Source: Carpediemonas membranifera BICM (taxonomy: Eukaryota; Protista; Fornicata). Taken from it: DNA of 64,000 bases. Both the position numbers and the translations under genes were made by a program. The DNA lies in NCBI GenBank assembly GCA_019828565.1, contig JAHDYR010000015.1:780986-844985 (forward strand). The letters are read 5' to 3'. The stretch's first letter is position 1. Each line of letters starts with the position of its first letter. Below the pieces are notes generated by a model. It searched no databases, had not been told where the DNA came from, and was given only the letters and a program-made list of their open reading frames with translations. This document shows, piece by piece, positions 1 through 64,000 of this stretch.

Positions 1-228
1 GTCCCCGTCTAAGCTTGGTAAATGACTGAGTGATGCGTTGTGGGTGACCCACGCGGTTTACCTCGGGAGCACCGCGCCCCTTGCCGGGCCGGAGGATGCA
101 TTCGCCCGCCTCTGGCGCGCGTGGGGCAGGCTGGCGAGCACGCGATGCGATGGCGGGCCAGATCAATTTCTGTGACACTGTAGAATGCGAGCTCGCGATG
201 ACACGACAAGTCTACAGCTCACACAACA

Positions 229-973
229 ATGAAGTTCGGCACAACTCTCGTAGTCCTTGGCCTGATCGCCACCGTGTTCGCCCAATGCGTCATCACGGAG
301 GAGGAGGCCCTCATGAACATGTACGTTGCCCTCGGCGGCGATTCCTGGACCGACAACACCAACTGGAACACTGGTGACGTCTGCACCTGGTATGGCATCG
401 GCTGCAACATCGACGGCTACGTCGTCAGCATCGACCTCTCCAACAACAACCTCGTCGGCCTCCTCACCGACGACATCGGGTGCTTCCCCTACCTCAAGAG
501 CCTCCAGCTCAACGACAACGAGATCTCCGGCCCCGTCCCCGACGCCATCGGCAACCTGCCCAGCCTCAAGTACCTCAACCTTGACAACAACCTCCTGACT
601 GGCCCCCTGCCCGCCACCCTCTGCGCTGACGAGCACCTCCAGTACATCTACCTCGGCCACAACCTCTTCGAGGGCGATATCCCCGCCTGCTACGTCACCA
701 GCTTCACCTTCGTCAAGGGAGGTCCACCTCGACTGCAACCTGCTCACCGGCGACCTCCTCGACTTCTCCGTCTACGAGTACATGTTCGAGCTCCGCTCCC
801 GCTGCAACAACTTCAACGTCGAGTGCCCCGCCTGGACCGAGACCACTGACATGCTCGTCATCTGCTCCGGCTCCTGCGAGGACTGCCCCATTGTCCCCCC
901 GACCCAGTGCCCCGAGTTCGTCGAGGTCGAGGACTGCGGCCTCTACTACCCCCTTGAGGCTGTCCCCGTCTAA
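229..973 (+). CDS. CWP: CWP-like copy 1 (one +1 G insertion at ~718; probably a consensus error)
   Basis: Near-identical to 6003-6746; aaggGa versus aagga. Confidence 0.7.
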
Positions 974-1189
974 GCTTGGTAAATGACTGAGTGATGCGTT
1001 GTGGGTGACCCACGCGGTTTACCTCGGGAGCACCGCGCCCCTTGCCGGGCCGGAGGATGCATTCGCCCGCCTCTGGCGCGCGTGGGGCAGGCTGGCGAGC
1101 ACGCGATGCGATGGCGGGCCAGATCAATTTCTGTGACACTGTAGAATGCGAGCTCGCGATGACACGACAAGTCTACAGCTCACACAACA

Positions 1190-1935
1190 ATGAAGTTCGG
1201 CACAACTCTCGTAGTCCTTGGCCTGATCGCCACCGTGTTCGCCCAATGCGTCATCACGGAGGAGGAGGCCCTCATGAACATGTACGTTGCCCTCGGCGGC
1301 GATTCCTGGACCGACAACACCAACTGGAACACTGGTGACGTCTGCACCTGGTATGGCATCGGCTGCAACATCGACGGCTACGTCGTCAGCATCGACCTCT
1401 CCAACAACAACCTCGTCGGCCTCCTCACCGACGACATCGGGTGCTTCCCCTACCTCAAGAGCCTCCAGCTCAACGACAACGAGATCTCCGGCCCCGTCCC
1501 CGACGCCATCGGCAACCTGCCCAGCCTCAAGTACCTCAACCTTGACAACAACCTCCTGACTGGCCCCCTGCCCGCCACCCTCTGCGCTGACGAGCACCTC
1601 CAGTACATCTACCTCGGCCACAACCTCTTCGAGGGCGATATCCCCGCCTGCTACGTCACCAGCTTCACCTTCGTCAAGGGAGGTCCACCTCGACTGCAAC
1701 CTGCTCACCGGCGACCTCCTCGACTTCTCTGTCTACGAGTACATGTTCGAGCTCCGCTCCCGCTGCAACAGCTTCAACGTCGAGTGCCCCGCCTGGACCG
1801 AGACCACTGACATGCTCGTCATCTGCTCCGGCTCCTGCGAGGACTGCCCCATTGTCCCCCCCGACCCAGTGCCCCGAGTTCGTCGAGGTCGAGGACTGCG
1901 GCCTCTACTACCCCCTTGAGGCTGTCCCCGTCTAA
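1190..1935 (+). CDS. CWP: CWP-like copy 2 (two +1 homopolymer insertions)
   Basis: Near-identical to 6003-6746; extra G at ~1679 and extra C at ~1860. Confidence 0.7.
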
Positions 1936-2152
1936 GCTTGGTAAAATGACTGAGTGATGCGTTGTGGGTGACCCACGCGGTTTACCTCGGGAGCACCGCG
2001 CCCCTTGCCGGGCCGGAGGATGCATTCGCCCGCCTCTGGCGCGCGTGGGGCAGGCTGGCGAGCACGCGATGCGATGGCGGGCCAGATCAATTTCTGTGAC
2101 ACTGTAGAATGCGAGCTCGCGATGACACGACAAGTCTACAGCTCACACAACA

Positions 2153-2897
2153 ATGAAGTTCGGCACAACTCTCGTAGTCCTTGGCCTGATCGCCACCGTG
2201 TTCGCCCAATGCGTCATCACGGAGGAGGAGGCCCTCATGAACATGTACGTTGCCCCTCGGCGGCGATTCCTGGACCGACAACACCAACTGGAACACTGGT
2301 GACGTCTGCACCTGGTATGGCATCGGCTGCAACATCGACGGCTACGTCGTCAGCATCGACCTCTCCAACAACAACCTCGTCGGCCTCCTCACCGACGACA
2401 TCGGGTGCTTCCCCTACCTCAAGAGCCTCCAGCTCAACGACAACGAGATCTCCGGCCCCGTCCCCGACGCCATCGGCAACCTGCCCAGCCTCAAGTACCT
2501 CAACCTTGACAACAACCTCCTGACTGGCCCCCTGCCCGCCACCCTCTGCGCTGACGAGCACCTCCAGTACATCTACCTCGGCCACAACCTCTTCGAGGGC
2601 GATATCCCCGCCTGCTACGTCACCAACTTCACCTTCGTCAAGGAGGTCCACCTCGACTGCAACCTGCTCACCGGCGACCTCCTCGACTTCTCCGTCTACG
2701 AGTACATGTTCGAGCTCCGCTCCCGCTGCAACAACTTCAACGTCGAGTGCCCCGCCTGGACCGAGACCACTGACATGCTCGTCATCTGCTCCGGCTCCTG
2801 CGAGGACTGCCCCATTGTCCCCCCGACCCAGTGCCCCGAGTTCGTCGAGGTCGAGGACTGCGGCCTCTACTACCCCCTTGAGGCTGTCCCCGTCTAA
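2153..2897 (+). CDS. CWP: CWP-like copy 3 (one +1 C insertion at ~2254)
   Basis: Near-identical to 6003-6746. Confidence 0.7.
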
Positions 2898-3114
2898 GCT
2901 TGGTAAATGACTGAGTGATGCGTTGTGGGTGACCCACGCGGTTTACCTCGGGAGCACCGCGCCCCTTGCCGGGCCGGAGGATGCATTCGCCCGCCTCTGG
3001 CGCGCGTGGGGGCAGGCTGGCGAGCACGCGATGCGATGGCGGGCCAGATCAATTTCTGTGACACTGTAGAATGCGAGCTCGCGATGACACGACAAGTCTA
3101 CAGCTCACACAACA

Positions 3115-3860
3115 ATGAAGTTCGGCACAACTCTCGTAGTCCTTGGCCTGATCGCCACCGTGTTCGCCCAATGCGTCATCACGGAGGAGGAGGCCCTCAT
3201 GAACATGTACGTTGCCCTCGGCGGCGATTCCTGGACCGACAACACCAACTGGAACACTGGTGACGTCTGCACCTGGTATGGCATCGGCTGCAACATCGAC
3301 GGCTACGTCGTCAGCATCGACCTCTCCAACAACAACCTCGTCGGCCTCCTCACCGACGACATCGGGTGCTTCCCCTACCTCAAGAGCCTCCAGCTCAACG
3401 ACAACGAGATCTCCGGCCCCGTCCCCGACGCCATCGGCAACCTGCCAAGCCTCAAGTACCTCAACCTTGACAACAACCTCCTGACTGGCCCCCCTGCCCG
3501 CCACCCTCTGCGCTGACGAGCACCTCCAGTACATCTACCTCGGCCACAACCTCTTCGAGGGCGATATCCCCGCCTGCTACGTCACCAGCTTCACCTTCGT
3601 CAAGGAGGTCCACCTCGACTGCAACCTGCTCACCGGCGACCTCCTCGACTTCTCTGTCTACGAGTACATGTTCGAGCTCCGCTCCCGCTGCAACAGCTTC
3701 AACGTCGAGTGCCCCGCCTGGACCGAGACCACTGACATGCTCGTCATCTGCTCCGGCTCCTGCGAGGACTGCCCCATTGTCCCCCCGACCCAGTGCCCCG
3801 AGTTCGTCGAGGTCGAGGACTGCGGCCTCTACTACCCCCCTTGAGGCTGTCCCCGTCTAA
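3115..3860 (+). CDS. CWP: CWP-like copy 4 (two +1 C insertions)
   Basis: Near-identical to 6003-6746; extra C at ~3492 and ~3838. Confidence 0.7.
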
Positions 3861-4077
3861 GCTTGGTAAATGACTGAGTGATGCGTTGTGGGTGACCCAC
3901 GCGGTTTACCTCGGGAGCACCGCGCCCCTTGCCGGGCCGGAGGATGCATTCGCCCGCCTCTGGCGCGCGTGGGGCAGGCTGGCGAGCACGCGATGCGATG
4001 GCGGGCCAGATCAAAAGTCTGTGACACTGTAGAATGCGAGCTCGCGATGACACGACAAGTCTACAGCTCACACAACA

Positions 4078-4823
4078 ATGAAGTTCGGCACAACTCTCGT
4101 AGTCCTTGGCCTGATCGCCACCGTGTTCGCCCAATGCGTCATCACGGAGGAGGAGGCCCTCATGAACATGTACGTTGCCCTCGGCGGCGATTCCTGGACC
4201 GACAACACCAACTGGAACACTGGTGACGTCTGCACCTGGTATGGCATCGGCTGCAACATCGACGGCTACGTCGTCAGCATCGACCTCTCCAACAACAACC
4301 TCGTCGGCTTCCTCACCGACGACATCGGGTGCTTCCCCTACCTCAAGAGCCTCCAGCTCAACGACAACGAGATCTCCGGCCCCGTCCCCGACGCCATCGG
4401 CAACCTGCCCAGCCTCAAGTACCTCAACCTTGACAACAACCTCCTGACTGGCCCCCTGCCCGCCACCCTCTGCGCTGACGAGCACCTCCAGTACATCTAC
4501 CTCGGCCACAACCTCTTCGAGGGCGATATCCCCCGCCTGCTACGTCACCAACTTCACCTTCGTCAAGGAGGTCCACCTCGACTGCAACCTGCTCACCGGC
4601 GACCTCCCTCGACTTCTCCGTCTACGAGTACATGTTCGAGCTCCGCTCCCGCTGCAACAACTTCAACGTCGAGTGCCCCGCCTGGACCGAGACCACTGAC
4701 ATGCTCGTCATCTGCTCTGGCTCCTGCGAGGACTGCCCCATTGTCCCCCCGACCCAGTGCCCCGAGTTCGTCGAGGTCGAGGACTGCGGCCTCTACTACC
4801 CCCTTGAGGCTGTCCCCGTCTAA
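4078..4823 (+). CDS. CWP: CWP-like copy 5 (two +1 C insertions)
   Basis: Near-identical to 6003-6746; extra C at ~4532 and ~4607. Confidence 0.7.
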
Positions 4824-5040
4824 GCTTGGTAAAATGACTGAGTGATGCGTTGTGGGTGACCCACGCGGTTTACCTCGGGAGCACCGCGCCCCTTGCCGGG
4901 CCGGAGGATGCATTCGCCCGCCTCTGGCGCGCGTGGGGCAGGCTGGCGAGTACGCGATGCGATGGCGGGCCAGATCAATTTCTGTGACACTGTAGAATGC
5001 GAGCTCGCGATGACACGACAAGTCTACAGCTCACACAACA

Positions 5041-5785
5041 ATGAAGTTCGGCACAACTCTCGTAGTCCTTGGCCTGATCGCCACCGTGTTCGCCCAATGC
5101 GTCATCACGGAGGAGGAGGCCCTCATGAACATGTACGTTGCCCTCGGCGGCGATTCCTGGACCGACAACACCAACTGGAACACTGGTGACGTCTGCACCT
5201 GGTATGGCATCGGCTGCAACATCGACGGCTACGTCGTCAGCATCGACCTCTCCAACAACAACCTCGTCGGCCTCCTCACCGACGACATCGGGTGCTTCCC
5301 CTACCTCAAGAGCCTCCAGCTCAACGACAACGAGATCTCCGGCCCCGTCCCCGACGCCATCGGCAACCTGCCCAGCCTCAAGTACCTCAACCTTGACAAC
5401 AACCTCCTGACTGGCCCCCCTGCCCGCCACCCTCTGCGCTGACGAGCACCTCCAGTACATCTACCTCGGCCACAACCTCTTCGAGGGCGATATCCCCGCC
5501 TGCTACGTCACCAGCTTCACCTTCGTCAAGGAGGTCCACCTCGACTGCAACCTGCTCACCGGCGACCTCCTCGACTTCTCTGTCTACGAGTACATGTTCG
5601 AGCTCCGCTCCCGCTGCAACAACTTCAACGTCGAGTGCCCCGCCTGGACCGAGACCACTGACATGCTCGTCATCTGCTCCGGCTCCTGCGAGGACTGCCC
5701 CATTGTCCCCCCGACCCAGTGCCCCGAGTTCGTCGAGGTCGAGGACTGCGGCCTCTACTACCCCCTTGAGGCTGTCCCCGTCTAA
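5041..5785 (+). CDS. CWP: CWP-like copy 6 (one +1 C insertion at ~5418)
   Basis: Near-identical to 6003-6746. Confidence 0.7.
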
Positions 5786-5951
5786 GCTTGGTAAATGACT
5801 GAGTGATGCGTTGTGGGTGACCCACGCGGTTTACCTCGGGAGCACCGCGCCCCTTGCCGGGCCGGAGGATGCATTCGCCCGCCTCTGGCGCGCGTGGGGC
5901 AGGCTGGCGAGCACGCGATGCGATGGCGGGCCAGATCAAAAGTCTGTGACA

Positions 5952-5991
5952 CTGTAGAATGCGAGCTCGCGATGACACGACAAGTCTACAG
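5952..5991. promoter_or_regulatory. Pair of inverted CTACAG motifs (Giardia Myb2-type encystation element) upstream of the CWP-like ATG; present in every unit (e.g. 178-183 and 212-217)
   Basis: CTGTAG at -51..-46 and CTACAG at -17..-12 from the ATG. C(T/A)ACAG is the recalled Myb2 site in Giardia cwp promoters. Confidence 0.55.
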
Positions 5992-6002
5992 CTCACACAA
6001 CA

Positions 6003-6746
6003 ATGAAGTTCGGCACAACTCTCGTAGTCCTTGGCCTGATCGCCACCGTGTTCGCCCAATGCGTCATCACGGAGGAGGAGGCCCTCATGAACATGTACGT
6101 TGCCCTCGGCGGCGATTCCTGGACCGACAACACCAACTGGAACACTGGTGACGTCTGCACCTGGTATGGCATCGGCTGCAACATCGACGGCTACGTCGTC
6201 AGCATCGACCTCTCCAACAACAACCTCGTCGGCCTCCTCACCGACGACATCGGGTGCTTCCCCTACCTCAAGAGCCTCCAGCTCAACGACAACGAGATCT
6301 CCGGCCCCGTCCCCGACGCCATCGGCAACCTGCCCAGCCTCAAGTACCTCAACCTTGACAACAACCTCCTGACTGGCCCCCTGCCCGCCACCCTCTGCGC
6401 TGACGAGCACCTCCAGTACATCTACCTCGGCCACAACCTCTTCGAGGGCGATATCCCCGCCTGCTACGTCACCAGCTTCACCTTCGTCAAGGAGGTCCAC
6501 CTCGACTGCAACCTGCTCACCGGCGACCTCCTCGACTTCTCTGTCTACGAGTACATGTTCGAGCTCCGCTCCCGCTGCAACAACTTCAACGTCGAGTGCC
6601 CCGCCTGGACCGAGACCACTGACATGCTCGTCATCTGCTCCGGCTCCTGCGAGGACTGCCCCATTGTCCCCCCGACCCAGTGCCCCGAGTTCGTCGAGGT
6701 CGAGGACTGCGGCCTCTACTACCCCCTTGAGGCTGTCCCCGTCTAA
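6003..6746 (+). CDS. CWP: Cyst wall protein (Giardia CWP1/2/3-like): signal peptide, LRRs, Cys-rich C-terminal domain, 247 aa; the only copy without a frameshift
   Basis: Signal peptide MKFGTTLVVLGLIATVFA; cap ..NWNTGDVCTWYGIGC; LRRs IDLSNNNLVG / IGCFPYLKSLQLNDNEISGPVP / KEVHLDCNLLTGD; tail CEDCPIVPPTQCP..DCGLYY. These match the recalled Giardia CWP motifs (IGCLTYLKTLYL, KELHLDCNQLTG, C..C..LPPTNCP...GCTYY) and length (~240-250 aa). Confidence 0.85.
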   Translation: MKFGTTLVVLGLIATVFAQCVITEEEALMNMYVALGGDSWTDNTNWNTGDVCTWYGIGCNIDGYVVSIDLSNNNLVGLLTDDIGCFPYLKSLQLNDNEISGPVPDAIGNLPSLKYLNLDNNLLTGPLPATLCADEHLQYIYLGHNLFEGDIPACYVTSFTFVKEVHLDCNLLTGDLLDFSVYEYMFELRSRCNNFNVECPAWTETTDMLVICSGSCEDCPIVPPTQCPEFVEVEDCGLYYPLEAVPV

Positions 6747-6963
6747 GCTTGGTAAATGACTGAGTGATGCGTTGTGGGTGACCCACGCGGTTTACCTCGG
6801 GAGCACCGCGCCCCCTTGCCGGGCCGGAGGATGCATTCGCCCGCCTCTGGCGCGCGTGGGGCAGGCTGGCGAGCACGCGATGCGATGGCGGGCCAGATCA
6901 ATTTCTGTGACACTGTAGAATGCGAGCTCGCGATGACACGACAAGTCTACAGCTCACACAACA

Positions 6964-7710
6964 ATGAAGTTCGGCACAACTCTCGTAGTCCTTGGCCTGA
7001 TCGCCACCGTGTTCGCCCAATGCGTCATCACGGAGGAGGAGGCCCTCATGAACATGTACGTTGCCCTCGGCGGCGATTCCTGGACCGACAACACCAACTG
7101 GAACACTGGTGACGTCTGCACCTGGTATGGCATCGGCTGCAACATCGACGGCTACGTCGTCAGCATCGACCTCTCCAACAACAACCTCGTCGGCCTCCTC
7201 ACCGACGACATCGGGTGCTTCCCCTACCTCAAGAGCCTCCAGCTCAACGACAACGAGATCTCCGGCCCCGTCCCCGACGCCATCGGCAACCTGCCCAGCC
7301 TCAAGTACCTCAACCTTGACAACAACCTCCTGACTGGCCCCCTGCCCGCCACCCTCTGCGCTGACGAGCACCTCCAGTACATCTACCTCGGCCACAACCT
7401 CTTCGAGGGCGATATCCCCGCCTGCTACGTCACCAGCTTCACCTTCGTCAAGGAGGTCCACCTCGACTGCAACCTGCTCACCGGCGACCTCCCTCGACTT
7501 CTCTGTCTACGAGTACATGTTCGAGCTCCGCTCCCGCTGCAACAACTTCAACGTCGAGTGCCCCGCCTGGACCGAGACCACTGACATGCTCGTCATCTGC
7601 TCCGGCTCCTGCGAGGACTGCCCCATTGTCCCCCCGACCCAGTGCCCCCGAGTTCGTCGAGGTCGAGGACTGCGGCCTCTACTACCCCCCTTGAGGCTGT
7701 CCCCGTCTAA
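6964..7710 (+). CDS. CWP: CWP-like copy 8 (three +1 C insertions in the 3' third)
   Basis: Near-identical to 6003-6746. Confidence 0.7.
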
Positions 7711-7926
7711 GCTTGGTAAATGACTGAGTGATGCGTTGTGGGTGACCCACGCGGTTTACCTCGGGAGCACCGCGCCCCTTGCCGGGCCGGAGGATGCATT
7801 CGCCCGCCTCTGGCACGCGTGGGGCAGGCTGGCGAGCACGCGATGCGATGGCGGGCCAGATCAATTTCTGTGACACTGTAGAATGCGAGCTCGCGATGAC
7901 ACGACAAGTCTACAGCTCACACAACA

Positions 7927-8691
7927 ATGAAGTTCGGCACAACTCTCGTAGTCCTTGGCCTGATCGCCACCGTGTTCGCCCAATGCGTCATCACGGAGGA
8001 GGAGGCCCTCATGAACATGTACGTTGCCCTCGGCGGCGATTCCTGGACCGACAACACCAACTGGAACACTGGTGACGTCTGCACCTGGTATGGCATCGGC
8101 TGCAACATCGACGGCTACGTCGTCAGCATCGACCTCTCCAACAACAACCTCGTCGGCCTCCCTCACCGACGACATCGGGTGCTTCCCCTACCCTCAAGAG
8201 CCTCCAGCTCAACGACAACGAGATCTCCGGCCCCGTCCCCGACGCCATCGGCAACCTGCCCAGCCTCAAGTACCTCAACCTCGACAACAACCTCCTGACT
8301 GGCCCCCTGCCCGCCACCCTCTGCGCTGACGAGCACCTCCAGTACATCTACCTCGGCCACAACCTCTTCGAGGGCGATATCCCCGCCTGCTACGTCACCA
8401 GCTTCACCTTCGTCAAGGAGGTCCACCTCGACTGCAACCTGCTCACCGGCGACCTCCTCGACTTCTCTGTCTACGAGTACATGTTCGAGCTCCGCTCCCG
8501 CTGCAACAGCTTCAACGTCGAGTGCCCCGCCTGGACCGAGACCACTGACATGCTCGTCATCTGCTCCGGCTCCTGCGAGGACTGCCCCATTGTCCCCCCC
8601 GACCCAGTGCCCCGAGTTCGTCGAGGTCGAGGACTGCGGCCTCTACTACCCCCTTGAGGCTGTCCCCGCTCCAAGCTTGGTAAATGACTGA
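7927..8691 (+). CDS. CWP: CWP-like copy 9 (three +1 C insertions; variant 3' end giving ...VPAPSLVND)
   Basis: Near-identical to 6003-6746; ccc gct cca agc replaces ccc gtc taa. Confidence 0.65.
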
Positions 8692-8891
8692 GTGATGCGT
8701 TGTGGGTGACCCACGCGGTTTACCTCGGGAGCACCGCGCCCCTTGCCGGGCCGGAGGATGCATTCGCCCGCCTCTGGCGCGCGTGGGGCAGGCTGGCGAG
8801 CACGCGATGCGATGGCGGGCCAGATCAAAAGTCTGTGACACTGTAGAATGCGAGCTCGCGATGACACGACAAGTCTACAGCTCACACAACA

Positions 8892-9655
8892 ATGAAGTTC
8901 GGCACAACTCTCGTAGTCCTTGGCCTGATCGCCACCGTGTTCGCCCAATGCGTCATCACGGAGGAGGAGGCCCTCATGAACATGTACGTTGCCCTCGGCG
9001 GCGATTCCTGGACCGACAACACCAACTGGAACACTGGTGACGTCTGCACCTGGTATGGCATCGGCTGCAACATCGACGGCTACGTCGTCAGCATCGACCT
9101 CTCCAACAACAACCTCGTCGGCCTCCCTCACCGACGACATCGGGTGCTTCCCCTACCTCAAGAGCCTCCAGCTCAACGACAACGAGATCTCCGGCCCCGT
9201 CCCCGACGCCATCGGCAACCTGCCCAGCCTCAAGTACCTCAACCTTGACAACAACCTCCTGACTGGCCCCCCTGCCCGCCACCCTCTGCGCTGACGAGCA
9301 CCTCCAGTACATCTACCTCGGCCACAACCTCTTCGAGGGCGATATCCCCGCCTGCTACGTCACCAACTTCACCTTCGTCAAGGAGGTCCACCTCGACTGC
9401 AACCTGCTCACCGGCGACCTCCTCGACTTCTCTGTCTACGAGTACATGTTCGAGCTCCGCTCCCGCTGCAACAACTTCAACGTCGAGTGCCCCGCCTGGA
9501 CCGAGACCACTGACATGCTCGTCATCTGCTCCGGCTCCTGCGAGGACTGCCCCATTGTCCCCCCGACCCAGTGCCCCGAGTTCGTCGAGGTCGAGGACTG
9601 CGGCCTCTACTACCCCCTTGAGGCTGTCCCCGCTCCAAGCTTGGTAAATGACTGA
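8892..9655 (+). CDS. CWP: CWP-like copy 10 (two +1 C insertions; variant 3' end giving ...VPAPSLVND)
   Basis: Near-identical to 6003-6746; same stop-loss variant as copy 9. Confidence 0.65.
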
Positions 9656-9854
9656 GTGATGCGTTGTGGGTGACCCACGCGGTTTACCTCGGGAGCACCG
9701 CGCCCCTTGCCGGGCCGGAGGATGCATTCGCCCGCCTCTGGCGCGCGTGGGGCAGGCTGGCGAGCACGCGATGCGATGGCGGGCCAGATCAAAGTCTGTG
9801 ACACTGTAGAATGCGAGCTCGCGATGACACGACAAGTCTACAGCTCACACAACA

Positions 9855-10600
9855 ATGAAGTTCGGCACAACTCTCGTAGTCCTTGGCCTGATCGCCACCG
9901 TGTTCGCCCAATGCGTCATCACGGAGGAGGAGGCCCTCATGAACATGTACGTTGCCCTCGGCGGCGATTCCTGGACCGACAACACCAACTGGAACACTGG
10001 TGACGTCTGCACCTGGTATGGCATCGGCTGCAACATCGACAGCTACGTCGTCAGCATCGACCTCTCCAACAACAACCTCGTCGGCCTCCTCACCGACGAC
10101 ATCGGGTGCTTCCCCTACCTCAAGAGCCTCCAGCTCAACGACAACGAGATCTCCGGCCCCGTCCCCGACGCCATCGGCAACCTGCCCAGCCTCAAGTACC
10201 TCAACCTTGACAACAACCTCCTGACTGGCCCCCCTGCCCGCCACCCTCTGCGCTGACGAGCACCTCCAGTACATCTACCTCGGCCACAACCTCTTCGAGG
10301 GCGATATCCCCGCCTGCTACGTCACCAGCTTCACCTTCGTCAAGGAGGTCCACCTCGACTGCAACCTGCTCACCGGCGACCTCCCTCGACTTCTCCGTCT
10401 ACGAGTACATGTTCGAGCTCCGCTCCCGCTGCAACAACTTCAACGTCGAGTGCCCCGCCTGGACCGAGACCACTGACATGCTCGTCATCTGCTCCGGCTC
10501 CTGCGAGGACTGCCCCATTGTCCCCCCGACCCAGTGCCCCGAGTTCGTCGAGGTCGAGGACTGCGGCCTCTACTACCCCCTTGAGGCTGTCCCCGTCTAA
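9855..10600 (+). CDS. CWP: CWP-like copy 11 (two +1 C insertions)
   Basis: Near-identical to 6003-6746. Confidence 0.7.
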
Positions 10601-10816
10601 GCTTGGTAAATGACTGAGTGATGCGTTGTGGGTGACCCACGCGGTTTACCTCGGGAGCACCGCGCCCCTTGCCGGGCCGGAGGATGCATTCGCCCGCCTC
10701 TGGCGCGCGTGGGGCAGGCTGGCGAGCACGCGATGCGATGGCGGGCCAGATCAATTTCTGTGACACTGTAGAATGCGAGCTCGCGATGACACGACAAGTC
10801 TACAGCTCACACAACA

Positions 10817-11561
10817 ATGAAGTTCGGCACAACTCTCGTAGTCCTTGGCCTGATCGCCACCGTGTTCGCCCAATGCGTCATCACGGAGGAGGAGGCCCTC
10901 ATGAACATGTACGTTGCCCTCGGCGGCGATTCCTGGACCGACAACACCAACTGGAACACTGGTGACGTCTGCACCTGGTATGGCATCGGCTGCAACATCG
11001 ACGGCTACGTCGTCAGCATCGACCTCTCCAACAACAACCTCGTCGGCCTCCTCACCGACGACATCGGGTGCTTCCCCTACCTCAAGAGCCTCCAGCTCAA
11101 CGACAACGAGATCTCCGGCCCCGTCCCCGACGCCATCGGCAACCTGCCCAGCCTCAAGTACCTCAACCTTGACAACAACCTCCTGACTGGCCCCCCTGCC
11201 CGCCACCCTCTGCGCTGACGAGCACCTCCAGTACATCTACCTCGGCCACAACCTCTTCGAGGGCGATATCCCCGCCTGCTACGTCACCAACTTCACCTTC
11301 GTCAAGGAGGTCCACCTCGACTGCAACCTGCTCACCGGCGACCTCCTCGACTTCTCTGTCTACGAGTACATGTTCGAGCTCCGCTCCCGCTGCAACAGCT
11401 TCAACGTCGAGTGCCCCGCCTGGACCGAGACCACTGACATGCTCGTCATCTGCTCCGGCTCCTGCGAGGACTGCCCCATTGTCCCCCCGACCCAGTGCCC
11501 CGAGTTCGTCGAGGTCGAGGACTGCGGCCTCTACTACCCCCTTGAGGCTGTCCCCGTCTAA
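10817..11561 (+). CDS. CWP: CWP-like copy 12 (one +1 C insertion at ~11193)
   Basis: Near-identical to 6003-6746. Confidence 0.7.
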
Positions 11562-11775
11562 GCTTGGTAAATGACTGAGTGATGCGTTGTGGGTGACCCA
11601 CGCGGTTTACCTCGGGAGCACCGCGCCCCTTGCCGGGCCGGAGGATGCATTCGCCCGCCTCTGGCGCGCGTGGGGCAGGCTGGCGAGCACGCGATGCGAT
11701 GGCGGGCCAGATCAATTTCTGTGACACTGTAGAATGCGAGCTCGCGATTACGACAAGTCTACAGCTCACACAACA

Positions 11776-12520
11776 ATGAAGTTCGGCACAACTCTCGTAG
11801 TCCTTGGCCTGATCGCCACCGTGTTCGCCCAATGCGTCATCACGGAGGAGGAGGCCCTCATGAACATGTACGTTGCCCTCGGCGGCGATTCCTGGACCGA
11901 CAACACCAACTGGAACACTGGTGACGTCTGCACCTGGTATGGCATCGGCTGCAACATCGACGGCTACGTCGTCAGCATCGACCTCTCCAACAACAACCTC
12001 GTCGGCCTCCTCACCGACGACATCGGGTGCTTCCCCTACCTCAAGAGCCTCCAGCTCAACGACAACGAGATCTCCGGCCCCGTCCCCGACGCCATCGGCA
12101 ACCTGCCCAGCCTCAAGTACCTCAACCTCGACAACAACCTCCTGACTGGCCCCCTGCCCGCCACCCTCTGCGCTGACGAGCACCTCCAGTACATCTACCT
12201 CGGCCACAACCTCTTCGAGGGCGATATCCCCGCCTGCTACGTCACCAGCTTCACCTTCGTCAAGGAGGTCCACCTCGACTGCAACCTGCTCACCGGCGAC
12301 CTCCTCGACTTCTCTGTCTACGAGTACATGTTCGAGCTCCGCTCCCGCTGCAACAACTTCAACGTCGAGTGCCCCGCCTGGACCGAGACCACTGACATGC
12401 TCGTCATCTGCTCCGGCTCCTGCGAGGACTGCCCCATTGTCCCCCCGACCCAGTGCCCCGAGTTCGTCGAGGTCGAGGACTGCGGCCTCTACTACCCCCC
12501 TTGAGGCTGTCCCCGTCTAA
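11776..12520 (+). CDS. CWP: CWP-like copy 13 (one +1 C insertion near the end; as written the frame stops at 12504)
   Basis: Open to ...GLYYPP; extra C at ~12498. Confidence 0.75.
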
Positions 12521-12736
12521 GCTTGGTAAATGACTGAGTGATGCGTTGTGGGTGACCCACGCGGTTTACCTCGGGAGCACCGCGCCCCTTGCCGGGCCGG
12601 AGGATGCATTCGCCCGCCTCTGGCGCGCGTGGGGCAGGCTGGCGAGCACGCGATGCGATGGCGGGCCAGATCAATTTCTGTGACACTGTAGAATGCGAGC
12701 TCGCGATGACACGACAAGTCTACAGCTCACACAACA

Positions 12737-13482
12737 ATGAAGTTCGGCACAACTCTCGTAGTCCTTGGCCTGATCGCCACCGTGTTCGCCCAATGCGTCA
12801 TCACGGAGGAGGAGGCCCTCATGAACATGTACGTTGCCCTCGGCGGCGATTCCTGGACCGACAACACCAACTGGAACACTGGTGACGTCTGCACCTGGTA
12901 TGGCATCGGCTGCAACATCGACGGCTACGTCGTCAGCATCGACCTCTCCAACAACAACCTCGTCGGCCTCCCTCACCGACGACATCGGGTGCTTCCCCTA
13001 CCTCAAGAGCCTCCAGCTCAACGACAACGAGATCTCCGGCCCCGTCCCCGACGCCATCGGCAACCTGCCCAGCCTCAAGTACCTCAACCTTGACAACAAC
13101 CTCCTGACTGGCCCCCCTGCCCGCCACCCTCTGCGCTGACGAGCACCTCCAGTACATCTACCTCGGCCACAACCTCTTCGAGGGCGATATCCCCGCCTGC
13201 TACGTCACCAGCTTCACCTTCGTCAAGGAGGTCCACCTCGACTGCAACCTGCTCACCGGCGACCTCCTCGACTTCTCCGTCTACGAGTACATGTTCGAGC
13301 TCCGCTCCCGCTGCAACAACTTCAACGTCGAGTGCCCCGCCTGGACCGAGACCACTGACATGCTCGTCATCTGCTCCGGCTCCTGCGAGGACTGCCCCAT
13401 TGTCCCCCCGACCCAGTGCCCCGAGTTCGTCGAGGTCGAGGACTGCGGCCTCTACTACCCCCTTGAGGCTGTCCCCGTCTAA
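12737..13482 (+). CDS. CWP: CWP-like copy 14 (two +1 C insertions)
   Basis: Near-identical to 6003-6746. Confidence 0.7.
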
Positions 13483-13933
13483 GCTTGGTAAATGACTGAG
13501 TGATGCGTTGTGGGTGACCCACGCGGTTTACCTCGGGAGCACCGCGCCCCTTGCCGGGCCGGAGGATGCATTCACCACAAACAAGATGAGGTGTCCGCGC
13601 ACCTGCACTGGTAAGGTAACTGTTCCCAAAGTCTGCATTGCAAATGTGAAGCTTCACATCATTTCAGATTTCAACTCGGTTCACGACTGAACCTTATTGG
13701 AATCAGCGCGACTGTACTGACGTCATGCCATCCGACAGCATGGACCCTACTGTTGTGGATGGGTGACCGGGACATCCAAGTCGTTGTCCTGAAACCGACT
13801 AAGAAGACAAGGTACGTCAGTGGACTGGACCCAGCGTTTGTGAACGTTACCCACATTGATTCGGAAGTATGCAAAGTGAATTGGAGGCGATCTTCGGCAG
13901 TGAAAGAAAAAAGCTTGTCGCCCACAACCAGAG

Positions 13934-16900
13934 ATGAGAACCTGTATCGTCTTCTCTGGACAGGCGAATCCAACATTCTTCTCCGAACTACGGAAGATTT
14001 ACAATGACAGCCAGCCGTTGACGAAGGAACTTATTGTTCGGGCTGCAGCCGAGCTTCGAAAGCAATGTGATGATTACACACGGCATTTCGGCAAGCAATC
14101 CGAAGAATCGCCCGTATTCAACGTCTATGAGGGCCTCACGCTTGATCTTATCGCTTGGCTTGAGGACCCCTCCTCGATTGGCGGCGAGGCCGCTCCCCTT
14201 CTTTTCGCCGCTCCCAGCCACCCCCTCATCGCGCTATGCCAGCTCGCACACTTCTCCCAGGCTGTAGAGCTGTCTGGTGAGACTTACGAGGAGTTTGTGA
14301 GCCATATCCATGGTAGTACAGGCCATTCACAAGGCATCGTCACTGCCACGTGCGTGTCCGTGTCCCACACCGCAGAGGAGTTTATTACCAACTCCCTCCA
14401 GATGCTGATCTACCTCTTCTGGCAGGGTGTGTTCTCAACCGAGGACTTCCCCCAATACGACTTCTACACTGATACAACCCGCCTGGCAAGAACTCCGATG
14501 GCCACCGTCTTCGGAATCACACGTGAAGTGCTCGACGGCATCTTGCACGATTACAACAACCCTCCCAGCGGACCCCTGGCCCCCGAGGACACCATTGCAC
14601 TCTCCCTGGTCAACGAGAGCCAACGATTCATCGTAACTGGCACCTACACCGCCCTCAGCAAGCTGAAGGAGAGAATTGACCCAATGTTCTCGAACGAGTT
14701 CCAGGACTCCCTCCGTTTCTCCCAGAGAAAGCCTCGCGGTGGTTTCATCTATCTGCCGATCTCTGCGCCGTTCCATGCAGGCAGCACCCACCTCATGACA
14801 GCCACCCACGACCGTCTCATCACCAAGGTCGCTGAACTCGGCATCGACTTCCCCGCAGCCAATGCCCAGTTCCCTATATTCTCGACGACGTGCGGCACGG
14901 ACGTGGCCGAGATCACCCGCCGCCACAACCAGACAAACATGTGGCCCGAGCTCATCCACATGCAGCTCCTGCAACCCGTGTACTGGGACGTTGCCATGAA
15001 GGCCGTCCTTACCCACGACTTTACCCACATTCTCGACTTCGGTCCGGGTCGGTTCATCTGCCGCTGCACGGTGCACTGGGCTGCCGGTCACGGCATCCAC
15101 ATCTGCACCATGGTCCCCGGCGGAGACTCTCGGTCACCCCACATCTCTGTGGGCATTGCCAAGGGCCCCCGGCCCAGGACTTGGCGCAGTTTAGCCCCGA
15201 CTCTGACTGCGGACAACAAGGTGGCCAATCACTGGACGGAAGTGATGAAGAAGCCGCCCGTGATGGTGGGGGCCATGACTCCTACCACCGTGTCAGCCGA
15301 GCTCGTTTCTGCAGTTACCCGTGCCGGCTACCACGTCGAGTTGGCGTGCGGCGGGCTCTCCCGAGAGCACCTCATGACTGGCCGCATCGAAGAGATCCTC
15401 TCCAAGGTCAACCCCGGCGACGGTGTGACCCTCAACATGCTTTATCTCAACCCCAAGCAGTGGGCCATGCAGTTCCCACTCGCACTCGAACTGCTCGACA
15501 GAAGCGTCCCCATCGATGGCGTGACCATCGCTGCTGGTGTCCCGCAGCCAAAGGTCGCCGCTGAGTTCGTCAACCAGCTCGTTGCCAAAGGCGTGTCGCA
15601 CGTTGGGTTCAAGCCCGCGAATGTCAGAGCTATCAGAGACGTCATCGCCGTTGCCACCGCCTGTCCCAAGGCCACCATCATCCTCCAGTTCACCGGCGGT
15701 AGGGCCGGTGGCCACCACAGCGGCGAGCACTGCCACGAACCCCTTCTCGCGACGTATGCAGACATCAGGGTCTGCAGCAACATCCTCCTCGTGGCCGGCG
15801 GAGGCATCAGCACGGGCGCGGACGCCCAGACGTGGCTCACAGGCGCCTGGGCCGAGCCGTACGGCATGCAGGCGATGCCTGTGGACGCCGCACTCATTTC
15901 CTCCCGCGTCATGGTCACCAATGAGGCAGAGACGGCCGAGTGCGTCAAGGACGCCATCGTAGCCACACCCGGCCTCTCCCACGAGGACGCTGACAACTGG
16001 GAAGAGACCTACGCCGACGGGGCCAAGAGCGGCGTGCTAACAGTGGACTCTGAGCTCGGGGCTCCCATCCACGTGGTCAAGAATCGCGGCACCATGCTCT
16101 GGCGTGACCTCGACACCCGTCTGTTCTGTCTCCAGGGCGATGAGTTCCTCGCCAAGCTCGCTGAGATGAAGGAAGAACTCATCGCTCGTCTCAACGAAGA
16201 CTATCAGAAGGTATACTTCGGTGTCCGCGACGGCCTGCCCTGCGACGTCGACGACATGAGTTACAAGGCCGTCTGTGCCCGCATGTTCCAGCTCATGGCC
16301 CCTAATGGCCGCTTCATCCACCCCGATTACGCCGACCGCACCCGCCAGTTCCTCGTCCGCTGCATCGAGAGGTCTCAGGCCCCCGTCCACGGAGGTGAGC
16401 AGGCCCCCGCGGAGATCGTATGCTCTTGGGTCGATGACTTGCTCGAGGCGCCTGAGAAGCTCGACGAGTTCTTCTGTGCGACCCCTGCACTCACTCGTCT
16501 GGGCAACTCTGTGCTCAGAGTGGACGACGTCGACTTCTTCCTCTTCATCTGCCGGACAACCGGAAAGCCAGTCAACTTTATTCCATGCATAGACAAAGAC
16601 TTCAAGGCATACTTCAAGAAGGACTCTCTGTGGTACTCTGAGTGCCCCGAGGCCATCCCAGAGGGCGACGCGGGCAGAGTGTTCATCTTGCTCGGCCCCG
16701 TCTCTGCAGCTGGATGCACAGTCAAGAACGAGCCCGTCGCTGATGTCCTGAACGGCATCATGGCCCACGTCGCCGCCCACACCACTGCTAAGGTCGCCCC
16801 CGTCCCAAAGTGGGCCTCTCTCAAGCGGACGCTGACTGTCGGCTCATCCGACTTTGATGATCTCGTATCTTCGACCATCGGAACCCCGATTCATGCGGTA

Positions 16901-19900
16901 CTCGACTCCAAGTTCATTGCTAGAGGTAGTGAACGCGTCCAGAACCCCATCATGAAGGCTCTCGAGGGTCACGGCATCACTGTTGAGGTCAACCCCACCT
17001 ATCTCGAGGTCGAGCAGGAGGGCAACGTCATCGTCACTGTCGCTATCGAGGACAACGTCGCCAAGGCGTCCCTCCCCTACAGCATTCCCGGCAAGGCTGA
17101 CCGCGTCTCCCTCGACCTTGTCCTTAACCTGCACCCTGATCGCCCACACGCCGTCCTCTCTCAGTGCCCCAAGGAGTGGATTTCCAGCGTCCACCGCTTC
17201 TACTCTGCCCTATGGAATCTCGACCGGGTCCGTGCCACTACGGCGCCCCTACCCAAGCGGGTTTTCAGTGACACGTTTAATGTGACAGATGCCTCGGCCA
17301 AGCTCTTCACTGCAGCAGTCCAGCGGTTGTCTTCGCCCTCTGCCCCCATGGACTATCTCATCGTCGGCTGCTGGAACTCCCTCCTCAAGGGCCTCGTCGC
17401 CCCCGAGCTCAGGCTGAACCTCTTCCGCCTCGTGCACTTGTCCAATGACTTCAACTTCATCGGCAAGCCCCAGCTCATCACGGCTGGTATGAAACTCTTC
17501 TCTGAGATGATGGTGACAGAGGTCACCCGCCGATCCAAGGGCCTCATCATCCGTATCACGGGTACGGTCGCCCGTCACGGCCAGACTCCCTTCGCCGAGA
17601 TCGAGTCCGCCTTCTTCATCCGCGGTGACTACAGCGGAGTGACAGAATTCAACACCCGCCCCGCCATTGCGGTGATGAAGGCCGAGGAGAGCGTACCCCT
17701 CCAAACCGGCTCGTACACGGTCACATCCCCCTGTGGCATGGCGCTCAGGGCCCCTGTGGAGAACGCCCAGTACTCGGCAGCATCCCGTGACTACAACCCC
17801 ATCCACACGAACTCGCTCTTTGCCTCAATCGCTGGTCTACCCGGCTGCATCGTCCACGGCATGTGGTCCTCTGCCGCTGTCCGGGCAACTCTCGAGGCCT
17901 GCTGCTGCGGTGACCTCGCTGTGAGGCCCCTTGACTCATCGCCCAAGCCTCGGGACGCCCCAGGCAGAGTTGCGTACTACCACGCTGAGTTCACGGACAT
18001 GGTCCGCAACCAGGACAACCTGGTGATCGCCATGAAGCACGTCGGCCAGCACAACGGCGCCGCCGTCATCGACATCACCGCCACGGTCGAGCAGACTGGT
18101 GCCGTCGCCCTCAAGGCCACAGCTCACGTCCTGCCGCCCGACACTGCCTTCGTCTTCACTGGCCAAGGCAGCGCCAAGCCCGGCATGGGCATGGACCTCT
18201 ATGCTACGAGCGAAGAGGCCCGCAACGTCTGGGACGAGGCTGACCGGTACCTGTTCGAGACGTACGGTATCAGCCTGCTCCGTATTGTGCGTGAGAACCC
18301 CAAGGAGCTCACCGTGCACTTTGGTGGGCAGAGAGGCGCCGCCATCCGCAAGAACTACATGAAGCTGACCTCAGTCAAGATGGTGTTCACCGACGGGAAG
18401 TGGGCTGAGCACGAAACGCCCCTCTTCCCCGAGATCACCCCAAGATCCCGCGTGTTCACGTACAGGGCGCCCAAGGGCCTGCTTTATGCTACCCAGTTCA
18501 CCCAGCCGGCCATCATCACATACTGCAAGGCCGCTGCCACTGATCTGATGGCCCGCCAGCTTATTGCCAAGCCGCAGTACTTTACAGGCCACTCTCTGGG
18601 TGAGTACTCGGCTCTTGCCATCATCGGGGACATCTTCTACAACGACAGGCTGTCCGAGCTCGTGTTCTTGAGAGGTATGATGATGCAACGCTGCTTCCCT
18701 CGTGATGAGAGCGGCAGGTCTGCCTATACGATGGTCGCGGTCGACCCGAAGAGGGCTGGCAACGGGCTCACTGCTGAGGGCATCGAGCAAGTCTGCGATC
18801 TGATTGAAAAGGAGGCCCACACTGAGCAGTATCTCCTACAGGTCGTCAACCTCAACATCGTGAAGCGCCAGCTCGTCCTCGCCGGCCATCTCAAATGTCT
18901 AGAGACCTTCACCCAGTACATCAACTCTGCCGCCGACCTCACGACTGAAGGTATCACGGCTCACGGCCCTGGAGCCATCAAGACCATCTTCGCGGGCATC
19001 CACGACACTGTCGAGCTGTCCCGGACCAAGTGCACGGTCCCCCTGGTCGGCATCGACGTCCCCTTCCACTCCCGCCTGCTCTCTGGCGGCGTCGCCTCGT
19101 TCCGTCCGTTCCTGTGCTCCCACGTCCGCGAGGACCTCGATGTCACTGACTTTGTCGGCAGATACATCCCCAACCTCACGGGCACACCCTTCAGCCTCGA
19201 CAAGGCGTTCTTTGAGAAGGTATACTCTGTCACGTCCTCGCCAGTCATTGCCGCGATCCTCGCTGACTGGGAGGAGAAGTCGAAGGATGTCAAGAAGATC
19301 GGACGCGATCTTCTGATTGAGCTGCTGACGTATCAGTTCGCATCCCCCGTCCAATGGATCCGCACCCAATCACAGATTTTCCAGACTGCCGGAAAGACTA
19401 CAGTCAACCCACCCTGCAAGAGAATGATTGAAGTCGGCCCCACTTCGACTCTGACCACCATGGCCGCCCGGACCTTCGTAGAGCTCGGGATGCCTGCCAA
19501 CACGGCTGAGCTGCTCACGCTCGCCACTAAGGCCGCGCCTATCGTCCACGACTACGACGACCCGGATGACGTCGAGGATGAGCCCGAGCCCGCCGCCCAG
19601 CCGACCGCCACTGCTGCGGCTCCGGCCCCCGTCCAGATGCAGATGCAGGCCGCACCGGCGCCCACCTCGCTGGTCGACGCCCCACTGGCCCCCGAGTATG
19701 TGATGCGGTGTTACCTGGCCAAGAAGCTGAACAAGCCTCTCTGTGACATCGCCCCCACTGCGTCGATCAAGGACCTCGTTGGTGGCAAGAGCGCTCTCCA
19801 GAACGAGATTGTTGGTGAGCTTGACGTGGAGTTCAAGTCTACTCCCGACGGCATCGCTGAGCAGCCTATCGCCACTGTCGCATCTGCTATTAAGGGCTAC

Positions 19901-22900
19901 ACCAAGCTCGGCAAGCACATGACAGAACAGGCCCAGCGGATCTGCTCGGCCAAGCTCCCCGCCGGCTTCTCTGTCGCCAAGGTCCGCCAGACGTTCAAGA
20001 CACTCGGCCTGCCTCCCAACCGTTGCGACGGTGCCATCGCTCGCCTCTGCGTCATGGAGCCGGACTCCCGTGTAGACGCCAAGGACAGCACCTCGACTCT
20101 CAAGACCATCGCTGAGGCCTACCTCGCCGACTTCGGCCTTAGCTTGCCAGTCGCTGGGGCCCTCACCGCCGCCCCGATGATGGCAGCCGGCCCCCAGTCC
20201 ATGCCCGCAGCTGTCCCAGCCCTGAATGACACTCCCGTCTCACCTGAGTACGTCATGCGGTGCTATCTGGCGAAGAAGCTCCACCTCGCAGTCGCCGACG
20301 TCCCCGGCACTGCTACTATCAAGAGCCTGGTTGGTGGCAAGAGTGCTCTCCAGAACGAGATCATCGGCGAGCTCGATGCCGAGTTCAAGTCGACCCCCGA
20401 CGGCATCGCTGACCTGCCCCTGTCGGACGTTGCAGCTGCCATCAAGGGCTACACCAAGCTCGGCAAGTACATGTCTGACGAGTTCAGCCGTGTCGCCGGC
20501 AACAAGCTCCCCCCGGGCTTCGGGTCCATGGCCAAGGTCAAGAACGCCATGGCCGACCTCGGCCTGCCCGCTAACCGCTGTCAGATGGCCCTGGCTCGCA
20601 TGGTTCATATGGAGCCCGACTCTAGAGTAGAGTCTGGCCCGGACTTTATTAAGACTGTCGTCGAGGCCTACCTCGCAGACTCAGGCGAGACTCTTCCAGT
20701 CGCCGCGCCTGGCGCCATGGCTGGTTTCGCCGGCCCTGCCGCTGCGATCGACAACGCGGCCCTCGAGAGCGCCATGGAACGCAACGACGCCTTTGTACAC
20801 AAGCTAATGGACGTGTGCAAGGATCACCTCGCCAAGGACGCCGCCCCCCAGGCTGAGCCAGTCGAGGTTACCGAGGACCCTAACTTGGTCAACGAGATGG
20901 GTACTGAGTTCGCCAATGGAGTCTACCCCAAGTTCAGCGAGGGCAAAATCCGCACTTTTAGGTCCCATTGGAACTGGGCCCGGGTCGAGCTCGAGGCCCT
21001 GTTCCACGATCTCCTGGCCGACCGCAAGATCCTCACTGACACTGCGTTGGCTCAGATTGTACATCACTTCGCCAACAGACACTCGCCTGTGCTCCTCACC
21101 AACGCCAGGTACATGCTCAAGAACTCATCAACTGATGAAGGCAAGAGAGTGCTCACCGCAATAGTGGCTGCCATCGAGCGGGCCGCCGAGTGCCGCGAGG
21201 GCCCCGCGTTTATCGACTTTACAGCACCCACCAAACCCCTCACCCGCATTACTGAGCAGGGCGTCATCGAGTCGTACGAGGAGCGCCGCCACGATTCCAT
21301 GGCCGGCTTCCTGACAGAGATGAAGGACGTCGTCGGGCTCTATCGTGCCAATGGCGGCGAGGACCTCTCTGAGATGCTCTTCTCCACCATGGAGCAGGCC
21401 CTTCCCGGCCAGGAAGGCCTGCAGTTCGCTGGGATGACGGTGCTCGTCACTGGTGCCGGAAAGGGCTCCATCGGCGCTGCTGTCATTCGCAACATCCTCA
21501 GCGGCGGCGGCCACGTCATTGTGACAACCTCCTCCTTCGACGCCGGCCGTGCCCGCTACTTCCAAGAGCTGTACCAGTCTACGGCGTCCAACGGGTCGGT
21601 GCTCACCCTCGTCCCCTTCAACCAGGCCTCCAAGGCCGACGTAACCGCCCTTGTTGACTACCTCTACGCCCACGATCTCGACGTCGACGCTCTCGTTCCA
21701 TTTGCCGCCATCCCCGAGAACGGAGCGACCATCGAGACAATCGGGTCTAGGTCCGAGCTCGCCCACCGCACGATGCTGACCAACATTTACCGTCTCATCG
21801 GTGAGATTGTCAAGTCGAAGAAGGCCCGCAGTACTGTGACCCGCCCCTGCTCGGTTATCCTGCCCATGTCGCCCAACCACGGTCTGTTCGGCAACGACGG
21901 GCTCTACTCTGAGTCCAAGCTCGGCCTCGAGGTCCTCTACAACCGCTGGTCCTCTGAGCATTGGGCCGAGTACGTCAACGTCGTGGGCGCCGTCATCGGC
22001 TGGACTAGAGGTACAGGACTCATGGCCCCCCAGAACATTGTCGCCCCGGACCTCGAGAAGGCAGGTGTTCGCACCTTCTCACAGGACGAGATGGCCCTGT
22101 TCCTCACGGCCCTGCTGTCCTGGGACATCGCTGACGTCGCCGCAGCAGACCCCGTTCGTGCAGACCTCACCGGCGGATTCGTCACAGCCGGCGTCGACAT
22201 CGCTAAGGCCTCCAAGGACTCACGTGCCCGCCTGTACGCCGAGGCGGCCACCATCAAGCTGACCCGCCCCGCCAACAAGCCCGAGCAGGCCCTTACCCCC
22301 ATGGCCGATGTCGAGGCCTTCGTTGTGGGCCACCCCGACGTGCCTTCCGACGCGGAGCTCGACAGGCTCACCCCGCCCCACCTGAGGGGCCTCCTCGACT
22401 TCACTACCGTCCCCGTAATCGTCGGGTTCGGCGAGCTCGGGCCGTACGGCGGCTCCCACACTCGCTGGGACATCGAGAAGGGCCGCACCTTCTCCCTCGA
22501 GGGCTGCATCGAGCTGGCATGGCTCATGGGCCTCATCACACACCACACGGGCTCCCTTGCGGACGGCAGCAGACATACTGGCTGGATCGACGCCAAGACT
22601 AACGAACCCGTCGCCGACAACGACGTCCCCCGTCTGTACGAACGCGAGGTGTTGGCCCACACGGGTGTCCGCGTCATCGAGCCCGAAGCCCTCCCCTCAA
22701 GCTTCGACCCTGACCACAGAGTCCTGTTCCGCCAGGTCTGCGTCGAGCAGGTGCTGCCTCCGGTCCCCGTCCCCACAAAGGAAGAAGCCGTGCACTTTAA
22801 GGCCGAGCACGGCGACAAGTGCGTCGTGTCTACCGCCATGCTCGACGGTGAGGAGACGTACCTCGTCCAGCTGCTCCCCGGCGCCGTCATGTATGTCCCC

Positions 22901-25018
22901 AAGGCCCTCAGCTTCGACCGGAACGTTGCTGGCCTCATCCCCACAGGCTGGGACCCCCTCCGTCTCGGGATCCCCAAGGACATCATCGACTCAGTCGACT
23001 CGTGCACCGTATACATGCTGAGCGCCCTCGCCGATGCCCTCATTGCTGCGGGGATCCGGGATCCCTATGAACTTTATGAGTACGTTCACCTTAGCCAGGT
23101 CGGCAACACGATCGGCAGTGGCATGGGCGGTCTCAACTCGTTCCACAACATGTTCTGGAACAGACGGACTGAAGTTCCAGTGCAGGCTGACATCCTGCAG
23201 GAGACGTTCATCAACACTGTCGGCGCATGGATTAACATGCTGTTGTTCTCGTCAGACGGCCCTATCATCGCCACCGTCGGCGCATGCGCCACAGCTGCTA
23301 TCTCTCTCGACGTTGCTTGCTCACTTATTCGGTCTGGCCGCGCCAAGGTTGTCGTGGCCGGCGGTGCCGAGCAGTACGTCGAGGAGGCTGCGGTCGAGTT
23401 CGCCAACATGAAGGCCACCAACGCCACCCGCCAGGACATGGCCGTCAGCGGCAGGGCAGCCAACGAGGCTTCCCGGCCCTGTACCACATCCCGTGCAGGC
23501 TTTGTCGAGTCACACGGCGCCGGTGCCCAGATCGTAATGGCGGCCGACACGGCTCTCCAGATGGGCGTCCCGATCTACGCTGTCGTTGCCTACACCCACA
23601 TCGCGTCCGATCGTCAGGGCCGTTCCATCCCTGCCCCGGGACAGGGCATCCTCAGTGGATGCGGTGAGATCGACACTGGTGTGACCCCCGCCATCCTCAA
23701 CAGGGAATTCAGAGCCACCCAGCTCAAGGCCCGGCTCGAGTCCCTTAAGGCCATTTACGAGCCCCAGATCGCCCAGTCCTCTGGCCCTCTCCAGGCTGAG
23801 CTCCAGAGGATGTGGGCAGCCGAGCGGGCTAAGGAACGCCGCCACTGGGGCAACTTAGAGGCGGCCATCACTGAGCCTGGCGTCTCCGCTATCCGGGCGG
23901 CCCTCTCTGTGTACGGCCTCACCGTGGATGACCTCACGCTCGCCTCCTTCCATGGAACTAGCACGAAGGCCAACGACTCAAACGAGAGCAAGATCATCGA
24001 CTACACGCTCAGGAAGCTCGGCCGTACTCCCGGCAACAGTCTGCCTGTTGTCTGCCAGAAGTGGCTCACCGCCCACCCTAAGGCCGCCGCGGCCGCGTGG
24101 ATGATGAACGGCGCCATCCAGGCCCTCCTGAGCGGCGTAATCCCCGGCAACCGCAACGCCGACGACATTGACGGGGCTCTCGAGCAGTTCTCCATGCTCC
24201 ACTACCCCAACGAGAGCTACCAGCTCGCTGCCGGCCATGCTAAGGCTGCCATCGTCGATTCCTTCGGCTTCGGCCAGGCTGGCGCCCAAGTCATCCTGGT
24301 CCACCCGAGTTACATCCTCTCTGCAATCCCCGACCGCAACGTGCTCGACGCCTATCGTGTCCGTCGTGCGGCCCGCGAGATTGACAGCCACCATGTCGTC
24401 GGAGAGATTCGTGCCGGCCGCCGCAGTGTCGTCGCAGTCAAGAACGAGGCCCCGTACGCCAAGGACGAGCAGATGGAGCTCTACGCCCGCCCCGACGTCC
24501 GAGCTACCTACTCGATCGATGAGCAGACATGGACATTCCCCGCTGGCACCAGCAAGGCCCCTGCTGCCAAGGAGTTCGAGCAGCACATCCTCTCATCGAC
24601 AGACTTCCGCGCCATGAAATCAAGCCCAAGCCGCGGTTTTGGCATTGATCTCGAGCCCCTGGTCGGCATCAACGTCCACTCTTCGGCATTCATCAGCCGC
24701 AACTACACTGACCGTGAGCAGGCCTATTGTTGGGCGGCCAGTGGTAGTGGTGTCCAAGAGAGGTTCACTGGCCGCTGGTGTGCCAAGGAAGCCGTCGTCA
24801 AGGCCCTCTCCCAGGCCGCCGGGCCCGATCGTAAGGTTGTTCGTGAGGCCCATGACCCACTCATTGATATTGAGATCGTCACCACTCCCAACGGCTACCC
24901 CACCGTCGAGCTGCACGGTGCCGTTAGGGAGCTCGCCGCCGAGCTGGGAGTGAAGGATGTATTCATATCCATCACACACAGTGGCGCATATGCCGGCGCC
25001 GTGGCGGCTGTCCATTAG
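13934..25018 (+). CDS. FAS: Single-chain fungal/CMN-type type I fatty acid synthase: AT-ER-DH-MPT-ACP-ACP-KR-KS-PPT, 3694 aa
   Basis: AT VFSGQ..GHSQG; FMN-dependent ER AMTPTT..GGRAGGHHS; DH DYNPIH..IVHGMW; MPT FVFTGQGS..GHSLGEY..IDVPFHS; two ACPs GGKSALQNEI; KR VTGAGKGSIG..GLYSESKLGL; KS VGACATA..SFHGTSTKAND..HPK..SFGFGQ; AcpS-type PPT GIDLE..RWCAKEAVVKAL..SITHS. Confidence 0.95.
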   Translation: MRTCIVFSGQANPTFFSELRKIYNDSQPLTKELIVRAAAELRKQCDDYTRHFGKQSEESPVFNVYEGLTLDLIAWLEDPSSIGGEAAPLLFAAPSHPLIALCQLAHFSQAVELSGETYEEFVSHIHGSTGHSQGIVTATCVSVSHTAEEFITNSLQMLIYLFWQGVFSTEDFPQYDFYTDTTRLARTPMATVFGITREVLDGILHDYNNPPSGPLAPEDTIALSLVNESQRFIVTGTYTALSKLKERIDPMFSNEFQDSLRFSQRKPRGGFIYLPISAPFHAGSTHLMTATHDRLITKVAELGIDFPAANAQFPIFSTTCGTDVAEITRRHNQTNMWPELIHMQLLQPVYWDVAMKAVLTHDFTHILDFGPGRFICRCTVHWAAGHGIHICTMVPGGDSRSPHISVGIAKGPRPRTWRSLAPTLTADNKVANHWTEVMKKPPVMVGAMTPTTVSAELVSAVTRAGYHVELACGGLSREHLMTGRIEEILSKVNPGDGVTLNMLYLNPKQWAMQFPLALELLDRSVPIDGVTIAAGVPQPKVAAEFVNQLVAKGVSHVGFKPANVRAIRDVIAVATACPKATIILQFTGGRAGGHHSGEHCHEPLLATYADIRVCSNILLVAGGGISTGADAQTWLTGAWAEPYGMQAMPVDAALISSRVMVTNEAETAECVKDAIVATPGLSHEDADNWEETYADGAKSGVLTVDSELGAPIHVVKNRGTMLWRDLDTRLFCLQGDEFLAKLAEMKEELIARLNEDYQKVYFGVRDGLPCDVDDMSYKAVCARMFQLMAPNGRFIHPDYADRTRQFLVRCIERSQAPVHGGEQAPAEIVCSWVDDLLEAPEKLDEFFCATPALTRLGNSVLRVDDVDFFLFICRTTGKPVNFIPCIDKDFKAYFKKDSLWYSECPEAIPEGDAGRVFILLGPVSAAGCTVKNEPVADVLNGIMAHVAAHTTAKVAPVPKWASLKRTLTVGSSDFDDLVSSTIGTPIHAVLDSKFIARGSERVQNPIMKALEGHGITVEVNPTYLEVEQEGNVIVTVAIEDNVAKASLPYSIPGKADRVSLDLVLNLHPDRPHAVLSQCPKEWISSVHRFYSALWNLDRVRATTAPLPKRVFSDTFNVTDASAKLFTAAVQRLSSPSAPMDYLIVGCWNSLLKGLVAPELRLNLFRLVHLSNDFNFIGKPQLITAGMKLFSEMMVTEVTRRSKGLIIRITGTVARHGQTPFAEIESAFFIRGDYSGVTEFNTRPAIAVMKAEESVPLQTGSYTVTSPCGMALRAPVENAQYSAASRDYNPIHTNSLFASIAGLPGCIVHGMWSSAAVRATLEACCCGDLAVRPLDSSPKPRDAPGRVAYYHAEFTDMVRNQDNLVIAMKHVGQHNGAAVIDITATVEQTGAVALKATAHVLPPDTAFVFTGQGSAKPGMGMDLYATSEEARNVWDEADRYLFETYGISLLRIVRENPKELTVHFGGQRGAAIRKNYMKLTSVKMVFTDGKWAEHETPLFPEITPRSRVFTYRAPKGLLYATQFTQPAIITYCKAAATDLMARQLIAKPQYFTGHSLGEYSALAIIGDIFYNDRLSELVFLRGMMMQRCFPRDESGRSAYTMVAVDPKRAGNGLTAEGIEQVCDLIEKEAHTEQYLLQVVNLNIVKRQLVLAGHLKCLETFTQYINSAADLTTEGITAHGPGAIKTIFAGIHDTVELSRTKCTVPLVGIDVPFHSRLLSGGVASFRPFLCSHVREDLDVTDFVGRYIPNLTGTPFSLDKAFFEKVYSVTSSPVIAAILADWEEKSKDVKKIGRDLLIELLTYQFASPVQWIRTQSQIFQTAGKTTVNPPCKRMIEVGPTSTLTTMAARTFVELGMPANTAELLTLATKAAPIVHDYDDPDDVEDEPEPAAQPTATAAAPAPVQMQMQAAPAPTSLVDAPLAPEYVMRCYLAKKLNKPLCDIAPTASIKDLVGGKSALQNEIVGELDVEFKSTPDGIAEQPIATVASAIKGYTKLGKHMTEQAQRICSAKLPAGFSVAKVRQTFKTLGLPPNRCDGAIARLCVMEPDSRVDAKDSTSTLKTIAEAYLADFGLSLPVAGALTAAPMMAAGPQSMPAAVPALNDTPVSPEYVMRCYLAKKLHLAVADVPGTATIKSLVGGKSALQNEIIGELDAEFKSTPDGIADLPLSDVAAAIKGYTKLGKYMSDEFSRVAGNKLPPGFGSMAKVKNAMADLGLPANRCQMALARMVHMEPDSRVESGPDFIKTVVEAYLADSGETLPVAAPGAMAGFAGPAAAIDNAALESAMERNDAFVHKLMDVCKDHLAKDAAPQAEPVEVTEDPNLVNEMGTEFANGVYPKFSEGKIRTFRSHWNWARVELEALFHDLLADRKILTDTALAQIVHHFANRHSPVLLTNARYMLKNSSTDEGKRVLTAIVAAIERAAECREGPAFIDFTAPTKPLTRITEQGVIESYEERRHDSMAGFLTEMKDVVGLYRANGGEDLSEMLFSTMEQALPGQEGLQFAGMTVLVTGAGKGSIGAAVIRNILSGGGHVIVTTSSFDAGRARYFQELYQSTASNGSVLTLVPFNQASKADVTALVDYLYAHDLDVDALVPFAAIPENGATIETIGSRSELAHRTMLTNIYRLIGEIVKSKKARSTVTRPCSVILPMSPNHGLFGNDGLYSESKLGLEVLYNRWSSEHWAEYVNVVGAVIGWTRGTGLMAPQNIVAPDLEKAGVRTFSQDEMALFLTALLSWDIADVAAADPVRADLTGGFVTAGVDIAKASKDSRARLYAEAATIKLTRPANKPEQALTPMADVEAFVVGHPDVPSDAELDRLTPPHLRGLLDFTTVPVIVGFGELGPYGGSHTRWDIEKGRTFSLEGCIELAWLMGLITHHTGSLADGSRHTGWIDAKTNEPVADNDVPRLYEREVLAHTGVRVIEPEALPSSFDPDHRVLFRQVCVEQVLPPVPVPTKEEAVHFKAEHGDKCVVSTAMLDGEETYLVQLLPGAVMYVPKALSFDRNVAGLIPTGWDPLRLGIPKDIIDSVDSCTVYMLSALADALIAAGIRDPYELYEYVHLSQVGNTIGSGMGGLNSFHNMFWNRRTEVPVQADILQETFINTVGAWINMLLFSSDGPIIATVGACATAAISLDVACSLIRSGRAKVVVAGGAEQYVEEAAVEFANMKATNATRQDMAVSGRAANEASRPCTTSRAGFVESHGAGAQIVMAADTALQMGVPIYAVVAYTHIASDRQGRSIPAPGQGILSGCGEIDTGVTPAILNREFRATQLKARLESLKAIYEPQIAQSSGPLQAELQRMWAAERAKERRHWGNLEAAITEPGVSAIRAALSVYGLTVDDLTLASFHGTSTKANDSNESKIIDYTLRKLGRTPGNSLPVVCQKWLTAHPKAAAAAWMMNGAIQALLSGVIPGNRNADDIDGALEQFSMLHYPNESYQLAAGHAKAAIVDSFGFGQAGAQVILVHPSYILSAIPDRNVLDAYRVRRAAREIDSHHVVGEIRAGRRSVVAVKNEAPYAKDEQMELYARPDVRATYSIDEQTWTFPAGTSKAPAAKEFEQHILSSTDFRAMKSSPSRGFGIDLEPLVGINVHSSAFISRNYTDREQAYCWAASGSGVQERFTGRWCAKEAVVKALSQAAGPDRKVVREAHDPLIDIEIVTTPNGYPTVELHGAVRELAAELGVKDVFISITHSGAYAGAVAAVH

Positions 25019-25495
25019 GCTAACCTATAAATTCCGTGTTATTCTGCGATAAATGAATGCTGTTTATGTTCCCATCCACATGGGCCGCCCCCCGCGTTAC
25101 TGGGTTGCATGTCTTTCGGTTTGGGACGATGCCAGCGACTATTCCAAGGCAATTGATATTACAGGCGGGGTGACTGAACATCATGGTAGCGGGCCACTAA
25201 GGGCCCGTGTTGTGGCACACTGGCGTGGCAACACCTCTGAAGCTTTCCACGGCTGAGGGCTTTGGGGTCTAATGTCTCGAGCAGCGGCTTGTTCTATTTT
25301 AGGTTAGGGCGCACGAGTCCTACAGCAACTGTACAACAAGCTTTACTTTAGGCAGCCCAGGAATGGATGAAGGGCTTATTCCGTGCTCGATGCCTGCCCC
25401 GGTGCCTTCTTGATTCATTCTGATGTGATGGAGTGTCAATTCTTGGGGCATGTCAGGTGCCCTGGCAAGACACTTTCTGCAAAGGAACACGAAAG

Positions 25496-25977
25496 ATGGC
25501 AAAGACTGTCAAGGTTGGCGATAAGGCTCCCCACTTCACTTCTAAGGACAAGGACGGCAATGACTTCGAGTACAAGGGCGAAATGGCCGTTATCTTCTTC
25601 TATCCCAAGGATGAGACCGCTGTTCGTCCCATTACAACCCTTCTCTCACATAGGTATGCACCAAGGAGGCATGTGCGTTCAGGGATTCCTACCAGGATTT
25701 CTCTGACAAGGGCGTGAAAGTCATCGGCATCTCCGGCGACAGCGAAGAGTCCCACCAGAAGTTCAGTGCGCACCACAACCTCCCGTACACCCTTCTCTCC
25801 GACACTGACAGCTCCCTCCGCAAGGCCTTCGGCGTCCCCAAGGCCATGGGTCTGCTGCCCGGCCGCGTGACGTTCGTCATTGACAAGGAGGGCATAATCA
25901 GACTTGTGTTCAGCGCCATGCTCGAATCAAACAAGCACGTCAAGAAGGCTCTCGACGTAATCGCCGAGTTCGAGTAA
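25496..25977 (+). CDS. Peroxiredoxin Q/BCP family, 149 aa (exons 25496-25621, 25654-25977)
   Basis: VGDKAP.F..FFYPKDETA|VCTKEACAFRD (CxxxxC), VIGISGDS..SHQKF, GRVTFVIDKEG. A 32-nt GT-AG intron (25622-25653) restores the frame. Confidence 0.9.
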
Positions 25978-26087
25978 TCGCTTTTACTTTTAAAGTTTCC
26001 GATTTGCCCCCCCCCTCACTTGACATGACTAAAGTCGACCTTGTAGGTAACATATCAGTTTATCCGATTCAACGGTAGTAGCGTGGC

Positions 26088-27074
26088 TTACTTCAATGCC
26101 GAGCGGATGAGGTCCTTCTGTCTGGCCGAGATGTTGCTCGGGAAGGCGACCTTGAACTCGATAATGAGGTCGCCTCGCTTGCCCGGTGTCCTGGAAATAG
26201 GCATGCCCTCTCCTGCAACACGGTGACGGTATCCTGGCTGGATTACGGTTGAGATCGGGACCGGGGTTTGTCTGCCGTCAATGGTGGGGACGGTGACCTT
26301 GCAGCCACAGAGAGCGTTGACCAGCGGCACCGTCATGGGGTACACGAGGTCGTTCTTGTCCCGCTTGAAGTTGGGGTGGGGCTTCTCGGTGATGGTCCAG
26401 ATCATGTCGGCGGGCTCGATGTTGGGTCCTTCGTCGCCCTCATTGGGGAAGGTAATCTTCGTGCCAGCCTTCCAGCCGGGCTTCACCTCTATCGTGATGA
26501 CCTTGTCCTCGTTATACAGCCCTCTACGGTCGGGTGTAAGTCGCTTGTGTGTGATCTTGAACCGCTTCGTGGTGCCATGGTAAAGCTCCTCCAGGGTGCA
26601 GGGGAGCTCCCGCATGATCGGAGGCTGCTTCTCAGGGCCACCCATGCCTCCCATGCCTCCCATGCCTCCCATGGGGCCTCCGAAGCTGAAGGTGGTTCGG
26701 CCAACCCCACCGCCACCGCCACCGAAGAGATCGCTCATGCCGCCCATTCCACCACCGCCAAACAGTGCTTCAAAGAGCTCTCTCGGGTCTTGGAATGATT
26801 GCTGGAAGGCTTGTGCGCCCTCAGGGCCACCGGGAGCGCCAGGCACTTCTCCTTTGAGACCTGCCTCGCCATATTTGTCGTATATAGTCTTCTTATTGGG
26901 ATCTGAGAGCACCTGATATGCTTCGGAAACCTTCTTGAACTTCTCTTCTGCGCCAGGAGCGCCTCCTGCCTTATCTGGATGCCATTTGCTCGCTTGCTTC
27001 CGGTACGCCTTCTTAATCTCGGACTCGGATGCGTCTTTCTCAATTCCTAGTACTTTGTAGTAGTCTTCAGGCAT
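26088..27074 (-). CDS. DnaJ/Hsp40 class B (Sis1/DNAJB-like) co-chaperone
   Basis: J-domain DYYKVLG..KWHPDK; G/F-M-rich linker; C-terminal CTLEELYHG..KPGWKAGTKITF..GEGMP; no zinc finger. Confidence 0.95.
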   Translation of the reverse strand: MPEDYYKVLGIEKDASESEIKKAYRKQASKWHPDKAGGAPGAEEKFKKVSEAYQVLSDPNKKTIYDKYGEAGLKGEVPGAPGGPEGAQAFQQSFQDPRELFEALFGGGGMGGMSDLFGGGGGGVGRTTFSFGGPMGGMGGMGGMGGPEKQPPIMRELPCTLEELYHGTTKRFKITHKRLTPDRRGLYNEDKVITIEVKPGWKAGTKITFPNEGDEGPNIEPADMIWTITEKPHPNFKRDKNDLVYPMTVPLVNALCGCKVTVPTIDGRQTPVPISTVIQPGYRHRVAGEGMPISRTPGKRGDLIIEFKVAFPSNISARQKDLIRSALK

Positions 27075-27537
27075 CTACCTCGTTGTAGCCGTTGTCACAT
27101 CGATCCAACTGGTGACATCTATCAGATGGATCAATTTGATTGATCGGGCCGTTAGACCACGAAAACTCGATCAAATGCCGACGGCGGGGCCATATACATC
27201 AATGAGTTTTATGGGAGGACCCACAACCTCATCAATGTGTCGGGGTTGCCTGCGTTGGTATTCTTGTATGATGCGCCAGCCGTCAGCATTTCGCCAGGTG
27301 CATGACCTCGGATGGTGACTGGGGTAACAGCAGGCTTTATACATGAAAGAACCAGCCACGGCAAGGAGAACAGAACAGTGCGGCGGAATTCAGACCCAAA
27401 CTAGGTCAAGATGGGGAAGCCAGTGAGTATCATGCTGTATAGTCGTCATTCCGCGTCATTTACACCGCCAAACGTCCCCCCAGGAGGCTCGACCGTGGTG
27501 CAGTTTTGCCCAACTTTTGCCAGTGGAACGGAGCCTG

Positions 27538-29706
27538 ATGGAAGCAACTGACGAGATTCAAGAGACCGTTAATGCTCAGGTGGATATGACTGAGAAGATG
27601 TGTGGTTTCATCCGCTCTACGAAGGAATGCTACAACGGACTCCAGGAGAACATCCAAAACGACCTGTACTGCCTCAACATCAACTACGAGGACCTGAAAG
27701 CCGAAGGATATGACGATATTGTCCAGTATGTCCGCAACTCCCCGATGAAGGCGCTCGAAATCATGGAGACAGCTGCTCGCATTGTTGCCAACGAGATGCA
27801 GCAGGCAACTACGGGCCTCACCATCGCCCAGCACCTGGAGATCGGTAGGCCCATCCAGGTTATCCTAAACTCGGACCCCATCCACGGGTACACCGACGAG
27901 CACGAGCAGGACGAGGCTATCCGTCTCAGCGAACTCAACGTGAGTCAGCTTCAGAAGCTAGTTGTCGTCAGAGCCATCGTGATCGCCTGCATGCCGCCCC
28001 ACTACAAGGTGACCAAGGCTGTCGCCAAGTGCCGCCGCTGTGGCCACGAGCTGACAATGGATATGGGCTGGAACACACCCACCCAGCTGCCCGCCAAATG
28101 CCAGCAGACCACCGCTCAGAACACCGGCCTTGGCCCCACCGGCACTGCCAACAACTGCGGGGCGAACCCTTACGAGCTATTGGAGGGCAAGTGCCAATAC
28201 GTCGCCGTCCAGCACCTCAAGCTGCAAGAACTCCCCGAGCACGGCAGCGAGGTCATGCCACAGACCAAGCAGGCCGTGGTAGACCGTAACATGGTCGACG
28301 CCATCCAGGTTGGCTCCCGTATCCGCGCGATGTGTACCTATACCGCTCAGGAGTACGGCAAGAAGGCCTCGGTGCAGGCCGTGAGCCAGCCGGTGCTTCG
28401 AATCTTCGGTGCTGTTGAGGATGAGCTATCGGTCCCGCGCTCCCTCTCTGCGGACAACAACTCTGACCCGTGGACTTTGCTTGACGAGGCCGGGGAGGAA
28501 CACCCCATCGAATATCTCGCAAAACACGTGATCGCCCCCGAGATTTCAGGCCATCTGAACATCAAGAAGGCCATCGCCGCCTTCCTCTTTGGTGGTACCC
28601 GTATTGAGCAGCCGAGCATCACTGTTCGAGGCGACATCCACGTCCTTCTCATGGGTGACCCCGGGACGGCGAAGTCCCAATTCCTCAAGTGGACGCAGAA
28701 GGTCGCGCCCATCTCTGTCTACTCCAGTGGAAAGGGGTCGTCGGCCGCTGGTTTGACTGCAGCTGTACGCCGTGACGGTGGAGGAGAGTGGTACCTCGAG
28801 GGAGGCGCCATGGTTCGTGGTGACGGCGGTGTGGTGTGCATCGACGAGTTCGACAAGATGGACGAGGGTGACCGTGTTGCCATCCACGAGGCCATGGAGC
28901 AGCAGACAATCTCCATCAACAAGGCCAACATCTCCGCAATGCTCAACTCTCGGTGCGGCGTGCTCGCGGCTGCCAACCCTATCTTTGGATCAATCCGGGA
29001 AGACGAGTCGATGGGCGATCAGATTGAGTTCCAGACAACGATCTTGTCTAGATTCGATATGATCTTTATGATCAGAGATACGGTCAACGAGGCCCAGGAT
29101 CGTGAAATCGGCATGAAACTTGTTGAAAAGCACTTCGGAAACCCTAACGCCGAGGAGGCAGACTCGGAGCAGATACATAAGCTCACAAGATACATCGCCG
29201 AGGCCAAGCGGATCCCCGCCCCCCTCACGGCAGATTCGGGCCGTATCCTGCAGGAGAACTGGATCCGGATGAGAGGAGAGGGCACCAGCACCAAGGTCAA
29301 GCTCACTGCCCGCCAGCTCGAGGCTATGTTCCGCATCGCCTCGGCCTGTGCTAGAATGAGGAAAAGTGACTCTATTAGCGAGGCCGACGCCAAGATCGCT
29401 GTTGACCTGTTCACCAACTCAACCATGCATGTAGCCAAGGAGGGCGGCGTCGCTATTGAGGGCATGACTGGATCTGCTGGTGCGGCCGAGGTGCAGGTCA
29501 TCCGCGAATGGATCCTCAACTCCCTCGTCAGGCAGCGGCGTAGAGCTGAGCTGGAGGCTGAGCTTATCGCCAACTTTGCCGACAAGGACATGGGCAAGAC
29601 GGAGGCTGAGAGAGTTGTTAGGTCGGTTCTTTCACTCATGATGAAGGCAGGCGAGATCACTAGCTTCAAGGCGGACGGTAACGAGATCGTCCGTAAGCGT
29701 CATTGA
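27538..29706 (+). CDS. MCM5: DNA replication licensing factor MCM5
   Basis: Zn finger CRRC..C..C; Walker A RGDIHVLLMGDPGTAKSQ; SGKGSSAAGLTA; LEGGAMV..GGVVCIDEFDKM..DRVAIHEAMEQQTISI; Arg finger LSRFD. The first in-frame ATG is at 27538. Confidence 0.85.
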   Translation: MEATDEIQETVNAQVDMTEKMCGFIRSTKECYNGLQENIQNDLYCLNINYEDLKAEGYDDIVQYVRNSPMKALEIMETAARIVANEMQQATTGLTIAQHLEIGRPIQVILNSDPIHGYTDEHEQDEAIRLSELNVSQLQKLVVVRAIVIACMPPHYKVTKAVAKCRRCGHELTMDMGWNTPTQLPAKCQQTTAQNTGLGPTGTANNCGANPYELLEGKCQYVAVQHLKLQELPEHGSEVMPQTKQAVVDRNMVDAIQVGSRIRAMCTYTAQEYGKKASVQAVSQPVLRIFGAVEDELSVPRSLSADNNSDPWTLLDEAGEEHPIEYLAKHVIAPEISGHLNIKKAIAAFLFGGTRIEQPSITVRGDIHVLLMGDPGTAKSQFLKWTQKVAPISVYSSGKGSSAAGLTAAVRRDGGGEWYLEGGAMVRGDGGVVCIDEFDKMDEGDRVAIHEAMEQQTISINKANISAMLNSRCGVLAAANPIFGSIREDESMGDQIEFQTTILSRFDMIFMIRDTVNEAQDREIGMKLVEKHFGNPNAEEADSEQIHKLTRYIAEAKRIPAPLTADSGRILQENWIRMRGEGTSTKVKLTARQLEAMFRIASACARMRKSDSISEADAKIAVDLFTNSTMHVAKEGGVAIEGMTGSAGAAEVQVIREWILNSLVRQRRRAELEAELIANFADKDMGKTEAERVVRSVLSLMMKAGEITSFKADGNEIVRKRH

Positions 29707-29763
29707 GTTGATTGGGCTGTTTGCATGAATTAAAAGGGACATTTGGGTTGGCAGGTTTTAAAT

Positions 29764-30717
29764 GGTGTGCGCGTATTTCACCAATCCAGTGATATCGTCG
29801 CGATGGGGCGGCGTGCGGCCCTCGCTACCCAGCCAGCAGACGTGCATTCCACGGGCTGCGCCGGGGATACGCCTCGAATCTCGAATCAAGATCGAATCAT
29901 GGCCGAATTCATCGCAAATGAACCCGATTTCGACTGTATTGGAGTCGTCCGACCAGCAAGTTGAGCCATACCGCGCCCAAATACCGCTATGACTGTCCCC
30001 TCATACGAAGACTACACCGAGCTCATCCACAAGCGCCAGACTGTGCGCCACTTCACCGACCGCGTTCCCACGAAGGAGGAAATCGAGAAGGTGATCACTG
30101 CGGCCCTCAAGGCGCCGTCAGCCTGCAACAAGCATGTCTACCGCCATCCACCGCTTACATAGGCAGCCCTGGGTTTGTCATCGCGCGTTCCCATCCTCAC
30201 ACAGAAGTTCCACGTCGTCCAGGACAAGGAGATGATCCAGAAGATCTCCAGCAACACTGTCGAGAAGGCCACCCAGGCCGTCATCGACCGCATCATGGCT
30301 GGTACGCCCCATCACATTCTTTACATACTCACGCAGGCCTCGGCTTCACTGAGCCCGTTGAGGAGCCCGTCTTCTACGGCGCCCCCACCGTCATCACCAT
30401 CACCTGGTCCGCCGGCATGGGCGGCTCCAAGGGCCTCGACATCGGCCTCGCCGTGATGCAGCTCGAGCTCGCCGCGACCACCCTTGGCATGGGCACGATC
30501 AACGCCGGCTTCAGCGGCATGTCCAACGACATGACCCGCGAGCTTCTCCAGCTGCCCGAGGACGAGGAGATCATCGTCAACGTCGGCATCGGCTTCCCCG
30601 AGAGGACCGAGCCTACCCAGCCGCGCTTCACCCTCGACGAGAGAGTTACCTACCACTAAATCCCACTGTATACGCGCTGATGGCTGGAGTTGTGCGGGCG
30701 AGCGCGGGGCTGCGTGA
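29764..30717 (+). repeat. Left arm of 954-bp inverted repeat (partner 31783-32736)
   Basis: Reverse complement of 31783-32736 (position x pairs with 62500-x); the ORF-track translations are identical. Confidence 0.97.
29989..30659 (+). CDS. Nitroreductase family flavoprotein, copy A, 190 aa (exons 29989-30131, 30163-30172, 30205-30301, 30337-30659)
   Basis: Spliced product MTVPSYEDYTELIHKRQTVRHFTD..EIEKVITAALKAPSACNKQPWKFHVVQD..FYGAPTVI..DIGLAVMQLELAATTLGMGT..VGIGFP carries the classic nitroreductase motifs. Three introns of 31, 32 and 35 nt give an intact frame. Confidence 0.88.
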
Positions 30718-30939
30718 GTAGCGCAGAAATCATCATATTGCTGCTAATTATGCTCATGTGTCAGGATATTTGGATTCATACACGAAAATCTCAAATATGA
30801 ACGCAGGTCAAGTGGACCAAATGGGACGGAAGGAAGCATCCTAAGCCTTGTCTTACGAGGGGCAGATGCTCAAGCTACAATTGTGCGAAAAGAAAATTGA
30901 GGAGATCTGAAGGCGAGCCGAATCTTCATAGAAGACGCT

Positions 30940-31464
30940 ATGGTGGAGCTGGAGTCTGGAATGCTTGAAACTGGTACAGAGAACTCTCCTAGAAGTGATG
31001 TATCGGATTCTATGGTATTTGACGAAGTTTCCCGTGTTGCCGCTGCCAATGATTCGAAGGAGCAAATTGTGAAGCCTACGCAGCGCAAACCTTTGCTTCA
31101 GCAAGTTATTTCGTATCCTACTCCCAGGATCCGTTGGACCCCCGAGTTGCATGCTCACTTCGAGCGCGTAGTGAACGCTCTCGGCGTTCGAAGCGCGCGC
31201 CCTCGGGACATCGTGCAGCTGATGAATGTTCAGGGCCTCACCCGCGACAAGGTTGCATCCCACCTCCAGAAGTACAGAAGAACCGTTCTGACTGCCAACG
31301 GCCTTTCCTCCATCCGTGACTTGCGCGACGATGTGCATTCCACGAAACCTTCTAATTTTACCCGCGTTACTGCCTTCACCCCCGCGAAGTCGCAGAACCA
31401 CCCCTTCCACCGTGTCAGGGAGCCCATGCCCGTGCTTCATGACCCTGATGTCCGCCGCTACTAA
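30940..31464 (+). CDS. GARP (SHAQKYF-class Myb-like) transcription factor
   Basis: PRIRWTPELHAHFERVVNALG..ARPRDIVQLMNVQGLTRDKVASHLQKYR is a canonical GARP DNA-binding domain. Confidence 0.9.
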   Translation: MVELESGMLETGTENSPRSDVSDSMVFDEVSRVAAANDSKEQIVKPTQRKPLLQQVISYPTPRIRWTPELHAHFERVVNALGVRSARPRDIVQLMNVQGLTRDKVASHLQKYRRTVLTANGLSSIRDLRDDVHSTKPSNFTRVTAFTPAKSQNHPFHRVREPMPVLHDPDVRRY

Positions 31465-31782
31465 CTTACCAAAGCTGAGAGTTGTCAAGCAAGACAGCTC
31501 GTGTACATGAGCTAAACATAAATACATGTATATACACACGCGAGTGTCGATGTTTTGCTTATGACTCATTCAGCAGTCAGCATTGTCGTGAGGACCATCC
31601 AAAGTAGTTTCGAGCGTGTCAACATTGGTCAAGTAGATACGCGGGTAATTGCTTGGCATAGCGGCAAAGCTCTGCGGATTTGACGCCTTCTCTACCAAGG
31701 ATTATAGCGGATAGCCGGAATCAATCTCAAGATTCGTGTGATTCATATTTCGCACTTTTAGGCTCATCAAAATCTGCTCCAA

Positions 31783-32736
31783 TCACGCAGCCCCGCGCTC
31801 GCCCGCACAACTCCAGCCATCAGCGCGTATACAGTGGGATTTAGTGGTAGGTAACTCTCTCGTCGAGGGTGAAGCGCGGCTGGGTAGGCTCGGTCCTCTC
31901 GGGGAAGCCGATGCCGACGTTGACGATGATCTCCTCGTCCTCGGGCAGCTGGAGAAGCTCGCGGGTCATGTCGTTGGACATGCCGCTGAAGCCGGCGTTG
32001 ATCGTGCCCATGCCAAGGGTGGTCGCGGCGAGCTCGAGCTGCATCACGGCGAGGCCGATGTCGAGGCCCTTGGAGCCGCCCATGCCGGCGGACCAGGTGA
32101 TGGTGATGACGGTGGGGGCGCCGTAGAAGACGGGCTCCTCAACGGGCTCAGTGAAGCCGAGGCCTGCGTGAGTATGTAAAGAATGTGATGGGGCGTACCA
32201 GCCATGATGCGGTCGATGACGGCCTGGGTGGCCTTCTCGACAGTGTTGCTGGAGATCTTCTGGATCATCTCCTTGTCCTGGACGACGTGGAACTTCTGTG
32301 TGAGGATGGGAACGCGCGATGACAAACCCAGGGCTGCCTATGTAAGCGGTGGATGGCGGTAGACATGCTTGTTGCAGGCTGACGGCGCCTTGAGGGCCGC
32401 AGTGATCACCTTCTCGATTTCCTCCTTCGTGGGAACGCGGTCGGTGAAGTGGCGCACAGTCTGGCGCTTGTGGATGAGCTCGGTGTAGTCTTCGTATGAG
32501 GGGACAGTCATAGCGGTATTTGGGCGCGGTATGGCTCAACTTGCTGGTCGGACGACTCCAATACAGTCGAAATCGGGTTCATTTGCGATGAATTCGGCCA
32601 TGATTCGATCTTGATTCGAGATTCGAGGCGTATCCCCGGCGCAGCCCGTGGAATGCACGTCTGCTGGCTGGGTAGCGAGGGCCGCACGCCGCCCCATCGC
32701 GACGATATCACTGGATTGGTGAAATACGCGCACACC
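31783..32736 (-). repeat. Right arm of 954-bp inverted repeat (partner 29764-30717)
   Basis: Reverse complement of 29764-30717. Confidence 0.97.
31841..32511 (-). CDS. Nitroreductase family flavoprotein, copy B (mirror of copy A, same three introns)
   Basis: Reverse complement of 29989-30659. Confidence 0.88.
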
Positions 32737-32760
32737 TCAACCAAGATTTATCCACCGCCT

Positions 32761-35063
32761 TCACCGCTGCTCCAACCTCGCCAGCCGCCCCCTGAGATAG
32801 CCCAAGTCACCCTTTTCACAGTCGAAGTCCTTGAAATACTCTACGAGGTCGGCCAGCTCCGCGTGGTCGACGGTAACATCTCTCCCATCAATCATTGCCT
32901 GCCGCACAGCTGCAGCCCGAGCAACAACCTCGTCCAGCACCCCCGCCGCTCTAGCTGCGGCGAGACCGTGAGACTCAGACGTCTGCCCGCGTCTCAGCTG
33001 ATAGAGCATGGTCACGGACGGTGCAGGGCCCTCGTTCATGCTACTAACAACCACGGCCATGTGCCACAGCGCCGTGGCCGTGGGTAACAAGCCGGCGGTG
33101 TGGGCGTCATGGAGGTGGGTGCCACATAGTACAGTGGGGCCAGACGGGTCCGACCAGGTGGTGGCAGCGGACACAAGGAGGGCGGTGCCGTCGTCGGGCG
33201 CCGTATTCCTACCGAACTCGTCGACTATCACTAGAGACGAGGGGCTGGCAAACCGGAAAGCGTGGTTCAGTTGCCGTAGAGAGGTCCTGAATGCCCCGAG
33301 AGAGGGGGCTGTTTCCATGTGCGGGGTGACTGCGATGAGTCGGTCAAAAAGACCAATCACTGCCCGCCTCGCTGGGACGAAGGAGCCAGTGCAGGCGAGG
33401 TGGAGCAAGTGTGCCACGGCCGCGAGTAACACAGACTTGCCAGACGAATTAGGGCCCATGAGCAGACTTACCCTCGACTCGACCGTCAAGTCGGACGTGA
33501 TATACTCTGGTACAGTTAGCTCGACAATAGGGTGCCGGAGACCGTCGACCTCTAGACGATAGTCCGACACGAGGGTCGGCCTGGTAAATCCCCGCTCCAG
33601 GGCGACTGTAGCATTACTCTGTAGGGCGTCTAGTCTTGCTATATGGCTTGTGAGGTCGGCGAGCATGGGCTGGTGGGCTTGGAGCTCTTCTCTGAGCATC
33701 TGGGCGATCCTGTTTTCCAGCTCGACCATCCCGACGTGCAAATCACCAATTGATTCGTTCAATTCTGTGGTTCTCGGGTGTCGGAAGAATCCGTGACCGC
33801 CAGATACGAACTGCAATGTCATGTCATAAGCTGACATGTCTTCCGCCTCCACGAAGCTCTCAATACTGTTCAGTATGTCATGTTCAATCGCTACGAGGAA
33901 CCCCACCTGGGGGTAATAGACGACAGCAAGCCTGGGGATGTCGGCTGTAGCCAGCTCGCCGAGCAGACTCGAAGCAACCTCGGTAAGGTATCCGGGGACC
34001 ATCTCTAGATTCTCGCGTGTTTGGTCGAGGTCGACACTCACCCCGGGTCGAATGATTGGACGGTCTTGTTTCTTAGATTCGACTAAATCTATGATTCCAT
34101 CCACTCCGTTATAAATCTCGCCCACCGTGGTGGACTCAACACGCAGTAAATCCGACTGGGCGTTCACCACGACCTGGGCGACCTCGGCCATGCCCTTGAG
34201 GCTCTTTGTCACAATCACCCAGTCAGCTGCGGTCCATTGGCCGGCCTTGTCGAGCTTGACTGAGAGGTTCCCGATGCCCTTGAGCGCCGTCCTGAGTCTA
34301 CCGAGCATATCACTGGTGTTGGGGGTTGTCAGCTCCTCTACGGCGTCCAGCCGCTCGCTGAGCACCCGTCGGCTGATGACAGGGCGCCGCAGCCATTGCA
34401 GGAGGAGGGCCCGGCCGCCTGGAGTGACTGTCCGGTCGAGGGCGGAGACGAGAGCGCCGTCGGAACCCAGACCGATGAACTTGGCGGTGGCCTCATCGAT
34501 CAAAAGTGTGTCTTTGATTGGCACTGATCTGAAGGTTGAGACCGAGGTCGAAGCGAGCGAGTTGAACATGTGGTGGGCCTTGCAGTGGGCTATAAGTCCG
34601 CCCAGTGCTCTCATCGCGTTTGTCTTGGGGCATAGAGTCAGAAGTGGTACGGGATGGCCATCAGTGTCTGCCGTGACAGTGGCCAGAGCGGTGTGGGAGG
34701 ACTGGGGGTTGAACTCGGACGGTGCAAGGTCGATGATCGTGGGTACGGGGTTATGCGAGCGGAGAATGGCCTTGAGAGTGTCCGTGGTCTCGTCGTGGCG
34801 GCGGGGGAGGACAACTGAGGTTGGAGTGAACTGGGAGAGAACTGTGGAAGGGTTGGTGGCGGGGTGAACGTACGGCAGCTCACAATGAAGTCTAATGAAT
34901 CGAACGAGTAGTCCCCGAACTCGATTGAATCCTGCTGCTGGTTGAAACAGCCTAAAGCGATGCTAAGTGAGCAATAGAGGGAAGCTACGGACGAATCATT
35001 GGCGATGAAAAGAGATAGGATGATATTTGTGCCGTTCTGTGTTGTAGATGCATTTGGTGCCAT
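32761..35063 (-). CDS. MSH5: MutS homologue, meiotic MSH5-like (intron 34842-34873; a further in-frame ~30-nt intron near 34963-34992 is possible)
   Basis: RTVTPGGRALLLQWLRRP; LRHP; Walker A MGPNSSGKS; GSFVPA..A.IG; Walker B SLVIVDEFG; SHGLAAA..AG. No mismatch-binding domain I, and a VYYPQVGFL motif. The 32-nt intron joins ORFs 34638-35087 and 32761-34614 in frame. Confidence 0.75.
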
Positions 35064-35564
35064 TAAATTGGCACTCTTCGTCTCCAAACCTTGCTACTCA
35101 TCTCCGGACATCGACGAATTACATGAATACATGAGACAATGTATACATTTGATAGAGGCAGAATAGGAGTAGAATAAGGCAATGTGGACGCCAAAAAGCG
35201 GGCCTGATTGGGTGTGCGGCAGGTCATGATTCCTGCTGGCAGGCATGGGAGGCCGTTTCGAGCAGGCTCTCCCTGTTCAGCGGGAAGCATGGGCAGGGTT
35301 GCTATGTTGAGGAATGCGCGGAGCTGCTATGTGCTCTTCTTCCCCGTGCCTTGTCTCAATTGTGGCTGGATACAAAATGAGATCGTCAAATATCATATCT
35401 TCGCTCAATAATAAATCTGTCACCCTCCTTAGCTCTCTCGCACCCAGAACAACCCAGTGGTGTGGGTCCCATGGCCTTGATATGATCCCTTTGCCCCTGA
35501 TCTCGTCGCAATCGCTTATCGGAGTTTTCGCACAAAAAGGTAGGCGACGATACAGCCCAAGGCG

Positions 35565-38480
35565 ATGCAGACTGTCCGGTTTAATCTTCACCATTCGACT
35601 GGTTACGGCGATACAGTTTTCGTATGTGGCGATGCTGCTCCCATCGGTGCTTGGAAGGCCAACGATGCCCTCGAGCTCAAGTATCACGACGGCGTGTGGT
35701 CCCAGGAGGTTGCTATCGATACATCCAAGGCCGTAGAGTACAAGTACTTCATCCGCCGTGCCAGCGGTGAGTTTGAGTGGCAGTCAGGCCTGAACTACCG
35801 TCTCATCGCCATCCCCACCGGCAAGCGGGAGCTGCACATGCACGACGAGTGGCCCCTCGCCCCTACACTCAGCGACACCATCTCCAAGACCGCTACCTTC
35901 CACGACGCCATCATTCGCAGCGACGTCGCCGTCGCCCCCGAGGCCGTTGTTGCCCCCAAGGATGGGGAGACCGTCATCAACTTCTCCATCTATGCCCCGT
36001 GGGTCGAGCACAACCACGCCCTCTTCATCTGCGGTGGCCACCCCGCCCTCGGTGACTGGAGCCCCGCCAACGCCCTCCGCTGTGGCGTCAAGGACGGCAT
36101 TCACTCAGCCTCCATCGTTGTCGACGCCGGCATCTCCACCCCGATTGCTTACAAGTGCTTCCTCGGCGAGCCCGGCAAGCCTGTCCGCTGGGAAGCTGGC
36201 GAGAACCGCGCCACTGCGGCGTCTCCCGTGGTCGACGCCGAGATTCCCCTGGTAATCCCCGAGCCCGAGGAGGTCATCGGCTCTGTCTCGGCCCGCGTCC
36301 CCGTCTCTGTCGGCGCGGCCACCTACCGCCATTCTTTCCGCTACGGCTTTGAGGTCCGTCCCCGGGTGATGGGCACAGTCGTTCCCGTCTTCTCCCTCCG
36401 CAGCCGTAAGTCTCTCGGCGTTGGCGAGTTCCTCGACATGAAGCCCATGATTAACTTCATCGCCCAGGCCAAGGGCAACGTTCTTCAGATCCTGCCCGTG
36501 AACGACACGATGATCCACTTCTCCCACCGCTGGTCATCTTACCCCTACTCTACACTCTCCGTGTTCGCTCTCCACCCTCTCTATGCTCGTGTGGACGACG
36601 AGAAGTCGGTCGGCAAGATTCCCGCTGCCATCCGGGCTAAGATTGACGCTTTCAAGAAGGAACAGATCAAATCCCCCATTGCTGACTACGAGAAGGTTCT
36701 CCCCGCCAAGCTCAAGTTCCTCCGCGAAATTTACGATGTCAAGCGTAAGGACAAGAGCCTCCCCGACCTCGATGCCTTCCTCGAGGACAACGAATACTGG
36801 CTGCCCGACTACGCCGTCTTCAAGTACCTCGCCGACAAGAACAAGTCCTGCGACTTCTACAAGTGGCCTGAGCACTCCGAGTTTACCCCCGCGGTCCATA
36901 AGTTGTTCAAGGACCCAACCGCTGGCCCTGAGGTCTACTTCCACGTCTGGTGCCAGTACATTCTCTGCCAGCAGTTCGCCGAGGTGTCAAAATACGCCTC
37001 TGTCAAGCGTGTCGCCATCAAGGGTGACATCCCCATCGGCGTCGACCCCCACTCCTGCGATGTCTGGCGCTACAAGGAGCTCTTCAACATCGACACACGC
37101 ACCGGTGCTCCCCCCGACATGTTCTCAGCCTCTGGCCAGTGCTGGGGCTTCCCCACGTACAACTGGGACGCCATGGCCAAGGACGGCTTCAAATGGTGGG
37201 CTGCGAGGCTCGGGCTTATGGCCAAGTTCTTCAAGGCGTACCGCATAGACCATGTGCTCGGTTTCTTCCGCATCTGGCGTCTGCCCGATACTGCTGTTAG
37301 CGGCATCCCTGGCTTCTTCTTCCCGTCCCGCCCCATTCACTTGAACGAACTCAAGGCCCGCGGCATCCACAATATTGACCGTCTCGTTGAACCCTTCCTC
37401 CCCGAGAGATTCGTCTACGAGGTATTTGAGGCGTATTACGAGGACAGGGAGGTCGCCAACGAGCACGCGAGAGCTTGCATTGGCCGCTACCTCACCCTCA
37501 AGGAGACCAAGGCGGGTACCCGCTACTTCAAGTTCAAGCCTGAGTTCGCTAACGAGCAGGCCATTGCCGATGACAAGCCCATCCCCAAGGGCGTCTCTCT
37601 CGAGGAAGAGGTCGAGCACCGCAACTCTATGATGCCCTACTTCCGCCTGCTCAACAACGTTTGTCTATACCGCTCGCCCTTCCAGCCAGAGTGGGAGTTC
37701 TTCCCCAGGTTTGGCATGAAGCTGACGTACGACGATGGCTCTGAGAGGTCCGACTTGCCCATGCTCGCTTCGTGGCGTTACCTCGATGCCCGCGAGCAGA
37801 CCATCCTCCAGGACATCTGCGACAACTACTTCTACCGCGATCATAACGACATCTTCACCAAGGAGGCGCACAAGAAGCTCCCCTCCATCCTCAACGCCGC
37901 TAACATGCTCATCTGCGGAGAAGACCTCGGCCTTCTCGCCCCCTGCGTTACCCCCGTCATGAAGCACTACTCCATGCTCGGCCTTCGTGTCCAGCGCTTC
38001 CCCCCGCCCGACCCCTCGGGTGCTATGAAGGACTTTGCCCACTGCAACGAGTTTGGCTGGGACAACGTCGCTACCCCTGGCACCCACGACATGCCCACCC
38101 TCCGCTCTTGGTGGCGTATCGTCCCGAACGCCAAGGAGGAGGGCGTCCGCGAGGCCTTCTGGAACGACTTCCTCCGCGAGGGTTGGGAGTCGACCCGCCC
38201 CAAGGAGCTCGACCCCGCCAAGGTCCACAAGATCATCGACCAGATGCTGTGGTGCCCCGCAATGCTCGCTATGTTCCAGATCCAGGATCTCATGGCCCTT
38301 GACGAGCGTACAGTCTACCCTGGCTGCCCCGAGGACGAGAACATCAACTCGCCAGAGAACCCCCGCCACTACTGGCGTTACCGGATGCACATGGATGTGG
38401 AGGACCTGCTTAAGGAGAAGAACCTCATCAAGATGCTTGCTGGGAAGGTTGAGGCCTCGGGCCGCGGCAGGATTTATTAA
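35565..38480 (+). CDS. DPE2: 4-alpha-glucanotransferase DPE2 type (two CBM20 + GH77)
   Basis: N-terminal CBM20 repeats (CGD..IGAW, CGGHPALGDW); VPVFSLRS..GVGEFLD; LQILPVNDT; KGDIPIGV; GAPPD; YRIDHVLGFFRIW; GEDLG; THD; WRYRMH. Confidence 0.93.
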   Translation: MQTVRFNLHHSTGYGDTVFVCGDAAPIGAWKANDALELKYHDGVWSQEVAIDTSKAVEYKYFIRRASGEFEWQSGLNYRLIAIPTGKRELHMHDEWPLAPTLSDTISKTATFHDAIIRSDVAVAPEAVVAPKDGETVINFSIYAPWVEHNHALFICGGHPALGDWSPANALRCGVKDGIHSASIVVDAGISTPIAYKCFLGEPGKPVRWEAGENRATAASPVVDAEIPLVIPEPEEVIGSVSARVPVSVGAATYRHSFRYGFEVRPRVMGTVVPVFSLRSRKSLGVGEFLDMKPMINFIAQAKGNVLQILPVNDTMIHFSHRWSSYPYSTLSVFALHPLYARVDDEKSVGKIPAAIRAKIDAFKKEQIKSPIADYEKVLPAKLKFLREIYDVKRKDKSLPDLDAFLEDNEYWLPDYAVFKYLADKNKSCDFYKWPEHSEFTPAVHKLFKDPTAGPEVYFHVWCQYILCQQFAEVSKYASVKRVAIKGDIPIGVDPHSCDVWRYKELFNIDTRTGAPPDMFSASGQCWGFPTYNWDAMAKDGFKWWAARLGLMAKFFKAYRIDHVLGFFRIWRLPDTAVSGIPGFFFPSRPIHLNELKARGIHNIDRLVEPFLPERFVYEVFEAYYEDREVANEHARACIGRYLTLKETKAGTRYFKFKPEFANEQAIADDKPIPKGVSLEEEVEHRNSMMPYFRLLNNVCLYRSPFQPEWEFFPRFGMKLTYDDGSERSDLPMLASWRYLDAREQTILQDICDNYFYRDHNDIFTKEAHKKLPSILNAANMLICGEDLGLLAPCVTPVMKHYSMLGLRVQRFPPPDPSGAMKDFAHCNEFGWDNVATPGTHDMPTLRSWWRIVPNAKEEGVREAFWNDFLREGWESTRPKELDPAKVHKIIDQMLWCPAMLAMFQIQDLMALDERTVYPGCPEDENINSPENPRHYWRYRMHMDVEDLLKEKNLIKMLAGKVEASGRGRIY

Positions 38481-38744
38481 GAGTGACTGATAAAGTATTT
38501 AAGGTAGCGTGGGTCTTGCTGCAAGGCGATGCGTCATGCACAGGCCAATGTAATCCGGTGACTCTCTGACTCAACAGTGTTGCTGCCACCGGTGATCAGT
38601 CCGTTGAGCGTGCTGAAGTCGACCAAGGTCACGGTCGGGAATCTGATACAGGCGAACGCGTGTAACGCTCGGGAGAGGCGCCGCCGTGGACGTCCCCGTC
38701 ATCCACCGCTGAGCAGTCAGTTAGCCCACGTACGTAACTGCATG

Positions 38745-40295
38745 TCAGGCATGACTCACCCAACTCTGTGGAGTCCTGCCTAGAATCCGAGCTGCCTCAT
38801 GGACAGGCACTACCGCCCGACCGACTGTCGCTTGGAGGATGCCGTTGGCGTCGATGTCGAACGACACCTCGATCTTCGGGACGCCGCGGGGGGCGGGCGG
38901 AATGCCGGTCAGGTCGAAGGTGCCGAGCTTGTTGCAGTCGCGTGTGCGGGCGCGCTCGCCCTCGAAGACCTGGATAGTCGCGACGGACTGGTTGTCGGCG
39001 AAGGTGGAGAAGGTCTCCTTGGCGTGCGCGGGGATAGTGGTGTTGCGCTTGATGAGGGTGGTCATCACGCCGCCGGCGGTCTCGATGCCGAGCGAGAGGG
39101 GCGTGACGTCGAACGGGAGGAGACCCTGCACCTGGGCGGAGACCATCTCGGGCATGTCGCCGGAGAGGATGGCGGCCTGTACGGCGGCACCGAAGGCGAC
39201 GGGCTCAACAAAGTTGATGATATTGCTGGGCTCCTTGCCGAAGAAGTCATTGAGCATCTGCTGCACCTTGGGGATGCGGGTCGACCCGCCGACGAGCACA
39301 ATCTTGTCGACACTAGATTTGTTGAGGTTCGCGTCGTTGAGCACGCGCTGGACAGGGTCGATGCAGGCACGGAAGAGGTCGCCGCAGAGCTCCTCGAAGC
39401 GGGTACGGGTGATGCTGGAGGAGAAGCCGATGCCCTTGTAGAGAGAGTCGATCTCGATGGCGGCCTGGATGGAGGTGGACAGGGTGCGCTTGGCGCGCTC
39501 GCAGGCGGTGCGGAGAAGATCCATGGAGCGGGCGTTACCGCTGATGTCCATATTGTGCATGCCCTTGAACTCGGTGACGAAGTGGTTGACCATGCGGCTG
39601 TCGAAGTCCTCGCCGCCGAGGTGAGTGTCGCCCGCGGTCGCCTTGACCTTGAAGATGCCCTCGTCGATGGTGAGCAGCGAAACATCGAACGTGCCACCGC
39701 CGAGGTCGAAGATCAGGACGTTCTTCTCCGTGGCCAACTTGTTGTCGAGCCCGTACGCGATCGCCGCGGCTGTCGGCTCGTTGATGATGCGGAGGACCTC
39801 GAGGCCCGCGATCTGGCCGGCGTCCTTCGTGGCCTGGCGCTGCGAGTCGTTGAAGTACGCGGGGACCGTGATGACGGCCTTGCTGACGGGCTTGCGGAGG
39901 TAGTCCTCGGCGGTCTTCTTCATCTTCTGCAGGACCATGCCCGAGATCTCCTCGACCTGGAAGGTGCGGGTCTCGCCCTTGTGCTGCACCTGGACGGCCG
40001 CCTTGTCGCCCGCGCCCGCGACGACCTTGAACGGCCAGTGGCCCATGTCGGCCTGGACCTCGCGGTCGTTGAAGCGGCGCCCGATGAGGCGCTTCGCGTC
40101 GAAGACTGTGTTGGTGGGGTTCTTCGCCGTCTGGTTCTTCGCAGCCTCGCCGATGAGGCGCTCGTCCTCGTTAAAGGCGACGTATGAGGGTGTTGTGCAG
40201 TTGCCCTGGTCGTTGGCGATGATCTCGACGCAGTCCTTCATGAACACGCCAACGCAGGAATATGTGGTGCCTAAGTCGATTCCGATAGCAGTCAT
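38745..40295 (-). pseudogene. HSP70: Divergent, C-terminally truncated cytosolic Hsp70 (possible pseudogene)
   Basis: [39 protein letters not shown] and [20 protein letters not shown] are present. Similarity ends there (no lid, no EEVD), and normally invariant residues are changed (GNC for GNR, NFVEPVA for NPDEAVA, LLPFDV for LLLLDV). Confidence 0.7.
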
Positions 40296-40777
40296 GTGCT
40301 TATCTAAGTCTGTGTGAGCGGTGTTGTGGGGAACGCACGTTGTCCGCTGTTCTGCCATCCGGGATCGATGTGATGACTGCACGAAATCGATCTGAAGATT
40401 GATCTGATGATTGATCTGATGCCATCGCTACCAGATGTCGTCGCGGCGCTCCGGTGAGTAGACCTGAGATGTGTTCAGGTTGCTCATCTCCAAGCCAGCC
40501 ACACCATTTCCAAGATCAACCAGGGCGAGTGTCACAGCCTCGTAAGCAGCCGCCCCATGTGCCAAAGCTGCACGCCATTGAAGGTATGATAGTGTAAGAC
40601 ATAGCGCACAGACATGCAATGGCTCCCCTATGCCTCCCACTCCACCATTGTGACCCCAACCAGCAGGGCGGGACTTGAGAGCAAACAGCACACGTGGCCG
40701 ACCGCCGACACTATACCGTGCCACTACCCGCACATGTATCCTATGTATATAGTAAATACCGCTTTATGACCCAGCCC

Positions 40778-41983
40778 TCAATACCCAATCAACCTTGCCT
40801 CCTCACTGATCAGCTCCGCATCCCACTGCGTCACCGTCCGATGGCTTGACCGAGTCGGTTCCCACAACTGCATCATACAATCGCCGCCGGTGCTTAAAAC
40901 TGTCCAGTCCCGATGGGTCCATTGAAGATCGTTCACTGAAGCACTGTGGCCTCGATGCTCGAACAACAGCTCGGGCTTGGCGTTGCCGCATGACGTGGGC
41001 TTCTCACGGCCGATGCGGGAGAGGTCCCAGAGAGATACGACGCCGTTCGTCGCGCCCGTGGCAAAAACAGTGTTGCTGAACGGGCTACATTCCAGGTTCC
41101 AAATCTCTCCCTGTCGCGAAGTGGTGCCGGTATATAGTGGTTTGGTCGGCGAACGTAAATCAAGTAAATCCCACTTGTTGCTGTGGCAGGTTATGACGTA
41201 CCCCTCACCTGTCTGCTTCGCGCACATGACGTCCTGTCTGTCTGGCCTCGTCTGAGCGAACGCTGCCGTTGCCGTTCTTGGGTCCAAAACCGCGAAATGC
41301 CCGTTGTTATAAGAGACGATGACTAGGTTACCCTGGTTTGATGAGAAGCAGATATCATTGATCGTCTCATCTTTCCACGGCGTGTGCACGATCTTCGGCC
41401 GTCCGTTTCCGTTATTGATGTCCCAGACGGCTACGGAGGCGTCGTCCGATGCCGTGGCTAGCAAGTCTCCCGTTGCCGACCAAGCGAGCGGGAAGAAGTC
41501 TCCCGCGGCACCATTAAGGGTGACTGGATCAGAGTTGATACCCTTGAACAACAGCACTGAGCCATCCGCGTGTCTTGTCGCTATTCTGTATGTTCTCGCA
41601 CTGACTGGGGTCTGTCGGATCCTGTTGCACTCGTCGGGAAGCTCGCACAGTTGAGTCTGTCGGACCTCGATCATTGGATGCCTCAGGTTCTTGTGGCGGT
41701 GGTGCTGGTACAATGCGTTGGGGTTTGCACGCATGTAGGACTCGGTGGGGATGGTAACGTGGCACATCATCATTTCAGACGTGGTCTCGGTGTCTGAACG
41801 AGGTACAAGAATCATGAAGGTCTCCTTTGAGCCGTCGAGGTCCTTGATTGTCTCTCTGAGCACCATAGAGGACTGTGCGCTCACATCCTGGTCTACATCG
41901 ACGAACAGCTCGTAGTTCGAGCCAGAAGCAGCCAAAAACGCATCATCCGCCGCAGCTTGCGATACTTCCACCTCAATACCCAT
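40778..41983 (-). CDS. WD40 protein, histone-binding RBBP4/MSI1-like
   Basis: WD repeats (LLATASDDASVAVWD; SPF..VFATGATNGVVSLWDLSRIG); PELLFEHRGHSASVNDLQW resembles the RBBP4 PPELLFIHGGH motif. Confidence 0.75.
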   Translation of the reverse strand: MGIEVEVSQAAADDAFLAASGSNYELFVDVDQDVSAQSSMVLRETIKDLDGSKETFMILVPRSDTETTSEMMMCHVTIPTESYMRANPNALYQHHRHKNLRHPMIEVRQTQLCELPDECNRIRQTPVSARTYRIATRHADGSVLLFKGINSDPVTLNGAAGDFFPLAWSATGDLLATASDDASVAVWDINNGNGRPKIVHTPWKDETINDICFSSNQGNLVIVSYNNGHFAVLDPRTATAAFAQTRPDRQDVMCAKQTGEGYVITCHSNKWDLLDLRSPTKPLYTGTTSRQGEIWNLECSPFSNTVFATGATNGVVSLWDLSRIGREKPTSCGNAKPELLFEHRGHSASVNDLQWTHRDWTVLSTGGDCMMQLWEPTRSSHRTVTQWDAELISEEARLIGY

Positions 41984-42331
41984 GAAATAGCAGGGTTAAA
42001 GGAGCGGAGAATGGAGATGAGCTGATCCTCAACTCGCTCTCTTGTTTCGACTGATGCTTTCATTTTCGACCCACTGCACAGCTTGAGGACAGGCGACCTT
42101 GGCCACCGTGTCGGCCAGGAAGGGCAGATGACATATCAGGCAGGTGGCTCGCCGCTCCCCCGATTGGCATGACGTGGTTGAGGGTCCCGAAGATGTGGTG
42201 AAACCAACCTAAAAACAACAAAACCCACGCTCACGACCAGCGTTGACTAGATGCCGCGGTAGCCGTCACGCACCATGCACACCTCGCTGCAGACGATCAT
42301 TTATTCCAATCTACCAGCAAAGAATTACACT

Positions 42332-43405
42332 CTACACCTCCTTCACCTTGTAAACGCCCTCAGGATCGACCCCATGCTCCAACAACAACTTGCTAGCCAC
42401 CTCTCTGGCCTGTTGCCTGATCTTCTTCCTCTCGCCCTCCTCTATGAACGCCACCTCAAACCCGTAATCAGCGACCCTAGCGAGGTCTGCGAGAGTCAAC
42501 CCGCATTGCTCGTGGACCAGCATGTACTCGTGGGTCAGCGTGATGTTGGAGACAGTGCGGTTGTCGGTGCAGATCACCGTGGGGAGCCCGGCGTCGAGGT
42601 ACTGCCGGATGGGCCAGTCGGACATCGAAAGAACAGTCTTCGTCTGGAGATTGGAAGTGGGGCACATCTCTAGAGCCACGCGACGGCCCACAGCGAGTGT
42701 AACAAGGGTGGGATCTTCTCTCATCCGGACACCGTGCCCAATACGGTCGGCCCGACACTCGACGATAGAGTCACGAACGGACTCGGCACCGGCAGCCTCG
42801 CCAGAGTGTAGAGTCAGGCGCAGTTTAGGGTTTGAGTGAACGATTTCGATGGCAGTCGGGTGAGTCTGAGAAATAAGGCCCCGCTCCGAGCCGGCCATGT
42901 CAAATGCCACAACACCATGGTCAAGGTGTCTCAATGCTAGTCTAGCGAGCTCATCGACCTGGTCGGCCGTCATGTGCCTTAAACCGCACACTATAAATCT
43001 GCAGACAATGGAATACTGGGCCATGGCACGTTGGGCACCGGTCCAGACAGCGACCATGATTTCATCGAGGGCAAGGCCCTTGGCGACATGGAGGTAGGGC
43101 GAGAAACGGATCTCTGCGTAGGTGATGCCATCGTTGAAACAATCTTCAGCGAGTTCGAAGGAGATACGCTCAAGGGCTTCTGCTTCCTGCATGACAGTCA
43201 AGGGAACAGAGAAACGGGACAGATACTCATCGAGACTGTTGGTATTTTCATCCACATGCATCATTCGAGTGAGTTCTTCGAGATCGGTGGGCAGTTCAGC
43301 GTTCTGAGCCTTCGAGAGTTCCAAAACTGTTGTAGGACGAGCACTGCCATCGAGATGAAGGTGAATATCTGCTTTAGGGAGCTGCCGGACGAACGATTCA
43401 ATCAT
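42332..43405 (-). CDS. ADA: Adenosine deaminase
   Basis: LPKADIHLHLDGS; YAEIRFSP; FDMAGSE; TLHSGE; RIGHG; EMCPTSN; CTDN. Confidence 0.92.
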   Translation of the reverse strand: MIESFVRQLPKADIHLHLDGSARPTTVLELSKAQNAELPTDLEELTRMMHVDENTNSLDEYLSRFSVPLTVMQEAEALERISFELAEDCFNDGITYAEIRFSPYLHVAKGLALDEIMVAVWTGAQRAMAQYSIVCRFIVCGLRHMTADQVDELARLALRHLDHGVVAFDMAGSERGLISQTHPTAIEIVHSNPKLRLTLHSGEAAGAESVRDSIVECRADRIGHGVRMREDPTLVTLAVGRRVALEMCPTSNLQTKTVLSMSDWPIRQYLDAGLPTVICTDNRTVSNITLTHEYMLVHEQCGLTLADLARVADYGFEVAFIEEGERKKIRQQAREVASKLLLEHGVDPEGVYKVKEV

Positions 43406-43691
43406 TCCCGCGTTTGTTGTTACTTTGCCTGAATAAGTCAAGGGTGGTCAAACAATATCGTGACATGACAATCGATCTTGACCCGGCGAGCTGTGCGTGC
43501 CAAGAGCCTCTTCGCGGCCACCTCACCGTCACTGTTTGGTCCGACGTTACGAGTGTAGCGTCTGACGTGTCACCAGAACACTGTTACAAATCGCCCTGAC
43601 GAAGCCTGTTGACGATGGCACACACAAACAACATGCCATCCCCCATCACTACCCAGCCTGACAAGCTGACATTTACAATCTCGACTGGGCC

Positions 43692-45060
43692 TCATCCGAG
43701 CATGATGTCCCGCAGGTCTGGCCCGCCAACTGATCTGACCCCGCCGAAGCCCACTGCGCCGTATACTTCGCCGTCAAGCCGGCTAAACTGCTCTTCGCTG
43801 ACATCGTCCATCACCGTAATCTGCACTTGCTCTGGTTCGGCCATCTGCTTGATGCGGGACGACAACGCTGCTTGATCAGCACGCTCAATCGCACGAACCA
43901 AAGGATCCATGCACCCCGGGCTGCCAATAACTTCATCGCCGAACAGTGTGTACGCCGAAGACAGACCAGTGACAAAGGTATACGCTCCTGTTCTGACATG
44001 GAAGTCGACCTTGGCTGAATCAACCAGGGTGCGTGCAAGATCGGGGGCGACCGTCAGAGATTTGACTGCTGACCCAACTTGCTTGAGGAGATCATCAACC
44101 TTGGCGGTCGGAACTGCACAATAAATAGATATGAACCCGTTGTTAGCGTATGTCACATTATGGACTCTGAAGCCCAGCAGCAGCTCTCTAGCACCAGACA
44201 TGGTCGAGGGAAGCGAGAGCAGTGGCGAAAGAGCGCTGACGGCGCCGTACTCGGCATCCTGCGGGGGAACGCCTGCGAAGGTGATGGCGACGTGGCTTAC
44301 CGGCATGGGTGGGATCGGTGTTCCAGATTTCACGACTCGGGCGACTCTGCTTGATCCTGCGTGGAAATGAGCTGGTGAGACAACCCTCCTGGCCGAGCTC
44401 GGGGACGGCTGTTGGAAGGACGCCTCTGCCAACTCGCAGAGCTTGTCGTGGTCTACGTCGCCTGCTGCGAGGAGTGTGAGGGATCTGGGGTCGCAGTGGT
44501 TTTCACTGAAGCTGACGAGCTTGTCCCGAGTCATTCCTTGGATGTTTGCCTTCGGACCGAGAACAGTCATGCCTAAGGGATGGTCTGAGAATACATGGGC
44601 ATGGACAACGTCGTACAGGGTTTCTTCAGCGACAGAAGCGACGGACTCGCCCTCTGCGACAATGGTGCTGCGCTCATTCTCAACGAGGTTGGAGTCAAAG
44701 AGAGGGTGCTGGACGATGTCTGAGAGGATGCCTGTGACCTGCTCAGTGTCTCCAGGTAGGCAGCGCGCTGAGTACATCTGTGTGACTTTCAGGGAAAGAA
44801 CGAACAGTGTGATCGCGCGTCGTGTACGCATTCATGTGTGCTCCCATGTTCTCAACGGTTTCTACAAGCTGACTGTAGCTCTGGGTCGCCGTGCCCTTGA
44901 ACAGCATGTGCTCGATGAAGTGTGCGGTTCCATTCGTCTCCTGCGTCTCAAAGGATGAGCCACTCCGCAAGTGGACGCCAAGAGCTACAGTAGGCCAGTC
45001 CAGATGCTTGGTGATTACCTTAACGCCGTTGGAAAGAGCCGAAGAGCGGATGACGGACAT
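43692..45060 (-). CDS. M16 metallopeptidase, mitochondrial/hydrogenosomal processing peptidase beta-like (intron 44778-44805; alternative in-frame ATG at 45198)
   Basis: LSNGVKVIT..GSSFET..NGTAHFIEHMLFKGT (HxxEH), NAYTTRDHT|MY, ENERSTIVAE, HPLGMTVLGP. A 28-nt GT-AG intron restores the frame. Confidence 0.85.
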
Positions 45061-45347
45061 TCGTCGTGCTGTGCAGAATAGGGTCCAGGGCAATCGTGAG
45101 AGAGACGAGTGTGGGATGGCAGAAGTATGCTTCTGACAGCCTGTGTGGCCTGGGTGCGAGTCTTTAAGTACATGCCGGGCACTTGGTATCAGTCTCATCT
45201 TTCCTTTGCCGGGAGAAAACGGAGAATGCCCGGAGAAGGCACTAGCATAGGTTCAGAGACACAGTGGTAGACACACAGCTGGTTCCCAGCTTGAAATCGA
45301 ATTGTGCCATAACTTGCGAAATTCCGTTGAAGACGTCTTGAACGGAA

Positions 45348-46964
45348 ATGACCCGCAGTGCTGTACCATTCGACAGCATACGCAAGGCTGCAGAAGACGC
45401 ATTGGAGTCATGGATATCGAGTAGAAGCTACACTGATCAGCGAACAACGCAAAGCAAGCCAAGTGCTCGCCAGCAGCTCGACTATGTTCAACGTGCCTCT
45501 GAATACATGCCTGCTGGTGCATCTCGCAAGGAACAAGCCGCTTCTTCCCAGCTCAAGCCTATTCTCAAACATTCTACGGCGGCGTTATCGTCGGTAAGCC
45601 AGACTATCAAGGCGCAAATGCAAGCTGAGCTACACTCAGAGCTCCCCCGCACTGTTGTATCACCCAACAGCCAGTCTATTGTCGCTAACATGCGTAATGA
45701 CCGCGTTGTGGAGTGGGCCGACACAATCAGCCACGGTTCGATGGTTATCGACCTCGAAGACCTCAACGACACGCTCAGCCCGCTCCCTCAAGAGCAGAGG
45801 GAGTTCATCCGGCCCCTAATGGAGAACTACGTCATCCACACCGGCAATTCCTTCATCCAGCGCATCCAGTTCATCGCCATTGTAACCAAAGCCCTTGCCA
45901 CACCTGTAGCCGGCCCAACCACAGCCGTGATAAGGAAGGCCCGCCCCATTGGCCAGACCCCCACTGTCTCCCGTCCTCTCAGCGCCCCCCGCTCCCGTCC
46001 TCTCTCCATAGGGGGATCAGGGCAGCTGCAGCCGCACTCTCTCAGATCAGTGTCTGTTGGAAGGAAGAGACCTGATGCAGAGGAGCAGGCAGGGTCTAGG
46101 CAGACCAATGGAAGTAGCAAGGTCGTGTCGAAGACTCATATGGAAAGTCTCACTGCAAGGTTGGCGAAAGAACCTTCCCTACCAGTGAAGAAGAAGCAAA
46201 AACTCGTCAAGGAGGCCGAGGAGCGGGCTATGGAGCAGTGTACCTTTGTACCCAACGTACAGCAGGTCGGCAAGGTCTCTCTCTCAAGGACAGCAGACCG
46301 CCTCTTCAGGTCTAACACAGTCGCCAGTCTCCTAAGGGCATCGTCACCCGGCGGCACGAGGTCCCGACGTAACTCGGTGGAGTCGACTCTCAGTAACTCG
46401 CAGACGATACCTAGGTCTGACAGAAGGCTGCTCAACATTGATGGGGAGGCCGCAGCTCTGGAGGTTCCGTCACCCCCGCCCAAGGCACCCCAGGAGCCGA
46501 CAATAGGGGACATTGTTGGTAGAGGCAGGCGTCGTCGAGAGCCGTTGCTCAGTTCAGAGGAAAGAGAGGTGCTAAAGTGCACGTTTAAGCCAAAGATGGA
46601 GACGAACAATGTGCCCGGCCGTAGTCTGGTTGCAGCCAGGGTTTCACACATGCGAGCACACGCCGAGGATGTTGCCAACACAACTCGACTGAAGAACAAG
46701 CTCGACGACGGAGCTCGGCGGACAAGACGCGAGGAGATCCTCAAGCCTGCGAGCTCGCCGTACAGTGCCAAGCCGACCATCCAGCCGGCCATGGGATATG
46801 CCCGGCGTGCAGCCATGAAGAAGGCCCTCGAGCGTGAGTCGAGTCGCACTGCTACCGGCTTTGCTGGCCTGTGGCGCGGCGTGGAGCTTGGGGATGATGA
46901 GGAGAGCGAGGACCCGGTGGGGTTCGGGGTCACTGCGAGTATGAGCGATCCCAGCTGGCGGTGA
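45348..46964 (+). CDS. Hypothetical basic, low-complexity protein with two CTFxP motifs
   Basis: 538-aa ORF with ATG; CTFVPNV and CTFKPKM motifs; no family recognised. Confidence 0.65.
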   Translation: MTRSAVPFDSIRKAAEDALESWISSRSYTDQRTTQSKPSARQQLDYVQRASEYMPAGASRKEQAASSQLKPILKHSTAALSSVSQTIKAQMQAELHSELPRTVVSPNSQSIVANMRNDRVVEWADTISHGSMVIDLEDLNDTLSPLPQEQREFIRPLMENYVIHTGNSFIQRIQFIAIVTKALATPVAGPTTAVIRKARPIGQTPTVSRPLSAPRSRPLSIGGSGQLQPHSLRSVSVGRKRPDAEEQAGSRQTNGSSKVVSKTHMESLTARLAKEPSLPVKKKQKLVKEAEERAMEQCTFVPNVQQVGKVSLSRTADRLFRSNTVASLLRASSPGGTRSRRNSVESTLSNSQTIPRSDRRLLNIDGEAAALEVPSPPPKAPQEPTIGDIVGRGRRRREPLLSSEEREVLKCTFKPKMETNNVPGRSLVAARVSHMRAHAEDVANTTRLKNKLDDGARRTRREEILKPASSPYSAKPTIQPAMGYARRAAMKKALERESSRTATGFAGLWRGVELGDDEESEDPVGFGVTASMSDPSWR

Positions 46965-47168
46965 GGCCAGCAGTGATGTATTCTAGCACAGCGATTCATA
47001 AACATCTTTTGTGGTGACGATTGCTGGCGCATCTGATGATGCGAGTCGAGGTGGGCTTGTAGTAATAGGCCGTGGAGGCAAGTAAGAACATGAAGGTCTT
47101 CTGTTGGCTCAGAAAGCGTTGCTTAGATGCCAGGTTGGGGTCTGCATGAAAAAAGTCGAAAACCCGCA

Positions 47169-47930
47169 ATGAGCATCGAAACCGTGTTTCTGGGCATTCC
47201 AGCCATCTATGGCATAGTGGATCAGCATTACCGGAAAGAGAAGGACGAGTCGTCATGCTATGGCCTCCTCTTCGGTGGTCTGAAGGGCTGCAACATCCTT
47301 GCCCATAGTTCCTTCGGCATGCTTGTCGAGAAGGACCAAGGAGGTGTCATTATGCCCAGGAGGGACATTTTCGAGAAGGTTATCAAGCTTAAGCAGTTCG
47401 AGGACATCTCCTCCAAATTCATCGGCTTCTTTACCACGGGCGAATTCCTGTCTGCTAAGGCTGTCAAGCGTATTCACAAGCAGAAGAACATCACCACGAT
47501 GGTTCAGGTGAAGGTAGACATGGATGCCTTCGAGCGCGGTGAGCTGTCGCTCTCTGGGCAAGTTAGCGCAGCCATCCCCAAGGAAGAGTCTGAGGCTTAC
47601 GATTTCATCGTTTCTGATGTCACCGTCGAGATCTCCTCTAGCGAAACCGACCGCGTGGTCCTTGGCGCCATCGGGATGGCCATGGATTCTGAGGACGGCT
47701 ACACTCTTGGTTCTCCTGCGGAAACCATCGCCACTTCCCAGTCTCACGCCAAGGCCCAGGCTGCTGCTATGAAGGCGTACGTGGACGAGGTTATCAGCGG
47801 GAAGCGTGAGGCCACTATGGAGGTTGCCAACGCCATTCTCGCGTTCACCCAGGCTCGCGGCAGCAAGGCGACGCTCATGGACCCCGCGCTGAAGGATGTT
47901 CTGGAGCAGATGAGGGTGGTTGGTCATTAA
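47169..47930 (+). CDS. MPN (Mov34) domain protein, inactive type, eIF3f-like
   Basis: IYGIVDQHYRK..CYGLLFG..FIGFFTTG; C-terminal YVDEVISGK. No JAMM HxH motif. Confidence 0.6.
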   Translation: MSIETVFLGIPAIYGIVDQHYRKEKDESSCYGLLFGGLKGCNILAHSSFGMLVEKDQGGVIMPRRDIFEKVIKLKQFEDISSKFIGFFTTGEFLSAKAVKRIHKQKNITTMVQVKVDMDAFERGELSLSGQVSAAIPKEESEAYDFIVSDVTVEISSSETDRVVLGAIGMAMDSEDGYTLGSPAETIATSQSHAKAQAAAMKAYVDEVISGKREATMEVANAILAFTQARGSKATLMDPALKDVLEQMRVVGH

Positions 47931-48141
47931 ATATCCGGACTAGTCAGTGTGTTGTGTTTGTTGCCCCTTGGCTAATGAATGGGCGGCAGATCGGTATCAA
48001 TAAAACACGATGGAAAATCAAGCCGGCCGATGAGCGGCACAGAGTGTCACCTACCGTGTCAACCCGCGGTTGCCTTTGGATCGCGGCCTTGACTCAGTGA
48101 GACTCCTTGGGTGAGTCGGATTGCTCGAGGCATTGCGAGCG

Positions 48142-50457
48142 ATGAAAGTAATCGTCGCCCTCTTGTTGCTCTCAGCAGCGCTTTGTGTTAGGATGACGCC
48201 TACACAAGCGCACATTGACTCATACGTGCGTGTTGGCGATGTCAGCGAGCACCACGTCGTGAACGTCTCTTTCGCTCTTAAGCCCACTGACTACGCTGTC
48301 CAGCGCCTTGACCAGGAGCTTGTCAAGCGCAGTGACCCATCATCTCCCCTCTACGGCCACTGGATGTCCGATGCGGACATCACCACCATCACTTCTTCCC
48401 CCCACCTCAAGCCCGTCATGAACTGGGCAAAGAAGACCTTCCCCACAGCCACTGTAACCTCTGGCGCCATGCGCGATGTCGTCCACGTTCGCACCACTGT
48501 CGGTGAGATCAACAAGGGTCTTTCTACCACCTTTGGCGCCTACCTCGGCGGCGAGCGCACTCAGTGGGCCGTTGGCGAATACCACATGCCCGAGGACATC
48601 GCCGCACACGTCCAGACTGTCGCTGGTCTGCACCACCTGCCCCCGGTGAAGGCTGTCATCGCCCAGGCCGCCTCTAACGACGCCAGCCCCACCGTCACTG
48701 GCTGGAACGCTGGTGGTGGCCGTGCCCAGCTGGTGTTCAAGCCCGTATGCACCACTGGCACGCCCACGGTGACCGGGACGACCCTAACCTGCACTGCGGC
48801 CGCTGCGAAGTCAGTCACCATCACACTCACCGCCCAGAAGGCTGCGGCAGTCGACACGGTCACTCCCGCCAACATCGAGGCTACCGTGCCCATCTCCGAC
48901 GTCCAGTGCTACTCCTCCGCCGCCACTGTCGCCTGCATGGCCCCCGTCCCCGCTGTCATCCCCGAATACGTCCGCTACACACCCTCCCTCGTTATCCACT
49001 ACGTCGGCGGAGTTGACTCTGACGAGTCGACCTGCTCCCTGCACGAGCCGCTCGTATCCTCTCCATGGACGCTGCCGCACACTCTCAAGAAGGCGTACTC
49101 CGTGCCTGCTGGCCTCAAGGTCACCACGGCCGCCACACAGGCCATCGTCGGGTTCTTCGATCAATTCTTCAATCAAACTGCTCTTACAGAGTTCCTTCAG
49201 TGGAACGGCCTCAAGGACAACGTTCTCACCGTCCACGGCGCCATCCAGCAGTCCAACCCCGGCGGCGAGGCCTCCCTCGACGTCCAGTATATCACTGGCA
49301 TCGCTACTCAAGCAGAGACTCATTTCTACTCGATTTCGAGTCTTTATCAGTCAAACGAAGATTTCATGAGCTGGCTTCTAATGCTGGCCGAAGACAAGAA
49401 GCGGCCTCTCGTGCACTCCATCTCCTACGAGGACGAGGAGGGTAAGATGGACGCTGCTTGGCGCGATAAGGTCAACTACGAGTTCAAGAAGCTCACCTTG
49501 GCCGGCACCACCTTTGTCGGCGGATCAGGTGACGACGGCGCTGCCAATTTCGGTATCCGCACCGCCGGCACAGCCCAGTGCTCCAAGTTCGAACCCGGCT
49601 TCCCCTGCTCATCACCATACGTTCTTTGCGTCTCAGCCACCCAGCTCGACGTCGACGACCGCGGCGTCTTCCAGCACAAGAAGGACGCCCTTCCTTTCAG
49701 ACCCGGCCACGGCAAGTTTGACGGCGTAGGCAGTGATGTTGAGGTCGCCTGCAGCTCTGACCGTGGTGCCAGAATCACCACCGGTGGCGGCTTCAGCGGC
49801 GCCTTTGAGCGCCCTTCATACCAAGACAGCGAAGTCCGTGGCTACTTGTCCACCGCCACTCTGCCCACCATCGGCCAGTGGAACAAGGCCGGCAGAGGGT
49901 ACCCTGACGTGTCTACTATCGGCCACAACTACCTCATCAACATGCCTGATACTCCTTTCACTCCCAAGGGGCTCGAGCTTCTTGTTGTGGACGGTACCTC
50001 GGCCTCGACCCCCGTCATGGCTGGTCTAGTCACTCTCTTGAACGACGCCCGACTCCGTCACGGCTTGTCCTCCATGGGATTCATTAACCCCTGGCTGTAC
50101 GAGACCTCCCGGACCCACCCAGAGTGCTTCGTCGACATTGTCACTGGCAACAACCGTTGTGGATCTATGGGCTCGGCCTGCTGTCCTCAAGGCTTCGAGG
50201 CTGCCCCTGGATGGGATAGCGTTACCGGTCTTGGCACACCCGTCTGGGAATGTCTTCGTGACGTTGCTATTGGTTCGCCAGAGTCGACCTCAACGACGGA
50301 GTTCCCTCTCATGTGGCGCATTGTGTTCGCATTCACCCTTGTTGCTGTCATCGGTGTGATGCTGTGCAATGCTGTGATTGGTACCAGGGTGGTTCTTATG
50401 GGAAGAAAGGGCGCTCGTGGTGCCCGGGACAACATGGAGGCTCCCCTGCTGGGTTAA
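48142..50457 (+). CDS. Sedolisin (S53)/tripeptidyl-peptidase I-like protease with signal peptide, prodomain and C-terminal TM helix
   Basis: Signal MKVIVALLLLSAALC; prodomain SDPSSPLYGHW; catalytic EASLD, SGDDG, GRGYPDVS, DGTSASTP; Ca-site D..TGNN..GWDSVTGLG; TM IVFAFTLVAVIGVMLCNAVI. Confidence 0.92.
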   Translation: MKVIVALLLLSAALCVRMTPTQAHIDSYVRVGDVSEHHVVNVSFALKPTDYAVQRLDQELVKRSDPSSPLYGHWMSDADITTITSSPHLKPVMNWAKKTFPTATVTSGAMRDVVHVRTTVGEINKGLSTTFGAYLGGERTQWAVGEYHMPEDIAAHVQTVAGLHHLPPVKAVIAQAASNDASPTVTGWNAGGGRAQLVFKPVCTTGTPTVTGTTLTCTAAAAKSVTITLTAQKAAAVDTVTPANIEATVPISDVQCYSSAATVACMAPVPAVIPEYVRYTPSLVIHYVGGVDSDESTCSLHEPLVSSPWTLPHTLKKAYSVPAGLKVTTAATQAIVGFFDQFFNQTALTEFLQWNGLKDNVLTVHGAIQQSNPGGEASLDVQYITGIATQAETHFYSISSLYQSNEDFMSWLLMLAEDKKRPLVHSISYEDEEGKMDAAWRDKVNYEFKKLTLAGTTFVGGSGDDGAANFGIRTAGTAQCSKFEPGFPCSSPYVLCVSATQLDVDDRGVFQHKKDALPFRPGHGKFDGVGSDVEVACSSDRGARITTGGGFSGAFERPSYQDSEVRGYLSTATLPTIGQWNKAGRGYPDVSTIGHNYLINMPDTPFTPKGLELLVVDGTSASTPVMAGLVTLLNDARLRHGLSSMGFINPWLYETSRTHPECFVDIVTGNNRCGSMGSACCPQGFEAAPGWDSVTGLGTPVWECLRDVAIGSPESTSTTEFPLMWRIVFAFTLVAVIGVMLCNAVIGTRVVLMGRKGARGARDNMEAPLLG

Positions 50458-50731
50458 GTAAATACGCATAAGGAGGGTTCGTTGGTGGTGGTGGTGAGTC
50501 ATGATGGCATGCTGATGCGTCGGAAGGCACGCTGCGTGTTGTTTGCTGTTTGGTTGAGGATGGGCACTTTAAAGTCTTGCCGACATATTTTTATTGCGGC
50601 TGCCGTGTATAAACTGTACAAAAGGCATGCGGCTCCTCGATGCATGGTCGAGCAGGCCTTAGGGAACCAGCTCTCGCGCAGATCCCAAAATTCGCATTTT
50701 AGGTCCGAAAATTCGACTCTCAGCGACAACC

Positions 50732-51724
50732 ATGGCCCCGTCCGGCATTGAGAGGTATCAGAAGCTTGAAAAGCTCGGAGAAGGTACATATGGTGTAGTC
50801 CATAAGGCGAGAGACCTTGATAGCGGCAAGGTCGTCGCGCTCAAGAAGATCCGCCTCGAACACGGTGATGAAGGCGTTCCTGGCACAGCTATTCGCGAAG
50901 TATCGCTCCTTAAGGAGTTGCAGCACTCTACAATTGTCCAGCTTATCGATGCTGTCACTCAGGACGCCCGTCTCTGGCTCGTCATGGAGTTTGTCCCTCA
51001 TTTCAAGCTAACACAGGTTCTGCGACTCCGACCTCAAGCGCTTCACAGACGACACTCCTAACGGCATCAAGGGCACTCTTCTGAAGCGCATGGCCTACCA
51101 GATGGTCTACGGTCTCTACTTCTGCCACTGCCGCCGCGTCATCCACCGCGACCTCAAGCCCCAAAACCTCCTCATTGACTCTAACCGCAACCTGAAGCTT
51201 GCTGACTTCGGTCTTGCACGTGCGTTCGGCGTGCCTGTGCGGCAGTACACACACGAGATCGTCACCCTCTGGTATCGCGCCCCCGAGATCCTGCTCGGGT
51301 CCAAGCACTACTCTACGCCCGTAGACATGTGGTCAGTCGGCACCATTCGTTTGTCTCATCCCCTCAACCCGCAGTTTACCCAGTCGCTGAGATGATCACC
51401 AAGAAGGCCCTCTTCCCTGGCATCTCCGAGATTGACGAGCTCTTCAAGATCTTCCAGGTTCTCGGTACTCCCACCGAGGCCGAGTGGCCTGGCGTGACCA
51501 AGCTGCCCGACTACAAGCCAACCCTGCCCAAGTTCAGGCCGCAGGGCCTCGAGTCCGTCCTCCCTGGGGCCGACCCCCAAGCCATTGATCTGATCAGGAA
51601 GATGCTGGCATACGACCCTTCGCAGAGAATCGACGCGAAGACTGCACTGGCCCATCCCTTCTTTGACGAGGTCAGGACGGAGATGGAGAAGGAGTGTGGG
51701 GGGCTAATGTCGACCAGCTACTAA
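50732..51724 (+). CDS. CDK: Cyclin-dependent kinase, cdc2/CDK1-2-like, 309 aa (introns 50989-51016, 51349-51383)
   Basis: [18 protein letters not shown] (PSTAIRE variant), [46 protein letters not shown]. Introns of 28 and 35 nt give an intact frame. Confidence 0.93.
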
Positions 51725-51893
51725 TAAGAAGAGCTGGTGATGAATTGTATAGTTGTTGTTGTTATTGGGGGGTAGGTGGCGTTGGTTGTTGAGAAGGTTG
51801 GGAACACTCTCATACAGACACCAAACCACACCCACTCCATTTACTATAACGATAAACGGTACTATTTTACAACCCTGCCTCCAACCGCTCCGC

Positions 51894-53417
51894 TCAGACC
51901 AGGTCAGCCAGCGCCACTCTGCTCTCAGCAGCGCCATACAAGGCTGCCCGCTGCTGAGCATGCTGCTTCTTTGCTTTCCTACTAAGATACTCGCTCTTCG
52001 CGACGTTAAACAGATACTTGATCTTGTTGAAATCAGCATGACTCAGCGACCACCGGGTGATTAAATTTGTGGTCAGAGTGTCAATGTCATCGCCTTCGTG
52101 GACTGTGACATGATCTTCTCTATTCTGCGGTCCTAGATTCGTGAATATCACCTCGTACAACTCCTTACGGTCAGCTCGGCCTTGTGTCGCGAGAACAGGC
52201 GCCTTTGAGTTCTTCAACCTCTCTTGCAGCTTCTGCTTGCGCTGCTCAGTGCGCCATATCTGCTTCTGCTTGAAATGCTGGTCCAGGCTAGCTTGGACGA
52301 AGTGTGTCATGGCCTCTAAGTGCTTGGGAGTGAGGCCGTACATACGCTGGATTTCGGCCGCCACGTCAAAGGCGCAGTCGCTCTCGTTGACCACTTGATG
52401 GTGCTTGCGGCCGTCAGGGAGGTTGATATCGACCACGAAGCTTGTGACTTCGGATGCCATCATCGGCTGACCCCGCTGTTCCACTGACTCGGCGACTGCA
52501 AGCTTCTGCCGCACCTGCTGCGGCGTTCGGGCAGCAGGGATAGACGAAGCAGTATGCGACCTGGCTCTTGTCGCGGGCTTGGACCCGGCGGGTGTGAGGT
52601 CGACTCTCACGGCAGCGGGCTCATGACTCTGGCCCTGGCCTGTTGCTAGGGTAGAGATAAGCTTCTCAGCCCTATTCCTACCAGACACAGGCACTGTTGG
52701 GGGTGGTGTGTACGTCTGCGGTGTTTCAGGACGCCTCCAAGTCGACCGGGTGGGCGCTACGGCCGCTAGCTTGGCTGAAATGTCGGCTGCACCGCGGAGA
52801 GCGTATCTGATGTTGTCTATGGTGGCGTCGACCTCTGAGTCCCGATCAATTGTGGAGAAGTACCTCCGTTCCTCAATTGATCCGATCTCGAGCTCCCGGA
52901 TCTGGCTGTGTTTGGCGAATAGTTGGTCTCTCACCCCCCTCAACAACTCCCTACGCTTGGCGTTGATCTCCCTGTCCATCACGTCCCACGCGTACAAGGT
53001 TACGATGAGATTGGGGTGGAGTGAACGCGAGGCCTTCAACCGTTCTTCCTGAATCCGCTCGCGGTTCTTGGACGAGGAGAAGATGGCATTGCCGATGCTG
53101 GTCAGGCGGTGGACGCTGTTGTCAGTGGATATGCCGTCGTGGGCGACATAATCGATGAATATGAAGTTTGTGTACGAATTGGTGTCCAACGAGTATAGAT
53201 CGTCGCTATCGGCCACATTCACAATGTCCATCTCTACAGTATACTTCCTGTTGATGTCCTTGTCGTCAACGAACTCGAAGGCCATCTTCATGCCTTGTTC
53301 TGTATCCTCCTCGGTTGGACGCCAGCCAAGCTTATCAAACCGACGTCTGAAGCGTGGAACGCCATATTTTCTGAACTGGTCGCTATAATCAGTCACAAGC
53401 ACACGCAGTGGTTGCAT
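51894..53417 (-). CDS. Hypothetical protein
   Basis: 507-aa ORF starting with ATG; no family recognised. Confidence 0.7.
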   Translation of the reverse strand: MQPLRVLVTDYSDQFRKYGVPRFRRRFDKLGWRPTEEDTEQGMKMAFEFVDDKDINRKYTVEMDIVNVADSDDLYSLDTNSYTNFIFIDYVAHDGISTDNSVHRLTSIGNAIFSSSKNRERIQEERLKASRSLHPNLIVTLYAWDVMDREINAKRRELLRGVRDQLFAKHSQIRELEIGSIEERRYFSTIDRDSEVDATIDNIRYALRGAADISAKLAAVAPTRSTWRRPETPQTYTPPPTVPVSGRNRAEKLISTLATGQGQSHEPAAVRVDLTPAGSKPATRARSHTASSIPAARTPQQVRQKLAVAESVEQRGQPMMASEVTSFVVDINLPDGRKHHQVVNESDCAFDVAAEIQRMYGLTPKHLEAMTHFVQASLDQHFKQKQIWRTEQRKQKLQERLKNSKAPVLATQGRADRKELYEVIFTNLGPQNREDHVTVHEGDDIDTLTTNLITRWSLSHADFNKIKYLFNVAKSEYLSRKAKKQHAQQRAALYGAAESRVALADLV

Positions 53418-53528
53418 TATGACCGAGATTGGATTGGTCCGTTTCCAAAGTGCTCGAAAAATGACCTAATCATTTCCCCAAAGGCAAAAACTGCCTACAT
53501 AGACAACGTTTAACAAGTATATCAACAC

Positions 53529-55844
53529 CTACGCAATCTCCCCAGCCAGCGCCACAGGCTTGACAAGCTTCAGAAGCTCCGCTACCCGCGCCACGAGGAC
53601 AACATCAGCCGAATTGACAGCATTCATCGCACTGCCCACAGATGCCACGAACTCTTCAGAAAGTGATCCCATCAAATGCACTAAACTACCCCGTAGAGTC
53701 GTGCCGGCCTTCGGGTCGCTGAGGAAGAGGGAAGTGGAGTCAACCACCTCGAGCAGCCGGGCAGACGCCGCGCCCGTGCCAACGAGGGAGAAGTCGTCGC
53801 CGGCAGAGGCCATAGACACCTCCGACTCGGCCGGGCAGAGATGGGTCGACCCGTCAATCGCAGACTTGATGCCGAAGACGGCCGTGGAGGTCGAGAGGCA
53901 CTGGGTGCGGGAAGCGGCCTCGGCCTGGAGGTTCTGGAGCCAAGAAGTGAGGGACGACACCGCAGACATGCGGCGGGCGACCTGCTCCTCGGTGACGGCG
54001 TTGGGGTCGACCTCGGCGGCCTTACCCTTCTTGCCCTTCTTCCCTTTCTTCCCCTTCTTTCCCTTCTTGCTCTTCTTCTTAGCTGCCTCCTCCTCGGCCT
54101 TAATCCGCGCCTCTTCTGCCAGCTGGGCCTCGATCTCGGCGGGACTAGGATCATGGAAAGGGTCTGGACGATCACCGAAACTGACTTCAACCAAGTCGGG
54201 CAGTCTAAGGCCGAATCTACTAGATTTCATGGCGAATCCTGGAGATAGAGTGGCCATATCAACAGCTGCCCGAGTGAGCATTGCATGGTCTTTGGGCTGA
54301 ATCCCAGCGAGTGAGAATGCCTCGTCCGTGATAACAAGAGCATACCCAGCCTGCTCAAGGTCGACCAAGAGCTCAGCGGCAGACTTGTACGTCACACCCA
54401 TGAGGGCTTCCGTCTCTGGGACGGCGGGGCCGACCAGGAAAAAGCCCTCGGCAGTGGTGTAAATGGCGACTGTGGTGTCGGCCATGACGAGGAGGAGGAT
54501 GACACCGGGGAAGGGGTTGAATCCTTGGTCGGCCAGACCGTGTACCGCGTGTAAGATACGGTGGGTGGCGGGTGTATCTTCGTAAACTGGGAAAATTGCC
54601 CAGGACTTAAGAGGAAGCCTCGTGTGGCCGTGGAGCAGGGTAGTAATCGCCCCAAGCTGAGTCGCGGCGAAGTTGATGGTCCTGTCTCGCGTGGTGCAGG
54701 TTATGTCAGAAACGGGGTCGACCGACCAAGAGTGCCAAGACCAGACACCGATGGAGGGCTCAGGCATGAGGGCGCAGGTTGGGGGAAGTGAAATAGTGAG
54801 CCTGAGCGGTACGAGTTGGGATGTTCCGGCGTCAGTTTCCGGCGGTCCGGGAGGGTGAGCGCAGTAAGGGTAGACCGGCATGGCGTGTCTCGCGTGTAGC
54901 GGGTAAGGAAGATGTGTCGCCCGATCCCCGCCCTCAGATATCGGTGAGATCTCCCAACCGTTAACTGAGACCGGCTGGACTGGCAGTTGGATGAGCTCGA
55001 CAAAATATGTCGGGCCGACAGGGGTCACAGACGTGGGTGGCAAGACGGAGCGTTTGGTCACGAACACGCGCACGGCGACGTTAGCGAGGGACAAGGTCTT
55101 TGGCACATGGATGGAGAGCTTGAGCTGAGGGAAGTCGCATGTTCCCACTCTGGTATTCCTAGAGGTGTTCGCCCACAGCCCCATGGAGACGTACTCGCCG
55201 ACGTGTTCGAAGTGGAGGTCCTCCTTGGCTGAGATGAGGGCTGGGACGTCCTGCATAAGCTCGGCGGTGCATAGGTCGAGGTGAGTGTACATTAGGTGGG
55301 ACAGAGAGGCAACCGCGTCGTCGTAGGCATCAGTGGCAGCGGCATCCGTGCTGGTGAAGGAGAACGGGGCGTCGGCGCGAGCTTTGGCGATCTTAGTGCC
55401 AAGAATGGTGGCGATAAGCTGAATCATGTCGAGACGTTCCACGCCCTTCAAGGAGTGAAGCGACTCGTCGGCAAGAGCAATGGTAGTAGAAAGTGCTGCG
55501 GGGTCCTTGACGTTGGTGACGTGGTCGCATTCGAGGAATTCGGCCCATTCGTCGTTCTCGCGGTAGGGCTGCACTGCGGCCAAAAATTGCTCTTCTTTCT
55601 TTGTCATTAGGGACTCGTAATCAGAGAGATCGGCAGTAAGGATCTCTTTCATCTGCTGCGTGAACTCTGCGTATGACAGCTCCCATTCCTTCCTCTCTTC
55701 ATGCAGTTCGGTCCATTTCTTATCCAGATTGGCGGCCTCTTCCTTGCGATGCTCGGATTCGAGCCTTGCTTGCTCTGCAAGCTCCTTCATACGGGCCTTC
55801 TTGCCCTTCTTTCCCTTCTTTCCCTTCTTTCCCTTGGGCGGCAT
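53529..55844 (-). CDS. CASC1/DNAI7 (axonemal dynein-associated)-like protein
   Basis: 771-aa ORF. The Lys-rich N-terminus MPPKGKKGKK, a coiled coil, then EWAEFLEC and MGLWAN resemble recalled CASC1 family features. Confidence 0.55.
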   Translation of the reverse strand: MPPKGKKGKKGKKGKKARMKELAEQARLESEHRKEEAANLDKKWTELHEERKEWELSYAEFTQQMKEILTADLSDYESLMTKKEEQFLAAVQPYRENDEWAEFLECDHVTNVKDPAALSTTIALADESLHSLKGVERLDMIQLIATILGTKIAKARADAPFSFTSTDAAATDAYDDAVASLSHLMYTHLDLCTAELMQDVPALISAKEDLHFEHVGEYVSMGLWANTSRNTRVGTCDFPQLKLSIHVPKTLSLANVAVRVFVTKRSVLPPTSVTPVGPTYFVELIQLPVQPVSVNGWEISPISEGGDRATHLPYPLHARHAMPVYPYCAHPPGPPETDAGTSQLVPLRLTISLPPTCALMPEPSIGVWSWHSWSVDPVSDITCTTRDRTINFAATQLGAITTLLHGHTRLPLKSWAIFPVYEDTPATHRILHAVHGLADQGFNPFPGVILLLVMADTTVAIYTTAEGFFLVGPAVPETEALMGVTYKSAAELLVDLEQAGYALVITDEAFSLAGIQPKDHAMLTRAAVDMATLSPGFAMKSSRFGLRLPDLVEVSFGDRPDPFHDPSPAEIEAQLAEEARIKAEEEAAKKKSKKGKKGKKGKKGKKGKAAEVDPNAVTEEQVARRMSAVSSLTSWLQNLQAEAASRTQCLSTSTAVFGIKSAIDGSTHLCPAESEVSMASAGDDFSLVGTGAASARLLEVVDSTSLFLSDPKAGTTLRGSLVHLMGSLSEEFVASVGSAMNAVNSADVVLVARVAELLKLVKPVALAGEIA

Positions 55845-56052
55845 TAACTTGTATTCTTGTTCAAATCTGGCGAAACTTTAGGGACACTCCGACGCCCTAT
55901 ATAGCCCCAATACATCCAGTAAGGGCCACACAGAGCCTCCTGCTGTTTTCGGCACCGAGCAGGATATGGCCTTTGTTTGTCTGACGACAAGAGCTTGATG
56001 GACAGTGCTACGACGAAGCAGTCGGAGTTCTATAACAACACACAATGTTCGT

Positions 56053-57765
56053 ATGACCTCATTTCCACCTCTCAATGCTCACACAGCCTCTGTCGTCTCG
56101 CTATTGAACTTCCATGCCTCCCATCTCTCCCTCAAAAACCACGTAGTCGTTCCCAAGGTCCTCATATACGATGAGCCAGGCATGGTATGCGTATCTGCCT
56201 TCAGCATGAACATGCTGCTCGAGAAGGGCGGCGTATGCCTTTTCTACCCTATCAACGACTCGACACGCCTGTCCAAGAGCATGCCGACGTTCCCAGCGGT
56301 TTACCTGTGTCTCCCCACACAGGCCAACATCAAGCGCATCCTGGATGACATCCAGAAGGACCGATATGCGTACTACTTTATCAATTTCACGCGTCCACTG
56401 ACGGATGCTACCCTACAGAGCTTCAAAGCAAGCCTGGCAGAGCTCCCTGTCGAGAAGCAGGGTAGGATTAACGGGGTACACTCGACCAACTTCACCTACA
56501 TGATTGTCGACAGCAGGAACTTTGTCACTCTCGCCGGGACCGAGCTGGGCCATAAGGTCGCCACCGCCCCCACCTATTTCACTCACCTGACCTACCTCTA
56601 CCCGCCCCGAGACGCTCCGCCCTCCCTGGAGGCCGAGGACTATATCCGCGACACCGTATCCGATCTCAGTGGAGCTCTCCTGGCCCATCGAATGAGGAAC
56701 CCCGTGGTGGTCTATCAGCAGGTGACAGGGGCTGAGAAGGTGGCCAAACAGCTGTGCAAGAGGCAAGAGGTCGAGGACGACCACGATTCACTGCTCATCA
56801 TCATTGACAGGCAGACAGACTTCGGGGCCCTTGTCGCACACAGCTTGACGTACGCAGCGCTGATCCACTCGGTGTGGGGCATTCATAGGAACACCGTGAA
56901 GACAGACGTCGGGGGTGACGGGGCCAAGACGACCAACCTCTTCCCCAACGACGAGTTCTGGCGCTCATTCAGTGGCGACGACCTCGAGATGATTTCCAAC
57001 ACCACTAGCGAGCAGATTACGGAGCTCATCGCGCTGGAGAACCGCCTGAAAGACCCGGACAGCTTGACGAAGGTTGACGTCAGCGACGCCCTCACTCAAA
57101 TGAGGGAGACCATCGCAAAGAAGGCGACTGTGACGACCCACGTGACTCTGGCATCCAACACAACGACGAAGATGAAGGACATGAAGACGGCCCCGCAGCG
57201 TTACATCAGCAGGGACGCCAAGCTGACCCTCCCCCCCGCCCCAGAGGAGTGCGGGACAGCTGGAGACTACGTGAGGGCGGCAGTGAGCGCGGTGCTGATG
57301 CCGCGGGGTCCGGATTCAGTGGGGGATTATATCGCGACGCTCGACAAGCGGTGGCCGAGCAATGAGAAGCGGACGGGGCATGTGGCCGCGCTGAACGCCG
57401 CAGTCGAGTTCAAGAAGGCGGTGGTGGTGCACAACAACAAGAAGCTGCTCGACCGGGCACTTGATGTGATCAAAAAGAAGTCCGACTGGCCTATTCCGGC
57501 GACAGTGAAGAACCTCGTCACCGCAGACAGGATCCCCGAGGGCTGGGCGACGATGGACCTCTCGGGCGAGGCTCTGACCATTGCTGCGCCCCAGCTGCCG
57601 AAGGGAAGGGTGATGCTATTCGTCGTCGGCGGGGGAAGCTACCACGAGCAGCGGGCTCTCGAGCGGCACTTTGCCCAGCTGAACATCGACTTTGTGTATG
57701 GGTCGACCGGGATCCCGACGCCGGACGAGGTGCTCTCGGCGTTCGCGAGATGGAATGCAAAGTAA
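56053..57765 (+). CDS. Sec1/Munc18 family protein, Sly1-like
   Basis: LLNF..KVLIYD; PAVYLCLPTQANIKRILDD..YAYYFINFT; LIIIDRQTDF..HSLTYAALIH; C-terminal FVVGGGSYHE..YGST. Confidence 0.85.
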   Translation: MTSFPPLNAHTASVVSLLNFHASHLSLKNHVVVPKVLIYDEPGMVCVSAFSMNMLLEKGGVCLFYPINDSTRLSKSMPTFPAVYLCLPTQANIKRILDDIQKDRYAYYFINFTRPLTDATLQSFKASLAELPVEKQGRINGVHSTNFTYMIVDSRNFVTLAGTELGHKVATAPTYFTHLTYLYPPRDAPPSLEAEDYIRDTVSDLSGALLAHRMRNPVVVYQQVTGAEKVAKQLCKRQEVEDDHDSLLIIIDRQTDFGALVAHSLTYAALIHSVWGIHRNTVKTDVGGDGAKTTNLFPNDEFWRSFSGDDLEMISNTTSEQITELIALENRLKDPDSLTKVDVSDALTQMRETIAKKATVTTHVTLASNTTTKMKDMKTAPQRYISRDAKLTLPPAPEECGTAGDYVRAAVSAVLMPRGPDSVGDYIATLDKRWPSNEKRTGHVAALNAAVEFKKAVVVHNNKKLLDRALDVIKKKSDWPIPATVKNLVTADRIPEGWATMDLSGEALTIAAPQLPKGRVMLFVVGGGSYHEQRALERHFAQLNIDFVYGSTGIPTPDEVLSAFARWNAK

Positions 57766-57890
57766 ACATGCCGAACACTGGTGTTGTAGGTTGACTGGAG
57801 ATGACCATTGGTGTGAGGTGGTAACGGGCACCAAGGCCATTTGAACAGGTCATTTCTTCCCATTTATATTCACTTTTTTACACTCTTATC

Positions 57891-60800
57891 TCACGCCTGA
57901 ACACCGTACAGGGGGTTGGAGTGCTCACCAGCCATCGGGTATGCCACATCGTGGTCGCCGCCCTTCGACCCTAAACTGCGCATTACAACAAGTGCTACAC
58001 CCGCAATCATGGCGACAACAAGGCACAGCCCGATGACCGCGATGGCAACAACGGCAAGCATAACCACCAGCACTGCACCAACACCGAGCACGACGGCGAT
58101 GACCACGGGCGCACTCGAGTCACTCGAGTCAGCGGGGTCGACCTCGATGCTGAGCGTGGTGGAGAGGAAGGGCGTTCCATCAAGACAGGCGACGACAGTG
58201 TGCTGCTCGTAAGAGGTAGAATCGGCTGAGGCGGGGATGGTGAAGCAGAGCTTGCAGTCGACAAGCCTTGTGCTCTGAGTGGTTCCGTCGTATAGAACAG
58301 ATAGGTCAGCAAGCGAACCGAAGGACGCGCCAGAGAGTGAGATACAAGCCTGTGACCCAGACTTCGGCGATACAGCGTCTACTGCGGGTGAGAAATAGTC
58401 ATGGAGGGTGCCTGCAGACACGGCCTTCGTGGCGCGACACTCGACCTCGCCATCATCGCCCAAACCGACTGAGTCGAGAGCAACTGGATCGAATCCGGTC
58501 ATATCAAGCACAGAGGGGCAGATTGGGCTATCGATAACGGACCTCATAGAGGTGCCAGTCAAAGATAGCGTTGGTTGGGGCATTGTAAAGTCGTCGGGGA
58601 TGGTGACCGTCGTCGTGCTCGTCTTGCCGTTGTCTAAGCCGAACGTTAGGGTGTAGACGCCACCGATCGACTCGCCTGGAGTCACAACGGGCACAGCGAT
58701 CGTCATGGTGTCATTGCCAGTCATCCTACACTGCCAGGAGCCAAGAGTGGCATCTTTCACTCCACTAGGCATGTGGTCTCTCTTGAATGCGATCCCAGTT
58801 TCATTGCGTATGACAACATTATCGTTGATAAAAGCCGTACAGCCAGTCTGAGGCCCTTCGACACCAGACCATTGGTCGTGGCCAACGCATCGCTTGCACG
58901 TAGCTAGGCCGGTCGTGTCAGAGTAAGACCCGTTATTACAGGGGATAGGGATGCTATGGGGCTGGTGGTCGGCGGGGACGTAGTAGCCTGCGGGGGCGGG
59001 GATGCAGGCAGAGGAGTCGGTGGGAAGGTAAGTGCCGTTGTCGCACACGAGCGTGTCGTTCCTAATACAGCTGGTCTGGCCAACGGCCGGTTGGAAGTAG
59101 CCCGCCGCACAAGCCTCCTCGAACTGGGCCCCGGTCGTGTTGGTGAAATAGTCTACTGAAGCGTCAAGGCACATAGAGTCCCCCAAAGGAGCATAAGACC
59201 CAGGCCCACACGGCGTGCAAGTGGGGCCTTCGTGGCCCGGCATACATTGGGGGATACCGAATACACTGGCGGCAATGCAATACTCGTCGTGGGAGGCGGG
59301 GACCTGGTCCATTCCGGCTACTACGATGTCTGCGTTACAGGCGATGGAATACTGGCCAAGTCGGGCCCAACCTGCGTTGCCAAAAGCACTGGAGATGAGA
59401 GTGAAACCATCCTCGGTGATTTGGTACATGTAGATATAACCGTCCTCGTCAAACTGGACATTCGCGTTATATTCTGACACAACAAGGAAGTCACCACACA
59501 GAGCAAGTGCAGAGCCGAACGTGTAGGTCGCCCGTACATTAGTGGTGCCGTCTGGGGACAGACGCGAGGGTGTGATTACGGCAGCCTTGGTGAAGGTGGC
59601 GAGATTGTAGATGTAGACGTCGGGGTTTTCCAAGGTTGCTCTGCCGGCCGCGAGAATGAGGCCGTCAGAACTCAGGCTGGCGAGCTTGTCGACGTGTGTG
59701 ATTGTATGAACGGGTTCGCCGCTGTGGGAGAAGATTTCGATCGAGTAGAGCGCAGCGGCGAACACGTAATTCTCGTCGACAGCTACGGCGCGACCGACAG
59801 AGTTGTAGGACTCCTTCCCCTTGATGACCTCTGCCTTGACATTGTCGGCGTCGAGACCAGCAGCGGTCACGATGTACACTCGACCGTTCTGGATTTTGCC
59901 GTCACAGCTTCCAGAATCGTCGCCAACGACAAAAACGGAAGCCGATCCGTTAATCTGGTAGGCCGCTGGTTGGTAGAGTCCAAAGTCCTCGCTAACCTCA
60001 TCGAGCTCGCCAGACATGTAATAAAAGGACTCATAAGTAAATGTCTTAATCTGCACAGGCGTGGAAGCGTGCGAGAACGCAGTAATGGTACCGACACCAG
60101 TGTGCTCTCCCCCGCCCTTGTACCAGGCCGTGACGATGATGTGGCCGTCAGTCATGGCCACGTTGGAAGCATAGAGCGGGTTGACGGTGAGCTGAGTCTT
60201 GCTAAGGAAGTTTCCGGCCATGTCGAAGAGGGCGAGGGCGTATGTCTCGTTGTATGAGACGGTGGCGATCATTGACGAGCTCAGCGCGACACCGCGGACG
60301 TGGGTGTGGTTAAGACCACCCTGCGCGGCATTGAGAGTGAAAGGTGAGCTGGTGGTATCATTCACGCACGTCCAGTTCCCTTCATTGGGGGAGTACCCCG
60401 CTGGGCACGCTACCTGTGACGACCTGTCGAAGGGGGGGACGTAACGGCCGGCGTCGGGGTCGAGGCAGGCGAACTGACCCTGGTCTGGCTGGTAGTGGCC
60501 CAGAAGACATGGCACGCACTCGCCAGTCATTGATAGGTAGGTACCTGGGTCGCATGCGTCAAGGTCAATGACGAAATTGGAAGTTGTGGATTGACCGGCA
60601 AAGAAGAGCGTTGACTCCGCAACGGCCACGTGCTGGCCGTAGTTTTGTTCCGCGCTGTATCCGCGGGTTGAGTAAACCTGCTCAAACTGACTCGACTCGG
60701 AGTTAAACTGGTAAATGAAGGCAGCTCCAGCCTGGTCAACAGGGTACAAGTAGTTCGGCGCCCCCACAGCAACGGTGTCACCACGGACTGACACAGCCCT

Positions 60801-61689
60801 ACCAAAGTGGCATTTGGGCTTCCACTCGCCGGTACACGGGCCTTCTATGGTTGACACTAGGGTGGGTGAGGCGGGGGTGGTGATGTTGTACATATAGGCG
60901 GCCTCGTGTCCATAGTTGTCCGCAGTGCCGACTACAAGCCAGCCGTCAGCAGCTGCGAGTGATGACATGTCATTGGAAGTTGGTGGGCAGATTGTTGTCA
61001 CAATGTTACACTGAGTGTCCAAAACTCGGATGGAGTAGAGATAGTCTGCGTACCAGCGGGTGTAGACAAGACCGCCGCTGATGGCGATATGGAGGCCGTT
61101 ACTGAGCGTCGCCGTGTCGGGGTCCGAGCTCATCGTCCCCGTCAGCACCCACGAGTAAGATGACTTCGCGAACACAGCCATCGTGCCGCAGTAGCCGCCC
61201 GTGCTGATGTTGGTTGATGTGGATGCACCGACGGCAAGTACATCGCCTTCAATGGCGAGAGCGCTGCCAAAGGAGTGGAGCGCGATGCCCTGGCTCGATA
61301 GGTCAGGAGGGTCAAGAATTGTCAAGCTTTCGCTGAAAGAAGTGCCTTTGCGGTCGTAAATGTAGACACGGCCATGGCTGTCGTGGCCTACATCTGACTG
61401 TGTGAGCGAGAGAATGCTGGTGACAAACAGTGATGACGAATGATTCGGAAGCCGCAAGATGGACTCCGAAATAGGTGCCACCAAAAGAGATGCTGTCGGA
61501 TATGGCCCAAATGTCGTCAGGTCCACGGGTGTATAGGGAAACTTTGCGAGCTGCATTCGAGGCAATGAGAAGAGTGCTATCGTCGGTAAAAACAGCATCA
61601 CTGACCTCCATCGTTTCAATCTTCTGTAAGCATAGCGAGCTAATGATGATGGACAGAATGAGCAAAACAAAAGACGAATGTCGTGGCAT
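57891..61689 (-). CDS. Large type I membrane/surface protein, ~1255 aa: two FG-GAP-like propeller regions, Cys-rich repeats, TM, NPLY tail (intron 61398-61428)
   Basis: Signal MPRHSSFVLLILSIIISSLC is joined in frame by a 31-nt GT-AG intron. Repeats FGSALAI..LAVGA, FGRAVSV..AVGAP..GAAFIY, FGSALAL; CxPG.Y..C Cys repeats; long hydrophobic segment; C-terminal HSNPLYGVQA. Confidence 0.8.
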
Positions 61690-61892
61690 ATCTCTGCTTC
61701 GCACAAGTACAAATTGACCTTAAATACCTTAAACTGAGTCTCAATACCTTAAATGCCAGCAACAAGATTGTGAAGTATGGCTGGCTGAACATCAAGTTCA
61801 CGCCCCTCGAGTTTGGAGTCCACGGTCAAAACACCAGCAGTGGCAGCCAAGATGAACGAGCCACGATCCGCGCGGACCCGATGGGTACGTCT

Positions 61893-62001
61893 CCATAAAT
61901 GGGTATAAATGATCGGTTGGTTTTAGGCTAGCGTCGAGGGAAGGCGGCTCTACTTTATACATAAGGCAGCCTCACTGCGTCGCGTTGTACGCGTCCGCCA
62001 G
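61893..62001 (-). repeat. Left arm of 109-bp inverted repeat (partner 62717-62825); contains the IFT27 3' end and 3' UTR
   Basis: Exact reverse complement of 62717-62825 on base-by-base reading. Confidence 0.95.
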
Positions 62002-62514
62002 TAGCATGAACGGAAGGTCGACGTCACGCCGGTCCACCGCGTTCGTGCGCGCCAAACGCCACCCCTTCCGGTCAGCTAGGTCTGATATCTTCGCGTGGAG
62101 GCGCACGCTGGCGGCGTCTTCGACCTCATATGAATGCGTCGCGACCAGGACAACGGGCAGGTTCTCCTGGAGTGTGGCCTCAACAAGAACGTTAGACCAG
62201 TGTGTGATAGACTCTACGGCGTCCTGATCGTTGGCATCATAGAGAATAAGGGCGCATTGGCATTCGGCGATGTATTTCTTCACCAAGTCGGTGTATAGCG
62301 GACATCCGGGCATGTCAAAGAAGAAAAATTCGTAGACAACATCATCGTCGGGAACGCGAACTTGCTTGTTCGTGATCCGAGGGTCAGTCGTCATATTGTA
62401 GTGTGAAAGATAGTCTGTGCTCTTCGGATCGCTGAACATCGAGACTAGCGTAGATTTCCCGCATCTTTGGTTGCCAAGGACCGCACAGTTAACGATAACA
62501 GGGCTGTCAGCCAT
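61972..62514 (-). CDS. IFT27: Intraflagellar transport protein 27 (Rab-like 4) small GTPase
   Basis: CAVLGNQRCGKST; YNMTT..KQVRVPD..EFFFFDMPG resembles IFT27 (Y.LTTG..K.VPVPD..ELFIFDSAG). No C-terminal prenylation cysteines. Confidence 0.75.
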   Translation of the reverse strand: MADSPVIVNCAVLGNQRCGKSTLVSMFSDPKSTDYLSHYNMTTDPRITNKQVRVPDDDVVYEFFFFDMPGCPLYTDLVKKYIAECQCALILYDANDQDAVESITHWSNVLVEATLQENLPVVLVATHSYEVEDAASVRLHAKISDLADRKGWRLARTNAVDRRDVDLPFMLLADAYNATQ

Positions 62515-62716
62515 GAGAAACTATATAAAAGCGAATTTTGAACCTTAAAATGCGATGTTGGCAACGAGCTGTTACTGGCGGTCCATGTCGCACTAGCGGA
62601 TGGATGCAGATAAAGTCTACCTGCTGGGACCATTTATTCAACTTTTCTCTGGGGCAACTCGGCAGACACGAAGAGGAGAGCATCCCGTGGCACAAGCCAG
62701 CTGCATGCCTGTTGTC

Positions 62717-62825
62717 CTGGCGGACGCGTACAACGCGACGCAGTGAGGCTGCCTTATGTATAAAGTAGAGCCGCCTTCCCTCGACGCTAGCCTAAAACCA
62801 ACCGATCATTTATACCCATTTATGG
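62717..62825 (+). repeat. Right arm of 109-bp inverted repeat (partner 61893-62001)
   Basis: ctggcggacgcgtacaacgcgacgcagtga... is the last IFT27 codons LADAYNATQ* plus UTR on the + strand. Confidence 0.95.
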
Positions 62826-62826
62826 C

Positions 62827-63335
62827 TTAGTAAGTGGGCATGTGGGGAAGAGGAGCGACGTCGATGATGCCAGTGCCCTTGACGTAGGTGGCCTCGCGGG
62901 GAGCACCGGGCATACGCTTGAGTTCGACCTTGACGCCAGTCTTCTTGGCCTCAGCCTTGAGCTCGTCGTTGCGGCGAGCACGGGCCTTGATCTCAGCCTT
63001 AAGGTTGGAGAGCTTGATGTGCTCAACGCGGACGTGGATGCGCTTCTTCATGATGCGGCCGCCAACACGCTTGTTGACCTCAACACCGATAGCACGGGGG
63101 GAAACGTTCCAGACGACGCCGGTCTTGCCGTGGTAGAACTTGTGGGGGAGAGACTTGTGCACAGCGGCGTTGGCCTTGATGTCAACGTGGTCGCCGAGGC
63201 GGTAGGGCACAAGAGTGCGGGCGGGAGCGGGAACACCGGCCTGGCGGAAGCCCTGGCGGAACATGTAGCGCGTACCGTGCCTACATAACAATTTTGATGA
63301 TCAAAAACGAACCTATAACCGTTGCAGTGGGGCAT
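62827..63335 (-). CDS. RPL21: 60S ribosomal protein L21 (eL21), 158 aa (intron 63281-63312)
   Basis: Spliced MPHCNGYRHGTRYMF..GDHVDIKAN..PHKFYHGKTG.VWNV..KRIHVRVEHI. Confidence 0.96.
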
Positions 63336-64000
63336 TTCCTCGGTCTAGCAAGCTCTGTTTTTTTTCACGAAAAAAAGTTGAACATTTTTCTCCAGCACTG
63401 CTTACACCCCGTCCAGTCAAATTGCAGCCGTATAATGCTATACACCGTGTGGAAAAGTGATCCTGCGCTCACAAGCATGAGTCGGCAAACTGACCATAAT
63501 CTGCATCTTGCGAATTTGGTCAGAAATCGCCGATGGAACACCAGGCTGTGCGAACATCGACCATATCAACGCCAGCATCCCCCTACAAGCATCCGTTTCC
63601 TACCACTCAAATATCGCGCGGAAACCGTTTTGAGGTCGAGGTTTCGCGTTCAGACGCGGGTCTCGGCGCTAGAGTCCCGAGGACAGGCCTAAGCAGACTT
63701 AGCACGAATGGTGTGTCCAGATCACTTGCATCTCCATCCGCAGCATCCCTCAGGATGAAGTACAACACCCGTGTGGAGGAGATAACAAAAGACGACGCCG
63801 AACACCACAAGCGCCACATCATTCCAGAGAAAGACAGTGCCCCTGCCGGAGAGCGCATCACCAGCATGGTAGCCGCCCATGTCCAGACCGTCTCCTCCCC
63901 CTCGGGCCGCGACGTGCCCCAGCGGAACCAGTTTAGGTTCGGCCCATCCCTCCCTCTCGTTCGGGAGCCACCCAAGACGTTCGGGTCGCCCCTGTTTCGT

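Follow-up and report, generated by a model that had tools for sequence, protein, structure and literature searches.

The first 13,573 nucleotides of the window (the whole 64,000-nucleotide stretch of Carpediemonas membranifera DNA analysed here) belong to array A, a tandem array of genes for a predicted Giardia-type cyst wall protein (CWP). Its units are near-identical, arranged head-to-tail and about 961 bp long, and each begins with one shared ATG. There are 14 in the window, with 959-965 bp between unit starts, in agreement with the original prediction of at least 14 copies:

1-228, forward strand: tail of a 15th unit of array A, ahead of the 14 units
229, 1190, 2153, 3115, 4078, 5041 and 6003, forward strand: ATGs of units 1-7
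6964, 7927, 8892, 9855, 10817, 11776 and 12737, forward strand: ATGs of units 8-14

The repeat ends at 13573, inside a spacer, as had been proposed. The proposed start at position 1 was not correct: array A begins 6.2 kb upstream, and the window part (1..13573, forward strand) is its 3' two thirds. The full span (C16:774807-794561) holds 20 units with an ATG and one unit cut at its 5' end, about 21 in all. The consensus of the units is a 247-aa ORF, the same as that at 6003-6746, and its stop-to-ATG spacer is 216 bp, close to the roughly 218 bp first given. The 5' end of the array is cut by an LTR element and a retrotransposon nest adjoins, while a type I fatty acid synthase (FAS) gene starts 360 bp past the end of the repeat. 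The array itself was described correctly from the outset; its frameshifts, a second array, the paralogues and expression were missing from that account.

The second array, B, lies elsewhere in the genome and has about 10 units, with 85% protein identity to array A. Three single CWP paralogues are located outside both arrays, giving about 34 CWP genes, of which about 31 type 1 copies sit in arrays A and B. The depositors' names for these proteins are 'Cyst wall protein type 1A/1B/2/3/4', that of 6003-6746 carrying the family name 'Cyst wall protein, type 1A'. Divergence within the arrays is 0.4% (the mean substitution difference among array A copies) and 0.13%, against 10% between the coding sequences of A and B, and the spacers of A and B differ much more than the coding sequences. 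The copies are homogenised within each array and diverged between arrays, a likeness within arrays that polishing may exaggerate; two arrays, ~31 copies and low internal divergence support the predicted dosage amplification with homogenisation. Histone, rDNA and trypanosomatid tubulin repeats also run head-to-tail, with copies alike inside an array and different from one array to another, whereas the Carpediemonas gene encodes a structural protein, putatively secreted, and every unit has a promoter of its own. In the same genome the 13 tubulin genes are dispersed and the histone and actin arrays have only 3-4 copies. Both arrays (about 21 and 10 copies) may have arisen, and may each stay homogeneous, through unequal crossover. 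SNP mosaics were considered as proof of gene conversion and dropped as unsafe, because short-read polishing of a repeat would give the same pattern; variants 13-70 bp apart were unlinked, and unclustered along the array. No paper on the CWP arrays of C. membranifera was found in the literature.

As assembled, the full ORF is present in one of the 14 window copies (6003-6746) and in 3 of the 20 full-length units of array A, so the predicted 247-aa gene stands for the consensus and not for every copy. The frames of array A are broken by 29 single-base insertions and one deletion, with no nonsense substitutions. Identical insertions reappear in non-adjacent copies, unlinked to nearby variants, and 27 of the 29 inserted bases adjoin an identical base. 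The last unit (12737..13573) has assembled +C frameshifts at 12970 and 13112; the RNA contigs spanning these positions have neither, and are in frame at both sites. One RNA contig has an 8-nt loose end at 12971. The assembly was made from R9.4 nanopore reads, and its short-read polishing consisted mostly of homopolymer corrections; the multi-copy actin gene of the same genome is also split by an apparent frame change. Since nearly all the breaks are +1 homopolymer insertions and the RNA is in frame at both sites, most of them are probably polishing errors, and most of the deposited 'type 1A' proteins are probably truncated through them.

If the frameshifts were real, the array would be a decaying by-product of a recombination-prone genome near a retrotransposon nest, with few working copies. 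This would agree with the 17 of 20 full-length A units that are out of frame as assembled, with the LTR element cutting the array and with a dN/dS of 0.83 between A and B; RNA contigs also drop minority variants, so frameshifted transcripts could go unseen. We nevertheless give decay little probability. The pattern and recurrence of the insertions, the sequencing method and the actin gene all speak against it; codon bias, which is extreme in the array gene (GC3 92%), constrains the synonymous sites that enter dN/dS; and a second organism seems to have kept the tandem unit. A sediment contig of 937 nt resembles a relative's array collapsed to a single unit. Expansion by the assembler from one or two real copies would agree with the scrambled look of copy-level variants, but it is very improbable given a long-read assembly in which unique sequence flanks the array on either side, two separate arrays, copy-specific ends in array B (including an in-frame 6-nt deletion) that are not products of homopolymer errors, and a unit-length contig in an independent metagenome. 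The exact copy number in the assembly may be off.

The protein is best described from the copy that is intact in the window:

6003..6746, forward strand: intact copy, 247-aa ORF identical to the array consensus
6003..6059, forward strand: predicted signal peptide (hydrophobic residues 1-19, VFAQ before Cys20), read from sequence
6072..6527, forward strand: leucine-rich repeat (LRR) N-cap and LRRs, with a plant-type cap at residues 24-60 and 4-5 LRR units at about residues 65-175
6528..6743, forward strand: acidic Cys-rich tail, with 7 of the 14 Cys and a terminal DCGLYYP motif

The hydrophobic 19-residue N-terminus ending in AQ-C is present in all close homologues, and the structure model has a helix at residues 6-14 with low pLDDT. 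The LRR region, a putative glycan-binding domain, has Pfam matches to LRRNT_2, LRR_1, LRR_4 and LRR_8. It is modelled as the cap and five strand-turn units up to residue 175 (pLDDT about 90 over residues 21-130), and pLDDT is below 50 in the tail from residue 183 on. All five type 1/2 proteins have 14 Cys, and 12 Cys are invariant in an alignment of seven homologues from outside Giardia, while generic LRR matches of 200-300 aa (n=16) have 2-8. Type 1 proteins have no transmembrane tail or membrane anchor; type 2 carries a weakly basic C-terminal extension of about 30 aa.

The defining features of Giardia CWPs are a signal peptide, 4-5 LRRs and >14 conserved Cys (PMC2867935). Like CWP1-3 of Giardia intestinalis, the array protein is about 240-250 aa long and has 4-5 LRRs and about 14 Cys, with a Cys-rich C-terminus and a predicted signal peptide, and in both organisms one paralogue has a C-terminal extension (type 2 in Carpediemonas). 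In contrast, Giardia has three CWP genes, whereas Carpediemonas has about 34, with 31 placed in its two tandem arrays. Plant-type and bacterial LRR proteins (FLS2 and SERK ectodomains, Bacteroidota) share the N-cap, the repeat fold and 35-42% identity over about residues 16-176, but their similarity leaves the Cys-rich tail unmatched, and the Carpediemonas protein has no kinase or membrane segment.

No CWP of Giardia or Spironucleus came up in homologue searches or in a HMMER scan of representatives, in which giant multi-LRR proteins crowded the results. The LRR fold was all that PDB, Atlas feature and Atlas fold searches recovered, and a metagenome scan gave only generic LRR matches at 32-43% identity. 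Five primer-derived anchors (Giardia and Spironucleus CWP peptides) were scored by shuffling and against 116 generic LRR controls. The Spironucleus peptide DCGVYVRQ (PMC3916229) matches the C-terminus at the last Cys (shuffle p 0.012); in homologue P0005 (GCA_047518385.1) this anchor has p below 0.002, and it matches 0 of 116 controls. The Giardia LRR-border anchor also matches (p 0.016), but so do 6 of 116 controls, and the other three anchors were not significant. Because no diplomonad sequence was returned, orthology rests on architecture, short anchors and the depositors' names. The identification as a Giardia-type CWP is supported by architecture, the 14 Cys, the C-terminal motif shared with Spironucleus and those names, though the BLASTp-type search suggested for it gave no diplomonad CWP.

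The spacers contain conserved motifs, given here for one unit and, for the 5' end, the last unit:

6747..6963, forward strand: spacer, the short 3' end of one gene and the promoter of the next; RNA contigs absent there in the unit tested
6913..6918, reverse strand: CTACAG (-51 to -46), fitting the Giardia Myb2 consensus C(T/A)ACAG
6934..6940, forward strand: TGACACG (-30 to -24), an instance of TGACAYG
6947..6952, forward strand: CTACAG (-17 to -12), conserved in arrays A and B as well as the two foreign homologues
12731..12736, forward strand: likely 5' UTR of about 6 nt; a library adapter is joined at 12731 in one cDNA contig

CTACAG and TGACAYG occur in every array spacer. Upstream of CWP genes of three organisms, TGACAYG is found in 7 of 7 cases, against 3 of 64 other genes, and C(T/A)ACAG in 4 of 7, against 7 of 64 (p 0.009), being absent from types 2-4; the motif p-values are inflated because the motifs were chosen after inspecting CWP genes. 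Genome-wide, combined matches are the two arrays and unrelated dispersed repeats. Giardia CWP1-3 likewise have C(T/A)ACAG in the promoter and a very short 5' UTR. A spliced leader was rejected as the source of one loose 5' end of 23 nt: the genome lacks this sequence, and five unrelated papers on RNA sequencing print it.

RNA contigs in frame show that arrays A and B are both transcribed in culture, the RNA coming from two libraries; the signal is one of bulk culture. Contig depth, a poor measure of expression, is 350-1136 for the arrays and 26.8 for the neighbouring FAS transcript, and per gene copy the arrays are near the FAS level (721/21 and 527/10 vs 26.8). The genome paper describes its RNA as log-phase (PMC8516963), which applies if the RNA run is that one. 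One identical 170-nt contig at depth 2.6 in run X8, from another organism, was taken as cross-contamination.

The genome was also searched for the deaminase, UAP-family and epimerase enzymes of the UDP-GalNAc pathway of the cyst polysaccharide. Glucosamine-6-phosphate deaminase (GNPDA) is present above the NCBIfam cut-off, alongside three genes of the UAP family and four that resemble UDP-sugar 4-epimerases, two of them GalE. These enzyme families also serve ordinary glycosylation. Their promoters do not share TGACAYG with the CWP genes, and a promoter module common to the sugar pathway genes was not found as such; reverse CTACAG precedes two epimerase-like genes and one UAP gene only.

We think it rather probable that the array raises the dosage of a wall lectin, like CWP1 a major CWP, for an unreported cyst stage. 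Each 961-bp unit would be transcribed as a self-contained gene from a short promoter, and its CWP1-like product would be secreted by way of the ER. On the model of Giardia CWP1, whose LRR domain binds the beta-1,3-GalNAc polymer (PMC2924369), the LRR domain would bind a GalNAc-type glycan and the Cys-rich tail would cross-link proteins by disulfides into a wall. Many copies would allow a fast burst of wall protein at encystation, putatively controlled by the Myb-type site CTACAG and the second element TGACAYG, with a two-repeat Myb at C65:155103 as a candidate factor. Related free-living fornicates, Hicanonectes and Iotanema, do encyst (PMC7985675, PMC11603281). They are, however, the only ones among these flagellates for which the reviews consulted list cysts, and for C. 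frisia 'No cysts are observed' (PMC5437931). Growing Giardia cells keep their CWP genes silent (PMC5171811), whereas Carpediemonas transcripts look abundant in culture RNA; these might come from a minority of encysting cells, or from leaky expression.

The same transcripts, near FAS level per copy in two libraries, the genus without listed cysts and the sugar pathway promoters, most of which have no CWP motifs, would also agree with a constitutive surface coat on the swimming cell, or a matrix secreted by it, directed against oxygen, sulfide, predators or bacteria, the array giving a steady high dosage. Cyst-only use in Giardia would then be derived, or Carpediemonas would have re-used a cyst protein. 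We consider this unlikely: type 1 proteins have no anchor, CTACAG, an encystation site in Giardia, is kept in three organisms, and a few percent of strongly induced encysting cells would give an equal bulk signal, spontaneously encysting cells being found in Giardia cultures (PMC5171811).

The wall might also be that of a zygote, formed when haploid flagellates fuse and a TALE homeodomain protein activates the CWP genes through TGACAYG. TALE factors control the zygote walls of Chlamydomonas. A TALE-like homeodomain gene is present at C8:501575 (E 1e-11) and all seven CWP promoters have the motif; C. membranifera is predicted to be haploid, with Hap2 and Gex1 (PMC8516963), and a TALE protein of Entamoeba encystation binds TGACAG (PMC11633172). 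Yet TGACAYG differs from TGACAG and is a candidate site by its letters, TGAC is bound by other factor families too, and sex has not been seen in C. membranifera, which makes a zygote wall quite improbable. It would be a special case of a cyst. That the protein is either made constantly as coat or matrix or used in a zygote wall under a TALE switch, the cyst-only, Myb2-controlled use of the protein in Giardia being a later narrowing, is doubtful.

The surprise of an amplified CWP family in a species without a known cyst had been overstated, since Spironucleus already exemplifies it. The accessible text of PMC3916229 reports eight highly similar and three divergent CWP genes in Spironucleus salmonicida, a common upstream motif in the CWP1-like genes, cysts not seen in culture, a Spironucleus CWP entering Giardia cyst walls and the inference of a hidden cyst. 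Its class 1 CWPs are likewise an expanded near-identical family with a C-terminal DCGxY motif. Carpediemonas differs in lifestyle, copy number and arrangement: Spironucleus is parasitic, and Carpediemonas has about four times the copies, placed head-to-tail, whereas that text describes no tandem CWP arrays. The Spironucleus CWP was followed into walls; the Carpediemonas protein is known from genes and transcripts. A cyst wall shared across fornicates has been proposed before (PMC7985675, PMC7762791).

Giardia depends on its cyst wall for passage between hosts. C. membranifera is free-living, as predicted, and early-branching among fornicates, and it transcribes a CWP-type protein that is about tenfold amplified and has a promoter element conserved in Giardia. 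This supports a wall, and part of its control, that predate parasitism; a cyst stage so far overlooked, or a cell coat put to a second use, would be older than parasitism in Giardia's lineage. The cell cycle of C. membranifera is already odd: neither ORC nor Cdc6 was found. One abundant transcript, one antibody and a 217-bp promoter would make a cheap marker for a resting stage.

The window opens inside a head-to-tail repeat of 14 units with identical ATG context, whose starts run from 229 to 12737 at a period of 959-965 bp. The tandem array of at least 14 head-to-tail cyst wall protein (CWP) units originally predicted is thus borne out, and positions 1-228 match exactly the end of one further unit. 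The consensus unit of this array (array A) has 960 bp, a 744-bp gene plus a 216-bp spacer, and its protein is identical to the product of 6003-6746. The expectation of 14 near-identical gene copies holds for the repeat units, but only 6003-6746 has a full reading frame as assembled. As assembled, the adjacent copies 7927 and 8892 have in common an insertion and a stop codon altered from T to C (8660-8670 and 9625-9635), which may be a real variant or a polishing error. The repeat stops at 13573, within a spacer and 360 bp upstream of this gene:

Window 13934-25018, + strand: type I fatty acid synthase, intact, 3694 aa, single-chain fungal/bacterial-type, with a C-terminal phosphopantetheinyl transferase

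A single-chain synthase is unexpected for a fornicate; to our knowledge, diplomonads have no de novo fatty acid synthesis.

CWP loci in the C. membranifera assembly (69 contigs, 24,237,836 bases; C, contig) and the element nest bordering array A

C16:774807-794561: array A, 20 ATG units plus one cut at position 317
C16:766000-774806: gypsy-like LTR retrotransposon nest, one element with a chromodomain, cutting the first array A unit at position 317
C18:146534-156114: array B, 10 genes plus a 3' fragment at a period of about 948 bp
C65:535025: type 2 CWP, single gene, 276 aa, C-terminal extension
C65:118569: type 3 CWP, single gene
C54:1074596: type 4 CWP, single gene

The array B protein is 85% identical to that of array A (coding DNA 90%), while the spacer has diverged far more. 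Type 1 CWP genes, with about 31 copies, outnumber the tubulins (7 + 6, dispersed) and the histone and actin clusters (3-4 copies). One cluster of three actin genes (C6:866360-890559) has a member broken by an apparent frameshift, and an HSP70 frame in the window (38748-40382, - strand, 545 aa) extends no further than position 482 of the 599-position profile, from position 1, and may be a frameshifted multi-copy gene too. Another tandem repeat, with a 597-bp period, begins at C65:539213 (L036:8214-10000), 3.5 kb downstream of the type 2 gene; its copies are 100% identical across the portion examined. The nest interrupting the 5' end of array A encodes protease, RT, RNase H, integrase and chromodomain. 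Its junction with CWP sequence is found again at C30:34518-43209, where another element (103-bp terminal repeats, 5-bp duplication) interrupts a CWP fragment of 337 bp that ends at tRNA genes (tRNA-Phe, tRNA-Val). The 5' portion lost from the cut unit was sought elsewhere and not found.

The family itself is already known. GenBank lists members of the array A protein's cluster on the same contig under the name 'Cyst wall protein, type 1A [Carpediemonas membranifera]', with types 1B, 2, 3 and 4 for the paralogues, so the depositors had recognised the family. Spironucleus salmonicida has an expanded near-identical CWP family (eight plus three genes) with a shared motif, encystment not having been seen, and an ancestral fornicate cyst wall was proposed earlier. 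In the available part of the genome paper, the word 'cyst' is absent from the main text and occurs once in the supplements, inside an enzyme name (PMC8516963). No description of the arrays was found in the mainly open-access literature searched. New, as far as found, are a pair of homogenised tandem arrays with about 31 copies in all, the fact that they are transcribed in culture, conserved promoter elements and the likely presence of a conserved tandem unit in one more organism.

An assembly artefact is a very improbable source of the arrays, given unique flanks in a long-read assembly, two separate arrays, copy-specific ends in array B and an independent 937-nt sediment metagenome contig (SRR31444220; L042:1-937). 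The protein encoded by this contig is 79% identical to that of array A. The contig terminates at the stop codon and its start matches the post-stop sequence of both arrays (score equalled in 0/2000 shuffles for B and 4/2000 for A), which gives it the appearance of a collapsed tandem unit. To judge from this sequence, the tandem arrangement is therefore probably common to a second, uncultured Carpediemonas-like organism. A third homologue (GCA_047518385.1; L041:479-1210), 52% identical, is a lone gene on a 2-kb contig.

Both arrays are clearly transcribed. Of the sequencing-run contig sets compared, X1 and X2 hold identical data and are RNA-like: no contigs cover the spacer or intergenic DNA, and the 11,125-nt contig of the synthase equals the ORF plus 40 nt. 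A-specific and B-specific contigs were both found, in frame. Over the same interval, contig depth was 721 for A, 527 for B and 26.8 for the synthase; contig depth is a poor expression measure, so we read the transcripts only as present and probably abundant. In the smaller library X3, CWP was assembled and the synthase was not. GC at third codon positions, 92% against 60-81% in ten neighbours, suggests high expression. One contig has the library adapter joined at 12731, implying a 5' UTR of about 6 nt. Giardia CWP genes are silenced during growth (PMC5171811), whereas the Carpediemonas arrays are transcribed in culture; a constitutive coat is possible, although unlikely.

The array A coding regions contain 29 single-base insertions and one deletion. 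Same-base runs, mostly of C, are lengthened by 27 of the 29, and no nonsense substitutions were found in these regions; the neighbouring 11-kb synthase gene is unbroken. The assembly derives from short-read-polished R9.4 nanopore reads (homopolymers, 12,098 of the first 16,804 corrections), and short-read polishing fails within near-identical repeats. The same insertions turn up in copies that are not neighbours, and they show no linkage to variants 13-70 bp distant. Wherever RNA contigs of the last unit cross its insertions 12970 and 13112, the inserted bases are missing, which falls short of proof because contigs drop minority alleles; two X3 contigs terminate at 12971 with 8 loose letters. 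The frameshifts are probably mostly not real, and we consider a decaying array improbable. The SNP mosaic was rejected as evidence of gene conversion because its variants show the same unlinked pattern over 13-70 bp. Part of the inter-copy variation is real, such as the copy-specific ends of array B, among them an end that has lost 6 nt in frame and another that is A-like.

The type 1A protein starts with 19 hydrophobic N-terminal residues; a plant-type LRR cap and 4-5 LRRs follow, and the tail is acidic. It contains 14 cysteines, a number shared by types 1B and 2 and by the two foreign homologues, 12 being invariant across seven family members; generic LRR matches of similar length have 2-8. 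Giardia CWPs are described with a signal peptide plus four to five LRRs and >14 conserved cysteines (PMC2867935). Since homologue searches returned no diplomonad CWP sequences, peptides encoded by published cloning primers were used as stand-in anchors. Two anchors gave matches: the Spironucleus CWP C-terminus DCGVYVRQ (PMC3916229) to DCGLYYPL, at the last cysteine (shuffle p 0.012; 0/116 generic LRR controls), and the LRR border peptide of Giardia CWP1 (PMC2924369) to residues 161-171 (p 0.016; 6/116 controls). The remaining three anchors gave no significant match. Residues 135-247 as sole query retrieved Carpediemonas-type proteins only. The outcome named beforehand as refuting, best hits to generic LRR proteins with no similarity across the Cys-rich tail, was therefore not observed, and the Giardia-type identity stands as a proposal, but the similarity to diplomonad CWPs obtained here extends over two short anchors.

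On balance, we favour as the most likely reading that a hitherto unreported cyst stage draws on the arrays for a burst of secreted wall lectin. The many copies would allow such a burst; by analogy with Giardia CWP1 (PMC2924369), the LRR domain may bind a GalNAc-type glycan and the Cys-rich tail may cross-link through disulfides. Hicanonectes and Iotanema are the only free-living relatives listed with cysts (PMC7985675, PMC11603281); the description of C. frisia has none (PMC5437931). A zygote wall seems a rather remote alternative.

Every array A spacer has CTACAG at -17 and a reverse copy at -51; the Giardia Myb2 consensus is C(T/A)ACAG. CTACAG is kept in array B and both foreign homologues, the one in GCA_047518385.1 having several TACAG sites and a doubled TGACA motif upstream. 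CTACAG occurs in 4/7 CWP genes versus 7/64 others (p 0.009) and TGACAYG, within 40 nt of the ATG, in 7/7 from three organisms versus 3/64, statistics that are generous because the motifs were chosen after inspection and the sediment gene is related to the genes of arrays A and B, as these are to each other. Conservation amid diverged spacers is better evidence. Two genes are candidates for the promoter motifs:

C65:155103-155405: candidate two-repeat Myb gene, 532-codon frame
C8:501575-501694: candidate TALE-like homeodomain gene

Several similar non-TALE homeobox genes are also present. In Entamoeba, an encystation TALE protein binds TGACAG (PMC11633172). GNPDA, UAP and UDP-sugar 4-epimerase genes are present in the genome; TGACAYG is absent from their promoters, and reverse CTACAG occurs in three sugar-pathway gene promoters. 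Two bacterial-like 306-aa epimerase genes (C7:182970 and C26:623976) share short conserved upstream blocks, including CTGTAGAA, which is present in the array A spacer too. A gene of the UAP family (C26:629512) is located 5 kb away from the C26 copy.
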